From NCBI GenBank assembly GCA_964520295.1, contig CAZFMQ010000001.1, positions 7,048-71,047 of the forward strand: 64,000 nt of DNA, given 5' to 3'. The notes below the pieces were generated by a model. The model worked only from the letters and a program-made list of their open reading frames with translations, was not told the origin of the DNA and ran no database searches. The translations under genes and the position numbers were made by a program. Below are positions 1 through 64,000 of this stretch, piece after piece. Positions within the stretch are counted from its first letter, which is position 1; every line of letters starts with the position of its first letter. This DNA is from an uncultured Candidatus Saccharibacteria bacterium. Its GTDB lineage: Bacteria; Patescibacteriota; Minisyncoccia; Phycocordibacterales; EsbW-18.

Positions 1-2760
1 ACAGATACATGGCCTGGATGGACATTGTGGCAAGGAGATAATCAGTCAGCAGTAAGTTATGCGGTTGCCGAGCGCACGTATACACAAGCATCAGAAGAGC
101 AGTGGATATTCCGCCCTATGTCTACCGGTGCTGTAAGCGCTACCAACGAAGGACGATCAGCACTCTGTTATCGCAACAGCGGAGACAGCAACGAAAACGT
201 ATGTGTGGGGCTTCATACCGCTGGTGCTAGCGAACGCATTGAGATGTATTGTACAAATAACGGAAGCTTAAGTGTCGTAGGTTCTATTTCTTCAGCGGCA
301 CTTTCAGATAGTATAGTGCTCGGCATCCAGAAGAATGGTGATGTGTATTCGGGGTACGTCTATCCTTCAGATGGTGGTTTCAGCCATCCAACAAATGCAA
401 TGGCTTTTGGTTCATGTACGAAAACAGGTAACACCACATTTGACACCATTCAGTATCAGGTATCAACAGCAAACGAAACCCCATCACCAGTTACCGGTGT
501 TGATTTCATCCGTTACTACGCATCACGCACCTTTGCACTCCTCAACCCTGCACCGGCAAATGCAGGAGCGGGCATCATCAGCGCGGGCTTGCAAGGACAA
601 GTTGCCTACTACGCCGATTCTGGCACAACCACACTTTCGGGTTCATCAAATCTCGTTATTGATACATCGGGCAACGTTGGTGTGGGCACTTCAACGCCAT
701 CAGAAAAATTGCACGTAGAGGGTAATGCCATTATCACGGGCACAACAACAGCATCATGTTTCTCAACAGATGGCATCAATTGTTTGGCAGACAGCGGTGA
801 GTTCGCAACCACTACAGCTGACTTCTGGCTCAGCACAAAGTCCTTGCAAGACCTCGGCGATGTCGCAACAATGACCGCAACAACCGGTGATCTCTTGTAC
901 TGGAACGGAAGCGAGTGGGCAAACATTGCCACCTCATCACTCGGTCTTGGCGGTGGGGGAGGAGGCGGCGGTTCCGGTACGGTCAATACCGCAACAACAG
1001 GACAATTTGCATACTACGCATCAGACGGCACGGCGGTATCGGGTCAGTCAGTGCTCACGACTGACGGCACTAACATCGGCATTGGCACGACGACACCAGG
1101 CGAGAAGCTAGATGTCTGGGGCAACTTCCGTGTCGGTGTAAGCGAAACCCCACTTATATTTGCAAACACGGGAACGGGCATGCTCGGCATCGGCACCGCA
1201 TCACCAAGTGCGAAATTGCACGTGGTCGGCTCGACGCGATTTGAAGGTGGCAACTTCTCGGTTGGTGGCGGTGGTATTTTCCACAACACACTGACGAACA
1301 TGACGTCCATTGAGTCACTCAACCTCGGCAACATGAGCTTTGACACAGATGCCGGCATGGTCTCATGGATAAACTTGCCGATTTCAACGTCGCCCGCCGC
1401 GGGTGTCGTGCAGAGCTACAGCGCGCAGATTGACGATAATCCATTGCTCACGCTGTACGGTGAGTCAGACGGCAGTGGCGGAGCACGCAATATGCGCGTA
1501 GGTATTGGCACGACCACACCGAACGCACTGCTGACACTGCAAGGTTCTGCCGCCACCTCATCAACGCTGCTCTTCAATGTTGCCTCAAGTTCTGGTGCAA
1601 GTATCTTCTCTATCTGGAGCAATGCAACGGCGTCCACAACTGCGGGCGGACGTGTGGGAGTCGGCATGGCTTCCAGTGATGCACCACTCACTACGCTTGA
1701 AGTACGCGGTTTCAACGAAGCACCAACAACCGGCTCAAGCACCAACGGTATTCTTGGTTTGTATGCGGAAGGCATCACACCAGAACTCTCCATGGGCGTT
1801 ACGACAGTTGGTGGAGTATACACGTGGATACAGGGCAAGCATCGCACGGATCCAAATACCTACTATCCTGTCGTTATCAATCCAAATGGCGGCAATGTCG
1901 GCATTGGTACGACCACTGAAGCAAGTGCGTCAAGTACGCTGACCGTTGCCGGCGGCGTCTCACTGCTTGATTTGCCGACAGTGTCGTCGTTCCCACAAGA
2001 CGTACTGTGTATCACCACGGAAGGTGTGGTGCAGAGAAACCTTGGTGCAGGAACCTGTACGACATCATCCATTCGCTTTAAGCATGGTGATAAGAATTTG
2101 GAAATTGGTTTGACCCAGCTCGTTCAGTTGCGCCCCGTGTCATTCGTCTACAATGGCACGGAAGAAGAGCGTGTGGGATTCATTGCCGAGGACGTAGACA
2201 AGATTGAAGGTCTTGACCCATTTGTGTTCCGCGAAGAAGATGGCACACCGCGCGGTGTGCGCTACGAGGATATGGTCGCACTCGCCGTCAAAGCCATTCA
2301 AGAGCTGAATGCAAAGGTGGAGACACTGCTGACGGCGATGGCAGAAGGCGTGGTGGAGTTTGCAAAAATTATTGCCGACAATGTGACGACACGTGAACTG
2401 TGTCTTGATGATGTGTGCATCACGAAGTACGAATTGCAACAATTACTTGATAGTGCCGATGTACAGAGCGCGCCACAGCAACCAGAAGAGCCGGTGCTAC
2501 CCGAAGAGCCACCAGTTACACCGCCAACAGAACCTGTTGATCCCGACGAGCCAATTGAACCGGAGCTTGTCCCGATGCAAGAGGGAGTCCCGACAGAGCC
2601 TGTGCCACCTGAACCGGAAGACCCTGTAGATCCCGACGAGCCAACTGATCCCGATCCAGAGGTTCCGACAGAGCCCGAAGAACCTGGACCAATAGAGCCT
2701 GTTGATCCCGAGTCGGAGGTCCCGACACAGCCCGTGGAGGGAGAACCGGTAACACCGTAG
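1..2760 (+). CDS. Tail-fibre-like repeat protein with C-terminal peptidase-S74 intramolecular-chaperone domain and Pro/Glu-rich tail. It is 5'-truncated: the frame is open from position 1 and the first listed start (25) is TTG.
   Basis: Repeated motifs of the form GIGTTTP..KL.V.G (for example NVGVGTSTPSEKLHVEG, NIGIGTTTPGEKLDVWG, MLGIGTASPSAKLHVVG). The segment SSIRFKHGDKNLEIGL…VSFVYNGTEEERVGFIAEDV…RGVRYEDMVALAVKAIQEL matches the S74 tail-spike/endosialidase chaperone signature (S-x-R-x-K…N). The C-terminal ~100 aa are PEEP/PVDP low-complexity. A poly-Gly linker GGGGGGGGSG is present. Confidence 0.6.
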   Translation, partial: TDTWPGWTLWQGDNQSAVSYAVAERTYTQASEEQWIFRPMSTGAVSATNEGRSALCYRNSGDSNENVCVGLHTAGASERIEMYCTNNGSLSVVGSISSAALSDSIVLGIQKNGDVYSGYVYPSDGGFSHPTNAMAFGSCTKTGNTTFDTIQYQVSTANETPSPVTGVDFIRYYASRTFALLNPAPANAGAGIISAGLQGQVAYYADSGTTTLSGSSNLVIDTSGNVGVGTSTPSEKLHVEGNAIITGTTTASCFSTDGINCLADSGEFATTTADFWLSTKSLQDLGDVATMTATTGDLLYWNGSEWANIATSSLGLGGGGGGGGSGTVNTATTGQFAYYASDGTAVSGQSVLTTDGTNIGIGTTTPGEKLDVWGNFRVGVSETPLIFANTGTGMLGIGTASPSAKLHVVGSTRFEGGNFSVGGGGIFHNTLTNMTSIESLNLGNMSFDTDAGMVSWINLPISTSPAAGVVQSYSAQIDDNPLLTLYGESDGSGGARNMRVGIGTTTPNALLTLQGSAATSSTLLFNVASSSGASIFSIWSNATASTTAGGRVGVGMASSDAPLTTLEVRGFNEAPTTGSSTNGILGLYAEGITPELSMGVTTVGGVYTWIQGKHRTDPNTYYPVVINPNGGNVGIGTTTEASASSTLTVAGGVSLLDLPTVSSFPQDVLCITTEGVVQRNLGAGTCTTSSIRFKHGDKNLEIGLTQLVQLRPVSFVYNGTEEERVGFIAEDVDKIEGLDPFVFREEDGTPRGVRYEDMVALAVKAIQELNAKVETLLTAMAEGVVEFAKIIADNVTTRELCLDDVCITKYELQQLLDSADVQSAPQQPEEPVLPEEPPVTPPTEPVDPDEPIEPELVPMQEGVPTEPVPPEPEDPVDPDEPTDPDPEVPTEPEEPGPIEPVDPESEVPTQPVEGEPVTP

Positions 2761-2761
2761 T

Positions 2762-5656
2762 ATGCGTTTCATCACACCAACGAAAACACGCATAGCACTG
2801 GCAGTTGCAGGCATTGCGTGCATCATTTTGATTGTCGCTGTTGCATCAGGTAATTCATTCTTCGGCATATCCATGCGCAACGATACACTTGCCGACGGTC
2901 TCATCGGACATTGGACCTTTGACGGCAAGTACATGACACCAGGTGTGCAGGATGCTAGTGGCAATGAGTTACACGGTACGCTCTCTGGATTTAGTGCGAC
3001 GACCACTGTCATCGGCAAAATCGGCCAGGCATTGGATTTTGATGGTGTGAATGATTACGTCAATATCGGCGACATTGATCTCACAACCGCCATGAGTGCT
3101 TCTGCATGGTTTTATGTAGATAGCTTTAGTACTGGTGGCTTACTCAATAAAGGCATCGTGTCTCGCCATATTGGTGACGCAGGCAGTAATCGTTCGTGGT
3201 CGTTGTATGTTGATTTACAAACGAGTGGTTCCAACCCACGCCTCGGTGCCGCGCTTTCAAGTAATGGTACAAACCAAGCTTCCAATAATCTTGTTGGTAC
3301 CACCATGCTACAAGAAGGCAGGTGGTATCATGCGGTGCTCACATACGATGCAAATGACAAAACCATTATCTATATAGATGGTGCACAAGAAGCAACAGAT
3401 GCTACACCGCCTGCATCACTCCATTTGAATGATATTCCTGCAAAAATCGGTACACAATATACTGCAACGGATAACCGCTTCTTTTTAGATGGAAAAATAG
3501 ACGACGTGCGTATCTACAACCGCGCGCTCACACCCGAAGAGGTGCAGCGCCTCTATTCTCTCGGTGAAGGTGTCAAAATTGATGCATCACGCGCAACGGG
3601 TGGACTCGGCAACGGCGCGGATTCGGGTCTTGTTGGCCACTGGACCTTTGACGGCAAGTACATGAACCCGAATCCACAAGATTCAAGTGGGTTGGGGAAA
3701 CATGGTGTGCTTACAAACTTCGCTGCCAACCCGGGCATCATTGGCCCTATTGGCCAGGCGCTCGCATTTGATAGCGCCACCGATTACGTACAGATAGATA
3801 ACCCCGATATGCCCACAGGTGATTTCACCATATCGGCGTGGGTGCGCATGACGTCATTTGCGGGTTCACCGACCATTGTGATGATAGGCAACGGATCCAA
3901 TGGTGTGGCAGGTAACGAAATATGGTGGGGGTTTGATACAAGTGGTCGCCTCGGTCACAATTTTGATGGTACAAGTGGTGCAGAGAGTAATACGTTGTTG
4001 TCTCTGAACACATGGGCGCACGCCGTATTACGACGTTCAGGAAGTGCAGTGGAAATGTTTTTGGACGGCATGCTCGTCAGCACATTCACGCGTGCGCAGA
4101 CGCTAAACTTTTCAACGTGCCCGCTTTTTTTAGGGACGGATGCAGACAGTGGTTGTTCGGGCAATTTGGGTAACTATTTCCATGGCCAGATGGACGATGT
4201 GCGTGTGTACGATCGCGCACTTTCCAACGAAGAGGTGATAGTGCTGTACAACATGCGCGGGGGCACCAAAATAGCAACAACACCGCAGGGCGGTGATCTC
4301 TCCAATACAGTTGGTGCTGATCCATATGGCCACTGGACGTTTGATCTCGCGGATTTGGTTTCGGGTGTGCAAGATGTCAGTGGCAATGGACACCACGGTC
4401 AATTGATACTCGGCTCAAATGGCAACACGGCAACGACGACGGCTACAGGTGTGAGAGGGGAGGCGCTAGTGTTTGATGGTAATGATGACCGTGTGCAAAT
4501 TGATTCGCCGAATTTGCCGACGGGTGATTTCACTATATCATTCTGGGCAAAAGCAGATTCATACAGTGGAGGTCCAGCGTTACTCATGATAGGAAACGGT
4601 GCTAATGGTACGGGGGGTAATGAAATATATATTGCATTTCATACAACAGGACAGTTACGGTACCTTGTGGATGGCGGAGATACATTTGAGAGTGCTAAGG
4701 CACTACCTGTCGGCACATGGGGACATATTCTACTACGTCGCACAGGAAGCACTGTTGATTTGCTTCTTGATGGGGTGAAAATACTAACTAGCACGAGCGC
4801 TGGAACGTATAATTATGGGTCATGTCCTCTGCATTTGGGCGTTGATCCGGATTCAGGTTGCTCGGGTTCTTTGACGCAATTCTTGAATGGTCAGCTCGAT
4901 GATTTTCGTGTGTATGACTATGCACTTTCAGATGGTGAAGTGCAGGCGCTGTATCTCGGCGATTCAGGTAATGCTTCTTCAGATTTGATCGCACACTGGA
5001 CATTTGATGGCAAATACATGACCCCGGGCGTGCAGGATGCAAGTGGCAATAATTTGCACGGAACACTTTCAGGATTTTCTGCTACCACTACCGTGATTGG
5101 TCGCATCGGCCAAGCACTTGATTTTGATGGTACGAATAATTATGTATCAGTTCCCGATACTACTGCCCTGGATTTTGGTACAGGGAACATAACCATGAGC
5201 GCGTGGTTTAAGGCACCAAATGAGAATCAGTACAGAACAATAGTTGTGAAGCGAAATCCTTCCTCTCCATTTACCCAAGCTGGTTTGTTCATCTGTACTA
5301 TCAATAGTGGTGGCACCTGTTCTGCAAGTAAAAAACTAACGGGTATTTTTTACGGAGGATCATTAGGTAGCGCTTTGTTCGTGCACACCACAAATGATGT
5401 TGTTGATGGAGAGTGGCACTTAGCGACAGTAGTCCGAACGGGGGCAGCGTCTGCAAAAATATATATTGATGGTGTTGAGGTGGCAACGACAGTGCAACTT
5501 GCGGCAGGTACTCCGAATGTTAATAACAACAACCCACTCATGATAGGGAACGATGGGAGCAGTCACTTTTTCTCAGGTGCAATTGACGATGTGCGCATTT
5601 ACGGGCGTGCACTCACCGCCATCGAAATAGAACGCCTCTACAATATGGGGAGATAA
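2762..5656 (+). CDS. Membrane-anchored protein with four tandem LamG-like (concanavalin-A-like lectin, Laminin_G_3) domains
   Basis: N-terminal TM helix IALAVAGIACIILIVAVA. Four repeats share the pattern HWTFDG…GVQD.SGN..HG.L…IG.IGQAL.FDG.NDYV…DDVR(I/V)Y.RAL…E(V/I)..LY. The gene starts 2 nt after the upstream stop. Confidence 0.65.
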   Translation: MRFITPTKTRIALAVAGIACIILIVAVASGNSFFGISMRNDTLADGLIGHWTFDGKYMTPGVQDASGNELHGTLSGFSATTTVIGKIGQALDFDGVNDYVNIGDIDLTTAMSASAWFYVDSFSTGGLLNKGIVSRHIGDAGSNRSWSLYVDLQTSGSNPRLGAALSSNGTNQASNNLVGTTMLQEGRWYHAVLTYDANDKTIIYIDGAQEATDATPPASLHLNDIPAKIGTQYTATDNRFFLDGKIDDVRIYNRALTPEEVQRLYSLGEGVKIDASRATGGLGNGADSGLVGHWTFDGKYMNPNPQDSSGLGKHGVLTNFAANPGIIGPIGQALAFDSATDYVQIDNPDMPTGDFTISAWVRMTSFAGSPTIVMIGNGSNGVAGNEIWWGFDTSGRLGHNFDGTSGAESNTLLSLNTWAHAVLRRSGSAVEMFLDGMLVSTFTRAQTLNFSTCPLFLGTDADSGCSGNLGNYFHGQMDDVRVYDRALSNEEVIVLYNMRGGTKIATTPQGGDLSNTVGADPYGHWTFDLADLVSGVQDVSGNGHHGQLILGSNGNTATTTATGVRGEALVFDGNDDRVQIDSPNLPTGDFTISFWAKADSYSGGPALLMIGNGANGTGGNEIYIAFHTTGQLRYLVDGGDTFESAKALPVGTWGHILLRRTGSTVDLLLDGVKILTSTSAGTYNYGSCPLHLGVDPDSGCSGSLTQFLNGQLDDFRVYDYALSDGEVQALYLGDSGNASSDLIAHWTFDGKYMTPGVQDASGNNLHGTLSGFSATTTVIGRIGQALDFDGTNNYVSVPDTTALDFGTGNITMSAWFKAPNENQYRTIVVKRNPSSPFTQAGLFICTINSGGTCSASKKLTGIFYGGSLGSALFVHTTNDVVDGEWHLATVVRTGAASAKIYIDGVEVATTVQLAAGTPNVNNNNPLMIGNDGSSHFFSGAIDDVRIYGRALTAIEIERLYNMGR

Positions 5657-5659
5657 TAA

Positions 5660-5880
5660 GTAGGGCACAGGGAACAGTTAACAGCCCCGATACATCGGGG
5701 CAGGGGAACAGGAAGAAAAAAGACGATAGATAACAGAGGACAAGGGCTGACTGAGCAACCGAACCTCTCAGTTTAAGAGAAAAGCAACCCTCCCCCTAAT
5801 TCGCGCGAATTAGGGGGAGGGTTTTCTTTCTGACTTTTTCTTCCCCCGTTCCCTGTTAACTGTTCCCTAGTCCCTACGTT
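5660..5880. repeat. MITE-like structured intergenic element with ~25-bp terminal inverted repeats
   Basis: Left end is GTAGGGCACAGGGAACAGTTAACAG. The reverse complement of the right end is GTAGGGACTAGGGAACAGTTAACAG (2 mismatches). The interior holds two perfect hairpins, CCCCGATACATCGGGG and CCCTCCCCCTAATTCGCGCGAATTAGGGGGAGGG. Confidence 0.4.
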
Positions 5881-5947
5881 TCTTGCATCACTGGGTACAC
5901 TATGGTATCTTTTCTCCACCCACACAGCGGGGTTTTTCTTTGGAAAT

Positions 5948-6364
5948 ATGGCAACAATCAATCAACTAACACGACGCAATCGCAAAAAAGTGGGACGTAA
6001 AGCCAAGACCACTGGTCTTCGTCGTGGTTTCAATACGATTACGAACCGCCCAACCCGCTACATTTCTCCTTTTAAGCGTGGCGTGTGCACACAGGTAAAG
6101 ACCACAACACCAAAGAAGCCAAACTCAGCTATCCGTAAAATCGCACGTGTACGTTTGACGAACGGTCACGAAATTACCGCATACATTCCTGGTATGGGAC
6201 ACAAATTGCAAGAGCACTCTGTGGTATTGGTGCGTGGTGGTCGTGTAAAGGACATCGGTGTTCGCTACACTATCGTACGTGGCACATTGGACGCAGAGGG
6301 CGTAGAGAAGCGCATGAAAGGTCGTTCACACTACGGTGCTAAGAAACCAAAAGCAGCTAAATAA
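5948..6364 (+). CDS. rpsL: 30S ribosomal protein S12
   Basis: [10 protein letters not shown]…VRLTNG…[21 protein letters not shown]; full-length match to S12. Confidence 0.95.
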
Positions 6365-6375
6365 TATATTCAATC

Positions 6376-6873
6376 ATGCGACGCCGACTCAAAGCACGTG
6401 AAAAACACCCTGTTCAACCAGACCGTACGTACAATTCTGTAACGGTTTCTAAACTCATTTCATACGTTACGAAAAGCGGTAAGAAAAACACCGCACAGCG
6501 TCTTGTGTACGGTGCACTAACACGTTTGCAGACAGAACACGATGTACAAGAGCCCGCAGCACTTTTGGAGCAGGCAATTCAGAATGTGGCACCTACAATG
6601 GAAGTACGCTCACGCCGTGTCGGTGGTGCAAACTATCAGGTGCCATTTCCTGTACGCCCAGAGCGACAGCTCGCACTCGCACTCCGATGGATTTTGGAAG
6701 GTGCACGTAGCAAAAAAGGAAGCGATTTTTCAAAGCGACTTGCCGATGAACTCTTTGCCGCAAGCAAGGGTGAAGGTGGTGCAATGACGAAGCGTGAGAA
6801 CGTACACCGCATGGCAGAAGCCAACAAGGCATTTGCACACTTCGCACTCTCACGTTCAAAGACGAAAAAATAG
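6376..6873 (+). CDS. rpsG: 30S ribosomal protein S7
   Basis: Position after rpsL; S7-like sequence throughout (KSGKKNTAQRLVYGAL…MEVRSRRVGGANYQVP). Confidence 0.95.
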   Translation: MRRRLKAREKHPVQPDRTYNSVTVSKLISYVTKSGKKNTAQRLVYGALTRLQTEHDVQEPAALLEQAIQNVAPTMEVRSRRVGGANYQVPFPVRPERQLALALRWILEGARSKKGSDFSKRLADELFAASKGEGGAMTKRENVHRMAEANKAFAHFALSRSKTKK

Positions 6874-7040
6874 GGAACAGGGACTAGTTCACATGCCCGC
6901 CCGTACCGACTGGTACAGTCGGGCGAGGAACAGAAGAACCAAAATCTCAAGGCATCGCCTTGAGATTTTGGTTCTTGAGACACATTTTCTTTATTTTTCC
7001 TGTTCCCCGGTAACTGTGCCCCGTTCCTTAGGTATCCATT
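6870..7040. repeat. Second structured intergenic element related to the 5660-5880 element
   Basis: Starts TAGGGAACAGGGACTAG right at the rpsG stop. Contains hairpins CCGACTGGTACAGTCGG and a 16-bp-stem hairpin GAACCAAAATCTCAAGG…CCTTGAGATTTTGGTTC. Ends with CCTGTTCCCCGGTAACTGTGCCCCGTTCC, whose reverse complement contains GGGCACAG and GGGAACAG. Confidence 0.35.
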
Positions 7041-7145
7041 TGCTAGATAGGCGATCAGTGGTATAGTACCTGTGCCCGTGGGGGCTTGTTTTTATATCAC
7101 ATACGCACCACACACAGTACGTAACAGTAAAATACATAATTATAT

Positions 7146-9296
7146 ATGAATAGAGAGTATCCATTAGAGAAAGTACGCAACTTCGGAATTATTGCACACA
7201 TTGACGCCGGCAAAACGACGACATCAGAGCGCGTTCTTTTCTATACCGGTTTGTCACACAAGATTGGTGAAGTGCACGAAGGTGAAGCAACCATGGACTG
7301 GATGGATCAAGAGCGCGAGCGTGGTATCACCATCACTGCTGCTGCGACAACTTGTTTTTGGACTCCTACAGGTGAAAAAGATAACCCAGATCGTAAACAC
7401 CAATTCAACCTCATTGACACGCCAGGACACATTGACTTCACCATTGAAGTAAAGCGCTCACTGCGCGTATTGGACGGTGCTGTTGTCGTCTTTGACGGTG
7501 TATCGGGTGTGGAGCCACAATCAGAGACAAACTGGCGCTATGCCGACGAAGGTAAAGTGCCTCGTTTGTGTTTCATCAATAAATTGGACCGCACCGGTGC
7601 ATCATTTGAACGTTCATTTGCATCCATTCTTGATCGATTGACGACAAAAGCGGTACGCATGCAGATTCCTATCGGCGAAGAAGATAAGCACCTCGGTGTA
7701 GTGGATTTGCTTACCATGAAAGCAGTGTACTTTGAAGGCAACATGGGTAGCACGCTTCGCTATGATGAGATTCCAGCAGAGTTGCAAGCGGATGCAGAGA
7801 AATACCGCCACGAACTCATTGAGCGCATTGTGGAGCAGGACGAGCAGGCAATGAACGACTATCTGGAAGGGAAGGAGCCATCATTGGAGGACTGCAAAAA
7901 GATTTTACGCCGCGCCGTTATTGCAAACGAAATTGTGCCGGTGTTTACAGGCTCATCGTTGAAGAACAAAGGTGTACAGCTCGTGCTGGATGCCGTTGTA
8001 GAGTACTTGCCATCACCATTGGATATTCCTCCTGCGCACGGTATTGATCCACGAACCGGAGACACCATTGAACGAGAAACATCAGACAGCGCACCATTCG
8101 CCGCACTCGCGTTTAAAGTGCAGACCGACCCATTCGTTGGTCAGCTCACGTTCTTCCGCGTGTACTCAGGAACCGTTGAGGCGGGCTCATACATTTACAA
8201 CAGCCAAACAGAAACCAAAGAGCGTTTGGGACGTATTGTGCGCTTGCACGCAAATGACCGCGAAGAAGTGAAGAAAGTGTACGCAGGAGAAATTGCTGCG
8301 GCGGTAGGTTTGAAAGATGCAAAAACATCACACACACTCTGTGATGAAAACAATCCAATTATTCTGGACCCAATCAAGGTGCCTGAACCAGTGATCTCAT
8401 TGCGTATTGAACCAAAGACAAAGGCAGACCAAGAAAAACTCGGTCTCGCGCTCAAGCGTCTTGCCGATGAAGACCCAACATTCCGCGTTTCTACTGATCC
8501 AGAAACACTTGAAACGATTATTGCCGGCATGGGTGAATTGCACCTTGAGGTGCTCGTCGAGCGCATGCGTCGCGAGTTTTCAGTGGATGCAAACGTTGGT
8601 AAGCCACAGGTGGCATATCGCGAAACTATTTTGGGCGAAGCAGACGTGGAGCACAAATACATCAAGCAAACAGGTGGTCGCGGTCAGTACGGTCATGTGA
8701 AAATCCGCGTCAAGCCGATGGATGTTACCATCGCAGAAGAAGATTTGCCGAAGAACACAAAGCGCGACGATGGATTGGAGTTCATCAACTCTATCAAGGG
8801 AGGTGTCATTCCACAGGAGTACATCCCAGCAGTACAGAAGGGTTTGAAAGAGGCGATGGATCGCGGTGTGCTTGCGGGCTTCAAGTTGGTAAACATTTCA
8901 GTGGATTTGTACGATGGTTCGTACCACGAAGTGGACTCATCTGAAATTGCGTTCAAGATTGCAGCGTCACAAGCATTGCAAGAAGCAGTGCAGAAAGCAC
9001 GTCCGGTGATGCTTGAACCAGTGATGAATGTGGAAGTAGTAGTGCCCGAGCAGTTCATGGGTGACATTACCGGTAACCTTTCATCAAAGCGTGGTCAGAT
9101 TCAGGGTATGGAGGACCGCGGTGCGCTCAAAGCAATTAAAGCATTTGTACCATTGTCAGAAATGTTCGGTTACACGACACAGTTGCGCTCAATGACGGAG
9201 GGTCGTGGTAACTCAACAATGGAATTTGATCACTACGAAGTGGTGCCAGATAACGTGGCAAAGACGGTGATTGAGGCGAGAGGAGCAGGGAAGTAA
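7146..9296 (+). CDS. fusA: Elongation factor G
   Basis: [22 protein letters not shown]…[12 protein letters not shown]; EF-G domains II-V present; 716 aa. Confidence 0.95.
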
Positions 9297-9321
9297 GTGG
9301 TCCGACCTCTTTGTTGTATGT

Positions 9322-9353
9322 AAAAACCCGCCATCTACGATGGCGGGTTTTGG
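9322..9353. terminator. Bidirectional Rho-independent terminator shared by fusA and the convergent small ORF
   Basis: AAAAACCCGCCATCTACGATGGCGGGTTTTGG: GC stem flanked by an A-tract and a T-tract. Confidence 0.55.
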
Positions 9354-9371
9354 TTGTGGGGTGAGCCGAGC

Positions 9372-9617
9372 TCAGAGCTCGGTCGGCGGCGGGTCGTTGT
9401 GGTACGACCCCTTCTCCAGCAGGATGTTGAATCCTGCGTTGAGGGTCAACATGTGACCCTTGTACGGCCCCTCCTTGGGCCGTACGTTGAGGAGTCCGCC
9501 GATGCCCTGGCGAACGTCTGCGGCCACGAACTTCCCCGGGAAACAGGGAAGCTCGATGTGGTAGCAACCGGTCCGGATGTTCCGGTCGCACTGCACCACT
9601 TGGCGCGGCCTGTTCAT
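9372..9617 (-). CDS. Hypothetical 81-aa protein inside a G+C-rich islet
   Basis: Reads MNRPRQVVQCDRNIRTGCYHIELPCFPGKFVAADVRQGIGG…YKGHMLTLNAGFNILLEKGSYHNDPPPTEL. A GGGAGAAAG Shine-Dalgarno sits 5 nt upstream. It ends at the bidirectional terminator. Local G+C is visibly above that of the flanks. Confidence 0.35.
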   Translation of the reverse strand: MNRPRQVVQCDRNIRTGCYHIELPCFPGKFVAADVRQGIGGLLNVRPKEGPYKGHMLTLNAGFNILLEKGSYHNDPPPTEL

Positions 9618-9816
9618 ATGACTTTCTCCCATATAGTCACCGTGCGTTATGCACGGGACATCCCCGAGTACAACCAAAAGAACTACTACAGCTGATTGTA
9701 CATACTTTTCTAAAAAACGCAATACCACCGTATCATGCCTGTGGAAAATTTGACCGCAGAGTTTGGTTCTGGTACTATGCCTCGAGGCCACAAGGCCGTT
9801 TTTTTTCCACACAGAC

Positions 9817-10158
9817 ATGACACGATCGCTCAAAAAAGGACCATTTATCAACATGAAGTTGATGGCAAAAGTCGCCAAGCAAAAAGCAGGCGGTCCTGCT
9901 ATTCGCACATGGGCACGCGCAAGCGTTATCACGCCAGAAATGCTCGGCTACACCTTTGCAGTACACAACGGCAAGAACTTTATTGACGTATTTGTGACAG
10001 AAGAAATGGTAGGGCACCGTCTCGGTGAGTTTTCACCATCAAAAACATTCAGAAAGCACGGTGGTCAAATGCAGAAAGCACTTGATACTGCTAAGAAAGA
10101 CGCAGAAATTGCAGCAGCGCAAGCCGCTAAGAGTGCAGCAGCTGATAAGAAGAAATAA
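9817..10158 (+). CDS. rpsS: 30S ribosomal protein S19 with Lys/Ala-rich C-terminal extension
   Basis: [11 protein letters not shown]…[35 protein letters not shown]. Confidence 0.9.
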
Positions 10159-10166
10159 AAGAGCGT

Positions 10167-10604
10167 ATGAAAGTGTATCTTAAAAACTATCGTCAATCAC
10201 CACGAAAAGTTCGCCTCGTTGCGGACATGATTCGTGGTAAGGCAGTGCCACAAGCGCTGACATTGCTCCGTGCAACACCAAAGCGTGCAACGGGCCCGAT
10301 TGAAAAAGCACTTAAGTCAGCAATGGCAAATGCAAAACAGCACGGTGTTGCCGACGTTGAAGCACTCGTTATTTCAGAGATCCGCGTTGATAAGGGCATC
10401 ACGATGCAACGTTATTTGCCACGCGCACAAGGTCGTGCAACTGCATACGACAAACACTCAAGCAACATTATTTTGGTGCTTGGTGAGGCGCAGAAAAAAG
10501 GCAAAAAGGGTGCATCAGCATCAAAAGCGCCCATTGCAAAAACAGTCGCAAAAAAGGTAGCAAAGAAAGCACCAGCAAAGAAATCTGCTAAAGAATCTTC
10601 ATAA
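10167..10604 (+). CDS. rplV: 50S ribosomal protein L22 with Lys-rich C-terminal extension
   Basis: SPRKVRLVADMIRGK…ALTLL…KALKSAMANAK…ISEIRVDKG. Confidence 0.9.
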   Translation: MKVYLKNYRQSPRKVRLVADMIRGKAVPQALTLLRATPKRATGPIEKALKSAMANAKQHGVADVEALVISEIRVDKGITMQRYLPRAQGRATAYDKHSSNIILVLGEAQKKGKKGASASKAPIAKTVAKKVAKKAPAKKSAKESS

Positions 10605-10619
10605 TTTTATTCATATTCT

Positions 10620-11276
10620 ATGACACACAGAGTACATCCATTTGCACATCGCCTCGGCATTCTCCGTGATTGGCAGTCACGCTGGTTTGCACGTGGCGCT
10701 GATTATCGCGCGAACTTGAAAGCAGACGTGCTTATTCGTCGCAAGTTGGCAAAAATGACCGACAAGATGTACGTGTCTGATATTGAAATGGAGCGCCGTG
10801 GTCCACAGCTTCGCGCACTTATCAAAACATCACGCCCCGGTCTTATTATCGGACGCTCAGGTGAGGGTATTGCAAAAATCAAAAAAGAGATGGACCGCTT
10901 CATTGCAAAAGAGGGTCTCACAAATGTTGGTGCACTCAAAATTGATGTTGAAGAAGTAAAATCACCAGAATCACACGCCATGATTGTGGCAGGTATGGTG
11001 AAAGAGGGCATTGAGAAGCGCACCCCATTCCGTCGTGTGCTCAAGCAGACCGTGGACAAAGTGATGGCAAACCGCGACGTGCAAGGTGTTCGCATTACAC
11101 TTTCCGGTCGTCTCGGTGGTGCTGACATGGCACGTCGCGAGCAGTTGAAGCGTGGTCGTATTCCGTTGCAGACCTTGCGTGCGGATATTGATTACGCACA
11201 CGACGAGGCACACATCTCTCAGGGTCAGATTGGTATTCGTGTGTGGATTTACCGAGGTGATATTTTCGCTAAATAG
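10620..11276 (+). CDS. rpsC: 30S ribosomal protein S3
   Basis: KH domain followed by the S3 C-terminal part, RLGGADMARREQLKRGRIPLQTLRADIDYA. Confidence 0.95.
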   Translation: MTHRVHPFAHRLGILRDWQSRWFARGADYRANLKADVLIRRKLAKMTDKMYVSDIEMERRGPQLRALIKTSRPGLIIGRSGEGIAKIKKEMDRFIAKEGLTNVGALKIDVEEVKSPESHAMIVAGMVKEGIEKRTPFRRVLKQTVDKVMANRDVQGVRITLSGRLGGADMARREQLKRGRIPLQTLRADIDYAHDEAHISQGQIGIRVWIYRGDIFAK

Positions 11277-11290
11277 TTTTCAAAACGCAT

Positions 11291-11707
11291 ATGTTGTTTC
11301 CTAAGAAAGTAAAATACCGAAAATGGCAGACAAAGCGCGTCAACCCTAAGAAGGTTGGGGTTGCAAGTCGTGGCACAACAGTGGCATTTGGTTCATTCGG
11401 TTTGAAATCAATGTCTGCACACCGCATCACCTCAAATCAGATTGAAGCGGGTCGTCGCGTGATTCGTCGTGCGCTCGGTAAGAACGGCAACCTGTGGGTA
11501 CGCTTGTTCCCAGATCGCCCGTACACGGCAAAGCCAGCGGAAGTAGGTATGGGTAAGGGAAAGGGTGATCCGAAAGGATTTGTAACGGAAGTACTTCCGG
11601 GACAGGTGCTCTATGAAGTAGATGGCGTATCAGAAGCAGTAGCACGCGAGGTATTGCGTAAGGGTGGTGCAAAAATGCCACTGAAGACAAAAATCGTTGC
11701 ACGTTAG
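11291..11707 (+). CDS. rplP: 50S ribosomal protein L16
   Basis: KYRKWQTKRVNPK…GSFGLKSMSAHRITSNQIEAGRRVIRRAL. Confidence 0.95.
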   Translation: MLFPKKVKYRKWQTKRVNPKKVGVASRGTTVAFGSFGLKSMSAHRITSNQIEAGRRVIRRALGKNGNLWVRLFPDRPYTAKPAEVGMGKGKGDPKGFVTEVLPGQVLYEVDGVSEAVAREVLRKGGAKMPLKTKIVAR

Positions 11708-11736
11708 GTATTTTTTGGGTAGTATCACACGGACAT

Positions 11737-11925
11737 ATGGCAAAGAAACAGAATTACAAAAACATGACAGACAAAGACCTTATCGCACTCGTTGGCGAGA
11801 AGCGTGAGGCAATGCGTCAGGTTCGTTTCGCTACGTCATCAAGTCGCGGTCGTGATGTGAAGCAGTTGCGTGAAAGCAAGAAAGACATCGCGCGTGCGCT
11901 CACCGAACTCTCATCTCGTGCATAA
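11737..11925 (+). CDS. rpmC: 50S ribosomal protein L29
   Basis: 62 aa; DLIALVGEKREAMRQVRFA; operon position. Confidence 0.9.
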   Translation: MAKKQNYKNMTDKDLIALVGEKREAMRQVRFATSSSRGRDVKQLRESKKDIARALTELSSRA

Positions 11926-11932
11926 TCATTCT

Positions 11933-12172
11933 ATGGAAACTACAGTAAAAAAACCAAAAATCCTCAAGGGTGTTGTTGTGTCAGACAAAATGAAAGACAC
12001 GATTGTTGTTGCGGTACAGCGCTACATCAAGCACGCAAAGTACGGCAAGTACCTCAAGCGCCAGAAACGATACAAGGCACACGATGCGGGTAACACCAAG
12101 CGTATGGGGGAGATTGTGTCTATTATTGAGACCGCACCTATCTCAAAAGACAAGCACTTCAAAGTGATGTAA
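11933..12172 (+). CDS. rpsQ: 30S ribosomal protein S17
   Basis: [31 protein letters not shown]…; the internal ATG at 11933 was chosen over the overlapping ORF start at 11870. Confidence 0.9.
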
Positions 12173-12185
12173 TTATTTTAATACT

Positions 12186-12557
12186 ATGATTCAACCACGT
12201 TCCATCGTTCAAATTGCAGACAACTCCGGCGCAAAAATCGGACGTGTGTTTAAGGTGCTCGGCGGGAGCAAGCGCCGCTACGCTGAAATCGGCGATAAAA
12301 TTGTAATGTCAATTCAGGTTGCAGAGCCACGTAAAGCAACAAAGAAGAAGGATGTGGTACACGCTGTTGTGGTTCGTCAGAAAAAAGCATTTCGTCGCAA
12401 GGACGGTTCATACGTTCGCTTTGACGAAAACGCAGTGGTGATTGTTGATAAGGTAAAGCCAGAACCAAAGGCAAACCGTATTTTCGGTCCGGTACCACGC
12501 GAGCTCGGTGAGCGTGGCTTCCAGAAAATCGTTTCACTTGCGCCAGAGGTTGTATAA
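12186..12557 (+). CDS. rplN: 50S ribosomal protein L14
   Basis: [17 protein letters not shown]…[12 protein letters not shown]. Confidence 0.95.
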
Positions 12558-12561
12558 CTAT

Positions 12562-12777
12562 ATGCACGTAAAAAAAGGAGACAAAGTAAAAGTGATTGCA
12601 GGTAAGGACAAAGGTGCGTCAGGCACCATTGTGCGCGCATTCCCAAAGAAGAACCTCGTACTTATTGAGGGTATCAACCGCGTAAAGCGCCATCAGCGTG
12701 CAAATCGCAAAAACAACAAAGGTCAGATTGTAGAGAAGGCAATGCCGCTACACGTTTCAAACGTGACTAAAGCATAA
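12562..12777 (+). CDS. rplX: 50S ribosomal protein L24
   Basis: [39 protein letters not shown]; internal start chosen. Confidence 0.9.
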
Positions 12778-12785
12778 CGATATAT

Positions 12786-13325
12786 ATGATTACGGTACAA
12801 GAAAAACAGAAAAAAGCATTTGGTGAATTGAAAGAGCAACTCAACATTGCCAACGTTATGGCACTTCCTAAAATTGAGAAGGTGATTGTGTCAGTGGGTG
12901 TCGGTTCAGTGAAGGACAAGCACAGAATTGAAGTGATTCAAGATCGTCTTGAAAAAATTACGGGCCAAAAGTCAGTGAGCCGTGTTGCAAAACAATCTAT
13001 CGCGTCATTCAAACTTCGTGAAGGTCAGACCATCGGCTACCAAACAACGCTTCGTGGTCAGCGCATGTACGATTTTTTGGATCGTTTGTTCAACATTGCA
13101 CTCGCACGTACACGCGACTTCCGTGGTATTGATAGAAAATCAGTTGACCCCATGGGCAATCTCTCCATTGGTATTCGTGAGCACTCTATTTTCCCAGAAA
13201 CAGCAGATGAAGAAGCACGCGATGTATTTGGTTTCGCCATCACAATTGTAACGACTGCAAAGAATAAAAAAGATGCAGAGGCATATCTTGAGTACATTGG
13301 TGTGCCGTTCAAAAAGGCAAGCTAA
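12786..13325 (+). CDS. rplE: 50S ribosomal protein L5
   Basis: DFRGIDRKSVDPMGNLSIGIREHSIFPE. Confidence 0.95.
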   Translation: MITVQEKQKKAFGELKEQLNIANVMALPKIEKVIVSVGVGSVKDKHRIEVIQDRLEKITGQKSVSRVAKQSIASFKLREGQTIGYQTTLRGQRMYDFLDRLFNIALARTRDFRGIDRKSVDPMGNLSIGIREHSIFPETADEEARDVFGFAITIVTTAKNKKDAEAYLEYIGVPFKKAS

Positions 13326-13337
13326 ACATGTAATAAA

Positions 13338-13378
13338 GAGCCCGAATCCCGCCGTGTCGGGATTCGGGCTCTTTTGTT
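13338..13378 (+). terminator. Rho-independent terminator after rplE; its T-tract overlaps a TTGACA -35-like box
   Basis: AGAGCCCGAATCCCGCCGTGTCGGGATTCGGGCTCTTTTGTTGACA. Confidence 0.5.
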
Positions 13379-13468
13379 GACAGGGACATGTGCCGCATGT
13401 ACTCTGCCCGCAGAACAGTGTTCATTTATAGTGCTACACACACGGGCAATACAGCCCAAGGGAGAAAT

Positions 13469-14020
13469 ATGGCTATCAAAAGTCCCACGCTTTCGGACAG
13501 GCAGATGCAGAAGTTCATCAAAAAGATCGGCGGGAAGGATGTTATCATCGGCATCCTCAATGGCTCGTTGCAGTGCAGAGTTGAAACGGTGGAAACGCAG
13601 ATGCGTGGTTGTATTACCCGATACGTTCACGTAGATCGCACTAGAACACCGCGACAGGTCCTCAAGGCGACGGGGCGGAAGCAGTACGTTGAGAAGAGCG
13701 CTCTTGCTACGATGCCGCGAGGTGAGGGGCAATGCGTTGAGATGATTTTCTTCAAGCTCGGCCACTTCATCTCCGATGATGACCTCGCAAAAGAGTACTA
13801 TCTCCGTGACTTGTCACCTGATCCGTACGCTCAGGCGGCCATCAACGCAGCAGACCCCGCCTTCGCTTACTTCTATCCCAACTGCACACACTGGATAGGC
13901 GTTGCTGGTCGATGGTGCTTCGCAACTTTTTACGAGAGCGTCATGGCCAAGCGAGGAGTGAACATTGGCCACGACAGTGCTGGTTGGAGTGGCAACTGGT
14001 GGTTCGGTGGTCGCCGCTGA
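13469..14020 (+). CDS. Hypothetical 183-aa protein inserted into the spc r-protein operon
   Basis: Reads MAIKSPTLSDRQMQKFIKKIGGKDVIIGILNG…NCTHWIGVAGRWCFATFYESV…GHDSAGWSGNWWFGGRR. SD AGGGAGAAAT upstream. Bracketed by terminators. Visibly higher G+C than the flanking r-protein genes. No family recognised. Confidence 0.45.
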   Translation: MAIKSPTLSDRQMQKFIKKIGGKDVIIGILNGSLQCRVETVETQMRGCITRYVHVDRTRTPRQVLKATGRKQYVEKSALATMPRGEGQCVEMIFFKLGHFISDDDLAKEYYLRDLSPDPYAQAAINAADPAFAYFYPNCTHWIGVAGRWCFATFYESVMAKRGVNIGHDSAGWSGNWWFGGRR

Positions 14021-14037
14021 GCACTACTCGTTTTTTT

Positions 14038-14080
14038 GCCCCGCTATTCCGAGATTTCGGAATGGCGGGGCGTTTTCTTT
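14038..14080 (+). terminator. Rho-independent terminator after the inserted gene
   Basis: CCCCGCTATTCCGAGATTTCGGAATGGCGGGG followed by a T-tract. Near-identical hairpin core to the one at 38514-38551. Confidence 0.5.
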
Positions 14081-14287
14081 TGCTTCAGGTGCTCAGTTCC
14101 ACGCTTCCTTGCCCTTTTTCTCCACCTCTGGTAGTATGTGAGGGCTTCAGTTTTTGGAGCTTGTCCTACAGAGCAATACGCACCGTAGGAGACAACGCCT
14201 CACCGCCTGCCAGCCGCCAAGCATACATCGTATCGCTTAGCCATGGGCACGCTCCCGAGGCACTTTCATTTTGGATATACATACAAT

Positions 14288-14557
14288 ATGGCACGTAAAG
14301 CAATAGTTGCACGAGACAAAAAACGCGCAGATATGCGCGCACGGAACGCAGAAAAGCGTGCCGCTTTGAAGGAGTCACACGACTACGAAAAACTGCAGAC
14401 ACTCAAGAAGAACGCATCACCGGTACGCACGAAGCACCGCTGTTTTAAGTGCGGTCGTCCACGTGGCTACATGCGTGAATTCGGTTTGTGCCGTATTTGT
14501 TTCCGTGAACTCGCAAACCGCGGTCAGATTCCGGGTATTAAGAAAGCAAGCTGGTAA
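14288..14557 (+). CDS. rpsN: 30S ribosomal protein S14, zinc-binding type Z
   Basis: [25 protein letters not shown]: the CxxC…CxxC motif. Confidence 0.9.
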
Positions 14558-14565
14558 TTTTTCAT

Positions 14566-14955
14566 ATGACTACTGATCCTATTGCAAACTTCATTACCGC
14601 ACTCTCAAATGCCGCTCGCGCAGGCAAAGAGACCGTTGTGATCCACCGTTCAGCTATCAAAGAGGCAATCGCAAAAACTCTCAAGGGTGCCGGCTACCTC
14701 TCACAAGTGTCTTTGAAGGGCAAAAACGATAACAAGATTGAAGCAACACTTACGTACGCCGGCGGAGAAGCAAAGATTCATGGTGTGAAGCGCCTTTCAC
14801 GTCCAGGCAAGCGCATGTACGTTAGTGCAAGTGAAATTACACCTGTACGCCAAGGATACGGTCATCTTATTTTGACGACACCACAAGGAGTGCTCACTGG
14901 TCAGGATGCACGCAAGAAACACATTGGTGGGGAAGTATTGTTTGAAATCTGGTAA
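14566..14955 (+). CDS. rpsH: 30S ribosomal protein S8
   Basis: TDPIANFITALSNAARAGKETV; LTTPQGVLTGQDARKKHIGGEVL. Confidence 0.95.
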   Translation: MTTDPIANFITALSNAARAGKETVVIHRSAIKEAIAKTLKGAGYLSQVSLKGKNDNKIEATLTYAGGEAKIHGVKRLSRPGKRMYVSASEITPVRQGYGHLILTTPQGVLTGQDARKKHIGGEVLFEIW

Positions 14956-14960
14956 ATCAT

Positions 14961-15494
14961 ATGTCACGTATTGGTCGTCAAAAAATTGAAATTCCAGCAG
15001 GTACAACCGTTACAAACGAGAACGGCATGCTTACGGTTACTGGTCCAAAAGGAACACTCTCACGTGCATTCCGTAGTGATATTGCCATCAGCATTGAAGA
15101 CGGCGTCATAACACTTGCGCCAAAGAAAGAGGGCAAGCAGACAGGCGCACTTTGGGGTACATACGGCTCACACATTCAGAACATGGTTGAGGGTGTGAAC
15201 AAAGGATACGAAAAGAAACTTATTCTTGAGGGTGTGGGCTTTCGTATTGAGGTAAAGGGCAAAGAGCTTGTGATGGCACTTGGTTTTTCACACCCTGTGG
15301 TCGTTGCAATTCCAGACGGTCTCACCGTCACATCAGAAAAGAACATCACCACGTTTTCAGGTATTGATAAGGAACTTGTAGGACAATTCAGCGCAAAGAT
15401 TCGCGCACTCAAGAAGCCAGAGCCATACAAGGGTAAAGGGTTCCGATTTGAAGGTGAAGTTATCCGTCGTAAGGAGGGAAAACGCGCAGCGTAA
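14961..15494 (+). CDS. rplF: 50S ribosomal protein L6
   Basis: SRIGRQKIEIPAGTTV…LTVTGPKGTLSRAF; two L6 repeats. Confidence 0.95.
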   Translation: MSRIGRQKIEIPAGTTVTNENGMLTVTGPKGTLSRAFRSDIAISIEDGVITLAPKKEGKQTGALWGTYGSHIQNMVEGVNKGYEKKLILEGVGFRIEVKGKELVMALGFSHPVVVAIPDGLTVTSEKNITTFSGIDKELVGQFSAKIRALKKPEPYKGKGFRFEGEVIRRKEGKRAA

Positions 15495-15513
15495 TGTAGC
15501 ATAGACACACGAT

Positions 15514-15858
15514 ATGACAGCTCACAACAAAAAAGAACAACGAGTACGTCGCCGCGCGCGCATTCGCGCAAAGGTTTCAGGTACCAGCGAGCGTCCTCGC
15601 ATGGCAGTATTTCGTTCAAATACTGCGCTTTCTGTACAGCTCATTGATGATGAGCGTGGCGCAACACTAATTGCAGGCTCAACACGTGGCATGAAAGGCA
15701 AGCCATCTGAAAATGCGCGTGCGCTCGGTGCAGAGATTGCGAAAGCAGCGAAGGATAAAAAAATTACACAGGTCGTATTTGATCGAGGAGGATTTTCATA
15801 CGCAGGCAGCATTGCAGCAATTGCAGAAGGTGCACGCGCAGAAGGTCTCACACTGTAA
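15514..15858 (+). CDS. rplR: 50S ribosomal protein L18
   Basis: RRRARIRAKVSGTSERPRMAVFRSN…IDDERGATL…GFSYAGSIAAIAEGARAEGL. Confidence 0.9.
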   Translation: MTAHNKKEQRVRRRARIRAKVSGTSERPRMAVFRSNTALSVQLIDDERGATLIAGSTRGMKGKPSENARALGAEIAKAAKDKKITQVVFDRGGFSYAGSIAAIAEGARAEGLTL

Positions 15859-16499
15859 TGTATATGTCAGACCAAACACACACAAAAGAAAAAGAGATGG
15901 ACACGACAGTTGTTGCAACTGATGTTGCGACAACAGCTGATACCACAACACAGGAAGGTGGGGAGCGTGCGCGCACAGAACGTGGTGGACGCTTTGCCAA
16001 GAACCCACGTCGTCGTCCGCGCGCACGCACAGAACGCGTGAAGCCAGAGTTTGATCAGCGTATCATCAGCATTCGTCGCGTAACCCGCGTGGTATCAGGT
16101 GGTCGCCGTTTCTCATTCTCTGTCTGTGTGGTTGCGGGTAACCACCGCGGTCAAGTTGGTGTCGGCACCGGTAAAGCAGGTGACACTGCATTGGCAGTGG
16201 AGAAGGCATACCGTAGCGCACTCAAGCACAAGATTGACATCGCAAAGACAGATACCAACTCAATTCCGCACGAAGTACAGGCAAAGTACAGCAGTGGTAT
16301 TGTAAAATTGTACCCAGCACCAGGTCGTGGTCTTATTGCGGGTGGTGCAGTACGTGACGTGTTGGAGCTCGCAGGTTTGTCAGGTATTGGTGCAAAAATT
16401 CTTTCACGCAGTCACAACAAGCTCAACAATGCGTGTGCAACTATCAAAGCGTTGTCACAACTCCAGCAACCAAAGCGTTCAGCTAAGAAACCAGAATAA
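15858..16499 (+). CDS. rpsE: 30S ribosomal protein S5 with ~60-aa N-terminal extension
   Basis: RVTRVVSGGRRFSFSVCVVAGNHRGQVGVGTGKAGDTALAVEKA. Confidence 0.9.
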   Translation: MYMSDQTHTKEKEMDTTVVATDVATTADTTTQEGGERARTERGGRFAKNPRRRPRARTERVKPEFDQRIISIRRVTRVVSGGRRFSFSVCVVAGNHRGQVGVGTGKAGDTALAVEKAYRSALKHKIDIAKTDTNSIPHEVQAKYSSGIVKLYPAPGRGLIAGGAVRDVLELAGLSGIGAKILSRSHNKLNNACATIKALSQLQQPKRSAKKPE

Positions 16500-16505
16500 A
16501 CTCGT

Positions 16506-16955
16506 ATGCAACTTCACGAACTCAAAAGAAAAACACCAAACACCAAAGCACGTCGCGTCGGACGTGGTGGTAAGCGTGGTAAAACAGCTGGCCGCGGTAC
16601 AAAAGGTCAGAAAGCACGTGCAGGTCACCGCATTCGTCCAGAGTTTCGCGACATGATTAAGAAATTGCCGAAGCGTCGTGGATACGGTAAGCACCGCGCA
16701 ACCTCTACTATTGGCGGACGCATTGCACCATTTGCACTTGATATTCGTGCCCTTGATACTGCATTTGCATCAGGTGACACTGTCACTATGGCATCACTTG
16801 TGGAAAAGAAACTTATTCCAACACGCGGAGGAAAGATGCCTGCAGTCAAAATTCTTGGAAACGCACCAGTTGCACACAAGCTCACCATCTCTGGTGTTCC
16901 TGTGTCAGCGACTGTAAAGAAGGCAATTGAGAAGGCGGGTGGCAGCGTTGCATAA
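16506..16955 (+). CDS. rplO: 50S ribosomal protein L15. No L30 gene lies between rpsE and rplO.
   Basis: LHELKRKTPNTKARRVGRGGKRGKTAGRGTKGQKARAG. Confidence 0.9.
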   Translation: MQLHELKRKTPNTKARRVGRGGKRGKTAGRGTKGQKARAGHRIRPEFRDMIKKLPKRRGYGKHRATSTIGGRIAPFALDIRALDTAFASGDTVTMASLVEKKLIPTRGGKMPAVKILGNAPVAHKLTISGVPVSATVKKAIEKAGGSVA

Positions 16956-16957
16956 CT

Positions 16958-18229
16958 ATGGGAAATTTTTTCAATAAACTGAAAATTGTTGTCGGCGATC
17001 GACAGTTGCGTTCGCGCATGTTGTTTGTGCTCGGCATTCTCGGTTTGTCCCGCGTCTTCGCTGCTATTCCAATTCCTGGTATTGATACCGTAGCGCTTGC
17101 GCAATTTTTCTCAAACAATCAATTCTTCGGATTCCTCAACCTCTTTTCGGGTGGTGGTCTTTCAGGTCTTTCTATTGTGATGCTCGGTGTGGCTCCGTAC
17201 ATTACGGCGTCCATCATCATGCAGTTGTTCACCGTGCTTTCCCCTCGCTTGAAAGCAATGTTCCACGAAGAAGGGCAGGCAGGCCGTCGCCGTGTATCAC
17301 AGTACTCCCGCTTACTTTCTGTACCACTTGCAGCACTGTCAGCATTTGGTTTTATCATGTTGCTCCAGCGCAACGGTATTCTTGCACCACTCTCATCGCT
17401 TGATTTGATTACCAACATCATTGTGGTCATTGGTGGTGCTGTATTGATGATGTGGCTCGGTGAACTGATTTCTGAATTCGGCATCGGCAACGGCGTCTCA
17501 CTCCTCATTTTTGCAGGTATTATTTCAAGTTTTCCAACTGCACTGCAACAGCTGGCGTTCACCTTTACCCCTGAGCAAATTCCTGCATACATCGGCTTCC
17601 TCGTAGCAGCCGTCATTACGGTGTTGGGTGTGGTGGTGGTGACAGAAGCAGAGCGTCCTATTCCGGTTACGTACGCAAAGCAGGTGCGCGGTAACCGCGT
17701 ATACGGCGGTGTATCCACATACTTGCCGTTGCGTATCAATCAGGCGGGTGTGATGCCAATTATTTTTGCGCTCTCAATCTTGTTGTTCCCGGGCATGATT
17801 GCAAACTTTCTTTCAGGGGTTGCGAATCCACTCGTGCAGAAGATTGTGCTCCTCATTAATGGTTTTCTGAATAATTTGCTCTGGTACGGTATTGCATACT
17901 TCGTACTTGTGTTCTTGTTCACGTACTTCTATACGACTGTTACGTTTGATCCAGACGCATTGTCAAAGAACTTGCAGCGTTCAGGTGCATTCATTCCTGG
18001 TGTTCGTCCTGGTGCATCAACCTCAACGCACATTGCAAACATTCTGACGCGCCTCACGTTGCTCGGCGCTCTCTTCCTCGGTCTCATTGCAATTTTGCCG
18101 CTTATTATGCAGTCAATTACAGGTATTACCTCCATTGCCATCGGTGGTACCGGTTTGCTCATTGCGGTGTCAGTGGTAGTTGATCTTGTTAAGAAAATTG
18201 AAGCACAGGTATCGCTTCGCGAATACTAA
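16958..18229 (+). CDS. secY: Preprotein translocase subunit SecY
   Basis: 10 TM helices; GIDT…FSGGGLSGLSI…GVAPYITASIIMQL; operon position. Confidence 0.95.
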   Translation: MGNFFNKLKIVVGDRQLRSRMLFVLGILGLSRVFAAIPIPGIDTVALAQFFSNNQFFGFLNLFSGGGLSGLSIVMLGVAPYITASIIMQLFTVLSPRLKAMFHEEGQAGRRRVSQYSRLLSVPLAALSAFGFIMLLQRNGILAPLSSLDLITNIIVVIGGAVLMMWLGELISEFGIGNGVSLLIFAGIISSFPTALQQLAFTFTPEQIPAYIGFLVAAVITVLGVVVVTEAERPIPVTYAKQVRGNRVYGGVSTYLPLRINQAGVMPIIFALSILLFPGMIANFLSGVANPLVQKIVLLINGFLNNLLWYGIAYFVLVFLFTYFYTTVTFDPDALSKNLQRSGAFIPGVRPGASTSTHIANILTRLTLLGALFLGLIAILPLIMQSITGITSIAIGGTGLLIAVSVVVDLVKKIEAQVSLREY

Positions 18230-18309
18230 AATTAAAATCGGCAAAAGACACAACGAGAGACCGAAACGCCCAGTGGTGTTTCGGTCTCTTTTGTTGTTAT
18301 ACTTGAGCC

Positions 18310-18876
18310 ATGCAATACAACACCATTGTCATTTTAGGTAAGCCGGGTTCTGGGAAGGGCACACAGGCGGCCCTGTTGTCGGAGAAGGCGGGTTTCCCTG
18401 TGTTTGCGGCATCAGCGCGTCTCAAAGAGTTGGCGCAATCGCATCCTGACATTGGTCAAGAGATTTTGGAGAGCATGCACCAAGGCGTGCTCGTGCCTCA
18501 TTGGATTATGTCGTACTTGTGGATTTCAGAGATGGTGGCACTCGGGCACCACGGCGGTATTATTTTTGATGGCGCGGTGCGCAAGCTTGAGGAAGCAAAA
18601 TTATTTCATGAAGTGATGACGTGGTTGAAGCGTTCATACACGGTTGTGTATCTGAATATTTCAAATGAAGAATTGTACGATCGTCTTTCTAAGCGTGCAG
18701 GGATTGAAGGACGTGCTGACGACACTGAAGAAGTTATCAAAAAACGTTTGATTGAGTACGATGAAAATACGCAAGATTCACTCACGTTCTTTAAAGAGCA
18801 AGGAACGTTGAAAGAAATAGACGGGGAAGGAAGTGTTGAGGAGATTCATGAGCGCATTATGCAGGTCCTGATATAG
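18310..18876 (+). CDS. adk: Adenylate kinase
   Basis: ILGKPGSGKGTQA P-loop; follows secY. Confidence 0.85.
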   Translation: MQYNTIVILGKPGSGKGTQAALLSEKAGFPVFAASARLKELAQSHPDIGQEILESMHQGVLVPHWIMSYLWISEMVALGHHGGIIFDGAVRKLEEAKLFHEVMTWLKRSYTVVYLNISNEELYDRLSKRAGIEGRADDTEEVIKKRLIEYDENTQDSLTFFKEQGTLKEIDGEGSVEEIHERIMQVLI

Positions 18877-18877
18877 T

Positions 18878-19645
18878 ATGAATTTTATCAAAGCACCAGA
18901 AGATATCGGGCATATTCGCGAAGCAGGAAAGCGCCTCGCGCGCATTCTTCGTGTGGTTGGCGAACACGCCACGGCGGGTACGACAACGCAGGCACTCAAT
19001 GACATGTGTGAGCATCTCATCCGTGAAGGTGGTGATACACCCGCATTTCTCAATTACAAACCCGATGGCGCATCCCGTCCATTTCCCGCAACGCTGTGCG
19101 TGTCTATAAATGATGAGGCGGTGCATGGTATCCCATCTCCGACACGTGTATTGCGTGATGGTGATATGGTGAGTTTAGATGCGGGGCTTATACACAACGG
19201 ATGCATTGCAGATATGTGCATCACCGTTCCTGTTGGTGTCGTTGATGCACAAGCACAGCATCTGATTGCTGTTACAAAAGATGCGCTATTCAAAGGTATT
19301 GCCGTTGCACGCGGTGGTGCACATACGGGCGACATTGGGCGTGCCATTGAACCATTCGTATTGGATGCGGGATTTGAAGTGGTGGCTGATTTGGGTGGAC
19401 ATGGGGTTGGCTACGCAGTACATGAGGTGCCACATATTTTTCACATTGCCTTAAAAGGAAAAGGTGATGTATTGGAGCCGGGTATGGTTATTACTATTGA
19501 GCCAACAGTTGCCGAAGGTGCAGGAGAGGTAGAGATTGCAGAAGATCAATGGACGTACCGTACCATAGATGGTTCACGCACTGCTCAATGGGAGCATACT
19601 ATCCTCATTACCGATGGCGACCCAGAGATTTTGACGCTAGAATAG
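18878..19645 (+). CDS. map: Methionine aminopeptidase, type I
   Basis: Pita-bread fold; metal-ligand context D…D…H…E…E (for example SLDAGLIHNG, HGVGYAVHE, ITIEP). Confidence 0.85.
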   Translation: MNFIKAPEDIGHIREAGKRLARILRVVGEHATAGTTTQALNDMCEHLIREGGDTPAFLNYKPDGASRPFPATLCVSINDEAVHGIPSPTRVLRDGDMVSLDAGLIHNGCIADMCITVPVGVVDAQAQHLIAVTKDALFKGIAVARGGAHTGDIGRAIEPFVLDAGFEVVADLGGHGVGYAVHEVPHIFHIALKGKGDVLEPGMVITIEPTVAEGAGEVEIAEDQWTYRTIDGSRTAQWEHTILITDGDPEILTLE

Positions 19646-19649
19646 TAGT

Positions 19650-22262
19650 ATGAAATCAATAGAAGGAGCTCCAGTACCAACAGGGCCAGAGGTACCAGCG
19701 GAGCGAGTTACCAAAAAACCGCGCGCATCTAGAAAAAAACAAGCAGAGCCCAAAGCCCCCACGGTTGAGGAGGTGTTTACACCAGAGCAACGAGAAGCGG
19801 GTATACAAGCGGCAAAAGAAGCACAAACGCCGCGCGTCACAAAGAAATTTATTGAAGATAGGCGTATCAAACTTGAAGAAGATACGTGGCTTACAAAACA
19901 AAAGAAAAAGGAGATTGAAGATTTGATTGATGAGTTAGAAGAAATTCACATCGGACTCAAAGAAAAAAAGTATTCTGTTAAAGAGATAGGAGAGAGACGG
20001 GATCGACAGGCGCATCTAGTACGGCAATTACGCGTTGGATCTGAAATGGGTATTACAGAAGATGAGATAGAAGAGGTGCGCGCCATTGGTATGCGTGATG
20101 CAGAAGTGCGCCGTGCAAAAGCTGCAAAAGCAAAAAAGCGAAACGCAAAACCAAAACGAGAAAAAACTGCAAAGGAGCGTGTTACAAAAGGCGAAGTAGC
20201 GGCAGCCTACGCAAAAATACAAGAAGCGCAGGATGCAAAAAAAGAAATACCAACTGCATACGAGGCGGCTCTGAAACGATTGGCAGAAGTAGATGTGCAA
20301 GAATCATTGGCATCGGTCGCTGTTGCGGAAGGTATTGCACTAGATGAAAACCACGATGGTTTGACGGAGAAGCTATCCACTGAAGAGGGGGTATTTTCTG
20401 AATCAGATGTGTTTGAAAAAATGACCGACGAAGAGCAGGTGGAGGCAGCCCTTGAAACTGTGCCCGCAAAAGAACGACCAACATGGTTGCGCAAACTTGC
20501 AGGTGCAGGATTTGCTTTGCAAGAAGCAAAAAATGCATTTGGAGAAAAGGCATTCGGATTTGCCTATGAGAAGTTTTTTAAAAAAACACTACAGGATAAA
20601 GCAGAGGGGGAAGATGTTGGTGATACGCGTTTCAATTCAGCATTGTTGATGCGCTCGTTGGCCAATCACTATGCAAGCGCAAAAGAGCAATCACGCCAAA
20701 ATCGAGAAGATTTCTACGCGGGCAAAAGCAAAAAGAGTGCCTGGGCACAACTTGCAGGGGAAGGTATTCGTGCAACGCGTGCAGTGTTTGCGCCGTTCAA
20801 TATGCTCCGCTCCCCAGTGTGGGCATTGATGGCAATGGGTCGCATATCAGAAACCGCATCGGATGTACGTCTTGAAAAGAAAAAATGGGGTACCACGGAG
20901 GATGAGGCAGCGGAGGAGGCGTGGTACTTGTACCAACGGGCAGAAAAGAGTGCACGAGAACAGAATCGTGCAATGCCGACTGCCGATGATATTCGACGTG
21001 AATATGTGACGAGGGTTGCCGAGGGCACGTTCGAAGCATATGAGGGCACCATTGCCACCTCAAGTGCTGGTATGGCTATCAAAAAGTTGATTGAACCGAT
21101 GTATGTACAATTGCAAGAGATACAAGCCAATACCACGTTGACTTCAGAAGAAAGGGAGACGCAATTGAATGCGTTGGCACAGAAACATGAAAAAATGATG
21201 CATGAAATCGACGCGCTTGTTGATCAAACGGGAAAAGTAGATGCAGTTGCATACTACTTGAAACGCTCGGGTGTATGGACAAAGCGTGTTGCAACCGTAC
21301 TTGCGATTGAAACACTTGCTGAAGCGGGGTGGCGCATTGCTCAATTGGACACTGCATTTCACATAAGCCCAGATACGCTGGCAGAGGCGCACGAGTACGG
21401 AGCGGCGGTGAATCATGCACCAGAGTATGCACCGGATGTTGCGGGAGCATTATCGGCTGAAGAGGCACAAAAGATAGTGACATCGGTGGAAGGGGTATCA
21501 GAAGCACCGGAGGTACCCGCATCTGTGGAGGTAGAAAAAGCAGCACCAGTTATCATTGAGAAAGGAGGTAATATTTGGAGTGCGGCAAAAGAAGTATTTG
21601 GGGACACGGGGTTGCCCAAAGAACAGTTTGCTGAAGCATGGAGTAACTCAACGGTAGCACTTGCTGATGGTCGTGAGATTCCGCTTGCCGAACTCCATTT
21701 GGTACATGAGGGCGATACTCTTTCATATGTGGCAGGGGAGAATGGTGCCGTGGGACATTTTGAATTCAATAATGAATCACACATTGCGTATGGTGATGCA
21801 CTCAATTTACCGGGGGCACATGAAGCCACACCGACATTTGACGAAACAGTTGATGTGGAACCGCGAGCAGTCGGCGTGCCTGAAGAGGCGCTTGAAACAA
21901 TAGACACACCTCGTGAGGTGCGAGTCGAGATGAGTGATATGTATGATGCGGCATCGGAAGCATCAACAGAGTCATATACTGAACCGCTCGCACGTGAAAT
22001 GCACGAAAAATTGCAAAACTTTTTTGGGGACTATACCAATGAGCGTGCGTCATCGTGGCATCAATGGAAGGATATGGGTGCGCGTAAGTTTATGCGCCTT
22101 GCACTCGGAGATGATACGCTCGATGCATCGTTTCAAAAACATCTTGAATACTTGCAAGAACAAACAGGATCACGCCCACGTGGTGGTTTTTGGCAAAAAA
22201 ACGAGACTGTGGAAGCATACCTAGAGCGTGCCACTGCCGAACTACTCAAACGCAAAGAATAA
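19650..22262 (+). CDS. Large (870 aa) highly charged K/E/A-rich, predicted coiled-coil protein of unknown function
   Basis: Low-complexity KKQAEPK…, AKAAKAKKRNAKPKREKTAKER. Possible LysM-like bit HLVHEGDTLSYVAG near the C-terminus. No TM helix. Occupies the position normally held by infA-rpmJ-rpsM-rpsK-rpsD-rpoA-rplQ. Confidence 0.5.
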   Translation: MKSIEGAPVPTGPEVPAERVTKKPRASRKKQAEPKAPTVEEVFTPEQREAGIQAAKEAQTPRVTKKFIEDRRIKLEEDTWLTKQKKKEIEDLIDELEEIHIGLKEKKYSVKEIGERRDRQAHLVRQLRVGSEMGITEDEIEEVRAIGMRDAEVRRAKAAKAKKRNAKPKREKTAKERVTKGEVAAAYAKIQEAQDAKKEIPTAYEAALKRLAEVDVQESLASVAVAEGIALDENHDGLTEKLSTEEGVFSESDVFEKMTDEEQVEAALETVPAKERPTWLRKLAGAGFALQEAKNAFGEKAFGFAYEKFFKKTLQDKAEGEDVGDTRFNSALLMRSLANHYASAKEQSRQNREDFYAGKSKKSAWAQLAGEGIRATRAVFAPFNMLRSPVWALMAMGRISETASDVRLEKKKWGTTEDEAAEEAWYLYQRAEKSAREQNRAMPTADDIRREYVTRVAEGTFEAYEGTIATSSAGMAIKKLIEPMYVQLQEIQANTTLTSEERETQLNALAQKHEKMMHEIDALVDQTGKVDAVAYYLKRSGVWTKRVATVLAIETLAEAGWRIAQLDTAFHISPDTLAEAHEYGAAVNHAPEYAPDVAGALSAEEAQKIVTSVEGVSEAPEVPASVEVEKAAPVIIEKGGNIWSAAKEVFGDTGLPKEQFAEAWSNSTVALADGREIPLAELHLVHEGDTLSYVAGENGAVGHFEFNNESHIAYGDALNLPGAHEATPTFDETVDVEPRAVGVPEEALETIDTPREVRVEMSDMYDAASEASTESYTEPLAREMHEKLQNFFGDYTNERASSWHQWKDMGARKFMRLALGDDTLDASFQKHLEYLQEQTGSRPRGGFWQKNETVEAYLERATAELLKRKE

Positions 22263-22284
22263 CAGATGCGCTATACTGTAGAGT

Positions 22285-25044
22285 ATGGAACGATTTTCAG
22301 TGACAGCGGAGACACAATTTTCTTCTGCTGAACAAGAAGCAGCGTTTTTGCGTGAGCGCCTCAAGCGCTTGGAAGAGGGTATTGATAGTGGCGCAGACAC
22401 ATTACGCCACGAGCGCCCCGAAGAACAGTTGACGCGTGCATACGCTTCTGTACAACCAGAGAAGGTACTGGCGAAAGGGCATCAGATGTTGAAGCCAGAA
22501 ATTGATGCCGTCGTGCTTGATTTGGCTCCCGAAGAGCACGATACCGTTATGAGTGAATTACTTACGCTTGTGCGTGAAAAGGGTATTCGCAATGCACTGT
22601 CAGTTGTTGAAAAATTACACGATGCGCATATAGAAGACGATTTTCATCGGTTTTTAGCAGAATATCTCAAGACGGGATACCCCGTTTCTGGTATCAAGGA
22701 GGGGGATGTGCTCTGGAAGGCATTGCATATGACACTATTGGAGGTAACGTTGCCGTTTTCCGCACAGGAAGCACGCGAGCACCAGCGCCCACTGAAAGAA
22801 TTGCTCTCATCTATGGAGCAATTTTATGCAGGCGCACTGTCTACAACAGCAGAAAAAAATGCAAAGAAAAATTATTTCACGATTGAGTTAGCAGTAGAAT
22901 CACATCAAGAGCACATCGCACTCTTTCTCTCGGTGCCAGTTGAGAAGGTGCCACTCTTTGAGCGTCAGTTACTTTCTATTTTCCCGCAGGCACGTATTGA
23001 GGTTGCAAAAAATGATTACAACGTCTTTGTGCCCGAAGGGCAGGTGGCGGGTTCTACGGTGTCGTACAGTCGTCCATCCGCGTATTCGCTTAAAACACAC
23101 GAATCCTTTGACTACGACCCGCTCAATATCTTGCTCTCGTCATTTGCAAAGTTGCTCAAAACAGGGGAGGGAGCAGCATTTCAAGTACTGATTCGCCCTG
23201 CGCAAACCGATTACACAGGACGATTTAGAAAGTCGTTGGAAAAACTATCAAAGGGTATTTCAGTGAAAGAGGCGTTTGCGCAAGAATCACTCATGTCTTC
23301 TATTGGTAAGGAGCTCAACGGGTTGTTCTTCTCATCGGGGAAAAAAGAGGACACAGAAAAAGAAAAGGAGCGCGTGATAGATGATATCGCCATAGAGCAA
23401 GTTAAGCAGAAGGTGGCGCATCCAATTGTGGAGACAAACATACGTCTCGTGGCATCAGCAACCACTATGACACGGGCCGAAGCAATACTTTCAGACATGG
23501 AAGCGAGCCTCAATCAGTTTGAAGACCCGCGCGGGAATGCACTGGTGTGCACGCGCATCAAAAAGAATGCATTCAAAGTATTCATTAAAAACTTCTCTTT
23601 CCGTCTTTTTTCTGAGAGCAATGTGTTGCCGATGAATTTGCGCGAAGTTGCATCAATCATTCACCTGCCGACCGCAGGAAGCGATGGCTCGCGAGAATTG
23701 AAACGTTCAAAGTCAGGCGGCGCACCAGCGCCTATGGATTTGCCAACAGAAGGAATCCTTCTCGGTCATAACACATACGGCAATAAGCGCACACCAATAC
23801 ACATGGCAGATGTTGATCGTGTGCGCCACCTGTACGTCATTGGTCAGACTGGTACAGGTAAAACAACCATTTTGAAAAATATGATTGTACAAGATATCAA
23901 AAATGGGGAAGGGGTTTGTATGATTGATCCGCACGGCACTGACATTCAAGACATTCTTGCGCAGATTCCGAAAGAACGTTGGGATGATGTTATTTACTTT
24001 GATCCTGCACACACAGAGCGTCCGATGGGGTTGAATATGTTGGAGTACGATACGCGATACCCCGAGCAAAAGACATTTGTGGTCAACGAGCTCTTTTCTA
24101 TTTTCCAAAAATTATATGAGGCAGATACCATGGGGCCAATGTTTGAGCAGTACTTCCGTAACGCCACGCTCTTGGTTATTGAAGATCCCAACAGTGGTAA
24201 TACACTCGCAGATGTGTCGCGTGTCTTAAGTGATCCTGCATTTCGTGAATTGAAGCTTGCGCGCTGTAAAAACCCTATTGTGGTGCAGTTTTGGCGCGAT
24301 GTTGCCGAAAAAGCAGGTGGCGAATCATCGTTGGTCAACATGGTGCCGTACATCACCAGCAAGTTTGACGTCTTTTTGGCGAATGATTTTATGCGTCCGA
24401 TTATTACTCAGCGCACATCGGCGTTTAATTTCCGCCAGATTATGGATGAGCGCAAAATCTTACTCGTCAATCTCTCCAAGGGGCGTTTGGGTGATATCAA
24501 TGCCAACCTCATCGGCCTTATTATTGTCGGCAAGATTCTCATGGCGGCACTGTCACGCGTGGACGTACTTGGGCGTGGGGAAGTACATCCGTTCTATCTC
24601 TACATTGATGAGTTCCAAAACGTAACGACTGATTCTATCTCAACCATTCTTTCAGAGGCGCGTAAGTACAAACTAGGATTGATTGTGGCGCATCAGTTTA
24701 TTAAGCAATTACCAGATAAAATTCGTGATGCGATATTCGGTAACGTCGGTTCTTTGTGTGCGTTCCGTGTTGGTTCTGAGGACGCAGAGTTTTTGGAAAA
24801 ACAATTCACACCTGTATTTTCAGCAACTGATTTGATGAACATAGATAACTTCAATGCAGTTATTAAAATGCTAGCGAATAATAAGCCCGTGCGTCCGTTC
24901 AACTTGCAAATTGAAAAACCAGCAGAAGGCAACATTGATGTAACCGACCGCCTCAAAGAACTTTCCTATGTTCGGTATGGTCGCCCACGCGCTGAAATTG
25001 AGGCGCAGGTAAGTACAACCCATACGGGTTTTGGCAATTCTTGA
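22285..25044 (+). CDS. FtsK/HerA-superfamily P-loop ATPase with a TraG/TraD/VirD4-type C-terminal domain (type IV coupling-protein-like). It has no N-terminal TM anchor.
   Basis: Walker A HLYVIGQTGTGKTT; Walker B FYLYIDEFQN; KLGLIVAHQF…GNVGSLCAFRVGSEDAEFL matches the TraG-D_C pattern. The N-terminal ~480 aa are unique. Confidence 0.6.
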   Translation: MERFSVTAETQFSSAEQEAAFLRERLKRLEEGIDSGADTLRHERPEEQLTRAYASVQPEKVLAKGHQMLKPEIDAVVLDLAPEEHDTVMSELLTLVREKGIRNALSVVEKLHDAHIEDDFHRFLAEYLKTGYPVSGIKEGDVLWKALHMTLLEVTLPFSAQEAREHQRPLKELLSSMEQFYAGALSTTAEKNAKKNYFTIELAVESHQEHIALFLSVPVEKVPLFERQLLSIFPQARIEVAKNDYNVFVPEGQVAGSTVSYSRPSAYSLKTHESFDYDPLNILLSSFAKLLKTGEGAAFQVLIRPAQTDYTGRFRKSLEKLSKGISVKEAFAQESLMSSIGKELNGLFFSSGKKEDTEKEKERVIDDIAIEQVKQKVAHPIVETNIRLVASATTMTRAEAILSDMEASLNQFEDPRGNALVCTRIKKNAFKVFIKNFSFRLFSESNVLPMNLREVASIIHLPTAGSDGSRELKRSKSGGAPAPMDLPTEGILLGHNTYGNKRTPIHMADVDRVRHLYVIGQTGTGKTTILKNMIVQDIKNGEGVCMIDPHGTDIQDILAQIPKERWDDVIYFDPAHTERPMGLNMLEYDTRYPEQKTFVVNELFSIFQKLYEADTMGPMFEQYFRNATLLVIEDPNSGNTLADVSRVLSDPAFRELKLARCKNPIVVQFWRDVAEKAGGESSLVNMVPYITSKFDVFLANDFMRPIITQRTSAFNFRQIMDERKILLVNLSKGRLGDINANLIGLIIVGKILMAALSRVDVLGRGEVHPFYLYIDEFQNVTTDSISTILSEARKYKLGLIVAHQFIKQLPDKIRDAIFGNVGSLCAFRVGSEDAEFLEKQFTPVFSATDLMNIDNFNAVIKMLANNKPVRPFNLQIEKPAEGNIDVTDRLKELSYVRYGRPRAEIEAQVSTTHTGFGNS

Positions 25045-25096
25045 TTATAGGTGTCTCGTTTGCTACGATGATGCCGTTACTCATAGTATTTTTGTT

Positions 25097-25681
25097 ATGA
25101 AAAATCCGAAGGAAGAGAAGACATTCGTGATGGTAAAGCCCGATGGCGTTCGTAAGGGTCTCGTGGGGGAAATCATTCACCGTTTTGAGCAGCGCGATCT
25201 TAAAATCGTTGCGTTGCAGATGTTTCAGCCAACGCTCAAACAGATGGATAAGCATTATCCAAAAGATAAGATGTGGATTACCCGTGTGGGTGAGAAGACG
25301 GCTGGTACGTATGAAAAGTATGGCTACTCGTTAAAAAAAGATTTTGGTACTGAAGATAAGTACAAAATAGGTAAAATCGTGCGCGGATGGCTCATCAATT
25401 ATATGGTGTCAGCGCCATTGGTGCGCATGGTTGTGCAAGGTGTGCATGCGGTAGATATGGTACGTAAAATTGTAGGTCCGACCATTCCATATGCGGCAGA
25501 CATGGGTACGATTCGTGGTGATTATTCAGCCGATTCGCCAGTGCTTGCGAATGCGGAGAAGCGTGCCATCATGAACCTGGTACACGCGTCAGAAACGCCA
25601 GCTGAAGCAGCTCATGAAATCAAACACTGGTTTGGTAAAGATCCGGTCTTCTCATACAAACGCTTTGGTGTAGATCAATAA
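25097..25681 (+). CDS. ndk: Nucleoside diphosphate kinase with a ~35-aa internal insertion
   Basis: EKTFVMVKPDGVRKGLVGEIIHRFE; GTIRGDY; NLVHASE with the catalytic His. Extra segment KMWITRVGEKTAGTYEKYGYSLKKDFGTEDKYKIG. Confidence 0.8.
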   Translation: MKNPKEEKTFVMVKPDGVRKGLVGEIIHRFEQRDLKIVALQMFQPTLKQMDKHYPKDKMWITRVGEKTAGTYEKYGYSLKKDFGTEDKYKIGKIVRGWLINYMVSAPLVRMVVQGVHAVDMVRKIVGPTIPYAADMGTIRGDYSADSPVLANAEKRAIMNLVHASETPAEAAHEIKHWFGKDPVFSYKRFGVDQ

Positions 25682-25684
25682 TAA

Positions 25685-25745
25685 TTGGTTTTTGAGGTGA
25701 AAATACCGCCCAAAATACACTATGTATTTTGGGCGGTATTCACTT
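25685..25745 (+). terminator. Terminator hairpin after ndk
   Basis: AATACCGCCCAAAATACACTATGTATTTTGGGCGGTATT. Confidence 0.45.
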
Positions 25746-26036
25746 TCCATTTTCTTTGTGTCGTAAACTGCTATCCACCCTTGCATCAACAGTAGTGGAA
25801 GGGGTATCGTATATGTGGGGTTGTTTTGGATATTATCTAGATCAAATAATTTTTTCAGGGACTTCGAATTGTTTCAAACCGACCGCCTTGGCGGACGTAC
25901 TGAGAAGACCCACCTAGCTTCTGCTAGGTAAAAATCTGAAATGACCCCAACAATGAGCTCCGAACTGCTGTTCGGAGCTCATTGTTTTCGTATGATATAC
26001 TTGAGATGTTACTGAGGCATATAATCAGAGTATTCC

Positions 26037-26465
26037 GTGACGGAAAAACGAACCCGCATTTTACTTTTTATAATCGCTATAACTGCTTTTGCGCTCTTTT
26101 ACCTTGATCATATTGCGCAAGAACGTTTTTACTATTGGCTGTACTGGTGGTATGACATTATGATGCATTTTCTCGGCGGTTTTCTTGTCGGCAGCATTGT
26201 TTTGTGGGGAATTGCGCGATTCTACACTCCGCAAAAATGGACCACATTTGGATTGTTCACACTTACCGCACTTTCTGCTGCAACCATCGGGCTTGCATGG
26301 GAGTATTTTGAGTTTTTTTCCGGCGCACTCATATTACAGCGCGGTGATATTGTGGGGGATACAAAGCTTGATTTAGTTATGGATGTTTCAGGTGCATTGG
26401 TGGCGTGGCTTTTTGTCATGCCGACGGTATTCAAACGTTTTTCATTTTCTAAAAAAGTAGTATGA
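26037..26465 (+). CDS. Hypothetical 4-TM membrane protein
   Basis: Four hydrophobic helices; W/Y-rich; overlaps the next start by 4 nt. Confidence 0.4.
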   Translation: MTEKRTRILLFIIAITAFALFYLDHIAQERFYYWLYWWYDIMMHFLGGFLVGSIVLWGIARFYTPQKWTTFGLFTLTALSAATIGLAWEYFEFFSGALILQRGDIVGDTKLDLVMDVSGALVAWLFVMPTVFKRFSFSKKVV

Positions 26466-27841
26466 ATGAAGTAGCTCCAAATACAAACGTACGCATTGGA
26501 TTTTATGGTGGTGTCGGAGCAGTTACCGGTGCGAACTTTCTGCTGGAATCACCACAGGCAAAGATTCTTGTGGATTGTGGTTTGCATCAAGGTGGGCGTA
26601 TATGTAGTCCTGAAAATAGCAATGTGTTTCCGTACGATCTTGCCACCATTGATTCGCTTGTGGTAACGCATGCGCACGCGGATCACATCGGGCGCATTCC
26701 CAAACTTGTTAAAGATGGGTTTACAGGAAAGATATATTCAACGGCAGAGACAAAAAAACTAGCTGAAGTGATGCTGCCGGACACGGCGCGTCTAATTGGG
26801 CAGGAGGCGATAGAGTGCGGTACGGAGGCGCCATATGCACCCGATGATGTTGGTCGCGTGTTTGCGAACTGGGAAACGATACCGTACTATGCGCCGTTCA
26901 CTATCGGTGATTTCACACTCATGCTGAAAAACGCGGGGCATATTCTCGGTTCGGCCATGGTTGAGTGTGTGCATCCAAAGGTGGGCAAGATACTCTTTAC
27001 CGGTGATTTGGGTAACTCACCATCACTTCTTCTTAAAAACACTGACATTGTTGAAAATGTGAACTACCTTGTTATGGAATCAGTGTATGGCGACCGCGTG
27101 CACCCAGTGGTGGATAGTCGTTTGGGGCAGTTGGAAGATGCAATTGAATTGACGGTAAAACACAATGGCACACTCATCATCCCATCGTTTTCAATAGAAC
27201 GCACACAGAACCTACTCTATGAGATAAACATGCTCGCGGAAAAGGAACGTATCCCTGATGTGCCGGTTTTTCTTGACTCGCCATTGGCATCAAAGGTAAC
27301 CCAGATTTATAGGGAATCAGTATCTGAATATAACGAATCAACTCAGAAGGTGATTGCGCGAGGAGATGATATTTTTTCATTCAAGAATCTTACGGTAGTG
27401 GAGTCGGAAGAGGAATCGCGTAAAATTCACGAACTACCTGGAGCAAAAATTATTATTGCGGGATCGGGCATGTCTGTTGGTGGTCGTGTTATTTCTCACG
27501 AACGACAGTATCTCAGTGATCCCAACAGCACACTTCTCGTTGTTGGGTACCAGGCACCGGGGAGCATGGGGCGTTTGCTCGTAGACGGTGCGAAGGAGGT
27601 TACCATCAACAAAGAAATCGTTCCGGTTCGTGCCCGTATTGTATCGGCAATTGGATATTCCGGGCATCGTGATTTGAATGGTCTGCTTGATTTTGTAAGC
27701 ACCACAAATGTATCTATCAAGCGCGCATTCGTTACCATGGGTGAACCAAAGAGCTCTCAATTTCTTGCACAGCGTTTGCGCGACTATTACGGTATTGATG
27801 CGCAGGTGCCAAATCCGGGCGATGTAATTTCTTTAGAGTAG
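26462..27841 (+). CDS. MBL-fold beta-CASP family RNA-processing nuclease (RNase J/CPSF-like)
   Basis: VVTHAHADHIGRIP (HxHxDH); N-terminal GGVGAVTGANFLLE; beta-CASP-like C-terminal half. Confidence 0.65.
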   Translation: MNEVAPNTNVRIGFYGGVGAVTGANFLLESPQAKILVDCGLHQGGRICSPENSNVFPYDLATIDSLVVTHAHADHIGRIPKLVKDGFTGKIYSTAETKKLAEVMLPDTARLIGQEAIECGTEAPYAPDDVGRVFANWETIPYYAPFTIGDFTLMLKNAGHILGSAMVECVHPKVGKILFTGDLGNSPSLLLKNTDIVENVNYLVMESVYGDRVHPVVDSRLGQLEDAIELTVKHNGTLIIPSFSIERTQNLLYEINMLAEKERIPDVPVFLDSPLASKVTQIYRESVSEYNESTQKVIARGDDIFSFKNLTVVESEEESRKIHELPGAKIIIAGSGMSVGGRVISHERQYLSDPNSTLLVVGYQAPGSMGRLLVDGAKEVTINKEIVPVRARIVSAIGYSGHRDLNGLLDFVSTTNVSIKRAFVTMGEPKSSQFLAQRLRDYYGIDAQVPNPGDVISLE

Positions 27842-27889
27842 GTTTGTGCACATTTGTGCATGGGTTTGTGAGAAGAGCACGGTATACTG

Positions 27890-28522
27890 ATGCATATGAG
27901 TTATCGCAAAGATGTAAATAACGATATAAAAATATGTGTATCGGGTGCGGCTGAAACATCGCACTGTGGTCCGCACGCGTATGAGCTAGCAAAAGAATTA
28001 GGTCGTGAAATTGCCCGACAGGATGCAGTGATTGTAACCGGTGCTACAACCGGGTTTCCGCTGTGGTCTGCGATTGGTGCAAAGGAAGCAGAGGGCACGT
28101 CTATCGGATTTTCTCCTGCCGCTAGTGAGCGCGAGCACATTGAAGCGTTCCGCTTGCCACTAGATTACATGGATCTCATCATTTACACAGGTTTCGGCTA
28201 TGCGGGTCGTGATCTTATTCTGACACGCTCATCTGATGCAGTGCTTTTTGGATGCGGGCGCGTGGGAACGATTCACGAGTTCACCATTGCTTTTGAAGAC
28301 AATAAGCCAATCGGTATTTTGGAAGGGGATTGGTTGACTGATGAGACCATCAAGACCATTGTGGAGCGCGGTAATCGCGCATACGAAAAAATCGTGTACG
28401 ATACCAATCCAAAGAAGCTAATAGAAAAAGTGATTGAATTGGTGAAAAAAGATAAGGCGGCTGATCGTATGACGTATAGCTATCGTCCGGTAGAGGAGGA
28501 CGATGGTTCTATAAAGGGCTAG
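27890..28522 (+). CDS. LOG/TIGR00725-family Rossmann-fold protein
   Basis: ICVSGAAET; VIVTGATTGFP; GCGRVGTIHEF resembles the LOG PGGxGTxxE motif. Confidence 0.45.
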   Translation: MHMSYRKDVNNDIKICVSGAAETSHCGPHAYELAKELGREIARQDAVIVTGATTGFPLWSAIGAKEAEGTSIGFSPAASEREHIEAFRLPLDYMDLIIYTGFGYAGRDLILTRSSDAVLFGCGRVGTIHEFTIAFEDNKPIGILEGDWLTDETIKTIVERGNRAYEKIVYDTNPKKLIEKVIELVKKDKAADRMTYSYRPVEEDDGSIKG

Positions 28523-28570
28523 AACAAAAAAGCAAATACACGTAGCGTCCGAAGCGCTTCGGGCGCTCAG

Positions 28571-28601
28571 TAACAAAAATCCCGCCTTTCGGCGGGATTT
28601 T
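28571..28601. terminator. Bidirectional terminator between the LOG-like gene and rplT
   Basis: AAAAATCCCGCCTTTCGGCGGGATTTTTGTT, preceded by a second hairpin AGCGTCCGAAGCGCTTCGGGCGCT. Confidence 0.5.
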
Positions 28602-28604
28602 TGT

Positions 28605-28952
28605 TTATGCTGTTACCTGGGTAACGATGCGTTCAAATGTTTTTGGGTGGTCTTTTGCAATTTCTGCAAGCATTTTGCGGTTCAATACAATACCTTTTTT
28701 GTGCACCAATCCCATGAATTTGCTGTAGGAGATATCAAATGGTGTGAGACCTGCAGAGATGCGGTTCTGCCAAAGTTTGCGGAAGTCGTTCTTTTTATCT
28801 TTGCGGTGTGCGAATGCGTACACGCCTGCGTGGAAGAGTGCTTCGCGTGCTTGGCGCTCCTTGCTTTTGCGCGCATTGCGAAAGCCTTTGGTGCGTGCGA
28901 GCACGTTGCGGCGACGCTTCATTGAAATCTTTCCTCGTTTTACTCGTGTCAT
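28605..28952 (-). CDS. rplT: 50S ribosomal protein L20
   Basis: MTRVKRGKISMKRRRNVLARTKGFRNARKSK…. Confidence 0.9.
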   Translation of the reverse strand: MTRVKRGKISMKRRRNVLARTKGFRNARKSKERQAREALFHAGVYAFAHRKDKKNDFRKLWQNRISAGLTPFDISYSKFMGLVHKKGIVLNRKMLAEIAKDHPKTFERIVTQVTA

Positions 28953-28981
28953 GGTTGGTAGTAGTAGTTAGTGGCGGGGGA

Positions 28982-29167
28982 CTATTTGCCTGCAAGAAAA
29001 CGTGTGCGCACCTTCACCGTCAAGTTGATTGGCTTATTGCGCTTACGTGCAAGCTGGGTTGAACGCGACTCTTTTGCGTTGTAGTGGTTGCCACCGGCCT
29101 TTCGTCCGATGATTTTTCCTGATTTTGTAACGCGGAGGCGCTTACTGTATGCCTTATTTGTTTTCAT
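28982..29167 (-). CDS. rpmI: 50S ribosomal protein L35
   Basis: MKTNKAYSKRLRVTKSGKIIGRKAGGNHYNAKESR. Confidence 0.85.
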   Translation of the reverse strand: MKTNKAYSKRLRVTKSGKIIGRKAGGNHYNAKESRSTQLARKRNKPINLTVKVRTRFLAGK

Positions 29168-29252
29168 AAAAAATGCCCCCTAGAGGCCTAGTCATAATAC
29201 CCTTTTTCGGGGAGTTTGCAAGCCCTTCTGGAGTACACGCTGGAGTACCTAT

Positions 29253-29810
29253 TTAGCGCTCGTATTTACCAACAACAAACTCAAATCCGCCCTCTGTTGG
29301 GTCGCCAAAATCAAATTCTGGACATGTCCAACCAGGGGAGAGCTGGTGGCGTCCTGGGCTTGCTTCCATATCCACGATACCAAGAACATAAAATGGGCCA
29401 CGTTCTTCAGGGCACCCGTAGGATCCAGCAGGGAATCGATAGTAACGGACATTTGCCTGCTGACTTGCGAGTGGGTCAAACACTGTGCCACTCATAGCCT
29501 TGTTGATGACGAGCGTATTGATGAAATCATCATCCTCTGGTGTATCCCAGAACGAGGCAGAGAACCCATCACCTTCTCCAACGGTAAAACTGCTGTCGTT
29601 ATCTGAATCTGGGTAGATTTGTGCAGTTGCAAAGTACAGTTCAAGTCCTGTTTGTAGTTCACGAATAGAGGCGATGCGCTTGCTGTCGCGGGCGTTTTTT
29701 CGCGCACTATTTACCGCTGACAAAATAACGCTGGAAAGCAGTGCAATAATAGAAAGTGAAACAAGGATTTCGATAAGGGTAAAACCATGTTTTCGTGATG
29801 TGTAGTGCAT
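29253..29810 (-). CDS. Type IV pilin / pseudopilin-like protein
   Basis: Prepilin N-terminus KHGFTLIEILVSLSIIALLSSVIL: the G-F-T-L-I-E methylation/cleavage motif followed by a hydrophobic helix. Confidence 0.6.
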   Translation of the reverse strand: MHYTSRKHGFTLIEILVSLSIIALLSSVILSAVNSARKNARDSKRIASIRELQTGLELYFATAQIYPDSDNDSSFTVGEGDGFSASFWDTPEDDDFINTLVINKAMSGTVFDPLASQQANVRYYRFPAGSYGCPEERGPFYVLGIVDMEASPGRHQLSPGWTCPEFDFGDPTEGGFEFVVGKYER

Positions 29811-30112
29811 ATAATTATGATTGAGCGTGAGCAAGTTCCGGCGGAATTTCTCGTTGTGCGTTGAGCGGCTCTTCGTTGATGGTTCTAAAGAAGAGCATGG
29901 ATGCGATCGCAAAACAGAAGCATCCAGTTGCCACAAGCAACAAGCGGGCAACAGCAGGTGATGACGTGATGCCCCAACGCACTAACGCGTTTACAAATAC
30001 ACCGTCTGATTTTCGACTCGCAATAGGGGGCAAGCCCGCATCCTCAAACTGAACATCTATCATACGTGTATGGTATCGGCTTTTATGGTGAGTCGCAATC
30101 CACTCCTGTGGA

Positions 30113-31219
30113 CTAGCTGTAGAGCGCTTCTGTGGCGGTGAGCATTCGCTCAAGAGAGAATTCTGTTCGTACTTTTCTCTGTAGTGCCGAGCCTACTTGT
30201 GCCCGTAATGCGGGATTTTCAATGAGGGTGGTGAGTGCGTTGGCGAGTGCCTGCGGATCCTTTGATGGTACGAGCAACCCCGTCTTTCCGTCTTCGATAA
30301 TCTCTGGAATGCCACCGACGCGTGTGGCGACGACAGGTAACCCTGCGTTACCGGCTTCTAGGAGTACGTAGCCCGATGCCTCGGACAGAGAGGGGAGCAC
30401 AAAACAATCAAACGCGCGCATATAGTGTTCAGCATTTTGCACATGTCCTTGAAGGAATATGTTTGCGGAAAGTGAATGTTGTTCTATATGATTCTGCAAT
30501 CGCTGTCGTTCTTCTCCTTCTCCCCAAATGACATATGAGATATTTTGCGCATTGAGTGTGTGGACGGCCTCAATGGCGTATGTGATGCCTTTTATGGGGT
30601 GCAGTTCAGCAACAGTACCGAGTACGGTCGTGTTGTCCGTTTTTTCTGGTAATACGTGGCGAGCTTCTTCTTGTGACAGTGGAGATGCGTTACGTAGTCC
30701 GAGGTTGATGACGGTTATTTTTTTTGCGACACCCGGAAAATACAACGCTTGAGAACGAACTGATTCTGAAACAGCAATCGTTGCATGGCATAACAGCATA
30801 GTTATGTAATGGATCATGCAAATAAAAATTTTACTCAGCATGTTTCTATCTTCGTTCCATGCCCAACCATGCGCGGTAAAAATAATTCGAGGCACATGCA
30901 ACAGGCGTCCAATGACAGCACCAAGCGCCCCTATTTTTGAACTATTGAGATGTACTACATCGGGATGTTCCCGACGAATGATGCGCATGAGTTCTATAAA
31001 AGTCCGTACATCTTTTTGTAAGTGTACGTCGCGTGTGAGGTGGGGGAGAGAAATAACGCGCACAGATGCTTCGGTGAGACGTGTGGTTAGTGTACCGTTA
31101 CCACCACACACCACTGCAACATCGTGTGTGGTATTGAAATGTGTCGCCAAATCATACACATATCGCTGTGCACCGCCCCAATTAGATTTTGTTATAACGA
31201 AGAGTATCTTCTTTTTCAT
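30113..31219 (-). CDS. Glycosyltransferase family 4 (GT-B)
   Basis: MKKKILFVITKSNWGGAQRYVYDL; EASGYVLLEAGNAGLPVVATRVGGIPEII. Confidence 0.75.
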   Translation of the reverse strand: MKKKILFVITKSNWGGAQRYVYDLATHFNTTHDVAVVCGGNGTLTTRLTEASVRVISLPHLTRDVHLQKDVRTFIELMRIIRREHPDVVHLNSSKIGALGAVIGRLLHVPRIIFTAHGWAWNEDRNMLSKIFICMIHYITMLLCHATIAVSESVRSQALYFPGVAKKITVINLGLRNASPLSQEEARHVLPEKTDNTTVLGTVAELHPIKGITYAIEAVHTLNAQNISYVIWGEGEERQRLQNHIEQHSLSANIFLQGHVQNAEHYMRAFDCFVLPSLSEASGYVLLEAGNAGLPVVATRVGGIPEIIEDGKTGLLVPSKDPQALANALTTLIENPALRAQVGSALQRKVRTEFSLERMLTATEALYS

Positions 31220-31302
31220 GGCATGTGTCATTACGCTCTTACTATGTCTGTTTTCTCGTTGCTTCACAAGGGTCTGCTGCTGGTGTACGCTACTGTGTAC
31301 GT

Positions 31303-32652
31303 ATGCACGTGGGCAGGATTACAAGCCGTTGGGAGCCGTTCACACTTCTACTCGGAGACCTATTGGTACTCTATTTTTCGTTATGGATTGCGTTGTGGTT
31401 TCGTTGGTTTTCTTTCCCAACGTTGAGTGAGTTTGAAATATATATCAAACCCTTTACGTTCCTTTTTGTGCTCTGGATTTCTGTGTTTTTTATTGCGGGT
31501 TTGTATGACAAGCACACAACCGTACTAAAGAAACAGATTCCAACCATCATTTTTAATGCACAACTTATAAATAGCGCACTGGCGGTCTTCTTTTTCTACA
31601 TCATTCCTTATTTTGGTATTACGCCTAAAACCATCCTTTTTATTTTTCTTGTTGTCTCCTTTGCTTGTATGGTGCTTTGGCGTCGCTACAGCATCATGTT
31701 GTTTGATGTACCTGATCGGCAACCCGCATTGCTCATTGGCTCAGGTCCGGAGATGGAAGAATTGTGGAAAGAGATAAATGAAAATCCTCGGTACGGTATT
31801 TCTTTCGTGTCTATACTCAATCTTGAGCGCGTGGGAGAAGCAGATGCAAATGCAACGGTGTCGGATTTCATTGAGCGCGAATCTATTCGTAGTGTTGTGG
31901 TAGATACCCAACATGACGCGGTGCAGACGATTTTGCCAAGTTTGTATAGCTCGCTGTTTTCCGGCGTGCGGTTTTTGGATATGCATAAAGTGTATGAGGA
32001 TGTGTTTGACCGCGTGCCACTGTCACTGCTGGGCTATAACTGGTTTCTTGAAAATATCTCAATGACAAAGAAAATAGCGTATGAATTTTGTAAGCGTGTG
32101 ATGGATATCATTATTTCTATTCCACTTGCGCTTCTAACAGTGATACTCCTGCCATCCGTGTGTTGGGCAATTAAGTGGGACGATAAAGGACCTATTTTTA
32201 TTGTGCAGGAGCGTATCGGCAAAGATAACAAGCGCATTCTGATTCCTAAGTTTCGCACCATGCGCACAAATGATCGTGGTGTGTGGGTAAAAGAAAACGA
32301 TGATCGCATTACGCGTGTAGGTCGCTTCTTACGCAAATCTCGCATTGATGAACTTCCACAACTTTTTTCAGTGCTTAAGGGGGACATGTCGCTCGTTGGT
32401 CCACGCCCTGATATCTACGATCTCGGTTTGCAACTTGCAGAAGAGATTCCATACTATGTGGTGCGCAACGTCATCAAACCTGGTTTGTCGGGATGGGCAC
32501 AGATTCGCCAGAAGTTGCCACCGCAATCATTGGAGGAGACAAAGCTTCGTTTAGCGTATGATTTCTATTATATTAAGAATCGCTCATTGTTTTTGGATAT
32601 AAAGATTGCACTTAAAACAGTGATGACATTATTGTCGCGAGCGGGTAAATAA
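31303..32652 (+). CDS. Polyprenyl-phosphate sugar phosphotransferase (bacterial sugar transferase, WbaP/EpsE-like)
   Basis: Multi-TM N-terminus plus C-terminal KRVMDIIISIPLALL…GKDNKRILIPKFRTM…DELPQLFSVLKGDMSLVGPRP. Confidence 0.75.
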   Translation: MHVGRITSRWEPFTLLLGDLLVLYFSLWIALWFRWFSFPTLSEFEIYIKPFTFLFVLWISVFFIAGLYDKHTTVLKKQIPTIIFNAQLINSALAVFFFYIIPYFGITPKTILFIFLVVSFACMVLWRRYSIMLFDVPDRQPALLIGSGPEMEELWKEINENPRYGISFVSILNLERVGEADANATVSDFIERESIRSVVVDTQHDAVQTILPSLYSSLFSGVRFLDMHKVYEDVFDRVPLSLLGYNWFLENISMTKKIAYEFCKRVMDIIISIPLALLTVILLPSVCWAIKWDDKGPIFIVQERIGKDNKRILIPKFRTMRTNDRGVWVKENDDRITRVGRFLRKSRIDELPQLFSVLKGDMSLVGPRPDIYDLGLQLAEEIPYYVVRNVIKPGLSGWAQIRQKLPPQSLEETKLRLAYDFYYIKNRSLFLDIKIALKTVMTLLSRAGK

Positions 32653-32658
32653 TTTTTT

Positions 32659-33711
32659 ATGCAACATACTATTTTTATTACGGGTGCAGCAGGGTATATC
32701 GGCACAATGCTTGTGCGTGAGTTTGCACAGCGCGATAACATCTCACGTATCATTGGTTTAGACAAAGAAAAAATACCAGATCTTCTTGAGGGTGTAGAAA
32801 AACTAGTATGGATTGAAAAAAATACCTCAGATGATTGGGAACAGGATGTTGCACAGTACACTCCTGATATTGTTATTCATGCAGCGTGGCAGATACGAGA
32901 GATGTATGGTCAGCAAGATCTCCAATGGAAGTGGAATATCGGTGGGTCAGAAAAAGTATTTGATTTTGCCTTCTCCCACACATCAGTGCAGCGACTCATC
33001 CATTTTTCAACGGTTGCATCATACGCCGCACGTCCTGATAACACGATTGCACATCGTTTTACCGAGGAAGAACCATTCAGAAAAAGTGATTACCTGTATG
33101 CTGAGGAGAAGCGTATTGCTGAGGAGCGTTTGAGGGATCGTTATGAGCAAGCACAGCGGGTAGGGGAGCACACCCCGCTGGTGCGCGTGATTCGTCCCGC
33201 AGCCATTACTGGACCGCGCGGCAGATATATGCGCGTACGTTTCGGACTGCAGTCCGCCCTCTCTGGTCAATTGAAAGAAAACTTTATACATCGCCTTATA
33301 TCTGCAATGGTATCCTTCGTGCCCATAACAAAGCAGTGGTGTCGGCAGTTTATTCACGAAGATGATGTGGTTTCGATTGTGGAACTCCTGGCATTCAATG
33401 ATATACCCTCACCATTTGAGATATTTAACATCTGCCCCCCTGGCGATGTCGTAACAGGAAAAGATATGGCACAGGCAGTTGGTAAGCGAACAGTGCGTGT
33501 ACACCCCTTACTTGTACGGATTGCATTTTTCTGTATGTGGCATATTTCACGCGGTCGCGTGCCAACATCACGTGGTGGTTGGAAATCATACTCGTATCCA
33601 ATTGCTGTAGATGGATCAAAAATTACACACATGTGCGGTTTCCATTACACAATGTCTTCAAAAGATGCATTTGTGAAAAAGGAAGGGAAGTACATGCAAT
33701 TTGTGAAATAG
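32659..33711 (+). CDS. NAD-dependent epimerase/dehydratase (extended SDR)
   Basis: IFITGAAGYIGTMLVREF Rossmann motif; YxxxK context. Confidence 0.7.
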   Translation: MQHTIFITGAAGYIGTMLVREFAQRDNISRIIGLDKEKIPDLLEGVEKLVWIEKNTSDDWEQDVAQYTPDIVIHAAWQIREMYGQQDLQWKWNIGGSEKVFDFAFSHTSVQRLIHFSTVASYAARPDNTIAHRFTEEEPFRKSDYLYAEEKRIAEERLRDRYEQAQRVGEHTPLVRVIRPAAITGPRGRYMRVRFGLQSALSGQLKENFIHRLISAMVSFVPITKQWCRQFIHEDDVVSIVELLAFNDIPSPFEIFNICPPGDVVTGKDMAQAVGKRTVRVHPLLVRIAFFCMWHISRGRVPTSRGGWKSYSYPIAVDGSKITHMCGFHYTMSSKDAFVKKEGKYMQFVK

Positions 33712-34120
33712 TGTTGCAAAAGTAGCGGGGACGTGTAGAGTACCTGTTAGAAAGGAGGTCATATATGGCTGTCATTGGAGACGCGCTTGTGGTGCGTTTG
33801 CCGAGGGCGGTTTCACCAGAGAAACTTGAGGTGGCGATGGAGATTGCTCGCAAGGTAATTGCGAGCACCGACATTCCGGATGGTTCTGGCTTGATTCTGT
33901 CAGTGCCTCCGGACAACAGCGATCTGGATGATACACACATGATTATCCAGATCTATCGCACCTGCCCGCCCTTGCCAAAGGGGTGAACGACCCCGCCATC
34001 TGTACAGATGGCGGGGCATTGTTTTTGCGATATTTTTGGGATAGGAGTATACTCGCCGTTACATACCGCTCTGCACGTTTTGATGTGTGCATGATGTATC
34101 TAAATAAACAACGGTTACAG

Positions 34121-35452
34121 ATGAAATACAAAATTGGAGCACTCAGTATTCTTGTGGCAACATTTTTGATTGGCTTTTTTGTGTACAGCACAGAAAATCC
34201 AACATCGCCATACGCATTCAAACAAGGTCTGGATCTTGCGGGCGGTACTATGTTGACCTATCGCGCAGATGTGTCTGGTATTGCACCAGCGGATTTGAAA
34301 GATTCCATGCGCACGCTCCGCGATGTGATTGAACGTCGTATCAATGCAGGCGCAGTGTCCGGTGTACTCGGTGTGTTGGAGCCCGTCATTCAAGAGGAAG
34401 TTGCAAACCTTGGAGGCAGTGAGGAACACCGTGTGATTGTGGAGTTGCCAGGTGTGACTGATTTGGCGGGCGCAACTGAGTATCTTAAAAAGACACCTGT
34501 GCTCGAATTCAAATTGCTTGCAAACGGTGACGAACTTACCGCAACCGGCACCGGTACGCCAGAGTATGCAGATACAGGATTGACCGGACGCTATCTCTCA
34601 AGTGCACAGGTGCAATTTGTACAGGGCGGGCAGGGCATCATGCAGACACCTGTGGTGGCGCTGCAATTTGATGAAGAAGGTGCCGCGCTCTTTGGAAAAA
34701 TCACCAGCGAGAATGTCGGCGAAATACTTGCCATTTTCCTTGATGGACAAATTATCTCAGCGCCAGTGATTCAAACAGCAATTACTGATGGTCAGGCAAT
34801 TATTACTGGATCGGGTTCTGCAGAAGAAGCGCGCGAGCTTGCCAATAATCTGAAGTTCGGCGCGTTGCCTGTGCCAATTGAACTCATTGGTTCTGAAAAT
34901 ATTGGTGCATCGCTTGGTTCAGATATTGCGGCATCTGGTGTGAAAGCGGGTATCGGTGGTTTCCTTGTTATCGCATTGTTTATGACACTGTGGTATCGCT
35001 TACCTGGTCTTATTGCAACACTTTCACTCTGTGTGTATACCGTGCTGACACTCGCACTCTTCAAACTTATTCCGGTAACACTCACCGCATCGGGTATCGC
35101 CGGTTTCATACTTTCTATCGGCATGGCGGTGGATGCGCACGTGCTCGTGTTTGAACGAACCAAAGAAGAATTACGCGGTGGCAAAGGCATTCGTCAGGCG
35201 ATTGAAGATGGATTTTCTCGTGCATGGCTTTCTATCCGCGATGGTAACCTCACCACCATTCTTGCCGCAGTGATTTTGTTCTTCATGACCAACACACTGG
35301 TGCGTGGCTTTGCACTCACACTTATTCTTGGTGTGGTGGTGTCATTACTCACTGCAACCATCGTGACGAAAGTGTTTATGAATGCGATTGCACCGGATAA
35401 AGTAACACCGCTCACCCGATTCTTATTCGGCTCCGGTATTTCTAACGTATAG
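34121..35452 (+). CDS. secD: Protein translocase subunit SecD (start uncertain; the ORF is open from 33983)
   Basis: N-terminal TM, large periplasmic domain, six C-terminal TMs; GLDLAGG. Confidence 0.8.
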   Translation: MKYKIGALSILVATFLIGFFVYSTENPTSPYAFKQGLDLAGGTMLTYRADVSGIAPADLKDSMRTLRDVIERRINAGAVSGVLGVLEPVIQEEVANLGGSEEHRVIVELPGVTDLAGATEYLKKTPVLEFKLLANGDELTATGTGTPEYADTGLTGRYLSSAQVQFVQGGQGIMQTPVVALQFDEEGAALFGKITSENVGEILAIFLDGQIISAPVIQTAITDGQAIITGSGSAEEARELANNLKFGALPVPIELIGSENIGASLGSDIAASGVKAGIGGFLVIALFMTLWYRLPGLIATLSLCVYTVLTLALFKLIPVTLTASGIAGFILSIGMAVDAHVLVFERTKEELRGGKGIRQAIEDGFSRAWLSIRDGNLTTILAAVILFFMTNTLVRGFALTLILGVVVSLLTATIVTKVFMNAIAPDKVTPLTRFLFGSGISNV

Positions 35453-35454
35453 TC

Positions 35455-36393
35455 ATGTTTGTCATCAACTATAAAAAAATATTCTTTATTTTTTCTGCAG
35501 TATGTATTGCGTTGTCGTTAGGTGCACTTATGAAGTGGGGTCTGCACCTTGGTGTTGATTTTACCGGTGGCTCTTCAGTGACCGTATCGTACACCGATGC
35601 TGTACCTGCACCAGAAACGATTGCAACTGCATTGGAAGGCGCTGGTTTTGAGAATACGGTTGTGCGTGCAACGGGGGAGCGCGGCATCAATATTCGCATG
35701 CAGGCATTGGCAGATACAGACCACGATGTGCTTACGCAAGCACTGACTATTGAAGGTAGTGTGCCAACGATTGAGCGTTTGAGCTCTGTTGGTCCATCAG
35801 TGGGGCAGGAGCTCCGTCGCAAGACCATGTGGGCAATTGTGCTCGTGTTGCTCATGATTATCGTATACCTCGCATTTACATTTCGTCGGGTGTCAAAACC
35901 GGTGTCATCGTGGATGTATGGTTTGGTAGCGATTGCAACACTCGCACATGACGTCATTATTCCAACCGGTCTTGCAGCATTTCTCGGACACTATGCAGGA
36001 TTTGAGGCAGATATCTTGTTTGTGGTGGCACTGCTCACTATTCTCGGTGTGTCAGTGAACGACACGATTGTGGTGTTTGACCGTATTCGTGAAAATCTAA
36101 GCTTGCAGGAGGGGCATCGTTCACCTCAAAAAACATTTTCAGAAACTGTTGGTGAAAGTTTGAAGCAGACGTACGTGCGTTCATTCAACACGTCGTTTAC
36201 GGTGGTACTTGTGTTGATTGTATTGTTCTTCTTTGGTGGTGCGGCAATTCATGGATTTATTTTGACCTTGCTTGTTGGGCAGATTGCAGGAACGTACTCG
36301 TCTATTTTCCTTGCATCACCGATGTTGGCGGTTATTGGGGAGCGCAAGATTAAAAAAGAGGGAACCCACTCGCTCACACGATCGGGCAAGTAG
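35455..36393 (+). CDS. secF: Protein translocase subunit SecF
   Basis: GVDFTGG…; 6 TM; adjacent to secD. Confidence 0.85.
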   Translation: MFVINYKKIFFIFSAVCIALSLGALMKWGLHLGVDFTGGSSVTVSYTDAVPAPETIATALEGAGFENTVVRATGERGINIRMQALADTDHDVLTQALTIEGSVPTIERLSSVGPSVGQELRRKTMWAIVLVLLMIIVYLAFTFRRVSKPVSSWMYGLVAIATLAHDVIIPTGLAAFLGHYAGFEADILFVVALLTILGVSVNDTIVVFDRIRENLSLQEGHRSPQKTFSETVGESLKQTYVRSFNTSFTVVLVLIVLFFFGGAAIHGFILTLLVGQIAGTYSSIFLASPMLAVIGERKIKKEGTHSLTRSGK

Positions 36394-36485
36394 GGAAACA
36401 GAAAAGGGCTTCGACTCCAAAAAAGGGGTCGAAGCCCTGAATCTATTGACACAAAACAGTTTTTATATATTACTGGTATGAACCA

Positions 36486-36806
36486 ATGGTGGTTCATACT
36501 GTTCTTTCAGGGGGGATGCTGATGTTGGATATACTCAAAGACCCAATCTTGGGTAACCCACTCATATGGGGCGTACTCCTGTATGTTGTGTTGTACGTAG
36601 TGAGTGAGGTTGCTGGGCATCGGCAGGACCGTGCATGGGAGAAACTTCAGGAGGAGCGTTGGGCGCGAATCCGCCATGGAGAAACTCTCAAGCCGTTACC
36701 ACCTCACGTTGATCAGCGTGGCGCGATGCGGTTTGATGTCGCATCCATGCTTCGATCTGAGCACGACCGAAGCATTATTGCAGATATTTTGCGCCCCCAA
36801 CTGTAG
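36486..36806 (+). CDS. Hypothetical small membrane protein
   Basis: One or two TM helices. A palindrome GTATGAACCA…TGGTTCATAC and a TTGACA box lie just upstream. Confidence 0.3.
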   Translation: MVVHTVLSGGMLMLDILKDPILGNPLIWGVLLYVVLYVVSEVAGHRQDRAWEKLQEERWARIRHGETLKPLPPHVDQRGAMRFDVASMLRSEHDRSIIADILRPQL

Positions 36807-36917
36807 TTGGGGGCGTTTTTGCAACCCATTGACGACTTTGACTTTAGAGAGTAATATAGAGCACGTACATCCGACCCCCGCAGGGGTTTTTTAGTACCAG
36901 AAAAAAATACAAAAACT

Positions 36918-37106
36918 ATGAGCAGATTCGTTCAATATCTCAAAGACACGCAAACAGAGTTGAAGCACGTGTCATGGCCAACACGCCGACAGGCAATTAT
37001 CTTTACCTGTATCGTGATTGCTGTATCTGTTGCAGTTGCCGCATACATTGGTGCGCTGGACTGGGCATTCACCTGGGTTGCTGAGACCTTCATCCTTGCT
37101 CGCTAA
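36918..37106 (+). CDS. secE: Preprotein translocase subunit SecE
   Basis: 62 aa; ELKHVSWPTRRQAIIFTCIVIAVSVAVAAYIG; precedes nusG. Confidence 0.75.
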   Translation: MSRFVQYLKDTQTELKHVSWPTRRQAIIFTCIVIAVSVAVAAYIGALDWAFTWVAETFILAR

Positions 37107-37251
37107 TCTCTGAAAATCAAGGAGCGGGGCGACTATGATTTTCGAGACCTCGCCCTCTACAACATCTAAAACTCAAAATTATTTACACAGAAAAAAAGAG
37201 GGTGGGGTGATGATTTTGAAAGCTCGCTCTCGCTCACTAATAAAACCTATT

Positions 37252-37800
37252 ATGTCTACACAAAAACAACAGGATCAAGGACGTCACTGGTACGCCATTC
37301 ACACCTACGCAGGTTATGAGGACGCTGTTGTGCGTAACCTCAAACAACGTGTGGAGAGTTTGGGTATGGAAGATAAAATCTTTAACGTACTCATTCCAAC
37401 TGAAAAGAAAATTAAAGTAAAACGTGGCAAGCGCGTAGAAGAAGAGGAGAAGATTTATCCGGGCTACGTGCTCGTGGATATGATTGTGACTGATGATTCC
37501 TGGTACGTCGTACGTAACACGCCACGTGTGACAGGATTCGTTGGTTCGGGTATTCAGCCGGTACCATTGCGCCAAGACGAAATCGATGAACTCTTTGGTC
37601 GCATGCAGGCAGATATTCCGATGCACGCCATTGACTTTGAATTGGAAGACCGCGTTACCATCGTGGACGGTCCGTTCAAAGAATTTGAAGGACGTGTGTC
37701 AGAAGTTGATCGTCAGCGCGGTAAGGTCAAAATTCTCGTCTCAATGTTTGGTCGCGAGACGCCGGTGGAGTTGGATTTCTTGCAGGTTAGAAAGATATAG
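37252..37800 (+). CDS. nusG: Transcription termination/antitermination factor NusG
   Basis: HWYAIHTYAGYE…; KOW GRVSEVDRQRGKVKILVSMFGRETPVELDF. Confidence 0.85.
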   Translation: MSTQKQQDQGRHWYAIHTYAGYEDAVVRNLKQRVESLGMEDKIFNVLIPTEKKIKVKRGKRVEEEEKIYPGYVLVDMIVTDDSWYVVRNTPRVTGFVGSGIQPVPLRQDEIDELFGRMQADIPMHAIDFELEDRVTIVDGPFKEFEGRVSEVDRQRGKVKILVSMFGRETPVELDFLQVRKI

Positions 37801-37891
37801 TCGGACTTGAAAGAAGTAGCAAACAGTAGTACTATCCCATCGTTACGCATTAGTCTTCGGTTCGCGCTTCTCGGACTACAATACAAAAAAC

Positions 37892-38311
37892 ATGGCAAAA
37901 AAAGTTCTAAAAACCCTCAAATTGCAGATCCCCGGTGGTGCGGCAACTCCTGCGCCTCCATTGGGTGCAACGCTTGGTCAAGCGGGTGTTAACATTGGTG
38001 ATTTCGTTAATAAATTCAACACCGCCACTGCAGAGATGCGTGGAGAAACAGTGTCGGTATTGCTCACTGTATTTGAAGATCGAAGCTACGACTTCGTACT
38101 CAAAAGCCCACCAGCAACATCACTCTTGCTCAAAGCAGCAGGTATTCAGAAAGGTTCTGGCAATCCGCTCAAGATTGTGGGCAAGGTAACCAAAGCGCAA
38201 GTAAAAGAAATTGCAGAGCGCAAGTTGGTAGACCTCAACGCACACGATGTTGATGCCGCAATGAAAATCATTGAAGGTTCAGCTCGTAGTATGGGGATTG
38301 AAGTGCGTTAA
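37892..38311 (+). CDS. rplK: 50S ribosomal protein L11 (no rplA/rplJ/rplL follow)
   Basis: [26 protein letters not shown]…. Confidence 0.9.
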
Positions 38312-38480
38312 TCGCACTTCAATCCGCCGGAGGCCGACTGGGCCGAGGCAGGCCTGCGCAACTTTTCAGCAGAAAAGTATGTGCAGGTTGAGTGCGTTAA
38401 TCGCACTTCAATCCGCCGGAGGCCGACTGGGCCGAGGCAGGCCTGCACAACTTTTCAGCAGAAAAGTATGTGCAGGTTGA
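38303..38480 (+). repeat. Tandem duplication, 2 x 89 bp with 1 mismatch, beginning with the last 9 nt of rplK
   Basis: Unit GTGCGTTAATCGCACTTCAATCCGCCGGAGGCCGACTGGGCCGAGGCAGGCCTGC(G/A)CAACTTTTCAGCAGAAAAGTATGTGCAGGTTGA. Contains the hairpin CTTTTCAGCAGAAAAG. Confidence 0.85.
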
Positions 38481-38513
38481 GGTGAAATAAATTTCTAATC
38501 TGGAATTAAAAAA

Positions 38514-38556
38514 CACCCCCGCCATTCCGAAACTTCGGAATGGCGGGGGTGTTTGT
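38514..38556 (+). terminator. Rho-independent terminator
   Basis: CACCCCCGCCATTCCGAAACTTCGGAATGGCGGGGGTGTTTGTT. Confidence 0.5.
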
Positions 38557-38603
38557 TATGTGCTAGTGTAGCGCCAGATTATAACCCGACGAAAGGAGAC
38601 ACA

Positions 38604-39182
38604 ATGAATATCAGGCAGGAAACACGCATTTTTGAGCCACCGTTTGTGGCACAAAAGTACGTGCAGAGCATGGAAGATCTTGCGAGTATTCGCAAGGGCT
38701 ACGAGTTGCTGGGCAAGAAGGTTGTTCTCACACAAGGTGTGTGGGACCTCCTGCACCGTGGCCATCTGCGGTACCTGTACGCCGCCGCACAAATGGGCGA
38801 CGTACTCATTGTCGGTGTTGACTCTGATGCTTTGACGCGTAAGCGCAAGGGAGAAGGGCGACCGGCAGTGCCACAGGACGAGCGTATTGAAATGCTGGCA
38901 TTTGAGCATTTCATCAACCACATCGTTCTGCGGGATGTACAGCAGGACATCGGCACGCTCATCAAGACGGTGCGTCCCGATGTCCTGATTGTCTCGGAAA
39001 CGACCAAGGACTTCCCGAAAGAGGATGTTGAGGTCTACACCGAGTGCTGTGGACAGATTGTGCGGCTGGCGGAACAGGCGCGGACGAGTAGCACGGAGCG
39101 TCTGCGTCAGCAGGTAATTCAGGGGAAGCTGGAAGTGGTGAACCTTCTGGAAAATCTCATCAAGAAGGTGAGGGGTTCATGA
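38604..39182 (+). CDS. Cytidylyltransferase-like nucleotidyltransferase (HxGH family; TagD/RfaE-domain-II-like)
   Basis: VVLTQGVWDLLHRGHLRYL…VGVDSD; SD AAAGGAGACACA ahead of the ATG; 4-nt ATGA overlap with the next gene. Confidence 0.55.
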   Translation: MNIRQETRIFEPPFVAQKYVQSMEDLASIRKGYELLGKKVVLTQGVWDLLHRGHLRYLYAAAQMGDVLIVGVDSDALTRKRKGEGRPAVPQDERIEMLAFEHFINHIVLRDVQQDIGTLIKTVRPDVLIVSETTKDFPKEDVEVYTECCGQIVRLAEQARTSSTERLRQQVIQGKLEVVNLLENLIKKVRGS

Positions 39183-40009
39183 CACTTCCCATCGTCGCCT
39201 ACGTTCCCGTAATCCATCAGGGGTATCTGGAACTGTTCGCACAGTATCCGGAGTATCTCTATGTGCTAAACGAGGATGTACTCTCGCTGGTGCCGTATCT
39301 GTCGCGCGATGTGCGTGCGTGTAGACCCGAAAGTATTGTCGCGCAAGCACGCGGACTCGGTTTTTTCCGAGAGGTGCGTGTTGTGGGCAGGCAGTACCTC
39401 AAGTCGCTGAAAAAATCGGGCATGCACGTGGTGATGCCCGATGAAGACATTTCGCGCGAAGTGGCAAAGCGCTTCTCGCTTGAGGCACAGGTGCAGTTTG
39501 CAAGTGTGTTTCTGCGATACGACAGTACCGTGGTTGCAAAAGCATCTGTACCTAATCCGCATCACACGATCACGCAGGAACGCGCGCACGCCGATTTTAT
39601 GAAGCGTGCGCGCGCAGAGACGAAGCGGAGTCCTGACTGGTGGCGGCAAGTCGGTGCGGTTGCAGTGTGCAAGGACAGAACTGTGCTGTCTGCGCACAAC
39701 GAGCACTTTCCGGCACAGCAAACAGCGTACATCATGGGTGATCCGCGTACGCCGTTTGCTCCCGGAGAACGCACCGATATCTCTCTTGCAGGACACGCAG
39801 AACGAATGCTTATTGGTTCTGCGGCTCGACGAGGGATTTCGTTGCATGGTGCTGACCTGTACGTTACTACCTTTCCGTGCCCGGCATGTGCGATTCAAAT
39901 CGCCGCCACCGGATTCTCTCGGGTGTTCTACGAGGAGGGTTACTCGCTTGCGCAAGGAGATGAAATTCTCCGAGAGCACGGAGTAACGCTGACTCGGGTT
40001 GTTCTTTAG
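39179..40009 (+). CDS. Fusion protein: unknown N-terminal domain (~130 aa) plus a C-terminal dCMP/CMP deaminase zinc-binding domain
   Basis: GHAERMLI…LYVTTFPCPACAIQIA (H-A-E…P-C-x-x-C). Confidence 0.65.
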   Translation: MTLPIVAYVPVIHQGYLELFAQYPEYLYVLNEDVLSLVPYLSRDVRACRPESIVAQARGLGFFREVRVVGRQYLKSLKKSGMHVVMPDEDISREVAKRFSLEAQVQFASVFLRYDSTVVAKASVPNPHHTITQERAHADFMKRARAETKRSPDWWRQVGAVAVCKDRTVLSAHNEHFPAQQTAYIMGDPRTPFAPGERTDISLAGHAERMLIGSAARRGISLHGADLYVTTFPCPACAIQIAATGFSRVFYEEGYSLAQGDEILREHGVTLTRVVL

Positions 40010-40065
40010 AAAAAGCCCCCAACCGTGCGAACGGTTGGGGGCGTATTTTTTACAGAGACATACTG

Positions 40066-40536
40066 CTAGTCGTTGCCGATGGCTTTGCCACCGTACGAGC
40101 CAAGCCACAAGCTAATGCGCTTGGCCTGACCAGCGGCATGGTGGGGCGGCACGATGAGGTGCCCATGCAGATGCTGCACGGTGGATCCAGAGTATCCGGA
40201 TTCACCGAAGCGCATCAACAGTCCGCCACCGGGGATGTTGTATTCCGTGCATGCCCAGTGCATCAGCACACCAAATCCCGTCCACTCGTCGTCCACGAGT
40301 TCGGCGGGGGAAATGATGTGTCGCTTGGCGATGCAGAGCAAGTGCAACTGGCTCTGCTGGTATGGCCACTGGTTCTCGGTGAGCACCCAGTGGTCGTTTT
40401 CATACAGCACCGGTCGCGCATGGAACCGCAAAAGATGTTCGGGACAGAATGGACAGACCTTGTCTGCCACAATGTCCTCCATCACCTTGCGTTGTTCGTC
40501 CTCCCGCGCGTGTTCCAGGTTCACGTACTTGGTCAT
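40066..40536 (-). CDS. HIT-superfamily (histidine triad) protein with an N-terminal CxxC…H motif
   Basis: VQHLHGHLIV (HxHxHxx); CPFCPEH; SD GAGGAGGGG. Confidence 0.6.
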   Translation of the reverse strand: MTKYVNLEHAREDEQRKVMEDIVADKVCPFCPEHLLRFHARPVLYENDHWVLTENQWPYQQSQLHLLCIAKRHIISPAELVDDEWTGFGVLMHWACTEYNIPGGGLLMRFGESGYSGSTVQHLHGHLIVPPHHAAGQAKRISLWLGSYGGKAIGND

Positions 40537-40546
40537 GAACCCCTCC

Positions 40547-41485
40547 TCATACTGGTGTCGGGATTGTCATCGCAGGATGCGGATGATACTCCGAGAGTGA
40601 GAAGTGATACGGCGTGAACGCAAACAGATCCGTCACGCTCGTGTCCAACGACATGGTGGGGAATGGGCGCGGTGCGCGGTTGAGCAGTTCCTGTACGAAT
40701 GGAATCTGTTCCTCGTAGATGTGCACGTCAGACAACATGCACACCAACTCACGCATCCGATAACCGACGGTGTGCGCCACCATCATGCCGAAGGCCATGT
40801 ATTGCACGATATTGAACACGAGCCCGACGGGCGCATCAGCACTCCGCTGGTAGTGCACGATATCCAGTTCTTCCGTTTCCGGATAGGCGTGGATGTGGAT
40901 GTCGCCATGGCACGGTGCCACGACAACCTTCCGTTCGTTCGTCGGACCGGGAACCGCATACTGCGGCGCCCAGTTGCTGATGCGTAGGGTGCGCAGGTGC
41001 GGAGCGCGCTTGAGCAACTCCACCACATTGCGCACCTGGTTGACTGATGGTCCTTCGGCGGTGGGGAAATTCGTCCACACCGAGCCGTACGAACCGGGGC
41101 CGAGATCACCTTCGGGAAGTCCGAACACGTCGCACTTCTCCTTGGTAACCCAGCGCTTCCACCACGGGCACCCCCACGCCTTGAGTTCTTCGTGCGTGTG
41201 GGCGCCATGCAGGAAGCCGATGTGTTCGGCGAGCGCACCATGCAACAGGTTGCCGCCGAGATCGCGTTCGGTCATGAGTGGGAATCCGTTTGAGAGCGGA
41301 TACCGCAACACTTCACCGACCAGCTTCAGCGCGGACTTTCCCTGAATGGGATAGACCGTCTGCCCGCTGGACAAAATACTGTCCAACAGGTCGTGGTACT
41401 GCCAATCTGCCTTTCTTTCCATGATATGTCTCCTGTAAAGGTACGGTTCTGGTGGCACTATACGTGTGTGACGTGCGTGCGTCAA
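40547..41485 (-). CDS. Diverged thymidylate synthase (ThyA)-family enzyme
   Basis: EGDLGPGSYGSVW (ThyA has GDLGPVYG.QW); VVAPCHGD (PPCH, catalytic Cys); VHYQRSADAPVGLVFNIVQY (YQRS.D…PFNI.SY); SDVHIY (GD.HIY); RAPRPFPT (REPRP.P); YHPHP. The dUMP-binding DRTGTGT block is replaced by PIQGKSALKL. Confidence 0.75.
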   Translation of the reverse strand: MTHARHTRIVPPEPYLYRRHIMERKADWQYHDLLDSILSSGQTVYPIQGKSALKLVGEVLRYPLSNGFPLMTERDLGGNLLHGALAEHIGFLHGAHTHEELKAWGCPWWKRWVTKEKCDVFGLPEGDLGPGSYGSVWTNFPTAEGPSVNQVRNVVELLKRAPHLRTLRISNWAPQYAVPGPTNERKVVVAPCHGDIHIHAYPETEELDIVHYQRSADAPVGLVFNIVQYMAFGMMVAHTVGYRMRELVCMLSDVHIYEEQIPFVQELLNRAPRPFPTMSLDTSVTDLFAFTPYHFSLSEYHPHPAMTIPTPV

Positions 41486-41523
41486 TCAATGCGCTCTGGG
41501 CATTTTTTGTGTAGGATGGGGAT

Positions 41524-43209
41524 GTGAATACAAGCAAGCAAGTTCTCATAGAGGCGGTACAGGCAGTGTGCGTAGAGCTCGGCTATCCCGAGGTGTCGTT
41601 TGTGATTGAGCGACCTGCCGATATGCAACATGGCGATTGGGCGTGCAACGTGGCACTGCTCCTTGCAAAGCATGTTGGTAAAAAGCCACGAGACATTGCC
41701 GAGACAATTGCAGGGGCATTGCGTGCTCGTTCGCTTCCACACATCGCGTCTATTGAAATCGCGGGCGCAGGTTTCATCAATGTGCGTTGCACACCTGCAT
41801 ATTTCAAAGAAGCACTCGCACGCACGCTCGCCAATACCACAGACATGACGAACCCTGCATTCGCGGGAAAAACAGTGATGGTGGAATACACACAACCAAA
41901 TCCATTCAAACCATTTCACATCGGACACTTGATGAGCAATACCATCGGCGAGACGATTGCGCGTGCGTATGCTGATGCGGGTGCAACAGTTATACGTGCA
42001 AACTATCAAGGTGATGTTGGTTTGCACGTTGCAAAAGCACTGTGGGGCATGATGCAAAAAAATGTAGATCCATCAGATATTGCAGGTATCGGTACGGCGT
42101 ACGCATATGGGCATGAGCAGTATGAGACCAATGAAACTGCGAAAGCAGAAATCATTGCACTGAACAAAAAAGTGTACGCGCGCGACGAAAGCATTATGGA
42201 TACGTACACCGCAGGGCGCACCGAGACGCTACAGGCATTTGAAAAAATTTACGCACTGCTTGGCACCACCTTTGACGAATACTTTTTTGAAAGCGAGGTG
42301 TGGGAGCAGGGTATGACACTCGTGCACGAGGGAGTGGAGAAGGGCATTTTTGAAAAGAGTGATGGCGCCATTGTGTTTCCGGGGGAGAAATATGGATTGC
42401 ACACACGTGTCTTCATTACACGCGAGGGTATTCCAACGTATGAAGCAAAAGAATTAGGGTTGTGTTTGGAAAAAACACAACGTCGCACCTTTGATGTTTC
42501 AGTGACCATCACCGCTGTGGAGCAAGAGCAGTACTTCAATGTGGTGTTCAAAGCATTTGAAGTGTTGCGTCCAGAGTTTGTAGGGAAGTTTCTACACGCG
42601 CACCACGGCATGATGGTGTTGCCATCAGGGAAAATGGGTTCGCGCAAAGGCAATGTCATCACCGGTGAATCACTTATTGATGACATGATTGCGCGTGCAA
42701 AAGAAAAAGTATCGGAGCGCGGCGTGTCTGATGCCGAGCAGATTGCACAGGATGTCGCTGTCGGTGCCATTAAGTACATGGTGCTCAAACAAGGTTTGGG
42801 TAAAAACATCACGTTTGATATTGAGAAGTCACTTTCATTTGAAGGAGACTCAGGACCATATCTGCAGTACACGTACACACGCGCCAATGCGGTATTGGAA
42901 AAAGCGCGTGACAACGGTATTGTACCTGCGCTCAATGAACAAACAGAAACGACTGATGTAGTGCGTCTCTGCGAGCGTTTTGCCGAAGTAGTGCGTGGTG
43001 CGCTTGAAAAACAGTACGCACCGAATGATCTCGTGCACTACCTCATTGCAGTGGCGTCGGCATTCAATAGTTGGTACGCACAAGAAAAAATCGTAGACAC
43101 CGACAATATGGATGTCTCTGCACACCGCACGGCGGTTACACAGGCGGTGGCATCCATCCTCTCGCACGGCCTGTCTCTGCTTGGCATCCCAACACCATCA
43201 AGAATGTAA
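41524..43209 (+). CDS. argS: Arginine--tRNA ligase
   Basis: HIGH-class I (PFHIGHLMSN); DALR anticodon-binding C-terminus. Confidence 0.85.
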   Translation: MNTSKQVLIEAVQAVCVELGYPEVSFVIERPADMQHGDWACNVALLLAKHVGKKPRDIAETIAGALRARSLPHIASIEIAGAGFINVRCTPAYFKEALARTLANTTDMTNPAFAGKTVMVEYTQPNPFKPFHIGHLMSNTIGETIARAYADAGATVIRANYQGDVGLHVAKALWGMMQKNVDPSDIAGIGTAYAYGHEQYETNETAKAEIIALNKKVYARDESIMDTYTAGRTETLQAFEKIYALLGTTFDEYFFESEVWEQGMTLVHEGVEKGIFEKSDGAIVFPGEKYGLHTRVFITREGIPTYEAKELGLCLEKTQRRTFDVSVTITAVEQEQYFNVVFKAFEVLRPEFVGKFLHAHHGMMVLPSGKMGSRKGNVITGESLIDDMIARAKEKVSERGVSDAEQIAQDVAVGAIKYMVLKQGLGKNITFDIEKSLSFEGDSGPYLQYTYTRANAVLEKARDNGIVPALNEQTETTDVVRLCERFAEVVRGALEKQYAPNDLVHYLIAVASAFNSWYAQEKIVDTDNMDVSAHRTAVTQAVASILSHGLSLLGIPTPSRM

Positions 43210-43255
43210 TATCCACACAGAAAGCGCCCGCGTATGCTGTATACTGCTGATATCT

Positions 43256-43675
43256 ATGGAGATGGACGCAACACCACGCAGAATGACAGAGGCGCCTTCA
43301 CGACGCGGGCGCGGCATCAAAAAAGTATTCTTTTTCCTCGTATTATGCGCACTTCTTGTCGCAGGTATCTGGTACTGGCTTTCATTGCCCGCAACTGGTT
43401 CATCTGAAGCAACTGCACGTCAAACAGAAAGTGCAGTAGAGCGTGTGTCTAAGGTGATGGTGTTACCACAGGACGAACAACCTGCAATCGGCACAATTAT
43501 TGATCCGTATAAATTCCAAGGAGGGGTATTTTTTGACGTAGTACAAATGGGGGATCTTGTGCTCATGTATCCCGAGCGCGGTATGCTCATTGTGTACAGT
43601 GCCGCACATAAAAAAATTGTAGGTGTTGCACCATTTGTCATGAATACACCGCCAGGCATCTCGGTTACCGAGTAA
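43256..43675 (+). CDS. Hypothetical membrane-anchored protein
   Basis: TM VFFFLVLCALLVAGIWYWL; short extracytoplasmic domain; ends 3 nt before the next gene. Confidence 0.35.
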   Translation: MEMDATPRRMTEAPSRRGRGIKKVFFFLVLCALLVAGIWYWLSLPATGSSEATARQTESAVERVSKVMVLPQDEQPAIGTIIDPYKFQGGVFFDVVQMGDLVLMYPERGMLIVYSAAHKKIVGVAPFVMNTPPGISVTE

Positions 43676-43677
43676 TC

Positions 43678-44916
43678 TTGCTTCTCAACAGGGTATGTAG
43701 CGAGTTTGCATACGTATTTTACAATAGAGTTACTGTGATCCCGCTGTCGTTATATTATTTGAAGATAGCATCTCTATCTGTTGCCATTGTGCTCGTGGCG
43801 ATAGCAATTTCTCCATTCATCATTCACAGTCAGGAGGGAGCAGAATCAGCAGAAGATTTTGTAGAAGAAGTGTCAGAAGAAATTGTTGAGGATGAAGTAC
43901 AGGAGGTACCAGCAGAACCAGAATCAGAGCCAGTTCCGGAAGAGCCCGAAGAAGAGCACACAGAGGAAGCCACCGATACAGAAGAGGTGGTTATTACTGA
44001 TGTCGGCAACGAAGCAACTACGACAGATGGTACAGAAGTGCTACACATTCCTTTTCCACAGGAGGAAGCAACCACAACTGCTTCAAGTAGTACTGAAACA
44101 TCAGAGAGCGCAACAAGCACCGCCTCCTCCACCGCATCAGACGTTGCAACAAGCACCGCATCTTCCACCGAATCAGACGTTGCGACGAGCACCGCGTCTT
44201 CATCAGAAACATTTTCAGAAGATCCATTTGCAACGTCAGTGGAATTGACGCCATTGACGGAAGCAGAAATAGCAACACCTGAAATACAACAAGACCTTGC
44301 ACAACTTGAAATATTTACAACGACCACCGACGCACTGCCAACAGATGATGCCACCACCACTGCGTCTACCACAGGGGATGAGTATCTAGAGATTGTATTG
44401 GAAGAATTGCCGCTTGAAGAGGAGATAGTGGAAGAAGAATATGTTTTGGCGCCACCATCACCAGAACCTCCACCACTGTATGAATCGCCATGGCAACGAT
44501 ATCTCAATAAGGTATTTGCGCTTGATGATGAGGCACGGCATACATGCACGTTTGAAAGTGATGTAAATCTTACTGAAGGTGGCACACAAGACGTAACGCT
44601 ATTGTTATCTAATCGAAACGGCTCTATGGGTGAGCTAGAAGTAGGGAATACACCTAATGGTGTGAGTGTGTTATTCAATGGTGAAGATAGTTATGTACAA
44701 TTTTGGTCAGCGGGACCAGAGACGCGATTGAGTATAGAAGTAAAACGTACGCTGTGGGCACAAGAGGGAATGTTCAATGTCCCTGTATTTTATACGAAAG
44801 GTTCATCTACCACTGTATGTCAGCTTATTATTATCAATGGTGTGTATCCGCAATCAGAGAGCGCCACGCAAGAGGTTCTTATTACCGATAGTGTCTCTGA
44901 AACGAAAGGAGAGTAG
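43678..44916 (+). CDS. Secreted/anchored surface protein: N-terminal TM, long acidic S/T-rich low-complexity stalk, C-terminal ~130-aa beta-rich domain
   Basis: TM IASLSVAIVLVAIAISPFII; EE/PE-rich; ATSTASSTASDV-type repeats; folded C-terminal domain. Confidence 0.45.
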   Translation: MLLNRVCSEFAYVFYNRVTVIPLSLYYLKIASLSVAIVLVAIAISPFIIHSQEGAESAEDFVEEVSEEIVEDEVQEVPAEPESEPVPEEPEEEHTEEATDTEEVVITDVGNEATTTDGTEVLHIPFPQEEATTTASSSTETSESATSTASSTASDVATSTASSTESDVATSTASSSETFSEDPFATSVELTPLTEAEIATPEIQQDLAQLEIFTTTTDALPTDDATTTASTTGDEYLEIVLEELPLEEEIVEEEYVLAPPSPEPPPLYESPWQRYLNKVFALDDEARHTCTFESDVNLTEGGTQDVTLLLSNRNGSMGELEVGNTPNGVSVLFNGEDSYVQFWSAGPETRLSIEVKRTLWAQEGMFNVPVFYTKGSSTTVCQLIIINGVYPQSESATQEVLITDSVSETKGE

Positions 44917-44922
44917 TACGAT

Positions 44923-47900
44923 ATGCAGTATAAGCGCATCATACAAAATAGTATGTTTATTGTGTACAGTGCGGTACTGGTATTTTTTGCGCTACCTGCA
45001 ATGGCCGCAACGTTTACGATGCAGACGGGATATTACGTAGGTGATGGTACAGATAATCGCGTTATCTCAGGACTTGGCATAACACCGAATGTGGTGTTTG
45101 TGAAAGATGATACCAATAATGGAGACGACGGTATTATTATGCGCACCAGTGCAATGGCCGGTGATTCATCTGCTAAACTGGCCGAAGCAGAAGCCAATGC
45201 CGCCGATCTCGTACAAGCACTTGCGTCAGGACAATTCACCATCGGTGCTGAGGCAGACATCAATGCAGTAGATCAAATGTATTACTGGACTGCGTTCGGT
45301 GGCAGTGATTGTACATCCACGGGTACGTTGTGTGTGGGTTCATATTTGGGCAGTGGTGATCTTTCACGCAATGTGAACGTGGGGTTTGCGCCCGATTTGG
45401 TGATTGTCAAACGAGCGGGCGCAACAGCAGGTGTGTGGACTTCATCGGCAATGCCCGCCAATACTACCGCTTTTTTCCATGGTGCCGCATCAAGTGCCGG
45501 TATCATCACGGCATTGGGTGCTACTCATTTTACAGTCAGTGCAAACGCAGCTGTTAATACTTTGGACAGTACATATTACTTTGTTGCATTCAAACAGGTT
45601 AGTGGCGCTATGGATGTGGGCACGTATACAGGGAACGGTAACGACAACAGAAATATAACATCATCTGATGACGCAGGGCTGACTTTTCAGCCGGACTTTG
45701 TGTGGGTCAAATCTTCAGCTGCTACTATAGCAGTACTTTCACAAACTGAACATTATGGTGATCGTACATACACAGCAGGAGACATATCATCTTTGTCAAA
45801 CAGCATACAAGAGTTACGTTCTGCTGGCGGTTTTCAGGTAGGAAATGAAACAACATATAACTCAGTTAATACAACAGGGAATACCTACTATTACGCGGCA
45901 TTCAACGGTGCGGTTGCAAAAAATCCTGCAAGCGAAACCTATACCATGAAATCCGGCTCATATACAGGTACCGGTTCGGGATTTTCTATTGGAGGTATTC
46001 CCTTTACACCCGACTTGGTCATTATTAAACACAATAATCAAGCAACTGATCAATACGCTGTTTTTCGTACAAGTCAGATGGGGGGCGATAACACATTGCA
46101 GTTTGCTACAGCAGCTTCTTTTACGGGTGGCATTACCTCATTGAATGCTAGTGGTTTCTCCGTTGGGACGGATGCTCGTGTTAATACTTCTGGTGATACA
46201 TACTACTGGACTGCATTTGGCAATGCCACGCGTCCTGACAAATCCGGTGGTGCAAATAATTTTGCAGTTGGTGCGTATATAGGCACGGGTGTAGATGGTT
46301 CTTCCGTAACGCGTCTCCCCATCGGTCCTGATTTATTGGTGGTAAAGCGCAGTGATAGTACAAACAATGGTGTATGGAGAACCAGTTCAGTGGCGGGTGA
46401 TTCATCTTTGTTTTTTCACAATGCAGCATCTGCGGCAAACTATATTCAGGCACTGACAAGTGATGGTTTTGAGCGCGGAAATAATGGATCAGTCAATACT
46501 GGTAGCGGTCGTTACAGTTATTTTGCATTTGCAGAGGGTGATGATTTTGTGCAGAACTCGTATACAGGTAATGGCAGTACGCAAAATATTGCTGCATACA
46601 ATTGGCAACCAGATATGGTATGGACGAAGAAAGGGACGGGAGGTACTGCGCGTGGTGGGTTATTACGTACGTCTGTAGTGAGTGGTGATGCATCATGGCC
46701 ATTTCTCAATCAAGCAACCCTTTCTAATGGTTTTACTAACCTACTCTCTGACGGTTTTTCATTAGGTTCATCGGTGGATGCCAATGAAAGCGGGTACACC
46801 TACTATTACGCGGTATGGGATGGTAAGAAGTATGGTCAATCAGGATTTCGTTTTTTTGAAAATACAGATAGCACAAGCGTGGGTACACCTCTTGCAAATG
46901 CAAATACGTCTGCAACACTGGGTGCTGTCGGTGATACATTTCGTCTTCGTATGTTGATGCACCTGACGGGAGGTAATTTATTACAAGGTAATGGTGGGTT
47001 CATATTGCAATACGCACAACCAAGCCCTTTTGATACTACTTGTAGTGGTCTGATGACATGGAATGACGTAGATACAGACACGGCAATTGCATTTTATGAT
47101 AACCCTAGTGCCACGGATGGTGCCGCACTGACAGCAACGAGTACTGATCCAACAAATGGTCTCTACACCATCGTCAATCAGAATTATCTAGAATCTCAAG
47201 GAAGTGGTTTTACCAATGGTATTGCTACCATCGCAGATATCCAAGATGGTAAATGGGATTTTTCGCTCGTGGACTACAGTGCTTCCGCCAAAACCACATA
47301 TTGTTTTCGTATGCGTCGCGCCGACACAGTATTATTTGAAGATTACACGGTACCGGCGGTGCGTATCACCACAGGAGCAACAGGAAGCCATGTGCCAACT
47401 GTCTCTAATGTATCTATTGATGAAGGGGCTCCGTCCATTACCTTGACTGAAGGTACGACCAAAAATGTGCAATGTACCGCAACAGCTACCGATACTGATG
47501 GGTATAGTGATATTACTGCTGTGACGGCGCACTTACACCAATCGTCAATCGATGTGAGTGCGCCCGCCGATGATAATCATCACTACATTGTTTCGGGCGA
47601 TTCGCAATGTGTACCGTCAAGTGGGTCAGGCAATTCCGAGGAATACACATGTACATTTGCGGTACAGTATTTTGCCAATCCAACGGATGCAGGTTCACCG
47701 AACGTGTTGGATGAGTGGGTGTGTTCTGTGTTTGCGTATGACGGTACATCCACCAGTACGGTGGCGACAGATACCACAGAGATAGATTCATTGATTGCGC
47801 TATCTGTTGATCCAGAAAGTATTGATTATAGTGAGGGTGGCCCACTGCTTCCTGAAGATATCTATGTACTTGTAAATAAAATGGATGTAGTCAACACAGG

Positions 47901-48183
47901 TAATCGGGACATTGACCCGCAGATTTCAGGCACACTTATGACAGGTGATGTACATAGTGGCACAATCGCGGTAGGGGAGCAGAAGTATGAAAATTTTGCT
48001 TTCGACTATGCCACTGAGGGCATCACACTGACGACCACGCCCACAACGATGGATTTGGCACTTCCACAGCGCACGGGTGGGGTAGTGTCAGATATACTCC
48101 ATTGGGGTATTCAAATTCCTTTGGGGACAATACCCGACACATACACAGGTGTAAATACACTGACTGCAGTGCCGGCGATATAA
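44923..48183 (+). CDS. Giant secreted protein (1086 aa): signal peptide, six tandem ~105-aa repeats, CARDB-like Ig domain, C-terminal LPQRT…WGI module
   Basis: Signal peptide VLVFFALPAMAA. Repeats share Y.G.G…F.PD.V.VK…W(R)TS.M.GD.S…GF.VG…VN…YY(Y/W).AF. C-terminus reads …VNKMDVVNTGNRDIDPQISGT…DLALPQRTGGVVSDILHWGIQIPLG. Confidence 0.6.
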   Translation: MQYKRIIQNSMFIVYSAVLVFFALPAMAATFTMQTGYYVGDGTDNRVISGLGITPNVVFVKDDTNNGDDGIIMRTSAMAGDSSAKLAEAEANAADLVQALASGQFTIGAEADINAVDQMYYWTAFGGSDCTSTGTLCVGSYLGSGDLSRNVNVGFAPDLVIVKRAGATAGVWTSSAMPANTTAFFHGAASSAGIITALGATHFTVSANAAVNTLDSTYYFVAFKQVSGAMDVGTYTGNGNDNRNITSSDDAGLTFQPDFVWVKSSAATIAVLSQTEHYGDRTYTAGDISSLSNSIQELRSAGGFQVGNETTYNSVNTTGNTYYYAAFNGAVAKNPASETYTMKSGSYTGTGSGFSIGGIPFTPDLVIIKHNNQATDQYAVFRTSQMGGDNTLQFATAASFTGGITSLNASGFSVGTDARVNTSGDTYYWTAFGNATRPDKSGGANNFAVGAYIGTGVDGSSVTRLPIGPDLLVVKRSDSTNNGVWRTSSVAGDSSLFFHNAASAANYIQALTSDGFERGNNGSVNTGSGRYSYFAFAEGDDFVQNSYTGNGSTQNIAAYNWQPDMVWTKKGTGGTARGGLLRTSVVSGDASWPFLNQATLSNGFTNLLSDGFSLGSSVDANESGYTYYYAVWDGKKYGQSGFRFFENTDSTSVGTPLANANTSATLGAVGDTFRLRMLMHLTGGNLLQGNGGFILQYAQPSPFDTTCSGLMTWNDVDTDTAIAFYDNPSATDGAALTATSTDPTNGLYTIVNQNYLESQGSGFTNGIATIADIQDGKWDFSLVDYSASAKTTYCFRMRRADTVLFEDYTVPAVRITTGATGSHVPTVSNVSIDEGAPSITLTEGTTKNVQCTATATDTDGYSDITAVTAHLHQSSIDVSAPADDNHHYIVSGDSQCVPSSGSGNSEEYTCTFAVQYFANPTDAGSPNVLDEWVCSVFAYDGTSTSTVATDTTEIDSLIALSVDPESIDYSEGGPLLPEDIYVLVNKMDVVNTGNRDIDPQISGTLMTGDVHSGTIAVGEQKYENFAFDYATEGITLTTTPTTMDLALPQRTGGVVSDILHWGIQIPLGTIPDTYTGVNTLTAVPAI

Positions 48184-48331
48184 TAACGCTACATAGCACG
48201 AGCAGTATTGTTGCCCTCTCATTATCCACAGCAGTACAACACGAGAAAACGGCATTTGCTATACTTTGCGTATGTCCAGTCCATGCTGATAGCGCGCTGG
48301 CCGTACTCTTATTCTGTTTCATAATCACCCC

Positions 48332-49216
48332 ATGAAAAAGACAGGGCTCATACTCGCTTCTTTGTTGCTCTCTACAGCATTTATTGTGTTTGCGGATGAT
48401 GTATCCACACAAGTGACTGTAGGTAACGCAACGCCATCAGCAACCAACCCCACGTTCAATGGGGGAGGTGCCATTACGCTTACTGAAAACACCACAACGA
48501 CGGTGTACGCTACCACCACAGTCACTGATACAAACGGGTGCGAAACAATTGTAGGAGTAACCATGGATTTTTATCGATCAGGTGTTGGCACGACATCATG
48601 TGACACCATTGGTGAAGCAGATGAAAACTATTGTTACCCACGTGTATCTTGTTCGGTCGCGGGCGGTTCATGTACTGGCCCTTCTGACACCAGTGCCGAT
48701 TATGTATGTTCTGTAGATTTGGAATACTATGCCGACCCTACTGACAGTGGTACATATGCTGCAGAAATCTGGAACGCAACAGTATATGCGGGTGATGGTA
48801 TTGCAACGACAACAGGTAACACGGGTACTGCTGAAGTAAACACACTTTTGGCGCTTGATGTAACAAGTTCAATCAACTACGGTACGCTCTCACCAAACAC
48901 TGATACGGGTGCTGATAATGCAACAACCACAGTGACAAATACCGGTAACGGTGCAATAGACCCAGAAGTTTCAGGTACCGACATGACTTCTGTTGGTGAC
49001 ACTATTACGGTTGGCTATCAAGAGTACGCAACCACCTCATTCACATATGGTGCGGGTACAGATCTTACTGGATCGGGTGTGCGTGCAGAAATTGATTTGC
49101 CACAACGAACTACGAGTGTGGTACAGGCACTGCTCTTGTGGGGTATCGGCATTCCCGCAGGTCAACCATCGGGTACATACACAGGTACCAACACATTTAC
49201 TGCCATTGCCGACTAG
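48332..49216 (+). CDS. Secreted 294-aa paralog of the C-terminal third of the giant protein
   Basis: Signal peptide MKKTGLILASLLLSTAFIVFADD. Aligns with 44923-48183 residues ~790-1086, including TVTNTGNGAIDPEVSGT and IDLPQRTTSVVQALLLWGIGIPAG. Confidence 0.6.
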   Translation: MKKTGLILASLLLSTAFIVFADDVSTQVTVGNATPSATNPTFNGGGAITLTENTTTTVYATTTVTDTNGCETIVGVTMDFYRSGVGTTSCDTIGEADENYCYPRVSCSVAGGSCTGPSDTSADYVCSVDLEYYADPTDSGTYAAEIWNATVYAGDGIATTTGNTGTAEVNTLLALDVTSSINYGTLSPNTDTGADNATTTVTNTGNGAIDPEVSGTDMTSVGDTITVGYQEYATTSFTYGAGTDLTGSGVRAEIDLPQRTTSVVQALLLWGIGIPAGQPSGTYTGTNTFTAIAD

Positions 49217-49241
49217 CATTACCTAAATATTTGCGACTGTC

Positions 49242-50186
49242 ATGAGCACTACACTTGTTAAATACAGCACAAAAATACTTCTCATGTGTGTGCTTGTGTG
49301 CGCGCCATTATTGACGCGTGCGGGATTTGGCGTCTCTCCAGGTCTTATTGAAGAATTACACCTTGTGCCAGGTACCCACATGGAAAAGACATTGTATCTC
49401 GTGCAGGGTGATCCAAAGCTAGATTTGCCTGCAACTGTTGCAGTTGAATCAGCAGATATTGCAAACTGGCTGACATTTCCTGATGGTACCTCGTTTATCA
49501 TTCCTGCTGGTGTACAGCAATATCCGTTACGCGTTGCATTTGATGTGCCGGTAGATGCACCTGTAGGTGACTATACTGCGTACATTCGTGTTACGACGCT
49601 TCCAAAACAAGATCCTGAAAATCAAATCACCATTGCACTCGGTGGACGCATTGACGTGCACCTTGTTGTTGGTACCGATATTGTAGTGGATTGGGATGTG
49701 CCACATATTGACGTGCTTGATGTAAAAGAGGGGGATGATCCAGAGGTGGTGCTGACAATTGATAACCGTGGTAATACGCAGGCAGGACCAGAGCGTGTAT
49801 CGTTTGATCTGTATAACAAGTATGGTGATGTGCGTTTGGGGTATGCAGAGACAGCGCAGGTATCCCGCGTACCATCGTTTACACGCAAGGCGCTTAAAGT
49901 AACATTTCCAATTGATATTCGTTTAGCGCCAGGGGAGTACTGGGGTCATGTGCGTGTGTATGGACGCGATGGTGTACTTGTACGCGAACTGAAAACACCA
50001 TTTGATGTAACGGTAAAGACCTTTGAAGAGAAGTATGGCGACCTCATTGTTGTCGGCGGTGCACTTCTTATCCTCTTGCTATGCATTGCGCTGGTTCGTT
50101 CAATTATTAAACACCGCCGCGCGCACAAGCAGTTGATGCATCATCAGCAGAACAACGTGCCACCACCGCCAATGCGCGTTTCCTAA
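49242..50186 (+). CDS. Signal-peptide protein with two predicted beta-sandwich domains, a C-terminal TM anchor and a basic tail. Topology resembles CscA/DUF916.
   Basis: Signal peptide ending LLTRAGFGVSPG. C-terminal TM LIVVGGALLILLLCIALV then RSIIKHRRAHK. Confidence 0.5.
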   Translation: MSTTLVKYSTKILLMCVLVCAPLLTRAGFGVSPGLIEELHLVPGTHMEKTLYLVQGDPKLDLPATVAVESADIANWLTFPDGTSFIIPAGVQQYPLRVAFDVPVDAPVGDYTAYIRVTTLPKQDPENQITIALGGRIDVHLVVGTDIVVDWDVPHIDVLDVKEGDDPEVVLTIDNRGNTQAGPERVSFDLYNKYGDVRLGYAETAQVSRVPSFTRKALKVTFPIDIRLAPGEYWGHVRVYGRDGVLVRELKTPFDVTVKTFEEKYGDLIVVGGALLILLLCIALVRSIIKHRRAHKQLMHHQQNNVPPPPMRVS

Positions 50187-50188
50187 GT

Positions 50189-51112
50189 ATGTTGTGGCGA
50201 CGTCTCCTCCTGTCGCTTATATGTATCGGCAGCGCAGCGCTCTGTAGCGCTACGGCGTTTGCCGACGATACCACCGTGACGGTGGAAGTCGTGATGCGTC
50301 AATGTTCAGATGGGATAGACAACGACGGCGATGCACTTATTGATTATCCTAATGATCCAGATTGTGATTCGCCAAATGATGACAGTGAAGGTGATGGAGT
50401 ACCACCCACTTCTGATGACGATGATGGTGGCGGTCGTGCATCATCATCGTATCGTCGTGGCACGCTGATACAATCGGCTATTCTATTTCGTGGAATAGCG
50501 CAACCGAACACATGGGTATTTGCATTTGAAGGTGATGACATGATTGGTATGGTGCAGGCTACAGTAGACGGCACATTCACGATGGGGCCAATAGCATTTT
50601 CTCCTGCACAAACGATATTTACGTTGTACGCATTTGACCCCGTGACAGGCACAACCACCACACATGCATTTCCGCTCACCATTCCTCGCTACTCAGTGGT
50701 AACCATAAGTGGCATTGCGCTGGGTATCGCACCTTTGGCGACAACAACCACAGCGACACTCCCGCCAATTTTATTTTTAGATGTTGTTGCCACTGACACA
50801 GCACACACAGAGTATCCAATACAATCACCCACAGAGAGTGTGCGTCCTGTACTCCCCACAGTTGTGACGCCCGATGCCGTGTATAGAGCATCATTGTTCG
50901 TAACGTCCGTGCGCGCACTTCTACAGACGCTCTATGATGGGTTCTTTGCGTGCCCAACACCGTACGACGTACGCGTCTTTTTAGCATCAGTGCAATTTTT
51001 GCAACCGTTGACACCGTTTATCCCATGCACCGTGTTGTGGTTTTCTGACCCGTTCTCGGCGCGTGTATTTGATGCTATAGTCGGTGTGTATGACAGCATC
51101 AGAAGGCGTTGA
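50189..51112 (+). CDS. Secreted protein with a MopE-like Cys/Asp metal-binding motif
   Basis: Signal peptide; CSDGIDNDGDALIDYPNDPDCDSPNDD (the C.DG.DND.D..ID…D.DC motif). Confidence 0.5.
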   Translation: MLWRRLLLSLICIGSAALCSATAFADDTTVTVEVVMRQCSDGIDNDGDALIDYPNDPDCDSPNDDSEGDGVPPTSDDDDGGGRASSSYRRGTLIQSAILFRGIAQPNTWVFAFEGDDMIGMVQATVDGTFTMGPIAFSPAQTIFTLYAFDPVTGTTTTHAFPLTIPRYSVVTISGIALGIAPLATTTTATLPPILFLDVVATDTAHTEYPIQSPTESVRPVLPTVVTPDAVYRASLFVTSVRALLQTLYDGFFACPTPYDVRVFLASVQFLQPLTPFIPCTVLWFSDPFSARVFDAIVGVYDSIRRR

Positions 51113-54100
51113 AAAAAGTGAACATGCGCTACGAGAGGAAGAGATTCTAGCGCAATGGAAAGAGCGAAATATCTTTGCAAAGACGTTGAAACAACCTGCA
51201 CCGCAGGGCGAGTTTACCTTTTATGAAGGCCCGCCAACAGCAAACGGACGTCCGGGTATTCACCACCTGATTTCGCGTATCTTCAAAGACGTTATTCCGC
51301 GCTACAAAACAATGCGTGGTTTCCACGTGCGTCGTAAGGCGGGGTGGGACACGCACGGTTTGCCTGTGGAGATTGCAGTAGAAAAATCACTCGGCCTCAC
51401 CTCAAAGAAACAAATTGAAGAGTACGGTATTGCGAAGTTCAATGAGCAGTGTAAAGAGGACGTGTGGAAATACATCAATGAGTGGCAAGAGTTTACGGAG
51501 CGCATCGGCTACTGGGTTGATCTCAATGATGCCTACATCACGTACTATCCGTCATATATAGAATCAGTATGGAACATTGTTGCGCACGTAGAGAAGCGCG
51601 GACTGCTGTATAAGGACTACAAAGTAGTCCCGTGGTGTCCGCGTTGTGGTACCGCACTCTCATCACACGAGCTTGCACAGGGATATCAGGATGTAAAAGA
51701 TTTATCTGTGTATGCGAAGTTTCGCGTGGTCGGGGAGGAGAATACTTTTTTGCTTGCATGGACAACGACACCATGGACACTTCCTGGTAACGTCGCGCTT
51801 GCCGTTGGTGCAGATATCGCGTATGTGAAAATCGCACAAGGCGGAGAGTTTCTTTGGTTGGCGCAAGAGCGCCTGTCGGTTGTGGAAGGGGAATATGAAA
51901 TTGTTGCAGGGGCGCGTGGTGCAGAGCTGGTAGGCATGTCGTATGAGCCTCTGTATCCGTTCTTGGGTGCACAGATTGCAGGAGCAGAAAAAGAGAAAAT
52001 GGAGAACGCATACAAGGTGTATCCGGCAGATTTTGTAACTACGGCAGATGGTACGGGTATCGTACACACAGCGGTGATGTACGGACAAGATGACTTTGAG
52101 CTCGGCAACCGCGTTGGATTGCCGAAGCACCACCTCGTTGGGGAAGATGGGCGCTTCATGTCAGGCACCGGTCTATTTGAAGGACGATTTGTGCGTGATG
52201 AAGATGTCGCAGTGGATGTGATAAAAGATTTGGCGGGTCGCGGACTGCTGTTTGCGAAAGAAAAATACGAACACACCTACCCGCACTGTTGGCGCTGTAA
52301 AACACCGCTTATCTACTACGCGCGCAATTCATGGTACATCCGTATGTCAGCACTCCGCGATGACCTCGTGCGTGAGAACAAAAAAATTAATTGGGTGCCA
52401 AGTCACATTCGCGACGGGCGTTTCGGTGAATGGCTTCGTGAAGTAAAGGATTGGGCAATATCGCGCGACCGCTACTGGGGTACGCCATTGCCTGCGTGGG
52501 AGTGTCAGTGTGGACACCGAGAAGTTATCGGTTCTATCGCGCACCTCAAAAAACTCACGCGCTCACGGGGCAATACATTCACGTTCGTGCGCCACGGAGA
52601 AGCAGAAAATAATGTACAAAACATTTCAAGCTCTGATGCCGATGCACCATTTCATCTTACGGAACGTGGCCGTGCACGCATCGCGCATGTTGCAAAAACA
52701 CTGACACGCAAGAAAGTATCTGCAGTGTACGCATCGCCATTTGTACGCACACAGGAGACAGCGCAGATTATTGCCGATGCGCTCGGAAAGAAGCATGACG
52801 ATATTATCACCGACAAACGATTGGGTGATTATGATTTCGGTGATTTTAGTGGTGGATCATATCATGATTTTCTTGCGTATGAAGGTGAGCACTTCACCAC
52901 GTATCGCGATCGTGCGCCGAATGGGGAAAGTTATGCAGATGCGCGTGCACGTTTTGCAGAGTTTCTCTATGACATAGATAGCAAACACGAACACGAGCAC
53001 ATCGTTGTCGTTTCGCACGGTATTTCATTGGAAGTCATCCCAGCAATTTTGGAAGGTATGGATGATACGCACGCAAAGCGTTTTATAGACAACATCAGCA
53101 CAAATCCGGGTGATACATTGTCATTTTCATTTGTACCAGTGCCACACAACGATGCACACGAGATTGATTTGCATAAACCATATATTGATGCAGTTGATTT
53201 GGTGTGCCCTGCATGTAGCAAAACGATGGCACGCACACCTGAGGTGATGGATGTGTGGTTTGATTCGGGTGCCATGCCGTTTGCGCAAGATCACTATCCA
53301 TTTGAAGGTGGTACGTATTTTTGGAATGCACAAAAACTTGCGTATCCTGCGCAGTATATTTCAGAAGCGATTGATCAAACACGAGGATGGTTTTACACAC
53401 TGCACGCAGTCGGTGCATTGATGGGGAAGGGTCGCGCGTATGAAAACGTGATTTGCTTAGGACACATTTTAGACGGTCAGGGTAAAAAAATGAGTAAGAG
53501 TTTGGGCAACATCATCAACCCATGGGAGGTTATGGCGAAGTATGGTGTTGATGTGGTGCGTTTTTGGATGTTCTCCATCAACCAGCCGGGTGATACAAAA
53601 AGTTTTGATGAGAAGACGGTTGATGAGGTACAAAAAAAGGTATTCAACATCGTGCGTAATGTCATGGCGTTTTATGCACTCTACGATGATGGTGCACCAT
53701 TGCCGAATGCGCGCAACAGCAAACATATTCTTGATACATGGATTTTGGCGCGCACCGATGCATTGGTGACGACGGTAACGCGCGAATTGGATGCATACCA
53801 CGCATTTGAATCTACCCGCGCAATTAAAGAGTTTGTTACCGATGTATCTACGTGGTACGTGCGCCGTTCTCGTGATCGTTTTCGCTCAGGTGGGGAGGAT
53901 GCGTTATATGCTCGTGCAACAACCCAGTATGTGTTGCAGGTGTTGGCAAAACTTCTTGCGCCGTTCACACCGTTTTTTGCAGAAGAGATATACCAAGCAA
54001 CGGGAGGCACTGCCGAAAGCGTGCACTTAGAAGCGTGGCCGGTTGCAGGCACAGTGTCGGGTGCGGAGACAGTATTGAAAGAAATGGAAGAGGCGCGCGA

Positions 54101-54545
54101 TGTGGTATCAAAAGCACTTGAAGCGCGCATGGGTGCGGGTATCAAAGTGCGCCAACCGCTCGCAACACTGACACTCTCACCACTGCACAAAGCATTGGCA
54201 CACAATGCTGAGTTGCTCGCGGTGATTGCAGATGAAGTAAACGTCAAAGCGGTAGTGGTTGCATCAGAAGAGCAAGGATTGGATGTGTCGCTGGATACAA
54301 CAATAACGCCTGCACTGGAGCAAGAGGGTGCTGTGCGTGAAATAATTCGTGCTATTCAAGATTTCAGAAAGACATCAGGATTACAGGCAACCGATACACC
54401 TGCATTGCACATCACCACATCAGAAACACAGAGCGCATTGATTGCAGAACATAAAGAAACACTACAGAAAGCAACGAATGTATCCGACATTATGGTTGCA
54501 ACAGGGGATACAGGTACAGAGCCGTTTGTGTTTTCATTGCGCTAA
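51090..54545 (+). CDS. ileS: Isoleucine--tRNA ligase carrying an inserted histidine-phosphatase (PGAM-like) domain
   Basis: HIGH (PGIHHL) and KMSKS present. About 195 aa inserted between ECQCGHREVIGSIAHLKKL and HKPYIDAVDLVCPACS, with FVRHGEAENN (RHGxxxxN), SPFVRTQETA and VVVSHGIS. Confidence 0.85.
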   Translation: MTASEGVEKSEHALREEEILAQWKERNIFAKTLKQPAPQGEFTFYEGPPTANGRPGIHHLISRIFKDVIPRYKTMRGFHVRRKAGWDTHGLPVEIAVEKSLGLTSKKQIEEYGIAKFNEQCKEDVWKYINEWQEFTERIGYWVDLNDAYITYYPSYIESVWNIVAHVEKRGLLYKDYKVVPWCPRCGTALSSHELAQGYQDVKDLSVYAKFRVVGEENTFLLAWTTTPWTLPGNVALAVGADIAYVKIAQGGEFLWLAQERLSVVEGEYEIVAGARGAELVGMSYEPLYPFLGAQIAGAEKEKMENAYKVYPADFVTTADGTGIVHTAVMYGQDDFELGNRVGLPKHHLVGEDGRFMSGTGLFEGRFVRDEDVAVDVIKDLAGRGLLFAKEKYEHTYPHCWRCKTPLIYYARNSWYIRMSALRDDLVRENKKINWVPSHIRDGRFGEWLREVKDWAISRDRYWGTPLPAWECQCGHREVIGSIAHLKKLTRSRGNTFTFVRHGEAENNVQNISSSDADAPFHLTERGRARIAHVAKTLTRKKVSAVYASPFVRTQETAQIIADALGKKHDDIITDKRLGDYDFGDFSGGSYHDFLAYEGEHFTTYRDRAPNGESYADARARFAEFLYDIDSKHEHEHIVVVSHGISLEVIPAILEGMDDTHAKRFIDNISTNPGDTLSFSFVPVPHNDAHEIDLHKPYIDAVDLVCPACSKTMARTPEVMDVWFDSGAMPFAQDHYPFEGGTYFWNAQKLAYPAQYISEAIDQTRGWFYTLHAVGALMGKGRAYENVICLGHILDGQGKKMSKSLGNIINPWEVMAKYGVDVVRFWMFSINQPGDTKSFDEKTVDEVQKKVFNIVRNVMAFYALYDDGAPLPNARNSKHILDTWILARTDALVTTVTRELDAYHAFESTRAIKEFVTDVSTWYVRRSRDRFRSGGEDALYARATTQYVLQVLAKLLAPFTPFFAEEIYQATGGTAESVHLEAWPVAGTVSGAETVLKEMEEARDVVSKALEARMGAGIKVRQPLATLTLSPLHKALAHNAELLAVIADEVNVKAVVVASEEQGLDVSLDTTITPALEQEGAVREIIRAIQDFRKTSGLQATDTPALHITTSETQSALIAEHKETLQKATNVSDIMVATGDTGTEPFVFSLR

Positions 54546-54547
54546 GT

Positions 54548-55141
54548 ATGTATTCAAAGACGCACACGCACGCTATTGTTTTGGGACATTATGATGCGGG
54601 TGAAGCAAGTCGCGTGTACCGATTATTTACGCGCGACCTCGGCACAGTGTTTGCGCGAGCGCAATCATCGCGCCTGCTTGGTTCAAAGCATCGGTATGGT
54701 TTGCAAACACTATCGGTCGCAGAAGTGTCGCTTGTGCGCTCGCGCGGGGGATGGCGACTGACGAATGTGGTGCCGCAAGTATCACTCCATGCGTTGCATA
54801 AAGACGCGCGTGCGAAGCACGCGCTGACGTGTCGTATACTCGCACTTGTACGGCGCTTTGTTATAGGTGAAGAAGAAGGAGGAGAGTTGTTCGGCATACT
54901 CTGGAATGGTCTTCATTTTTTTGAGAAGCACGCACTATCATCGGAACACGCACGGTGGTTTGAAGCACTGCTCGTACTACGCATACTCAATACGTTGGGA
55001 TACGTGCAGCGTAATGCTGTGTACACACCATTCGTAGAAAGTCCATCTCTATTTTCGCAAGAACATATAGAGCAATTTGCACCAGCATATACAACGGCAG
55101 TGCAAGAAATAAACCGCGCAATTATCGCATCGCACTTGTAA
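54548..55141 (+). CDS. recO: RecO-like recombination mediator (short form, no zinc finger)
   Basis: N-terminal OB-fold pattern AIVLGHYDAGEASRVYRLFTRDLG…; helical C-terminal part. Confidence 0.45.
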   Translation: MYSKTHTHAIVLGHYDAGEASRVYRLFTRDLGTVFARAQSSRLLGSKHRYGLQTLSVAEVSLVRSRGGWRLTNVVPQVSLHALHKDARAKHALTCRILALVRRFVIGEEEGGELFGILWNGLHFFEKHALSSEHARWFEALLVLRILNTLGYVQRNAVYTPFVESPSLFSQEHIEQFAPAYTTAVQEINRAIIASHL

Positions 55142-55234
55142 TCGCCGGTGTCGTGGTGTAGTTGACAAAAAGTGTATTTTAGGATATACTGTACACCAGG
55201 TGTTGTTTCTAAACTAACAGAAAGGAGAAAAAGA

Positions 55235-56068
55235 ATGCGAAGAGAAGAGTTGGAGGAGTCGGAACCGTTTCCTCCGTACCCTACGGATGAGTCGGATGCC
55301 ATGAGCGCCCAGGAGACCGTCCAGTGGGCGGTCATCCTGGTCGTAATCATCGGCCTCATCATCTATGTGATGATGAAGCCGACGCCGGCCGAAGGACAGG
55401 AGTTTTCGATGTCTTACGAGAGTAAGTACATCGACTACAACGGAGAGCTGCTTCATGACGACCCTGTCGGTCGTCTGAAGTATTTCCAGCCGTTGTCCCA
55501 GAACAACTGTCTCTATCTCTACAGCGAAGTGCTGTGGGACGGGGATAGCTGGGGCAACTCGTACGGCGACGAAGCTGGGCTGTATCTCGGATGCTACTTC
55601 GCATCCGAGAACACGAGTTGGTTCGTCGACGCGGGTGCGGGTTATGTCTGGGTTTCCAAGCTGGAAGGCGAGGAAATCCCAGACATCATCAACCCGTACG
55701 TGGAGCTCGGTCGGTCATTCGACCGCAACGAGGAGGGAGCGTCATTTTCGCTCTCTCTCGTTGCGGATGGATACCATCCAACCGAGAGTTGGCTGCAAGA
55801 TGGGTGGTTCACCCGCCTTCGCACAGTCAGCATGGTGCCTCTGGGATCGCGCGCGAATCTGCGCGTGTTCTTGGAGGGCACGCACGATCCAGGCGTATAT
55901 GGCCTGGATGAGGCGTACATCGGTTTGGCTGACCTGTCTGTTCAGTTTTCCCTTGGGGAAAACTGGACGGTGGCACCAGGGTTCAAGCGGTCCGTTCTAC
56001 TCTCGGATGTCTCGGATTACCGAGATGACGAGAGTTCGTGGATGCTCACGTTCTCGTACAGTCGTTAG
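55235..56068 (+). CDS. Hypothetical beta-strand-rich membrane-anchored protein in a G+C-rich insert
   Basis: SD AAAGGAGAAAAAGA ahead of the ATG. TM VQWAVILVVIIGLIIYVMM. Alternating-hydrophobic strands SFSLSLVADGY, NLRVFLEGTHD, WMLTFSYSR. Confidence 0.35.
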   Translation: MRREELEESEPFPPYPTDESDAMSAQETVQWAVILVVIIGLIIYVMMKPTPAEGQEFSMSYESKYIDYNGELLHDDPVGRLKYFQPLSQNNCLYLYSEVLWDGDSWGNSYGDEAGLYLGCYFASENTSWFVDAGAGYVWVSKLEGEEIPDIINPYVELGRSFDRNEEGASFSLSLVADGYHPTESWLQDGWFTRLRTVSMVPLGSRANLRVFLEGTHDPGVYGLDEAYIGLADLSVQFSLGENWTVAPGFKRSVLLSDVSDYRDDESSWMLTFSYSR

Positions 56069-56113
56069 TTGTACTTGTTGTGCTGTAAAGCGCGTCGTTA
56101 CCGACGCGCTTTT

Positions 56114-56950
56114 CTATTTTTCACTCAACCTGTATCGTACAGCACGTTTTTCAATAAATCCTTCAGTGCGTAGTGCAGAAAGTGCAGCACGCACATCAAC
56201 AGGTGTTCTCTTTGTATGTTTCACTATCTGTTTTTCAGTGGTTGTGTGTTGTGCAAGTAGTTTCAGAATGGCACCGCGCAGTTCGCGCTTTGACCCTTTG
56301 AATGTGGATTGTCTCACGTAATGTTTGCTTCGGACATTTGCATTACCTACAGTTTTTTTCAAGTGCGCACCGTAGTCCATAAGCGCCCAATACCACATAC
56401 GAGGATTACGCATGTATAGCATGTCGGCAATTTTGTTTTCTAGTACCGCATCTGACACGTGCTTCCTCCGTGGAAAAAAATGATGCAGAAATACAGTGCG
56501 TATGTTTGTTTCAATAAGCATCATCGGTTCGTTCCATGCAAATGCACACACGGCTCCTGCGGTATACGGACCAATACCAGGCAGTGCAACAAGCGCACCA
56601 TACGTTCGGGGCAGGGTGCCGCGATGTTCTTGCATTACAATTTGTGCTAAACGATGCAGTGCAAGCGCACGACGGTTATAGCCCAGCCCTTGCCAGAGTG
56701 TAAGGACATCGGCAGTTGTGGCTCGTGCAAGTTTTGCAATCGTGGGAAAGCGTTTTAAAAATTGTGCATACTTCGGCAGAACACGATCAACCTGCGTTTG
56801 TTGCAGCATCATTTCCGATACAAGAATATGGTACGGATTATCGGTGTGTCGCCACGGGAGCGTATGGCGACCGTGCTTCTTGTAAAAATCCAATACAACC
56901 TTTTGGAATTGGCGCGTATCCATACACATAGCGTATCGCACAAATAGCAA
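56114..56950 (-). CDS. mutY: MutY-like HhH-GPD adenine DNA glycosylase, short form lacking Fe-S cysteines and the C-terminal NUDIX-like domain
   Basis: VLDFYKKHGRHTLPWR…PYHILVSEMMLQQTQVDRVLP (MutY has VLDWYDKYGRKTLPWQ…WLSEVMLQQTQV); LPGIGPYTAGA HhH-GPD loop; no Cys cluster. Confidence 0.65.
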   Translation of the reverse strand: MLFVRYAMCMDTRQFQKVVLDFYKKHGRHTLPWRHTDNPYHILVSEMMLQQTQVDRVLPKYAQFLKRFPTIAKLARATTADVLTLWQGLGYNRRALALHRLAQIVMQEHRGTLPRTYGALVALPGIGPYTAGAVCAFAWNEPMMLIETNIRTVFLHHFFPRRKHVSDAVLENKIADMLYMRNPRMWYWALMDYGAHLKKTVGNANVRSKHYVRQSTFKGSKRELRGAILKLLAQHTTTEKQIVKHTKRTPVDVRAALSALRTEGFIEKRAVRYRLSEK

Positions 56951-56986
56951 TAGAAAAAAGCAAAAAAAAGTGGTATTCTGCGCTCT

Positions 56987-57074
56987 GGAGACGTGTCAGA
57001 GTGGTCGAATGTACCTCCTTGCTAAGGAGGCAGGGCGCAAGCCCTCGTGGGTTCGAATCCCACCGTCTCCGCCA
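56987..57074 (+). tRNA. tRNA-Ser (anticodon GCU), class II long variable arm, encoded CCA
   Basis: Acceptor stem GGAGACG/CGTCTCC. Anticodon stem-loop CCTCC-TTGCTAA-GGAGG. Variable arm CAGGGCGCAAGCCCTCG. T-arm GTGGGTTCGAATCCCAC. Confidence 0.9.
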
Positions 57075-57094
57075 AGACAACTAAGTATCGGAGT

Positions 57095-57109
57095 GACCCG
57101 AATACCTAA
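57095..57109 (+). repeat. 15-bp direct repeat (left copy) GACCCGAATACCTAA flanking the AT-rich mini-island
   Basis: Second copy GACCCGAGTACCTAA at 58228-58242. A third partial copy GACCCGAGTACT lies near 58338. Confidence 0.45.
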
Positions 57110-57137
57110 TCTTTCCTATTTAAGGTAAAATATAATT

Positions 57138-57821
57138 ATGAATCCAAAAAGCTTTTTTAGAGAAGACTTAAATCTAATGAACCGATGGTGGCACCGGTTG
57201 TTTCTTGTGATTTTTATTGTTGCATTTATTTCTATTGTGATAGCTGTTATCTCAAGTACGGTAAACGATAACCAGTTACCAAAATACAGAAAGGTTGGAA
57301 TGCTATCTGATCGAATGACAAGTAAAGTGCAGCTCATAGGAAATCTGGTAAAGCCGAATGAAAAAATTGCTGTTTATGAACATAACCTATATGGCTCGTA
57401 TCTTGGCAAGGATTTTTATGACGGGAATGGAGGCTGGCTATTGAAACAAGAATATTATTGTGCAAAAAATATTTCCGATCATGTTGAAGAAATATCAGAA
57501 ATAACTGGAGTAAAAAACTATAAAGGCAACTCCGAGTTGGTTTCATTGGATGAATTCAAATCTTATCTTGCAAAACAAAATGCTGACTGCATCGAGAACC
57601 TTAAGCTGGATGAAATTAATTTTTTAGGTAACATCCGTAATACTTTGTCTTGGGGTCTTGAAGCTGATGATATGGCTGTTTGGCAAATATCTGTATTGAA
57701 AACTATTGTTGCAGTTTTGTTACCAATATTGTTTATAACACTAGGTTTTATACTACTCCTTGTAATCTATTATAAAGTTTTCTTATTTATTGTTTTTGGT
57801 AAATCTCAAGGAGTCAATTAG
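57138..57821 (+). CDS. Hypothetical membrane protein (N- and C-terminal TM helices), AT-rich
   Basis: Markedly lower G+C than the surrounding window. TMs LFLVIFIVAFISIVIAVI and VAVLLPILFITLGFILLLVIYY. Confidence 0.4.
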   Translation: MNPKSFFREDLNLMNRWWHRLFLVIFIVAFISIVIAVISSTVNDNQLPKYRKVGMLSDRMTSKVQLIGNLVKPNEKIAVYEHNLYGSYLGKDFYDGNGGWLLKQEYYCAKNISDHVEEISEITGVKNYKGNSELVSLDEFKSYLAKQNADCIENLKLDEINFLGNIRNTLSWGLEADDMAVWQISVLKTIVAVLLPILFITLGFILLLVIYYKVFLFIVFGKSQGVN

Positions 57822-57822
57822 T

Positions 57823-58221
57823 ATGTGGTTAGAACTACTCCAAAATATTTTAGGTGCATTTCTGGGAGCGGGTATCATAGCTGCAATATTTGGTTACTGG
57901 TTTGAAGAAAGACGAAGGAAAGAAATCAAGAAAGAGGAAGCTGTAGAGGCTGTCTCAGAACTCCTAGCAGAATGGATCAGGTCAGGTTACATCAGCAATG
58001 TAAGCGAGAATGAGGCTCGTTGGAGATTGCAATCAATGTACTGGAAAACCGTTCTTCGCTTGGATAAAAAAATCCTTGATGTACTAATCCCTCGGTTAGC
58101 AAACAAAGAAGATGCTGTTCCAACCAATGAGGTAATAGTTGAGGTTAGGAAAGCCTTACTCAATCTGAAGAAGCCAGATATCAAGGCAAGCGATTTAAAC
58201 AACTGGCTTCCAAAGAAATAG
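57823..58221 (+). CDS. Hypothetical small membrane-anchored protein, AT-rich
   Basis: MWLELLQNILGAFLGAGIIAAIFGYWF; SD AGGAGT ahead of the ATG, 2 nt after the upstream stop. Confidence 0.4.
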   Translation: MWLELLQNILGAFLGAGIIAAIFGYWFEERRRKEIKKEEAVEAVSELLAEWIRSGYISNVSENEARWRLQSMYWKTVLRLDKKILDVLIPRLANKEDAVPTNEVIVEVRKALLNLKKPDIKASDLNNWLPKK

Positions 58222-58227
58222 CACCCC

Positions 58228-58242
58228 GACCCGAGTACCTAA
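58228..58242 (+). repeat. 15-bp direct repeat (right copy)
   Basis: GACCCGAGTACCTAA, 14 of 15 identical to the 57095 copy. Confidence 0.45.
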
Positions 58243-58397
58243 ATTCGCATACTCAAAATGTGCTAAAATACCCTTACAAGGCTTGAACGTGTGGGTACTT
58301 AACCCACGTAGCCCGCACTAAAAACCTGTTATCGGTAGACCCGAGTACTCAGGTGCACATATTTAAATGCGACAGAATATCGCGTCTTATCGTGAAG

Positions 58398-58775
58398 CTA
58401 CTGCAACGTAACGGTTGCGTTTAGTTTGTGATACGCGCGATACGAAAGTATGAGTACTATCATGCACACTGCAGGCAAAATGAGCATTGAGGACATGCCA
58501 TAGACAATTGCCAAACTTGCAAATGCGAACATGAAGTCAAAACCAAATCCAACGTATGCCCATTCCTTGATGCGTGCCGGAATGGCAGGAATAATCAAAA
58601 TGAGTGCACCAAGCACCTTGCAGATGGTCAGCAACGTGCCGAAGTAATCAGGGTAGCCGAGCGCGCGAATACCTTCGCGCGCCAATTCGGTGTGCGAGGT
58701 GAGTGCGGGCACGACACCTTCAAATAAAAAGATAAAGGTAGTGGTAACCCAAAAAAGTATTTTTGTTTTTTTCAT
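58398..58775 (-). CDS. DoxX-family membrane protein
   Basis: 4 TM; MKKTKILFWVTTTFIFLFEGVVPALT…. Confidence 0.55.
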   Translation of the reverse strand: MKKTKILFWVTTTFIFLFEGVVPALTSHTELAREGIRALGYPDYFGTLLTICKVLGALILIIPAIPARIKEWAYVGFGFDFMFAFASLAIVYGMSSMLILPAVCMIVLILSYRAYHKLNATVTLQ

Positions 58776-58813
58776 ACAGCATTGAGTGTACTTCATTTTT
58801 AGACAGGCGTACA

Positions 58814-59059
58814 ATGACGTGTATGGCAGATATCATTGTGCAGGTCAAAGTGCGGGCGGGCGCCAAAACAGAGAGTGTTGAGGAGATAGGGCAACACACT
58901 TTGAAAGTACGCGTGACGACGGCACCAGAAAAAGGAAAAGCAAACAAGCGTGTGGCCGAATTGGTGGCACAGCATTATCACGTGCCTGTATCGTGCGTTA
59001 TTCTGACGTCGGGAAGCACCTCACCAGAGAAGCGTTTTTTGATTTCAGGCGTGCAGTAA
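58814..59059 (+). CDS. DUF167/YggU-family small protein
   Basis: IIVQVKVRAGAKTESVEEIGQHTLKVRVTTAPEKGKANKRVAELVAQHYHVPVSCVILTSG. Confidence 0.55.
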   Translation: MTCMADIIVQVKVRAGAKTESVEEIGQHTLKVRVTTAPEKGKANKRVAELVAQHYHVPVSCVILTSGSTSPEKRFLISGVQ

Positions 59060-59137
59060 TGCGCGTGGTATACTGTAATAAGAAACCGATGTTTATTATG
59101 TATCAAGCGCGCGATGCGCGCATAACCATCTCATACT

Positions 59138-59851
59138 ATGAAACGATTTCTTATTACGTTGTCTATTCTTGTTGTCGCATTGTTGGGTATTAAGTTTTTG
59201 GCGCCAACCATAGAAACACCTACGCCGGCATCTACTGCGGCAACATTTTCTGACGGCACTACACACGTTGATGCATCGTTTGATAACGAAGCACACACCG
59301 TTACGTTCACACATGAAGCAACGGGCGAGATAACACTGCCACAGGCGGTATCAGCAAGTGGCGCACGATATGCGAACGAAGACGAGAGCATTGTGTTTTG
59401 GGAACATCAAGGTGAGGTAACTATTACAAAAGATGACGAGACCGTCTTTCAAGGTGACGTACAAGAAGATGTAGAGACGCCAGAAGAGCCGTCAGCAACT
59501 GTAGCAACACCTGCAGAGTTGGTTGGTACATGGGAGTGGCAGAAAACAGAGATGAATGATGATTCAGAGGTGGTGCCTACGGAGGCGGGAGCGTTTACCT
59601 TGACGTTTGCGCAAGATGGACGAGTGTCGGGTACCACGGATTGTAACAATTATATGGGAAGCGTAACGGTAGATGGCTCATCTTTGAGCTTCGGTCAGCT
59701 AGCAAGCACGATGATGTATTGCGAGGGTTCACAGGAAAGTGTCTTTACGCGTGCACTTATGGATGTGGCAACGTACGTTTTTGATGCAGAAGGCAACCTG
59801 GTGCTCAATATAAAATTTGATTCGGGTAATATGCATTTCGTGAAGCAGTAG
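59138..59851 (+). CDS. Secreted MliC-like plus META (HslJ-like) two-domain protein
   Basis: Signal peptide. MliC-like TFSDGTTHVDASFDNEAHTVTFT…ARYANEDESIVFWEHQGEVTI. META LVGTWEW…FTLTFAQDGRVSGTTDCNNYMGSVTVDG.SLSFGQLASTMMYC. Confidence 0.55.
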   Translation: MKRFLITLSILVVALLGIKFLAPTIETPTPASTAATFSDGTTHVDASFDNEAHTVTFTHEATGEITLPQAVSASGARYANEDESIVFWEHQGEVTITKDDETVFQGDVQEDVETPEEPSATVATPAELVGTWEWQKTEMNDDSEVVPTEAGAFTLTFAQDGRVSGTTDCNNYMGSVTVDGSSLSFGQLASTMMYCEGSQESVFTRALMDVATYVFDAEGNLVLNIKFDSGNMHFVKQ

Positions 59852-59942
59852 TGGGGAACAAAGCACCCGAAGTGCCAAGAGCACTTCGGGTGCTTTTCTG
59901 TTAGTATGAACTCACTTCATTATTCATAACTATACACAATGT

Positions 59943-60521
59943 ATGGCACTCAATATAAAAGTGATTGCGGGTAGTGTTCGTGAAGGGCGTTTTGCCGACA
60001 GAGCAGCACAGTGGATTGCGGGAGCATTAGCAAACCAAAATGATGTAACGGTGGAGGTCATTGATTTGCGTGACTACGACATGCCGTTTTTCAACGAAGT
60101 ACAAACACCATCATCAAAAACACAACCGTATACGCACGAAGCGGTGGCGCGGTTCACACAAAAGATTGCAGAAGGCGATGCCTTCGTCATTGTGACGCCG
60201 GAATATAATCACAGCACTTCAGGCGTTCTGAAGAATGCGATGGATTGGGTTTTTCAAGAATGGCAAAACAAACCTGTTGCATTTGTGAGTTATGGTTCGG
60301 TGGGCGGTGCGCGCGCTGTAGAGCACTTGCGCCTCATTGCCATTGAGCTACAGATGGCGCCGATTCGCAACGCGGTGCACATGCCTGGCGCGCAGTATTT
60401 TCCTGTACTTATGGGGCAGGCAGATGCACAGGAGCTATTCGCGAGCATGCAGAAAGCGGCAGACGGTATGATTTCCCAGCTGATTTGGTGGGCGCAGGCG
60501 CTCAAAACCGCCCGTGGTTAG
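59943..60521 (+). CDS. NAD(P)H-dependent FMN reductase
   Basis: KVIAGSVREGRF…FVIVTPEYNHSTSGVLKNAMDW. Confidence 0.75.
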   Translation: MALNIKVIAGSVREGRFADRAAQWIAGALANQNDVTVEVIDLRDYDMPFFNEVQTPSSKTQPYTHEAVARFTQKIAEGDAFVIVTPEYNHSTSGVLKNAMDWVFQEWQNKPVAFVSYGSVGGARAVEHLRLIAIELQMAPIRNAVHMPGAQYFPVLMGQADAQELFASMQKAADGMISQLIWWAQALKTARG

Positions 60522-60590
60522 TATTTGGCACTAGGCAGAGGTATACTAGAGGTCATCATTAGTAAGAGTAGTTAGTTGTAATTTTTTTTT

Positions 60591-61175
60591 ATGACAGAAG
60601 AATCAATGTCATCATCTGCACCAGCAGGTGGTGCAAAGTGGGGTATTGCGCTCATCATCGGTGTCTTGCTCCTCGGAGGTTGGGCATTGTTTGGTCGCAA
60701 TGGCGGCTCAAGTGTAGACATGGGCGGTTCAGGTGACACCATTCAAGGATCATTGAAAGAATTGATTGCGCTTGGTGGTAATCGCACCTGTACCTACACT
60801 ATTACAACTCCAGATGGTGATATGGAAGGTGTTGTGTACACTGCAGGTGGTTCATCACGCAGTGATGTCACATTTACTTCAAGTGAGGGTGCGATGACCA
60901 TGCACTCAATCACTGACAGTGAGTACATGTACTCATGGTCTGATGCGATGGCGTTTGGTGTGAAGATGCGTTTGTCAGATGTAGAAAATGCATCTGCAGA
61001 TACATCAGCAGATGCATCAGCGGGAAATAAGGCGGATGCGTACACGCAGTCAGTTGATTTTGATTGTAAAAACTGGTCAGCGGATGCGTCAGTATTCGCA
61101 CCTCCAACATCTGTGGACTTCCAGGATATGTCCGACATGATGCAACAGATGCAACAAATGCAGGGACAACAGTAG
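60591..61175 (+). CDS. Hypothetical membrane-anchored secreted protein with a Gln/Met-rich C-terminus
   Basis: TM WGIALIIGVLLLGGWALFG; no recognised domain. Confidence 0.35.
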   Translation: MTEESMSSSAPAGGAKWGIALIIGVLLLGGWALFGRNGGSSVDMGGSGDTIQGSLKELIALGGNRTCTYTITTPDGDMEGVVYTAGGSSRSDVTFTSSEGAMTMHSITDSEYMYSWSDAMAFGVKMRLSDVENASADTSADASAGNKADAYTQSVDFDCKNWSADASVFAPPTSVDFQDMSDMMQQMQQMQGQQ

Positions 61176-61296
61176 GGGGCAGAGTGAAGGCAAGGAAAAG
61201 AGTCCGAATTCCGACTTGTTGGGATTCGGACTCTTGTTTTTAGCGCCCGAAGCGCTACAAGCGCTTCGGGCGCTCAGTGTCTCGTGCCTCATGACT

Positions 61297-62004
61297 TCAG
61301 TGCGCCACCGCAATGCAAAGAATGCGGCGCGCGCCCGCGGCACGCAGGGCGCGCGCCATATCCGACATTGTCGCGCCACTTGTCGTTACATCATCAATGA
61401 CGAGTATGTTTTTATCGCGCACCGCCTCCGTGTCAGTAACAACGAAGACGTTATGCGCATTTTTTTGTCGCTCAGAACGTGAACGCGTCAGTGTTTGACT
61501 TTCTCGATGTGTTACTCGTCCGACGCAGTGTGGCGCGTACATACAGACGTCTGCAGAAGCATGGGACACAAAACTGTGCGCAATCTCACCTGCATGATTG
61601 TAACCACGTTTGCGTTTTTTTCGTGGAGACATAGGTACGGGGACTACGAACCACGGCATACCACACATGAGCGTATGGACTGCCACATCCTCTCCGTATA
61701 TATCCCACATGACTGCGCCCAACATATGACAGACCGATTTTTTACCACGATATTTACCAACGTGGATTGCCGTGCGCACGAGTGCATCGCGATACACAAA
61801 AGGAGATAGCGTATAGGGCTTTTTTCGCACAACGTGCGCATGTCTGCGGGCGGCGCACTGCATAAAGTCCGTGGCGGTCATTGCGGCCACCCGCCTTTCT
61901 TCCGACGTCAACGGAAAAAAGAAATCAATGAGAGCGTGAAATATGGCGCGTATGCTATGCATAGTGTCTGCGGGGCGTGTATAAAATGGTATACTACAGG
62001 GCAT
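61297..62004 (-). CDS. comF: ComF-family phosphoribosyltransferase-domain protein
   Basis: C-terminal NILVIDDVTTSGATMSDMARAL PRTase motif. Confidence 0.6.
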   Translation of the reverse strand: MPCSIPFYTRPADTMHSIRAIFHALIDFFFPLTSEERRVAAMTATDFMQCAARRHAHVVRKKPYTLSPFVYRDALVRTAIHVGKYRGKKSVCHMLGAVMWDIYGEDVAVHTLMCGMPWFVVPVPMSPRKKRKRGYNHAGEIAHSFVSHASADVCMYAPHCVGRVTHRESQTLTRSRSERQKNAHNVFVVTDTEAVRDKNILVIDDVTTSGATMSDMARALRAAGARRILCIAVAH

Positions 62005-62022
62005 AAAATAGTTCTAAAGTGC

Positions 62023-63156
62023 ATGTCTGAATTATTAGATACACTCAAAAAAGTTGTCGGTGATCTTACAAAGCCAAAACCAAAAAGCGTTCTTGGTATT
62101 GACGTATCATCATCCACTATAAAAGTGGTGCAGTTGGGGCGCGTGAAAGGTCGCGCAGTACTTGAAACATACGGTGCGCTTGCACTCGGACCTTACGCGG
62201 GTGTAGAACCGGGCAAGGTAACGAGTTTATCACCGGATAAAATTGGTGAAGCACTCATTGACCTTCTCAAGGAAGCAAAAACATCAACGACGGCGTGTGG
62301 TATTGCTATTCCGCTTTCATCATCGCTCATCAATGTGATTTCAATGCCGAATGTGGGCGAGGCAAAACTAAAAGAAATGGTGCCGTTGGAGTTGCGCAAG
62401 TACGTGCCGGTGTCTATCAATGAAGTCATGGTGGATTGGCGTGTCGTACCGCGCATTGAGGCGCAAACGCGTGAGGAAGTTGAGAAAGAACGAGAAGAGG
62501 AAAAAAATAAAAAAGTAGAAGTGCTAACGGTCGCTATTCATAAAGAGACTATTGATCGCTATACGCAGATGGTACACAAGGCGGGTTTGCAAGCATCATT
62601 CTTTGAAATAGAAGTGTTCTCTACGATTCGCACAACGATGGAAGAGGAGTTAGCACCGACGATGGTTATCGGCCTCGGTGCGGGTACGACGAAGGTGTAC
62701 ATTGTTGATCGCAAAGTATTGCGCGAATCGCACATCGTCAATCGTGGTTCGCAAGAAATCACCCTGGCACTGACGAAGGGACTTGGCGTGTCGCAACAAC
62801 AAGCAGAAGAAATGAAAAAAACATACGGTGTGCTGTTGCAGGGAGTAGGTGCCGATGTAGGGCAAATTTCCTCACTTGTCGTTGATGCGATATTAGGTGA
62901 GGTACAGCGTGTGATGCTGGCGTATCAGCGCAAGTATTCGCGCAACATTAGTCGCGTGATTTTAACGGGCGGTGGCATCATCATTCCGGGTATTGTGGAT
63001 CGCGTGCACGAAACGTTGCAAGTAGATGTATCAGTTGCCAATCCATTCATGAAAGTTGAGGCCCCAGCGTTTCTTGGTGATGTACTCAAACAAGTAGGAC
63101 CTGAGTTTGATGTGGCAATAGGCGTTGCGTTACGCAAACTTGAAGAATCCGCGTAA
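62023..63156 (+). CDS. pilM: Type IV pilus assembly protein PilM (actin-like ATPase)
   Basis: VLGIDVSSSTIKVVQLGR…; ASKHA fold; followed by a PilN-like gene. Confidence 0.8.
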   Translation: MSELLDTLKKVVGDLTKPKPKSVLGIDVSSSTIKVVQLGRVKGRAVLETYGALALGPYAGVEPGKVTSLSPDKIGEALIDLLKEAKTSTTACGIAIPLSSSLINVISMPNVGEAKLKEMVPLELRKYVPVSINEVMVDWRVVPRIEAQTREEVEKEREEEKNKKVEVLTVAIHKETIDRYTQMVHKAGLQASFFEIEVFSTIRTTMEEELAPTMVIGLGAGTTKVYIVDRKVLRESHIVNRGSQEITLALTKGLGVSQQQAEEMKKTYGVLLQGVGADVGQISSLVVDAILGEVQRVMLAYQRKYSRNISRVILTGGGIIIPGIVDRVHETLQVDVSVANPFMKVEAPAFLGDVLKQVGPEFDVAIGVALRKLEESA

Positions 63157-63249
63157 CACGAAGGGGCTCCGCCCCGCACAACAAAGATATGCACACATCG
63201 TATTCGTTTTGATGTGCAACCTGTTCTATACTAAAGACATATAACGCTC

Positions 63250-63972
63250 ATGGCGGAGCAATTTCAGACATCATTCATTCCGAAGAAAGCCGTGGAGACA
63301 CAAGCACCACAGGGCGGTTTTTCAGGTGCAGGTATCGCATCATTCATCGGCATTCTCTCATTGGTTGTGTCGGTGGCATTGGCAGGTGGTGTATTTGCCT
63401 ACGATATATATCTCAACAATGCCATTACGCGCAAAGAAGCACAGTTGCAACAACAGCGCGATGCATTTGCACCAGAGGTGATTCGTGACATGTCACGCTT
63501 GAGTACAAAAATCTCCGTATCAGAAAATCTGCTGACACAGCACATTGCCACATCAGAAATATTCAATTTGTTGCAAGCGCTGACACTGCAAACGGTGCGT
63601 TTCACTTCATTCTCATTCAGTACGACTGAAAAGGGTATTCAAGTAACGATGCAAGGGGAAGGTCTGTCGTTTACATCGGTGGCATTGCAGGCAGACGAAT
63701 TTGCTCGTAACGCAAACTTCACCGGTACTGTCTTTTCATCATTTGCCCTCAACAATGTCGGTAACGTAACATTTTCAGTTATAACGACGGTCAATCCAAA
63801 AATTATTTCGTATCCTGAAAGTGTAACGAAGCGGGGAACAGCAGTGATGGACGTGCCAGTGCAACCAGTTGCGACTGTACCGCAGGAACAGTCGTTGCCA
63901 GCTCCGGAAGAAGCACAAGCAGTACAAGCACCCGAAACACCCGAAGCAGTTGAGAATCCCCAAACATTCTAA
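63250..63972 (+). CDS. pilN: PilN-like bitopic membrane protein
   Basis: N-terminal TM IASFIGILSLVVSVALAGGVFAY, then coiled coil NNAITRKEAQLQQQRD; position after pilM. Confidence 0.5.
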   Translation: MAEQFQTSFIPKKAVETQAPQGGFSGAGIASFIGILSLVVSVALAGGVFAYDIYLNNAITRKEAQLQQQRDAFAPEVIRDMSRLSTKISVSENLLTQHIATSEIFNLLQALTLQTVRFTSFSFSTTEKGIQVTMQGEGLSFTSVALQADEFARNANFTGTVFSSFALNNVGNVTFSVITTVNPKIISYPESVTKRGTAVMDVPVQPVATVPQEQSLPAPEEAQAVQAPETPEAVENPQTF

Positions 63973-64000
63973 ATATATATGCGTTTTATCACAGGTATCA

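Follow-up and report, generated by a model that had tools for sequence, protein, structure and literature searches.

A WxL/Csc-like surface-protein cassette in Patescibacteria with a probable remote WxLIP homolog as membrane anchor

WxL/Csc clusters and the layout of the locus

The WxL/Csc clusters of Bacilli encode a small WxL protein, a large WxL protein and a WxLIP (DUF916-DUF3324-TM, corresponding to CscA), and the peptidoglycan-binding role proposed for them is largely predicted. An LPXTG protein and a sortase are frequent, though not essential, members. By the definition of Hassan, Chaudhuri and Williamson (2023), a WxL cluster is a group of adjacent genes that includes one or more for WxLIP and two or more for WxL proteins. 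The WxL domain is recognized as a C-terminal PF13731 domain with a pair of conserved Trp-x-Leu motifs, which are spaced 68-106 residues apart and lie on adjacent antiparallel strands of a beta-sandwich. The commonest cluster type combines one WxLIP with two WxL proteins (98 of 179 clusters; PMC10599100), and more than 91% of WxL proteins are found in Firmicutes. The system has been linked to adhesion, predictions have WxLIP donating a strand that completes the WxL sandwich, and the first WxLIP domain carries a conserved N-terminal signature, NQIDKxxxYFDLK (PMC10599100).

In the window analysed here (the whole 64-kb stretch of DNA), the list of open reading frames places six plus-strand genes, P1 to P6, between ArgRS and IleRS at positions 43256-51112 (Table 1). 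Successive gaps measure 2, 6, 148, 25 and 2 nt, and IleRS, if read from its listed GTG start, shares 29 nt with P6. All six products carry an N-terminal hydrophobic segment, in agreement with the original prediction of a tightly packed surface-protein operon whose products all bear signal peptides or TM anchors. Its placement in a CPR genome is likewise supported, because the homologs come from Patescibacteria sources. As had also been predicted, the six proteins lack a canonical WxL motif, with no W-x-L tripeptide anywhere in them. A C-terminal LPXTG sorting signal was found in none of the six, the sole LPATG being at aa 44 of P1 beside its N-terminal TM segment, and no TLxTC sortase motif was found among the window's open reading frames.

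Table 1 Positions of the cassette genes, selected protein regions and flanking genes in the window
Feature	Position	Strand	Length	Description
ArgRS	41524-43209			flank of the cluster
P1	43256-43675	+	139 aa	small membrane protein, TM aa 18-47
P2	43678-44916	+	412 aa	TTG start, pI 4.1
P3 (Large)	44923-48183	+	1086 aa	signal peptide, variable adhesin-like N-terminus, shared C-terminal module
P3 aa ~30-640	45010-46842	+		six DUF7483 repeats of ~100 aa each, starting G-x-Y-x-G-x-G
P3 aa ~641-820	46843-47382	+		middle beta-rich domain with 'FRLR' motif
P3 aa 821-1086	47383-48180	+		C-terminal two-domain module in common with P4, ending WGIxIP...YTGxNTxTA
P4 (Small)	48332-49216	+	294 aa	signal peptide and shared module only; pI 4.1, 6 Cys
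P5	49242-50186	+	314 aa	WxLIP-like membrane anchor
P6	50189-51112	+	307 aa	secreted, signal peptide; homologs at the equivalent position in all loci
P6 aa 38-61	50300-50371	+		acidic double-disulfide Cys/Asp repeat
IleRS	51084-54545			flank of the cluster

The architectural parallel with WxL/Csc loci that had been proposed holds. Both systems pair a large and a small secreted paralog with a common C-terminal module, the large one bearing N-terminal adhesin-type domains, and in both an adjoining gene encodes a protein made up of signal peptide, Ig, Ig, TM helix and basic tail. The order Large, Small, anchor is that of the Listeria, Anaerocolumna and Carnobacterium loci, and each complete locus that we compared has exactly one Large and one Small beside one P5, which matches the commonest WxL cluster type. 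Several features set the cassette apart: its shared module is a pair of Ig-like domains of about 265 aa with neither a WxL domain nor the dual W-x-L motif, it has no LPXTG protein or sortase, and a Cys/Asp-repeat protein is a constant extra member, joined in most genomes by a cohesin-dockerin pair. Its hosts are ultra-small Patescibacteria, whereas WxL proteins occur mainly in Firmicutes.

The core order Large-Small-P5-P6, on one strand and tightly spaced, is found again in every one of the 32 further Patescibacteria loci examined, which were sampled from Paceibacterota, Lloydbacteria, Jorgensenbacteria, Spechtbacteria, Microgenomates-type and other Patescibacteria MAGs and whose P5 proteins are 34-66% identical to the window copy. 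The conservation of gene order in relatives, put forward as a check on the original prediction, thus applies to these four genes, and the conserved unit is Large, Small, P5 and P6. P1 gave no match in Pfam or NCBIfam searches and no homolog of it was found in seven compared loci. P2 has an N-terminal TM segment, a low-complexity stalk that is acidic and rich in Ser/Thr/Glu, and a globular domain at its C-terminus (aa ~267-387), the last being 29% identical to a 201-aa protein at the equivalent position in the closest relative, L011 (E=5e-19), and absent from the other loci compared. By their sequence distribution, P1 and P2 are lineage-specific add-ons outside the conserved unit; the acidic S/T-rich stalk protein described in the original prediction does exist, but its membership of that unit is contradicted by its recurrence in L011 only.

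The membrane anchor P5 and its relationship to WxLIP

P5 consists of a signal peptide (aa 1-26), two Ig domains (D1, aa 27-146; D2, aa 147-258), a TM helix (aa 263-292) and a basic tail, and its AlphaFold2 model, with two Ig domains and a TM helix (mean pLDDT 93), confirms the expected two-Ig protein with a C-terminal TM anchor. A Foldseek search with this model placed WxLIP structures at ranks 2-4, and WxLIP was in the top three structural matches by two independent methods, with PapD-like chaperones and ASH domains reaching structural scores nearly equal to those of WxLIP. Among PDB entries, WxLIP is the nearest structural counterpart of P5. With signal peptide and TM helix removed, hhalign comparison of the ectodomains of 132 P5 relatives and 125 WxLIPs yielded a probability of 81.6% (P=1.1e-5) over 192 collinear columns. 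Taken by domain, D1 matched DUF916 (P=3e-5) and D2 matched DUF3324 (P=3.8e-4), while the cross-domain controls gave P=0.14 and 0.085; the signal rose with deeper profiles. A higher full-length score of 96.5% was rejected as an artefact because it was driven by the signal peptide and TM helix.

Profile searches in the P5-to-WxLIP direction pointed to the same regions, the D1 HMM matching WxLIPs at aa ~52-129 (136 at P<1e-3 versus 0 in the reversed control) and the D2 HMM at aa ~200-284 (105 versus 8). Curated families were less responsive: Pfam WxLIP_HBD (PF11797) was matched by 6 of the 132 more distant relatives (best E=3.5e-5), the window P5 itself matched neither DUF916 (PF06030) nor DUF3324 (PF11797) at E<=1, neither family was among the 25 most frequent at E<=10 for the 36 closest relatives, and PF06030 was not among the 25 most frequent for all 132. 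The protein is also ~40 aa shorter than WxLIP and lacks the NQIDKxxxYFDLK signature; a segment of ~11 residues containing NQIDK is missing, the P5 family consensus in this region reads AGFG(V/I)SPPxIxxxxLxPG, and the hhalign alignment begins just past the signature. The suggestion that the anchor is DUF916-like therefore stands as a remote likeness in profile and structure and fails at the Pfam thresholds for DUF916 and DUF3324.

An alternative is that P5 is a generic E-set/CARDB-type two-Ig membrane protein and that the layout of the cassette arose independently of WxL clusters. Weak matches of the 132 relatives to other families (GH123_N_2, 52; CARDB, 30; NPCBM_assoc, 20; compared with WxLIP_HBD, 6) are consistent with this view, as are a partner module that is not WxL and a D1-to-DUF916 HMMER signal whose reversed control was noisy in one direction. 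We consider convergence unlikely nonetheless, given that the P5-WxLIP similarity is collinear over both domains with their order kept, that cross-domain controls fail, that the HMM matches fall in the expected WxLIP regions far above reversed controls, that structural searches by two methods rank WxLIP so highly, and that the two proteins are alike in the arrangement of signal peptide, Ig domains, TM helix and basic tail and in neighbourhood logic. P5 is thus best described as a probable remote homolog of WxLIP (DUF916-DUF3324), at an hhalign probability (82%) that is below 95% and with other E-set families also matching weakly. One P5 subfamily has TM-TM-SH3b in place of the simple anchor. 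Bacterial SH3 domains are usually wall-binding modules, and these SH3b domains therefore fit an envelope-anchoring role.

Large, Small and their shared module

The multi-repeat character predicted for the 1086-aa P3 was borne out, with six DUF7483 repeats whose starts were read off the sequence. Pfam DUF7483 (PF24299) scored 96.6 bits against a cutoff of 27 (E=2e-27), with four stretches above cutoff, and the repeats also matched the PHROG family phrog_24898, 'tail fiber protein', in five stretches (E=5e-31) and a PHROG virion structural protein family (E=1e-20). The middle domain, partly covered by phrog_19943, had no match in a Pfam search and aligned with aa 40-220 of the Large protein of L002 and aa 126-275 of that of L013. 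Between loci, Large N-termini differ strongly (466-1973 aa, mostly without a Pfam match) and the C-terminal module stays constant, a combination of variable N-terminus and constant C-terminal module that is typical of adhesins. The DUF7483 repeats are described as the putative ligand- or host-binding part of P3.

The shared module has two domains. In P4 numbering, aa ~25-165 form an Ig domain of cadherin-like type that contains a Cys-rich insert, and aa ~166-294 form a beta-sandwich at the C-terminus. The P4-family HMM matched the C-terminal module of P3 at E=3e-68, and direct alignment of P3 aa 821-1083 with P4 aa 31-292 gave about 40% identity (E=2e-26 to 6e-38), so P4 corresponds to the last ~265 residues of P3 and is, as had been described, a paralog carrying only the C-terminal module. 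No WxL domain was detectable in this module by sequence. Pfam WxL (PF13731) matched neither P3 nor P4 at E<=1 and none of 49 P4-family members at E<=10, hhalign of the P4 family (whole, N-domain or C-domain) against 14 small and 7 large WxL domains gave P>=0.09 while the positive control, small versus large WxL, reached 97%, and HMMER comparison of the P4 family with WxL did no better than the reversed-sequence control in either direction. The original idea that the module might be a very remote WxL counterpart thus found no detectable similarity by sequence, and the WxL analogy therefore rests on architecture and one homologous component.

The paralog pair also bears on other readings of the cassette. 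Small could be an abundant acidic subunit of an S-layer-like lattice held by P5, with Large and P6 as minor components and a function in envelope integrity rather than host binding. It is short, very acidic (pI 4.1) and Thr/Ser-rich with two Ig domains, like many S-layer subunits, the 148-nt gap before its gene could hold a promoter of its own, and the cassette sits between housekeeping genes with synteny conserved in some lineages. Yet no specific similarity to any S-layer family was found, the hypervariable Large N-terminus with its tail-fibre-like repeats argues for ligand recognition, and the nearest homologous system, WxL/WxLIP, has been linked to adhesion in the literature. We regard a purely structural layer as improbable.

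We assign a low likelihood, too, to a fibre or pilus built by donor-strand complementation, in which P5 would act as a membrane-tethered PapD-like chaperone or platform, Small as the polymerizing major subunit and Large as the tip adhesin of a monoderm, usher-less analogue of chaperone-usher systems. A small and a large paralog do resemble a major subunit and tip adhesin, and because WxLIP itself is predicted to donate a strand to the WxL sandwich (PMC10599100), the principle is close to that of WxLIP-WxL. However, sequence profiles pick WxLIP, and neither PapD_N nor PapD_C is among the 25 most frequent Pfam matches of the 132 P5 family members. Both P4 domains are modelled as complete sandwiches (pLDDT 86), the conserved stretch at the P4 N-terminus looks like a cadherin-like A-strand instead of a free donor strand, and the cassette has no usher-like or polymerase-like gene. 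Unlike PapD-like chaperones (FimC, Caf1M, CsuC) and ASH/MSP-type Ig domains, P5 has a C-terminal helix as its membrane anchor and belongs to a cell that presumably has no outer membrane.

Although P3 aa 30-640 matches both DUF7483 and the PHROG tail-fibre and virion families, the idea that the two tRNA synthetase genes flank a prophage or an inserted tail-fibre module of phage origin is effectively refuted: a search of 2.9 million viral contigs turned up no P5 relatives, the P3 N-terminus had no tblastn match in 50,697 phage genomes, the repeats belong to a protein that also carries a cellular surface-anchoring module, both flanking genes are housekeeping genes whose synteny is kept in some lineages, no GC anomaly was seen, and the cassette, free of other phage genes, lies in 33 cellular loci.

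P6, the cohesin-dockerin pair and a model of surface display

In P6 the Cys/Asp repeat is followed by a Gly/Asp linker and then by an Ig-like domain (aa ~90-180), and the C-terminus is lineage-specific. The motif, CSDGIDNDGDALIDYPNDPDC, matches the NCBIfam 'acidic double-disulfide repeat' (NF033662) at profile positions 6-28 of 32 (E=3e-5) as a single repeat, at 23.7 bits against a curated cutoff of 41; relatives of P6 have one or two copies. The MopE-like Cys/Asp protein of the original prediction is therefore upheld in its Cys/Asp motif, at this below-cutoff score, and not in its family, as Pfam MopE (PF11617) did not match P6 at E<=1.

Most related loci carry two extra membrane-anchored cohesin proteins, D and E (signal peptide, cohesin, Ig, TM), encoded by the next two genes after P6, and a P6 that ends in a dockerin. 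Cohesin PF00963 was assigned in the E protein of L018 (32.2 bits versus a cutoff of 24.1) and dockerin PF00404 in the P6 of L002 (26.9 bits versus 22.9). Of 24 loci with D/E, 19 had the dockerin motif, as against none of the four complete loci that lack these genes. The P6 of the window is without a dockerin motif, and homologs of D and E are absent from the entire 64 kb. As in non-cellulosomal cohesin-dockerin pairs, a type-I dockerin-like duplicated Ca-binding motif in P6 co-occurs with cohesin proteins in most relatives; the cassette differs in that no enzymes are attached, in its surface-display rather than polysaccharide-degrading context and, for the window, in lacking both the dockerin and the cohesin genes.

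The explanation we favour, and consider reasonably likely, is that the cassette is a Sec-exported surface-display system, widespread in Patescibacteria, that works like the Firmicute WxL/Csc cluster. The C-terminal helix and basic tail of P5 would fix it to the cytoplasmic membrane, leaving two WxLIP-like Ig domains exposed. Large and Small would be secreted and kept at the surface through their common two-domain C-terminal module, for which P5 is the most likely binding partner; the contact might involve beta-strand augmentation, as it does in the WxLIP-WxL complex. Large would then project its variable N-terminus outward for ligand or host binding, in the window as six tail-fibre-like DUF7483 repeats. 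P6 would be the fourth constant component, docked in most genomes via its dockerin onto the cohesin proteins D and E, and the window lineage would have lost both this dockerin and the two cohesin genes.

Taken this way, the cassette looks like an undescribed cousin of the WxL surface adhesion system, its anchor being homologous and its docking module different. More tentatively, and with some doubt on our part, it may represent an attachment apparatus found across the phylum Patescibacteria and, in evolutionary terms, a sister of WxL clusters, one in which a WxLIP-type anchor is combined with a novel docking module of two Ig domains and, in the ancestral form, with a cohesin-dockerin scaffold. 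Its hypervariable receptor-binding heads would draw on a repeat pool shared with phage tail fibres, and the apparatus might be the main determinant of host recognition by these episymbionts.

Gene order and conservation of the cassette

Six ORFs, P1 to P6, lie between ArgRS and IleRS in the window, separated by gaps of 2, 6, 148, 25 and 2 nt and with nothing unusual in base composition. All six products have a hydrophobic N-terminal segment, four are strongly acidic (P2, P3, P4 and P6; pI 4.1–4.3), and P5 ends in a TM helix (aa 263–292) followed by a basic tail. The C-terminal ~265 residues of P3 (Large) are paralogous to P4 (Small), with ~40% identity and E down to 6e-38. Spacing, hydrophobic N-termini and P3/P4 paralogy were thus all recovered, and the surface-protein operon described in the original prediction is accurate in these respects. 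P1 also contains LPATG (aa 44–48) immediately behind its N-terminal TM helix. A sortase sorting signal would lie at the opposite end; the pentapeptide is probably a coincidence, and a search of the window gave no sortase motif. Downstream, IleRS holds a histidine-phosphatase domain (PF00300, aa 500–672, E = 7e-35) inside its class-I catalytic core, an inserted-domain architecture also on record for the IleRS of two related loci, L011 and L012.

Features of the cassette and its flanks in the window
Feature	Position	Strand	Description
ArgRS	41524-43209	+	flank, upstream of P1
P1	43256-43675	+	ORF
P2	43678-44916	+	ORF
P3	44923-48183	+	ORF (Large)
P4	48332-49216	+	ORF (Small)
P5	49242-50186	+	ORF
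P6	50189-51112	+	ORF
IleRS	51084-54545	+	directly downstream, 1153 aa

Related loci in Patescibacteria brought the total to 33 (the window, 8 reached by exact-protein look-ups and 24 found in a set with one genome for each GTDB species), and their ORFs were scored with family HMMs. In every locus where the contig permits, the order Large–Small–P5–P6 is found on one strand, with one Large and one Small and no more, and P5 is 34% to 66% identical to the window copy. The position between ArgRS and IleRS is also found in two lineages. Homologs of P5 and P4 came exclusively from Patescibacteria-type metagenome bins, and those found carried no Pfam annotation. P1 has no counterpart in the other loci and the C-terminal domain of P2 recurs solely in the closest relative; the conserved core here therefore comprises four genes, with P1 and P2 as lineage-specific additions. 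Gene order, which the original prediction had singled out for checking, is kept in relatives, while the proposed five- or six-gene unit holds for its four-gene core and loses P1 and P2.

Most related loci also carry two extra genes beyond P6, D and E, whose products combine a signal peptide, a cohesin-like domain, an Ig domain and a C-terminal TM helix. The cohesin and dockerin assignments are supported by an E product above the Pfam cohesin cutoff (L018), a weak but nearly full-length cohesin match for a D product (L001) and a P6 above the dockerin cutoff (L002). Among L001, L002, L012–L014 and L018–L041, most cassettes have both D/E and a P6 dockerin; of 24 loci with D/E, 19 have a P6 that terminates in a dockerin-type motif, against 0 of 4 complete loci without D/E. 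Four complete loci, the window's among them, are missing D, E and the P6 dockerin together: no D or E homologs were found in the window's entire 64 kb, and its P6, which has one acidic double-disulfide repeat (under the NCBIfam cutoff) and then an Ig-like domain, contains no dockerin. This joint absence argues that the window holds a reduced form of an ancestrally six-gene cassette.

P5 and the WxL-interacting anchor proteins

An AlphaFold2 model of P5 based on 36 relatives (pLDDT 93) predicts a signal helix, two beta-sandwich domains (D1 and D2) and a long C-terminal helix. Fold comparisons were made against PDB libraries; the sequences of P3, P4 and P5 and the P5 profile gave no significant match to the PDB. 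In a Foldseek search of the whole PDB with P5, three chains of WxLIP, the WxL-interacting anchor protein of Firmicutes (DUF916–DUF3324–TM), occupied ranks 2–4 (including 9i25_C), with E ~1e-9 over 254–276 columns. FimC-type chaperones followed at E ~1e-8. A less likely reading of the cassette is chaperone-type fibre assembly. Across the P5 family (2075 clusters at 50% identity, E ≤ 1e-3), the C-terminal TM helix is kept in 138 of 148 representatives, and one subfamily (P0215, P0226, P0247, P0262 and about 20 others) has a TM hairpin after the Ig domains and then a C-terminal bacterial SH3b domain. Bacterial SH3 domains are typical wall-binding domains; this one would be located outside the cell, and the variant fits an envelope-anchoring role for P5.

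WxL clusters for comparison were seeded by peptides in the supplement of PMC10599100, followed by tblastn against plasmids, and a profile search from these clusters yielded 120 WxLIPs. Full-length hhalign of P5 against WxLIP scored 96.5%, a value we discarded because signal peptide and TM helix had raised it: trimming the same shallow alignments to their ectodomains dropped the score to only 2%. Ectodomain matches strengthened with profile depth (P = 0.023, then 6e-5, then 1.1e-5), the deepest reaching a probability of 81.6% over 192 collinear columns. By domain, D1 matched DUF916 (P = 3e-5) and D2 matched DUF3324 (P = 3.8e-4), compared with P = 0.14 and 0.085 in cross-domain controls. Run on 125 WxLIPs, the D1 HMM gave 136 matches at P < 1e-3 (aa ~52–129; reversed control, 0) and the D2 HMM 105 (aa ~200–284; reversed control, 8), both at the positions expected in WxLIP.

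Pfam WxLIP_HBD directly matched 6 of 132 distant P5 relatives, and P5 relatives also gave weak matches to CARDB and other E-set models. The window P5 is below Pfam thresholds for WxLIP domains and does not contain the WxLIP signature NQIDKxxxYFDLK. Overall, P5 is very likely a remote WxLIP homolog, one that lies outside the Pfam-defined family. An intermediate locus pairing P5 with WxL was considered in L042, among the best WxLIP scorers, and rejected, as it has a P4-type Large and Small. The resemblance to WxL clusters may also reflect convergence alone, a reading to be set against the ectodomain and single-domain profile matches of P5.

The module common to Large and Small

The P4 model (pLDDT 86) predicts two beta-sandwich domains. 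The conserved N-terminal sequence, VGNAxP...ITLTEN...VTDxNG, suggests a cadherin-type Ig domain carrying a Cys-rich insert, and the C-terminal domain finishes in WG(I/L)xIP...YTGTNTFTA. Pfam WxL matched 0 of 49 P4-family members, hhalign of the P4 family with WxL alignments (small, large and both combined) gave P ≥ 0.09 (positive control, small versus large WxL: 97%), and HMMER searches between the P4 family and WxL in both directions were the same as reversed controls. A by-eye alignment of the P4/P3 module with WxL paired LxLDxxSxIxYG with LSIDxxSSLxFG, VTNTGN with VxDxRGT and YTGTNTFTA with YxxxLTWxL; it was absent in hhalign local, low-mact and global modes and unsupported by HMMER against reversed controls, and we treat the likeness as generic beta-sandwich patterning. 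All tests of the suggested WxL similarity were negative, and by these profile comparisons the module does not appear to be a WxL domain. The Large of L013 (6024–8945) carries it mid-protein (aa ~275–500 of 973) instead of at the C-terminus, so the module need not always be terminal.

The N-terminus of P3 consists of six repeats of ~100 aa that score above the Pfam DUF7483 cutoff, a family for which our literature search turned up no paper. Despite their match to a PHROG tail-fibre family (E = 5e-31), origin of the cassette as a phage module is effectively excluded. Large N-termini elsewhere are very diverse, mostly without a Pfam match. Between P3 and P4, the sole long gap in the cluster (48184–48331; in relatives, Small is preceded by comparable spacers, 46–128 nt long) might carry an internal promoter raising Small expression; it contained no significant RNA structure (z = −1.15), no terminator and, in a promoter scan, fewer sites than shuffled controls.

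A model for surface display

Compared with WxL/Csc clusters, the cassette would have one homologous component in common and a similar mode of working, but we do not file it among them because the two WxL-domain proteins that define such clusters are missing. By analogy with the WxLIP–WxL complex, which has been predicted with AlphaFold (PMC10599100) and deposited as a crystal structure (9i25), we infer that membrane-anchored P5 would retain Small and Large at the surface via their common module. Large would display a variable ligand-binding head and, where present, D and E would hold P6. The same proteins may alternatively form an S-layer-like lattice. Natural templates for testing the cassette are 9i1y and 9i25, crystal structures of Enterococcus faecium WxLIP alone and with a long WxL domain (released 2026-01-28), for which we found no paper; a large-WxL profile matched 9i25_A in the PDB, and a small WxL query matched no solved structure.

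Literature searches combining CPR or Patescibacteria with WxL, DUF916, cohesin or dockerin found no paper on such a cassette, and none tying this phylum to WxL or WxLIP. Patescibacteria (CPR) are believed to spend their lives attached to other cells; to our knowledge, the attachment molecules are mostly unknown outside Saccharibacteria, and most CPR surface proteins that we know of have no annotation. As a gene set the cassette is large and orderly, and the WxLIP link offers a testable model of anchor, docking module and variable head. A WxLIP-type anchor would, by this analogy, reach beyond Bacilli and work with a non-WxL partner, a point that also concerns recognition by the anchor in Firmicute systems. 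As candidate determinants of host specificity, the variable Large N-termini could be mined across MAGs. Together, these results provide a concrete model, with its functions inferred, of how this little-understood phylum may display surface proteins and perhaps attach to hosts.

Follow-up and report, generated by a model that had tools for sequence, protein, structure and literature searches.

A previously unnamed two-domain C-terminal module of secreted Patescibacteria proteins, in a gene layout resembling WxL surface-display clusters

Two adjacent genes in the 64,000-nucleotide stretch of DNA analysed here (the window) encode a giant secreted protein and a much smaller one that resembles its C-terminal end, raising the question of what this common region is and how it might act on the proteins that carry it. 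The initial annotation had taken its last ~60 aa for a possible novel sorting or wall-anchoring signal. The two genes and their parts are as follows.

44923..48183, + strand: giant secreted protein, 1086 aa; ORF with putative signal peptide, then variable payload, then C-terminal module
45010..46842, + strand: payload of the giant, at least five tandem ~105-aa repeats, each ending YY(W/F/Y)xAF (DUF7483/DUF7361; repeat anchors, Pfam)
47356..48180, + strand: module copy in the giant, aa ~812-1086 (BLASTP E=2e-26; family HMM E=4e-84, HMM positions 30-301)
48332..49216, + strand: small paralog, 294 aa; ORF consisting only of signal peptide and module
48332..48394, + strand: aa 1-21 of the small protein, its signal peptide (modelled as a helix over residues 2-16)
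48395..48436, + strand: mature N-terminal segment of the small protein, aa 22-35, D..ST.VTVGNA.P (conservation, DSSP)
48437..48841, + strand: domain 1 of the small protein, aa 36-170, a beta-sandwich of 7 strands (within 36-167 in the model)
48842..49213, + strand: domain 2 of the small protein, aa 171-294, the second beta-sandwich, bearing the TGN motif T204-G205-N206 (strands 175-293 in the model)

The likeness between the two C-termini, as originally noticed, is real: giant aa 859-1083 and small-protein aa 68-292 are 39% identical (BLASTP, E=2e-26), and the family HMM widens the match to giant aa ~812-1083 against small-protein aa ~20-292. Essentially the entire mature small protein thus corresponds to the C-terminus (~275 aa) of the giant. 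That the likeness is far beyond chance follows from the 296 homologs of the small protein found at E<=1e-3 in a set of 5.8 billion proteins, none with a Pfam domain, and from the 752 cluster representatives, in proteins of up to 5,806 aa, that match a profile of the terminal block only. The three motifs first cited for this region do occur in both proteins (ITLTE..T..V..T.T.TDT(D/N)G, V.NTGN..IDP..SGT and LPQRT...WGI.IP.G). The labels "Ig-like" and "CARDB-like" attached to them reflect pattern resemblance only, since the module is matched by no Pfam model; CARDB itself (PF07705) gave no profile match in either window protein or in 32 family members. The common region is a complete two-domain C-terminal module of ~270 aa, previously unnamed and present across Patescibacteria, with domain 1 at aa ~812-955 and domain 2 at aa ~956-1086 of the giant. 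It has no sequence match in Pfam, NCBIfam or the PDB.

An AF2 model of the small protein (pLDDT 94.4) consists of two complete beta-sandwiches. Domain 1 carries conserved cysteines (six Cys residues), a T.TVTD.NG motif and the invariant residues E52, T63, D66, W147 and D155; in domain 2, T204, G205, N206 and L245 are invariant, W270, G271, P275 and G285 are near-invariant, and the last two strands bear WGI.IP and TFTA. The most conserved stretch of the family is the mature N-terminus, aa 22-35 (top-residue frequency 0.74), which in the model has no regular secondary structure by DSSP. Just before it, the A21/D22 junction is near-invariant, each of the two residues being kept by 90% or more of 102 sequences, and the small protein is probably cleaved there. 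Mean top-residue frequencies of 0.56 for domain 1, 0.65 for the first part of domain 2 and 0.61 for the terminal ~60-aa block indicate, at the level of sequence, that the module is conserved over its full length and not merely at its end. A Foldseek search with the model returned only generic tandem beta-sandwiches, the best TM-scores (0.34-0.35) belonging to the pilins CsuE (6fjy_B) and CfaB (3f85); no WxL chain was among the top 50. The conserved cysteines, together with acidic pI and signal peptides, are consistent with an extracellular location of the module proteins.

What precedes the module varies greatly. Among 46 ORFs from 25 loci, in which just 0-15 aa (median 3) separate the end of the complete module from the stop codon, the N-terminal parts range from 200 to more than 3,300 aa and are mostly unrelated to one another; one such payload bears a ConA-like lectin domain. 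In the giant, a hydrophobic N-terminus ending FFALPAMAA-TF, read directly from the sequence without a prediction tool, would serve as signal peptide. Its payload has repeat anchors at aa 120, 218, 322, 427 and 531, with Pfam DUF7483 matching aa 342-632 in four stretches (E=2e-27), and this repeat payload is absent from the large proteins of most other loci.

The terminal block and the half-domain to which it belongs lie at the following positions.

47944..48180, + strand: separable half of domain 2 in the giant, aa ~1008-1086, including the block (split/insertion variants, HMM 226-229)
48061-48075, + strand: LPQRT in the giant
48989..49213, + strand: separable half of domain 2 in the small protein, aa 220-294 (split/insertion variants)
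49097-49111, + strand: LPQRT in the small protein

With sorting signals of the LPxTG/sortase, PEP-CTERM/exosortase and PGF-CTERM/archaeosortase kinds, the module shares its strict confinement to the C-terminus of secreted proteins whose N-terminal domains are diverse. A signal would indeed be expected to lie, as the block does, 0-20 aa from the protein end in 149 of the best 150 global matches (of 752), and to keep residues such as the near-invariant W270, G271, P275 and G285. The module differs, however, in being a folded domain that has no conserved short motif, TM helix, basic tail or cognate enzyme nearby. LPQRT, which had been likened to a sortase LPxTG motif, is replaced in aligned homologs by LPQGT, LAKPT, STKPT, TGKPT, IVKAT or VVKRD, only T260 being kept at this position in at least 90% of sequences. 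It had been rightly observed that neither a hydrophobic segment nor a K/R tail follows LPQRT: the small protein stops at its last beta-strand and the giant three residues later, and the 34 residues after the motif form two beta-strands of the folded domain, with no TM segment or basic tail. In the model the block supplies a loop and then the final two strands (265-273, 287-293) of the domain 2 beta-sandwich, and such core strands are incompatible with a cleavable, membrane-embedded signal. Nor is the block more conserved than the remainder of the module; largely, it is the last beta-strands of an Ig-like domain without conservation of its own. Its usual context argues likewise: of the best 150 of the 752 matches, 119 have 215 aa or more ahead of the block, and 112 of these 119 bear the full contiguous module.

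A caveat in favour of the original reading is that the last ~78 aa are a separable structural unit. In rare variants inserted domains set them apart from the remainder of the module, or a separate secreted protein carries them, and P0274, P0289, P0297 and P0298 bear just these residues behind unrelated domains, as a portable signal might. The split or insertion site corresponds in the small protein to T219-G222, a turn between the short strands 218-220 and 223-225. Three loci, unexpectedly, have domain 2 divided between two adjacent secreted proteins. The split variants point to reconstitution of the domain rather than to recognition of a signal.

The gene neighbourhood was compared across 25 loci, the window and 24 related ones, by unbiased clustering of the neighbouring ORFs within +/-10 kb. 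The module is present in 25/25 loci (52 ORFs, about two per locus), and the gene immediately downstream of the small protein in the window has homologs in 21 of the 25.

49242..50186, + strand: partner, 314 aa; two Ig-like domains (30-143, 151-257) between a signal peptide and a C-terminal TM helix with basic tail

Of the four loci that lack the partner gene, three are contigs that end; where there is enough flank, the large and small module proteins adjoin a partner homolog in 21 of 22 loci. The exception, L010, has adequate flank and two module proteins, with no partner gene within 5.7 kb downstream. No enzyme is co-conserved in this range, contrary to the dedicated processing enzyme that had been envisaged beside the module. 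A motif scan likewise found no sortase TLxTC in window ORFs of at least 40 aa, and in the 24 related loci even loose [TS]LxTC matches were confined to short spurious ORFs.

The partner begins, in its mature form, with an invariant AGFGVSP. Its AF2 model (pLDDT 93.2) has a helix at 261-304, and the alignment shows the K/R tail. Among 350,542 chains searched with Foldseek, ranks 2-4 were 9i25_C ("WxLIP bound to long WxL") and 9i1y_A/B ("WxLIP"), solved chains from E. faecium, at E~1e-9 to 2e-9; PapD-like chaperones (FimC, Caf1M, CfaA, CsuC) came next at E 1e-8 to 1e-6, with target-normalised TM-scores of 0.40-0.47. The WxLIP matches have TM-scores of 0.28-0.35, a level that generic tandem-Ig proteins also reach, and the top rank went to an unrelated Vpr fibril; the modelled resemblance to WxLIP is thus in part generic tandem-Ig similarity.

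As published (PMC9772566, PMC10599100), WxL clusters combine a small domain-only protein with a large protein that ends in the domain and with a DUF916-DUF3324-TM protein, and nine real WxL clusters agree with this layout. The layout of the module cluster mirrors these Gram-positive surface-display clusters (csc, Bacillota). Both have a small protein made of the domain alone and a large one with the terminal domain behind variable, adhesin-like parts; the partner, like WxLIP, starts with a signal peptide, continues with two Ig-like beta-sandwiches and ends in a TM helix; and the C-termini look similar ("...VP.G....G.Y..TLTW.L..aP" in WxL, "...IP.G...G.YTGTNTFTAvaD" in the module). There are differences as well. 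The module has two beta-sandwiches in ~270 aa, whereas small WxL proteins have a single ~180-aa domain; it has one near-invariant W270-G271-[IL] and no second WxL motif, nor was the D..R..GTxAG context of the first WxL motif seen in it, and its last strand reads F/L-T-A in place of T-W-x-L. The partner lacks the DUF916/DUF3324 signatures and NQIDKxxxYFDLK of WxLIP, having AGFGVSP instead; the small LPxTG protein of WxL clusters is absent from the module cluster; and the hosts are Patescibacteria rather than Bacillota.

Homology to WxL or WxLIP was sought in the sequences and not found; the shared layout is a likeness of architecture. Pfam WxL (PF13731) had no match among 32 module family members at E<=1, and DUF916 and DUF3324 had none in 36 partner family members at E<=10. 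Profile-profile comparison by hhalign gave 2.5% for the module against small WxL and 0.2% against the large WxL C-terminus (module-WxL probability <=9% throughout), against 98.6% for the positive control of small versus large WxL. Full-length partner and WxLIP reached 94.8%, a value for which the signal peptide and TM helix account; the partner ectodomain gave 2.3%.

These comparisons suggest that module and partner form a WxL-like, non-covalent surface-display system built on an unrelated docking domain, the likeliest of the readings considered here and one to which we give roughly an even chance. Secreted proteins that bear the module would be kept at the cell surface, without a covalent bond, by the co-encoded partner, whose C-terminal helix would sit in the membrane and whose two Ig-like domains would bind the module. 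The giant would carry a variable, probably adhesive payload ahead of the module, and thus may be an adhesin; the small protein would be the module by itself. Physical contact between module and partner, and a surface location, are predictions of this proposal, and binding may involve complementation by a beta-strand or half-domain. Of the original interpretation, a dedicated C-terminal module on secreted proteins and the choice of WxL, named there, as closest functional analogue are retained, and the sortase-like role of LPQRT is not.

The same evidence also fits a pilus-like polymer or fibre assembled by strand complementation, with the small protein as major subunit and the large one as a tip adhesin made of payload and pilin-like module. 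In such a cell, which has no outer membrane, the membrane-tethered two-Ig partner would be a PapD-like chaperone or a platform for assembly. In chaperone-usher and sortase pili the adhesin combines a payload with a subunit domain, and the major subunit is that domain alone. The chaperone-usher systems (FimC, Caf1M, CsuC; FimH, CsuE) resemble the module cluster in this pairing of an adhesin with a subunit-only paralog and in the two-Ig partner, whose model matches their chaperones as given above, and it is with tip and major pilins that the module model has its best TM-scores. The highly conserved aa 22-35, unstructured in the monomer model, are donor-strand-like, and the natural splitting of domain 2 over two secreted chains implies that part of the beta-sandwich can be supplied in trans. 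What is exchanged there, however, is a multi-strand half-domain of ~78 aa and not a single donor strand. The monomer model is moreover a self-contained, complete fold with no evident missing strand; the partner is TM-anchored; and across the 25 loci no usher-like or sortase-like gene, nor any further large neighbour, is co-conserved. All Foldseek matches are low-TM generic Ig tandems, and WxLIP, which is not known to form pili, matches the partner structurally at least as well as the chaperones do. A pilus, with the partner in this role, seems to us unlikely, if still worth serious consideration.

It is rather improbable that the module itself binds peptidoglycan, S-layer or another envelope polymer unaided, the neighbouring TM protein having a separate role. 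Peptidoglycan binding has been proposed for WxL domains (PMC9772566), and L010 shows that module proteins can occur where the partner is not found nearby. A faint resemblance to carbohydrate-associated Ig-like domains points the same way: Glyco_hydro_123_N_2 is matched by 3 of 32 family members (best E=3e-4, below the curated threshold), and the family profile aligns to a GH123 chain at E=0.27, which is not significant, the W..I.IP.G...G.YTGT.T.TA of the block resembling the F-G strands of GH123_N-type Ig-like domains. Domains of the GH123_N/NEW3/DUF4625/ASH type do share with the module a "..NTGN.." motif in the B-C strands and "IP.G...G.Y.G..T..." in the F-G strands, and the ASH-containing CEP192 SPD-2 domain appears in the Foldseek lists of both the module and partner models. 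All these matches lie below curated thresholds, however, and none spans the two-domain module or explains the conserved cluster. No recognised carbohydrate- or peptidoglycan-binding domain was detected, and the adjoining partner in 21 of 22 loci argues for joint function.

It is very improbable that the last ~60 aa are a novel sorting or wall-anchoring signal, comparable to LPxTG, PEP-CTERM or PGF-CTERM, with a processing enzyme of its own of the sortase, exosortase or archaeosortase type. The variable motif, the folded block and the lack of a co-conserved enzyme or TLxTC motif in the 25 loci, described above, largely refute this reading.

Downstream of the partner lies a further gene of the cluster.

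50189..51112, + strand: fourth cluster gene, 307 aa; acidic double-disulfide repeat and beta-rich domain following a signal peptide

It is conserved in 12 of the 25 loci and resembles NCBIfam NF033662 (E=3e-5, below its cutoff). Its ortholog in one related locus (L001) shows a borderline dockerin match.

The giant protein and the small protein encoded downstream of it share a C-terminal region of two domains, here called the module, which recurs together with its neighbouring genes. The ORFs concerned are:
43678-44916 (+), acidic protein of 412 aa
44923-48183 (+), giant protein of 1086 aa
48332-49216 (+), small protein of 294 aa
49242-50186, partner (anchor) protein of 314 aa
50189-51112 (+), acidic-repeat protein of 307 aa

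BLASTP aligned residues 859-1083 of the giant with residues 68-292 of the small protein (39% identity, E=2e-26), and the family HMM widened the match to giant residues ~812-1083 against almost the entire mature small protein. The initial annotation had already described these two forward-strand ORFs as related, and rightly so: all three motifs that it cited occur in both proteins, and no hydrophobic or basic tail follows the last of them, the small protein stopping at its final β-strand and the giant three residues later. Homologs of the small protein numbered 296 at E≤1e-3, none with a Pfam domain; among the matches listed, most are of ~300 aa and align almost from end to end, and their source names, where given, are Patescibacteria or Paceibacteria. 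Searches of the module and partner against Pfam, NCBIfam and PDB sequences returned nothing above threshold, the CARDB and WxL models being among those without a match to the module. Alignments of 32 and of 102 sequences show invariant positions between E52 and L245 and near-invariant ones as far as A291; on this evidence the conserved unit is the ~270-aa module rather than its 60-aa tail. The most conserved stretch of the family lies elsewhere, at small-protein residues 22-35 (window 48395-48436; D..ST.VTVGNA.P), for which the monomer model shows no regular secondary structure; the large proteins lack the first ~8 residues of the small protein's mature N-terminus, and residues 22-35 are a candidate interaction or donor strand.

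An AlphaFold2 model of the small protein (102-sequence alignment; pLDDT 94.4, pTM 0.82) comprises, in order, a signal-peptide helix, an unstructured yet highly conserved segment (residues 17-35), and two β-sandwiches with strands at 36-167 and 175-293. The C-terminal block of ~60 aa, for which a possible novel sorting or wall-anchoring signal had been proposed, corresponds to the LPQRT loop plus the last two strands, 265-273 (WGI.I) and 287-293 (TFTAIA), and does not stand out in conservation, its mean top-residue frequency being 0.61, against 0.56 in domain 1, 0.65 in the first part of domain 2 and 0.74 in the mature N-terminus (residues 21-35). Foldseek comparison of the module with the PDB found only generic tandem β-sandwiches (RbmA, integrin, transglutaminase, CsuE, CfaB; TM 0.2-0.35). 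The family profile aligned the block, non-significantly (E=0.27), with the last two strands of the GH123 N-terminal β-sandwich through the pattern "W..v.IP.G..aG.YTGT.T..A", an alignment which suggests that the block follows a common F-G strand pattern.

The first related locus found had a gene order identical to that of the window, and a scan of species-representative genomes with a 13-sequence alignment brought the set to 24 loci, or 25 with the window, in records named Paceibacterota, Jorgensenbacteria, Microgenomates, WS6/Dojkabacteria and WWE3, together with MAGs labelled Saccharibacteria. Gene families were counted by iterative searches and by unbiased clustering of all neighbouring ORFs. 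The module occurs in all 25 loci (52 ORFs, about two per locus), and homologs of the acidic-repeat protein in 12 of 25. The usual order is a large protein (480-3,590 aa), a small module protein, the anchor protein and the acidic-repeat protein. The large proteins carry the module at their extreme C-terminus, the distance from a complete module to the stop codon being 0-15 aa (median 3; 46 ORFs), behind N-terminal payloads that are mostly unrelated from locus to locus; that of the window giant contains at least five DUF7483 repeats of ~105 aa each, and a ConA-like lectin domain was seen in one further large protein. A promoter and terminator scan of 43000-51500 gave no signal above shuffled expectation.

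Several variations accompany this arrangement. In eight loci (L008-L011, L014 and L017-L019), mostly from WS6, Dojkabacteria and WWE3 records, the "small" protein is ~570 aa long, a second copy of domain 1 standing at its N-terminus, any anchor protein encoded there is longer (448-632 aa), and the order is sometimes small-anchor-large, versus large-small-anchor. The acidic protein at 43678-44916, separated from the giant by a 6-nt gap, has a pI of 4.05 and a Thr/Ser/Glu-rich low-complexity region with repeated "ATSTASSTxSDV" units, and has a homolog in none of the other 24 loci. The product of 50189-51112 carries an acidic double-disulfide repeat, CSDGIDNDGD..DYPNDPDC; in one related locus (L001:9860-12681) its ortholog has a borderline match to dockerin type I at the C-terminus, and behind it come two proteins that have a signal peptide and TM segment and belong to a family which 12 of the 25 loci have and the window lacks. 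The cluster may carry a cohesin-dockerin-like layer.

The partner protein has 36 homologs, without Pfam annotation. Proteins of this family begin with a signal peptide, and the mature chain opens with a near-invariant AGFGVSP; two domains follow, then a TM helix and a K/R tail. Foldseek placed its AF2 model (pLDDT 93.2) closest to a Vpr fibril and, at ranks 2-4 (E 1e-9 to 2e-9), to the PDB entries 9i25_C ("WxLIP from E. faecium locus A bound to long WxL") and 9i1y_A/B ("WxLIP"), though with TM-scores that are low, only ~0.3; lower matches included CEP192 SPD-2, ciliary central-apparatus chains and the PapD-like chaperones FimC, Caf1M, CfaA and CsuC. Neither DUF916 nor DUF3324 was detected by Pfam in any of the 36 family members, even at E≤10. 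A WxL cluster encodes a small WxL protein (the domain alone), a large one with the domain C-terminal to adhesin-like domains, and WxLIP (DUF916-DUF3324-TM); its proteins interact, and AF2 predicts that a β-hairpin strand of DUF916 inserts into WxL beside its N-terminal strand (PMC9772566, PMC10599100). The architecture is the same as that of the Patescibacteria cluster. Homology was assessed with hhalign against nine WxL clusters annotated on plasmids of Enterococcus, Listeria, Bacillus, Lactiplantibacillus, Lactococcus and Pediococcus.

Comparison of the module cluster with WxL clusters (hhalign values)
Small WxL with large WxL C-terminus (control): 98.6% (E=9e-16)
Module with small WxL: 2.5%
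Module with large WxL C-terminus: 0.2%
C-terminal block with small WxL: 9.1%, 27 terminal columns only
Partner, full length, with WxLIP: 94.8%
Partner, ectodomain only, with WxLIP: 2.3%

The high value for the full-length partner collapsed when its signal peptide and TM helix were trimmed; it is therefore an artefact of these segments, and homology of partner and WxLIP was rejected on this count. With values this low, membership in the WxL or WxLIP families is unsupported by sequence; the likeness is architectural and, for the partner, structural too, and would reflect either convergence or a kinship too distant for sequence methods. We give an even chance to a WxL-like, non-covalent surface display through the co-encoded membrane anchor. 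A strand-complemented pilus or fibre, which would accord with the pilus-type chaperones among the partner's lower matches and with CsuE and CfaB among those of the module, all at low TM-scores, is unlikely. Direct binding of the module to the envelope, in which the partner is not needed, is more improbable still: one locus (L010) truly misses the partner, but 21 of the 25 have it, and the three other misses are on contigs that end.

A profile of the block only was searched against 1.84 billion cluster representatives, as the initial annotation had proposed, and matched 752 proteins of up to 5,806 aa at E≤1e-3 (166 at E≤1e-10), with no further match within the window. The block is indeed widespread and C-terminal, lying 0-20 aa from the end in 149 of the best 150 of the 752 matches; however, it seldom travels alone, since 112 of the 119 among these 150 with at least 215 aa upstream of it hold the full contiguous module. 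Matches of 66-130 aa with only the block were rejected as stand-alone proteins and are truncated gene calls, because most have their start within the module, in several cases at an internal Met (GTDM-TSGG), and they lack signal peptides. A processed C-terminal sorting signal is, despite the terminal position of the block, very improbable: the supposedly sortase-like LPQRT is replaced in homologs by LPQGT, LAKPT, STKPT, TGKPT, IVKAT or VVKRD, no sortase-like or other enzyme is co-conserved near the module genes in the 25 loci, and the sortase motif TLxTC is missing from the window, loose [TS]LxTC matches at related loci being confined to short spurious ORFs.

The seven exceptions among the 119, which have insertions or a C-terminal remnant only, bear on how the module might work. 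In three (P0245, P0268 and P0202) HMM positions 226-229 are the site of inserted whole domains, 230-390 aa in size, comprising seven propeller-like 'ISQIDSSHYLVAY..GWSTVLNVN' repeats in P0245 (L037:8001-10034) and LamG-like domains in P0202 and P0268; in P0219 and P0278 insertions separate domain 1 from domain 2, while P0274 and P0289 keep only the last ~78 aa behind unrelated domains. In the window small protein, positions 226-229 correspond to T219-G222, which the model shows as a hairpin turn, and in the giant they fall at residue ~1007. The module thus tolerates nested payloads at the site that is split in other loci. In three independent loci (L036:3-1854, L038:4946-9110 and L039:4932-8696) domain 2 is divided between two adjacent genes 13-30 nt apart: the first encodes a secreted protein of ~1,000 aa whose last residue falls exactly at position 226 ("…NTGNSxIDxYLxGTDLxKQ" and stop), the second a protein with its own signal peptide, an F5/8-type-C discoidin domain and positions 229-303, and a complete small module protein and an anchor protein follow. 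As the second proteins are only 54-66% identical to one another, the split must be upheld by selection and is not a sequencing artefact. Judged from these genes, domain 2 can apparently be assembled from two polypeptides; the C-terminal ~78 aa prove a separable unit, and complementation by a β-strand or half-domain is a plausible part of the mechanism, although the split variants rescue no processed sorting signal.

By extension, a phylum-wide Patescibacteria system could be imagined in which hypervariable giant adhesins are held on the cell by the two-domain docking module and a WxLIP/PapD-like membrane anchor, docking would consist of a β-sandwich rebuilt from pieces of different polypeptides, and the visible trace of this would be the variants in which the first half of domain 2 ends one secreted protein and its last ~78 aa end the next. 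We regard this fuller scheme as doubtful; if true, it would make the cluster a strong candidate for the apparatus by which Patescibacteria episymbionts attach to hosts, and also a natural split-domain "protein glue".

The cassette bears on the cell-surface biology of Patescibacteria (CPR bacteria): on how they present their very large and rapidly evolving surface proteins and how they attach to a host. It is a conserved set of three to four genes (variable giant, small module-only protein, membrane anchor and often the acidic-repeat protein) found, by source records, in Paceibacteria, Jorgensenbacteria, Microgenomates, Dojkabacteria/WS6 and WWE3. By profile searches neither module nor anchor belongs to a Pfam or NCBIfam family, and the cassette is therefore a searchable marker, by which any protein ending in the module becomes a candidate adhesin. 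The display logic of WxL and WxLIP would then reach beyond Bacillota with an unrelated docking domain, and the split-gene variants offer a natural test of domain assembly in trans. In our literature search we came upon neither a description of this cluster nor a publication on PDB 9i25/9i1y, and exact look-up in public databases gave no names for the window proteins.

Other genes of the window merit brief mention:
25-2760 and 2762-5656 (+), two large proteins of 911 aa and 964 aa
19650-25044 (+), 870-aa protein, then 919-aa coupling ATPase
51084-54545 (+), isoleucyl-tRNA synthetase of 1153 aa

The synthetase has a histidine-phosphatase domain inside its catalytic domain (Pfam His_Phos_1, E=7e-35, residues 500-672, RHGE motif present), an unusual insertion for an aminoacyl-tRNA synthetase. 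The 911-aa and 964-aa proteins, neither with the module, are probably surface proteins, the former with a Peptidase_S74 intramolecular-chaperone domain, known from tailspike and endosialidase proteins, and the latter with four Laminin_G_3 stretches. The 870-aa protein has no Pfam match and precedes a TraG/VirD4-like ATPase (DUF87, TraG-D_C, TrwB_AAD_bind); the pair may belong to a type IV secretion or conjugation system, or be what is left of one.

Follow-up and report, generated by a model that had tools for sequence, protein, structure and literature searches.

The isoleucyl-tRNA synthetase (IleRS) encoded in the window, as we call the whole 64,000-nucleotide stretch of DNA analysed here, has, plugged between two of its zinc-knuckle hairpins, a complete fold of the branch-1 histidine phosphatase type, about 195 amino acids long. 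We consider it probable, at roughly 60%, that this protein is the housekeeping type-2 enzyme (IleRS2) of Campbellbacteria-like Parcubacteria (Paceibacteria, Patescibacteria) and that its phosphatase acts on a substrate related to aminoacylation. Few enzymes have been studied as thoroughly as the aminoacyl-tRNA synthetases, whose known nested modules serve to edit mis-acylated products or to bind tRNA and include no phosphohydrolase. Here, all sampled relatives, which span several named lineages of the Parcubacteria, a major and poorly understood share of bacterial diversity, have a phosphatase with intact catalytic residues inside IleRS. Because the proteins are annotated as plain IleRS or as "class I tRNA ligase family protein", the predicted second activity is invisible in annotation.

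The host synthetase and its nested phosphatase

The ileS open reading frame (Table 1) is uninterrupted, opens with GTG at 51084 and encodes 1153 amino acids. An exact-sequence look-up of this 1153-residue protein gave no match; the public NCBI model of the same protein (P0273) begins two codons later, at the ATG at 51090, and has 1151 amino acids. Against the whole-protein profile TIGR00392 (ileS) the protein scores 862.4 bits, above the cut-off of 621.4, and its best solved homologue is the type-2 enzyme 8c8w (843 bits, E=4e-252), with IleRS1 structures matching far more weakly (370 versus 843 bits). Judged by its sequence, it belongs to type 2, as it appears to have the C-terminal organization of IleRS2, with Pfam DUF5915 at residues 1053-1140 and without the C-terminal treble-clef zinc-binding domain. 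A full-length AF2 model (pLDDT 91.1, pTM 0.85) matches IleRS2 structures in Foldseek at TM 0.75-0.85.

At the level of sequence, the synthetase motifs are intact. The initial annotation had described both HIGH and KMSKS as canonical, which holds for KMSKS but not for HIGH, whose place is taken by GIHH. This GXHH variant is also known in IleRS2, the only type in which the swap is functional (Brkic et al., 2023, PMC10485003), and has been linked to mupirocin hyper-resistance (PMC10485003). Against the mupirocin-resistance families MupA and MupB (NF000257 and NF000258), the window protein scores 767 and 796 bits, below the cut-off of 1900. The CP1 editing-domain residues G323, G325, H328 and D337 do not vary over 40 relatives, and the solved isolated IleRS CP1 editing domains 1wk8 and 1wny match window residues 200-401. 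All four zinc-knuckle positions are Cys in 25 of the 40 relatives; 4 more have Cys at three of these positions.

Table 1. Coordinates of ileS, its motifs, the nested phosphatase and the conserved neighbouring genes in the window (residues are those of the 1153-residue protein)
Feature	Coordinates	Strand	Evidence
argS (arginyl-tRNA synthetase), conserved upstream neighbour of ileS in the clade	41524..43209	+	Pfam
ileS, type-2 isoleucyl-tRNA synthetase with nested phosphatase	51084..54545	+	ORF, TIGR00392, 8c8w alignment
Class I signature motif GIHH, non-canonical (GXHH replacing HXGH)	51255..51266	+	Motif mapping
CP1 editing-domain motif WTTTPWTL	51759..51782	+	(Nearly) invariant in 40 relatives
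First zinc knuckle, Cys474-x-Cys476 (WECQCGHREV), directly 5′ of the insert	52503..52511	+	8c8w alignment
Branch-1 histidine phosphatase insert, residues 491-691	52554..53156	+	Pfam, 8c8w alignment, AF2
Pfam His_Phos_1 core, residues 500-672	52581-53099	+	E=7e-35
RHG motif in FVRHGEAENN: Arg503, His504 (predicted phospho-accepting nucleophile), Gly505	52590..52598	+	
Arg555, second phosphate-pocket arginine, SPxxR motif (SPFVRTQETA)	52746..52748	+	361/361 copies
Asp582, general-acid position	52827..52829	+	Aligned with 1ebb, 1h2e
His645, second active-site histidine, SHG motif (VVVSHG)	53016..53018	+	360/361 copies
Second zinc knuckle, Cys708-Pro-Ala-Cys711 (HKPYIDAVDLVCPAC), 3′ of the insert	53205..53216	+	
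KMSKS loop, synthetase active site, residues 802-806	53487..53501	+	
recO-like gene, conserved downstream neighbour of ileS	54548..55141	+	RecO_N, E=3e-7

The initial annotation had proposed that a PGAM-like histidine phosphatase is nested in this IleRS, in a continuous frame, and had expected a match to Pfam His_Phos_1 (PF00300). Both the frame, which contains no frameshift, and the strong profile match confirm a genuine in-frame insertion: PF00300 matches with 120.9 bits (gathering threshold 21.7), and segment 52566-53150 taken alone matches with E=2e-36. The motifs quoted there (WECQCGHREV, FVRHGEAENN, SPFVRTQETA, VVVSHG and HKPYIDAVDLVCPAC) all lie where they had been placed. In the alignment with 8c8w, query residues 15-490 correspond to chain residues 11-476 and query residues 692-1117 to chain residues 484-909, so that about 200 residues stand where 8c8w has about 7. 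Within the Rossmann fold, the loop that hosts the phosphatase belongs to the last connective-peptide module. As modelled, the insert begins and ends in beta-strands that both pass through this one short loop; the termini of the domain must therefore be close, and the phosphatase can thus occupy the loop without disturbing its host. Two conserved motifs, GN.Y/F and LP.N, mark the junctions.

By its PF00300 score, its catalytic residues and its alpha/beta fold, the insert is a branch-1 histidine phosphatase. Modelled on its own it reaches a pLDDT of 94.8, which, together with the full-length model, indicates independent folding, a check proposed in the initial annotation. Foldseek matches it with probability 1.00 and TM 0.70-0.76 to PspA (4ij5), PhoE (1h2e) and GpgP (4pz9), and also to CobC. 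The closest solved folds are thus small phosphomonoesterases, ordinary metabolic phosphatases. No curated subfamily threshold is reached among those for dPGM (NF038349, 88 bits with a cut-off of 225; TIGR01258, 34 with 81.7), CobC (TIGR03162, 80.4 with 162.9), PspA phosphoserine phosphatase (NF045917, 72.5 with 350) and SixA (TIGR00249, 34 with 74.5), the last of which aligns only over the N-terminal 70 residues.

The full catalytic set is retained (Arg503, His504, Asn510, Arg555, Asp/Glu582 and His645). Counted over 361 domain copies, a total that covers the extra copies at other IleRS sites too, R503 and H504 are kept in 353, the remaining 8 being truncated. Asp582 is aligned to Glu in the PhoE "RLRE" motif; this acid position holds Glu in 347 of the 361 copies and Asp in 12, which makes the Asp of the window the minority state. 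With dN/dS values of 0.09-0.14 in the insert versus 0.03-0.11 in the host, the nested phosphatase is under purifying selection. Since the GC content of the insert (0.44-0.46) equals that of the 3′ half of ileS (the 5′ half has 0.50-0.53), GC does not mark the insert as foreign DNA.

Might the domain have lost its catalysis and serve only as a structural appendage, or as one that binds tRNA/phosphate? Synthetase families often gain RNA-binding appendages, and the insert is modelled confidently together with its host (pTM 0.85). However, pseudo-enzymes normally lose catalytic residues, whereas essentially all copies, even paralogues that share only 22-26% identity, have the nucleophile, the two arginines, the acid and the second histidine. 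We therefore regard a pseudo-enzyme as highly improbable.

Distribution, extra copies and gene neighbours

The nearest named relatives of the window protein are from Candidatus Campbellbacteria and Paceibacterota, in agreement with an earlier guess of Parcubacteria. PF00300 is present in all 120 of the closest IleRS clusters, which were retrieved with an insert-less query, and the best 80 species-representative Patescibacteria genomes, of 458 tblastn-confirmed stretches, all match across both junctions; the presence of the insert in the IleRS of relatives, which had been put forward as a check, is thus the rule among these proteins. The nested phosphatase occurs in more than 100 clusters at 50% identity, and tRNA-synt_1 and His_Phos_1 occur together in 40 of 40 full-length representatives tested. 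A word-index search had returned only 2 IleRS-linked matches, suggesting a rare architecture; an exhaustive HMMER search and the insert-less query identify this as an artefact of sensitivity. We also considered a recently mobile in-frame element and rejected it, as there is no presence/absence polymorphism in the 120 closest relatives and each locus has one copy.

The same data bear on whether the architecture could be an artefact, such as a misassembly, a chimeric contig or a gene pair masked by a frameshift. In two relatives (L001 and L002) ileS is indeed in pieces. However, the frameshifts are scattered along the gene, both relatives have the insert in the same position, and gene calling also divides the neighbouring argS of L001 in two, a pattern typical of error-prone assemblies. 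Given also that the window ORF is continuous and that hundreds of independent assemblies (NCBI, JGI, ENA and Logan) show the identical architecture, an artefact is scarcely credible.

In rare relatives, the phosphatase domain is found at other places in IleRS, so that at least five different loops are occupied, with one to four copies per protein. In window numbering the sites are 490/692 (201 domains), ~716-720, 746/747, 870-879 and 421/422. More than one copy is present in 8 of 192 proteins, and the extra copies are old paralogues with 22-26% mutual identity, each with the catalytic residues. Some IleRS proteins that hold the phosphatase also have inserted GNAT domains.

Free-standing relatives of the domain (38-40% identity) lie directly 3′ of argS. 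The gene order argS, small transmembrane ORF, free-standing His_Phos is seen in three contexts; in two of the three, an insert-less ileS follows within 1.2-1.4 kb, and in one of these two, genes for HIT, NUDIX and 2H-phosphoesterase proteins are found close by. In locus L007, the free-standing gene lies by argS with no ileS nearby. Because a neighbour-joining tree of inserted and free-standing domains is star-like, we claim no direction, ancestor or derivative, for the argS-linked genes. More broadly, argS lies within 8 kb upstream of ileS in 66 of 88 loci, and a recO-like gene lies downstream in 47 of the 88. Genes for small hydrolases (HIT, NUDIX and HAD) beside ileS come and go between loci. 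In the window, argS and ileS are ~8 kb apart, with unannotatable genes between them. Pfam searches of the genes neighbouring the window ileS gave no functional partner, and scanning the window with Rfam and for tRNA genes revealed tRNA-Ser only.

Divergence of the insert and its possible function

The phosphatase interior is among the most rapidly replaced pieces of a highly conserved essential gene. Mean identity to the window is 36% for the insert versus 67-71% for the host. In two pairs of contigs (L088 and L089, L090 and L091) the DNA is ~92-95% identical, yet ~500 nt of phosphatase interior cannot be aligned; at the protein level, host identity of 95-98% stands alongside insert identity of 43-48%. 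The opposite discordance is seen as well, with inserts 77% identical in hosts of ~50% identity. Variability is focused in loop and cap segments (residues 511-526, 585-613 and 649-676), while the catalytic chemistry is fixed. A diversity-generating retroelement was rejected by reasoning, as a block of ~170 codons with ~60% amino-acid differences is unlike adenine-targeted VR mutagenesis.

If the nested domain is active, what might it act on? In the reading that we favour, IleRS would be an enzyme with three active sites: the synthetic site, the CP1 editing site and the predicted phosphatase. The nested domain would be an autonomous phosphohydrolase, working through a phospho-His504 intermediate, and its substrate would be tied to aminoacylation and not to unrelated metabolism. 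Candidates are a product of the nucleotide or pyrophosphate type, tRNA phosphorylated at its 3′ end and a phosphoryl mark on the synthetase or on tRNA. The initial annotation had suggested, speculatively, that the domain might hydrolyse a phospho-intermediate or regulate the enzyme. We infer a link to aminoacylation because the domain family is fixed at no fewer than five IleRS loops, because its free-standing relatives follow argS and in two of three contexts lie by an insert-less ileS, and because the segments that determine specificity change far more quickly than the host does. The rarity of multi-copy variants, and a free-standing gene that follows argS and not strictly ileS, speak against such coupling. 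Should its substrate be tRNA, nucleotides that the synthetase makes or phosphoryl modifications of the translation apparatus, the phosphatase would constitute a new layer of translation quality control or defence.

The similarity to metabolic phosphatases would fit an unrelated enzyme equally well. On that explanation, the domain is a PhoE/PspA-like phosphatase of sugar phosphates, phosphoserine or nucleotides that works independently of IleRS, and fusion to an essential gene only secures its expression in genome-reduced bacteria. Both its closest folds and its closest sequences are metabolic phosphatases, it is predicted to fold on its own, lineages with insert-less IleRS hold a free-standing relative, as expected of a generally needed enzyme, and the insert, with its lower identity, is less constrained than the host. 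However, this explanation does not account for fixation at so many loops of one host with up to four old paralogous copies, for the argS-ileS setting of the free-standing form or for phosphatase interiors that cannot be aligned at the DNA level between conspecific genomes, and we consider it unlikely. If it is true, the protein would be a clean natural case of domains with adjacent termini colonizing the loops of essential proteins in reduced genomes.

It is also conceivable that the phosphatase shields IleRS or tRNA-Ile from a phosphoryl-based attack, in an arms race with an antagonist. HipA-type toxin kinases phosphorylate synthetases, RelA/SpoT-homologue toxins pyrophosphorylate the CCA ends of tRNA, and both, along with phosphorylated antimetabolites, could be the attackers. 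Consistent with such a counter-measure, the islands of divergence in the two contig pairs are limited to the phosphatase interior, the reverse discordance occurs, and variable loop and cap segments surround a fixed chemistry. The turnover of HIT, NUDIX and HAD genes beside ileS and the GNAT domains inserted in some of the same proteins would also fit, as GNAT and HIT enzymes detoxify mimics of aminoacyl-adenylates. The case is entirely circumstantial, however, with no kinase, toxin or inhibitor identified, and an insert that is near-universal and ancient in the clade resembles a housekeeping trait more closely than one of defence. Moreover, other peripheral segments of IleRS, such as the C-terminal region, are likewise mosaic, which may mean no more than that recombination is widespread in weakly constrained regions, and a search for donor alleles of the replaced phosphatase cassettes found none. 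We regard this explanation as improbable.

A more specific version of the aminoacylation-linked reading joins some of these elements: the phosphatase would be a dedicated third catalytic site that clears, for example, tRNA 3′-(pyro)phosphate or phosphoryl marks set on IleRS by toxin kinases or pyrophosphokinases, with specificity segments kept hypervariable by an arms race. The synthetase, essential for translation in an entire bacterial lineage, would then bear an integrated, swappable counter-measure module. The multiple insertion loops, the linkage of the free-standing form to argS and ileS and the unalignable interiors within otherwise ~92-95% identical contigs are compatible with this possibility, which we put forward as doubtful.

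Comparison with known systems

The assertion in the initial annotation that no such IleRS had been described stands as far as the literature is concerned: we found no description of a phosphatase within IleRS in the full-text literature searched, and the word phosphatase is absent from a 2026 survey of 96,219 IleRS sequences. The architecture itself, however, is present in hundreds of public sequences, labelled merely isoleucyl-tRNA synthetase or class I tRNA ligase. One literature lead (PMC13622651) was set aside, as the tRNA synthetase there is merely a counter-selection marker. Aminoacyl-tRNA synthetases are preferred hosts of insertions (PMC13114784).

A curated precedent for an IleRS with an extra enzymatic domain is NF040702 (ileS_w_GNAT), in which the guest is a GNAT domain and not a phosphatase; no paper on this family was found in the literature searched. 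The window protein scores 317.9 bits against it, below the cut-off of 1999, and has no GNAT domain. Its relative P0220, which has the phosphatase as well, contains GNAT domains both within CP1 and in the 746/747 loop, and with a score of 241 is also not a member. RNase H/acid phosphatases of the PRK07238 (Rv2228c) type likewise join a His_Phos_1 domain, which is CobC-like, to a nucleic-acid enzyme. In those actinobacterial proteins the fusion is end-to-end, whereas in the window IleRS the domain is nested and the partner is another enzyme. This family is among the profile matches of the window protein, at 76 bits, below the cut-off of 326.

Among free-standing enzymes, PhoE/YhfR (1ebb and 1h2e), PspA (4ij5), GpgP (Rv2419c; 4pz9) and CobC (6nru and 6e4b) resemble the insert with TM 0.70-0.76 and 18-29% identity, and these small branch-1 phosphatases have in common with it the RHG...R...E/D...H constellation and a small cap. 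They differ in that they have known small-molecule substrates, whereas the insert has host-junction motifs and hypervariable cap segments.

The whole host architecture is like that of IleRS2 from Priestia megaterium (8c8u, 8c8v and 8c8w) and Thermus thermophilus (1ile), including the Rossmann/HUP fold, CP1, the zinc knuckles, KMSKS, the anticodon-binding domain and the C-terminal DUF5915. However, where the solved IleRS2 structures have about 7 residues, the window IleRS has a 200-residue domain with catalytic residues, and we know of no solved or described IleRS that has a phosphatase. Nor, to our knowledge, has phosphohydrolase chemistry previously been tied to inserts in aminoacyl-tRNA synthetases. 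The principle is nonetheless the same as for the CP1 editing domain and the leucine-specific domain of LeuRS, each a functional module in a loop of the Rossmann fold. Modules of the CP1 and LeuRS type are ancient and family-wide, and their targets are the aminoacyl ester or tRNA.

The host synthetase and its nested phosphatase

As the initial annotation had described, the ileS gene of the window is a single unbroken reading frame, encoding 1153 amino acids (see table). The whole protein scores 862 bits against TIGR00392 (curated cut-off 621), which identifies it as an isoleucyl-tRNA synthetase (IleRS), and its closest solved structure is Priestia megaterium IleRS2 (8c8w). Since residues 15–490 align to positions 11–476 of that chain and residues 692–1117 to positions 484–909, ~200 residues stand in for a loop of ~7. 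The phosphatase domain proposed for this stretch was recovered by the expected profile, with Pfam His_Phos_1 matching residues 500–672 (E=7e-35), and the originally delimited segment gives E=2e-36 when searched alone. All of the motifs quoted for it are where they were said to be; the HIGH signature, initially taken as canonical, reads GIHH instead. Such a GXHH swap is tolerated in IleRS2 only, and confers mupirocin hyper-resistance (Brkic et al., PMC10485003). Among 40 diverse insert-bearing relatives, the signature is GXHH in 17 and HXG(H/N) in 23.

The insert is flanked by two Cys-x(1-2)-Cys hairpins (Cys474/476 and Cys708/711); of 40 relatives, 25 have all four cysteines and 4 others have three. 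From the domain nomenclature in PMC11685878 and bioRxiv 10.64898/2026.02.03.703510, we infer that it lies in the last connective-peptide module of the Rossmann fold.

The catalytic residues are conserved across 361 aligned domain copies. Arg503 and His504 occur in 353, and truncation at the N terminus accounts for the remaining 8. Arg555 occurs in all copies and His645 in 360, and Asn510 is almost invariant. The acid position is Glu or Asp in 359 copies (Glu in 347, Asp in 12), and the window has the minority state, with Asp582 aligned to the Glu of the PhoE 'RLRE' motif. Catalysis would run through a phospho-His504 intermediate, with Arg503, Asn510, Arg555 and His645 holding the phosphoryl group and Asp582 serving as acid. 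For pairs of the same allele lineage, dN/dS is 0.09–0.14 in the insert and 0.03–0.11 in the host core; the insert is under purifying selection, somewhat weaker than that on its host.

AlphaFold2 models agree with the suggestion that the insert folds as an independent domain. Modelled alone, it reaches a mean pLDDT of 94.8 and a pTM of 0.91, and in the full protein (pLDDT 91.1, pTM 0.85) confidence is high across both junctions, the sole low-confidence internal segment being residues 749–751. The full model resembles IleRS2 structures (target-normalised TM 0.75–0.85), and the insert resembles small phosphomonoesterases (TM 0.70–0.76), among them PspA (4ij5/4ij6), PhoE (1h2e), GpgP (4pz9), CobC and a riboflavin-pathway phosphatase (9mmh). 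The modelled domain has a beta-strand as its first element (498–503) and another as its last (678–682); since both pass through one short host loop, the termini must be close, which explains the ability of the domain to sit in a loop. Together, these results show a functional-looking IleRS2 that hosts a structurally autonomous, selectively maintained and catalytically complete histidine phosphatase.

Recurrence and insertion sites among relatives

A word-index search with the insert and its flanks returned only two linked matches (L001 and L002; ENA ERZ25039473 and ERZ25039472), both of them IleRS genes that carry the phosphatase in the same position. In both loci ileS is split by multiple scattered frameshifts, and in L001 the adjoining argS is also split, into two called genes, a pattern characteristic of long-read assemblies left uncorrected. 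Gene calling at these loci yields the phosphatase as a protein of its own, and surveys of domain architecture could be misled by this.

When 1.84 billion representatives were searched exhaustively with HMMER, most of the best 150 matches spanned the whole 249-aa query, placing it at approximately position 460–730 of proteins 1100–1200 aa long; tRNA-synt_1 and His_Phos_1 were both found in 40 of 40 full-length representatives tested. As a further query, we used the window IleRS sequence with the insert removed. Its top match is the window protein itself, in its NCBI model on a 181-kb contig (P0273), and the comparison with related IleRS that the initial annotation had proposed revealed PF00300 in all of the best 120 clusters (65–100% identity, best local alignment). 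Among relatives with names, the closest are Candidatus Campbellbacteria, Taylorbacteria, Paceibacterota, Minisyncoccia and the Parcubacteria group. Scanning GTDB with one genome for each species yielded 458 tblastn-confirmed stretches, of which the best 80 all span both junctions and, except for one labelled Bacillota, carry Patescibacteria-type labels or are unclassified. The insert is therefore fixed in every sampled relative, across several named Parcubacteria lineages. With its recurrence in the HMMER matches, the GTDB genomes and the 120 best clusters, the architecture is neither an assembly artefact nor rare. The exceptional locus (L028, JBLNCF010000015.1) belongs to a MAG whose label reads 'Bacillota bacterium', all other specific labels being Patescibacteria; the cause is probably an error in binning or labelling.

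When every detected domain was mapped onto window residue numbering, several sites emerged (see table). Counted over the 192 proteins with 600 aa or more, copy number is one in 184, two in six, three in one and four in one. The extra copies are, judged by sequence identity, not recent duplicates, since second-site copies are 39–45% identical across proteins and 22–26% identical to the first-site copy of the same protein. The rare variants (P0145, P0269, P0235, P0216, P0265, P0223, P0180 and P0253) contain two to four phosphatase domains, or one domain at another loop, and all but one of these copies keep the catalytic set. In P0253 (947 bits on TIGR00392), the main-site loop is intact and lacks the insert ('...ELQKKSQKELPRNDAGEVDLHRPYID'), the sole phosphatase being at 878/879; despite this, its N-terminal half is 52% identical to the window. 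A 1561-aa homologue, P0220, carries GNAT domains in the CP1 editing domain (its residues ~265–425) and at the 746/747 loop (its residues ~885–1074) in addition to the main-site phosphatase.

Features of the window, of related loci and of insertion sites (residues in window IleRS numbering)
Feature	Location	Position	Remark
argS	Window	41524–43209	~8 kb from ileS
Six ORFs	Window	43112–51112	Same strand; between argS and ileS
1086-aa protein	Window	44923–48183	DUF7483/DUF7361
ileS	Window	51084..54545	+ strand
Class I signature	Window	51255–51266	GIHH
Asp582	Window	52827–52829	Acid position
recO	Window	Starts 54548	Follows ileS
HhH-GPD (MutY/Nth-like) glycosylase	Window	56114–56950	Opposite strand to tRNA-Ser(GCT); nothing unusual
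tRNA-Ser(GCT)	Window	56987–57074	Adjoins glycosylase gene
48–51-aa ORF	L003	5865–6011	Between argS and free-standing His_Phos
48–51-aa ORF	L006	7865–8017	Between argS and free-standing His_Phos
48–51-aa ORF	L007	454–609	Between argS and free-standing His_Phos
HIT	L006	9599–10030	Upstream of ileS
NUDIX	L006	13081–13614	Downstream of ileS
HAD_2	L091	3943–4374	Between ileS and recO
NUDIX	L083	~10189–10560	
Main site	IleRS	490/692	201 domains; window's own site
Second-copy site	IleRS	~716–720	Just past second zinc knuckle; P0235, P0216, P0265, P0269, P0223
Further site	IleRS	746/747	P0223, P0180; adjoins low-pLDDT segment of window model
Further site	IleRS	870–879	Just before anticodon-binding domain; P0180, P0253
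Further site	IleRS	421/422	One copy, P0145

Divergence of the phosphatase interior

Across the 119 nearest homologues, mean identity to the window is 71% for residues 15–490, 67% for 692–880, 49% for the C-terminal part and 36% for the insert. The discordance is also seen between close pairs, with host and insert identities of 98% versus 48% (P0342/P0365), 95% versus 43% (P0379/P0383) and 91% versus 39% (P0360/P0379). The steps are sharp: identity is ~100% until '...GNKYFVMRHGEAE', falls to 33–45% in the interior and returns to 100% from '...DFRELDFVPLPHN'. In DNA, two loci from different samples and assemblers (L088 and L089) are 94–95% identical over ileS and downstream genes, with ~500 nt of no detectable similarity (nt ~1515–2019 of ileS). 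A second pair, L090 and L091, replicates this divergence in contigs that are otherwise ~92–95% identical; further on, past the phosphatase, identity drops to ~75% in the 3′ half of ileS and to 35–65% in a C-terminal block, and is 94% in the downstream recO, making this ileS a recombination mosaic in several segments. L009 and L011 are discordant in the reverse sense (insert 77% identical, host ~50%).

The unalignable interior has the appearance of a replaced cassette or of ancient balanced alleles; within the sampled set, no donor allele was found for replaced cassettes. Column entropy is highest at residues 511–526, 585–613 (the cap) and 649–676, and lowest around the catalytic strands. In the histidine phosphatase superfamily, segments matching these variable ones shape substrate specificity. 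However, since the same pairs show mosaicism in other peripheral parts of IleRS too, pervasive recombination wherever constraint is low is a valid null model. An arms race, in which the phosphatase would be a counter-measure coupled to aminoacylation, is improbable.

Gene neighbourhood, possible roles and precedents

The usual locus order is argS, insert-bearing ileS, recO, with argS present in 66 and recO in 47 of 88 loci. In the window, six ORFs break the argS–ileS adjacency; Pfam gave nothing informative for them beyond two DUFs in one protein (see table), and the Thr/Gly-rich or hydrophobic N-termini of several are suggestive of secreted or surface proteins.

The closest free-standing relatives of the phosphatase are 187–204 aa long and 38–40% identical. 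In all three free-standing contexts examined (L003, L006 and L007), argS is followed by a 48–51-aa single-helix membrane ORF and then His_Phos. This small ORF is conserved; it has a single hydrophobic helix and the motif G-x-D-I/L-Y-H/R-A, and overlaps the start of the His_Phos gene in L003 and L006. In two of the three, AOX and an insert-less ileS (992–1016 aa) come next. No locus contained both free-standing and nested copies in the 8 kb flanking the insert on each side. A neighbour-joining tree of the two forms is star-like, and the ancestral form is thus not decidable from it. Small hydrolase genes come and go beside ileS between genomes (see table); in L006, a 2H-phosphoesterase (2_5_RNA_ligase2) gene also lies directly before argS.

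What might the nested phosphatase act on? The insert falls short of every curated NCBIfam subfamily threshold, so its substrate is not readable from homology. We tentatively favor a substrate that would be related to aminoacylation, because the domain has been fixed repeatedly, at several IleRS loops, the free-standing form is linked to argS/ileS and the junction motifs are conserved. Set beside these observations, an unrelated enzyme hitch-hiking within IleRS is a doubtful alternative. For coupling of the phosphatase to aminoacylation in any way, we estimate a probability of about 0.45.

A full-text literature search, in keeping with the initial annotation, found no account of an IleRS, or any aminoacyl-tRNA synthetase (aaRS), with a histidine phosphatase domain. 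The word phosphatase is absent from a 2026 preprint annotating domain architectures in 96,219 IleRS sequences (bioRxiv 10.64898/2026.02.03.703510), and in a survey of domain insertions, also from 2026, aaRS appear solely as hosts of editing domains (PMC13114784). Public annotation calls the insert-bearing proteins 'isoleucyl-tRNA synthetase' or 'class I tRNA ligase family protein', and the nested phosphatase is widespread in databases yet apparently undescribed. Neither the window protein nor P0220 is a member of the nearest curated precedent, NCBIfam NF040702, which is an IleRS with a GNAT domain.
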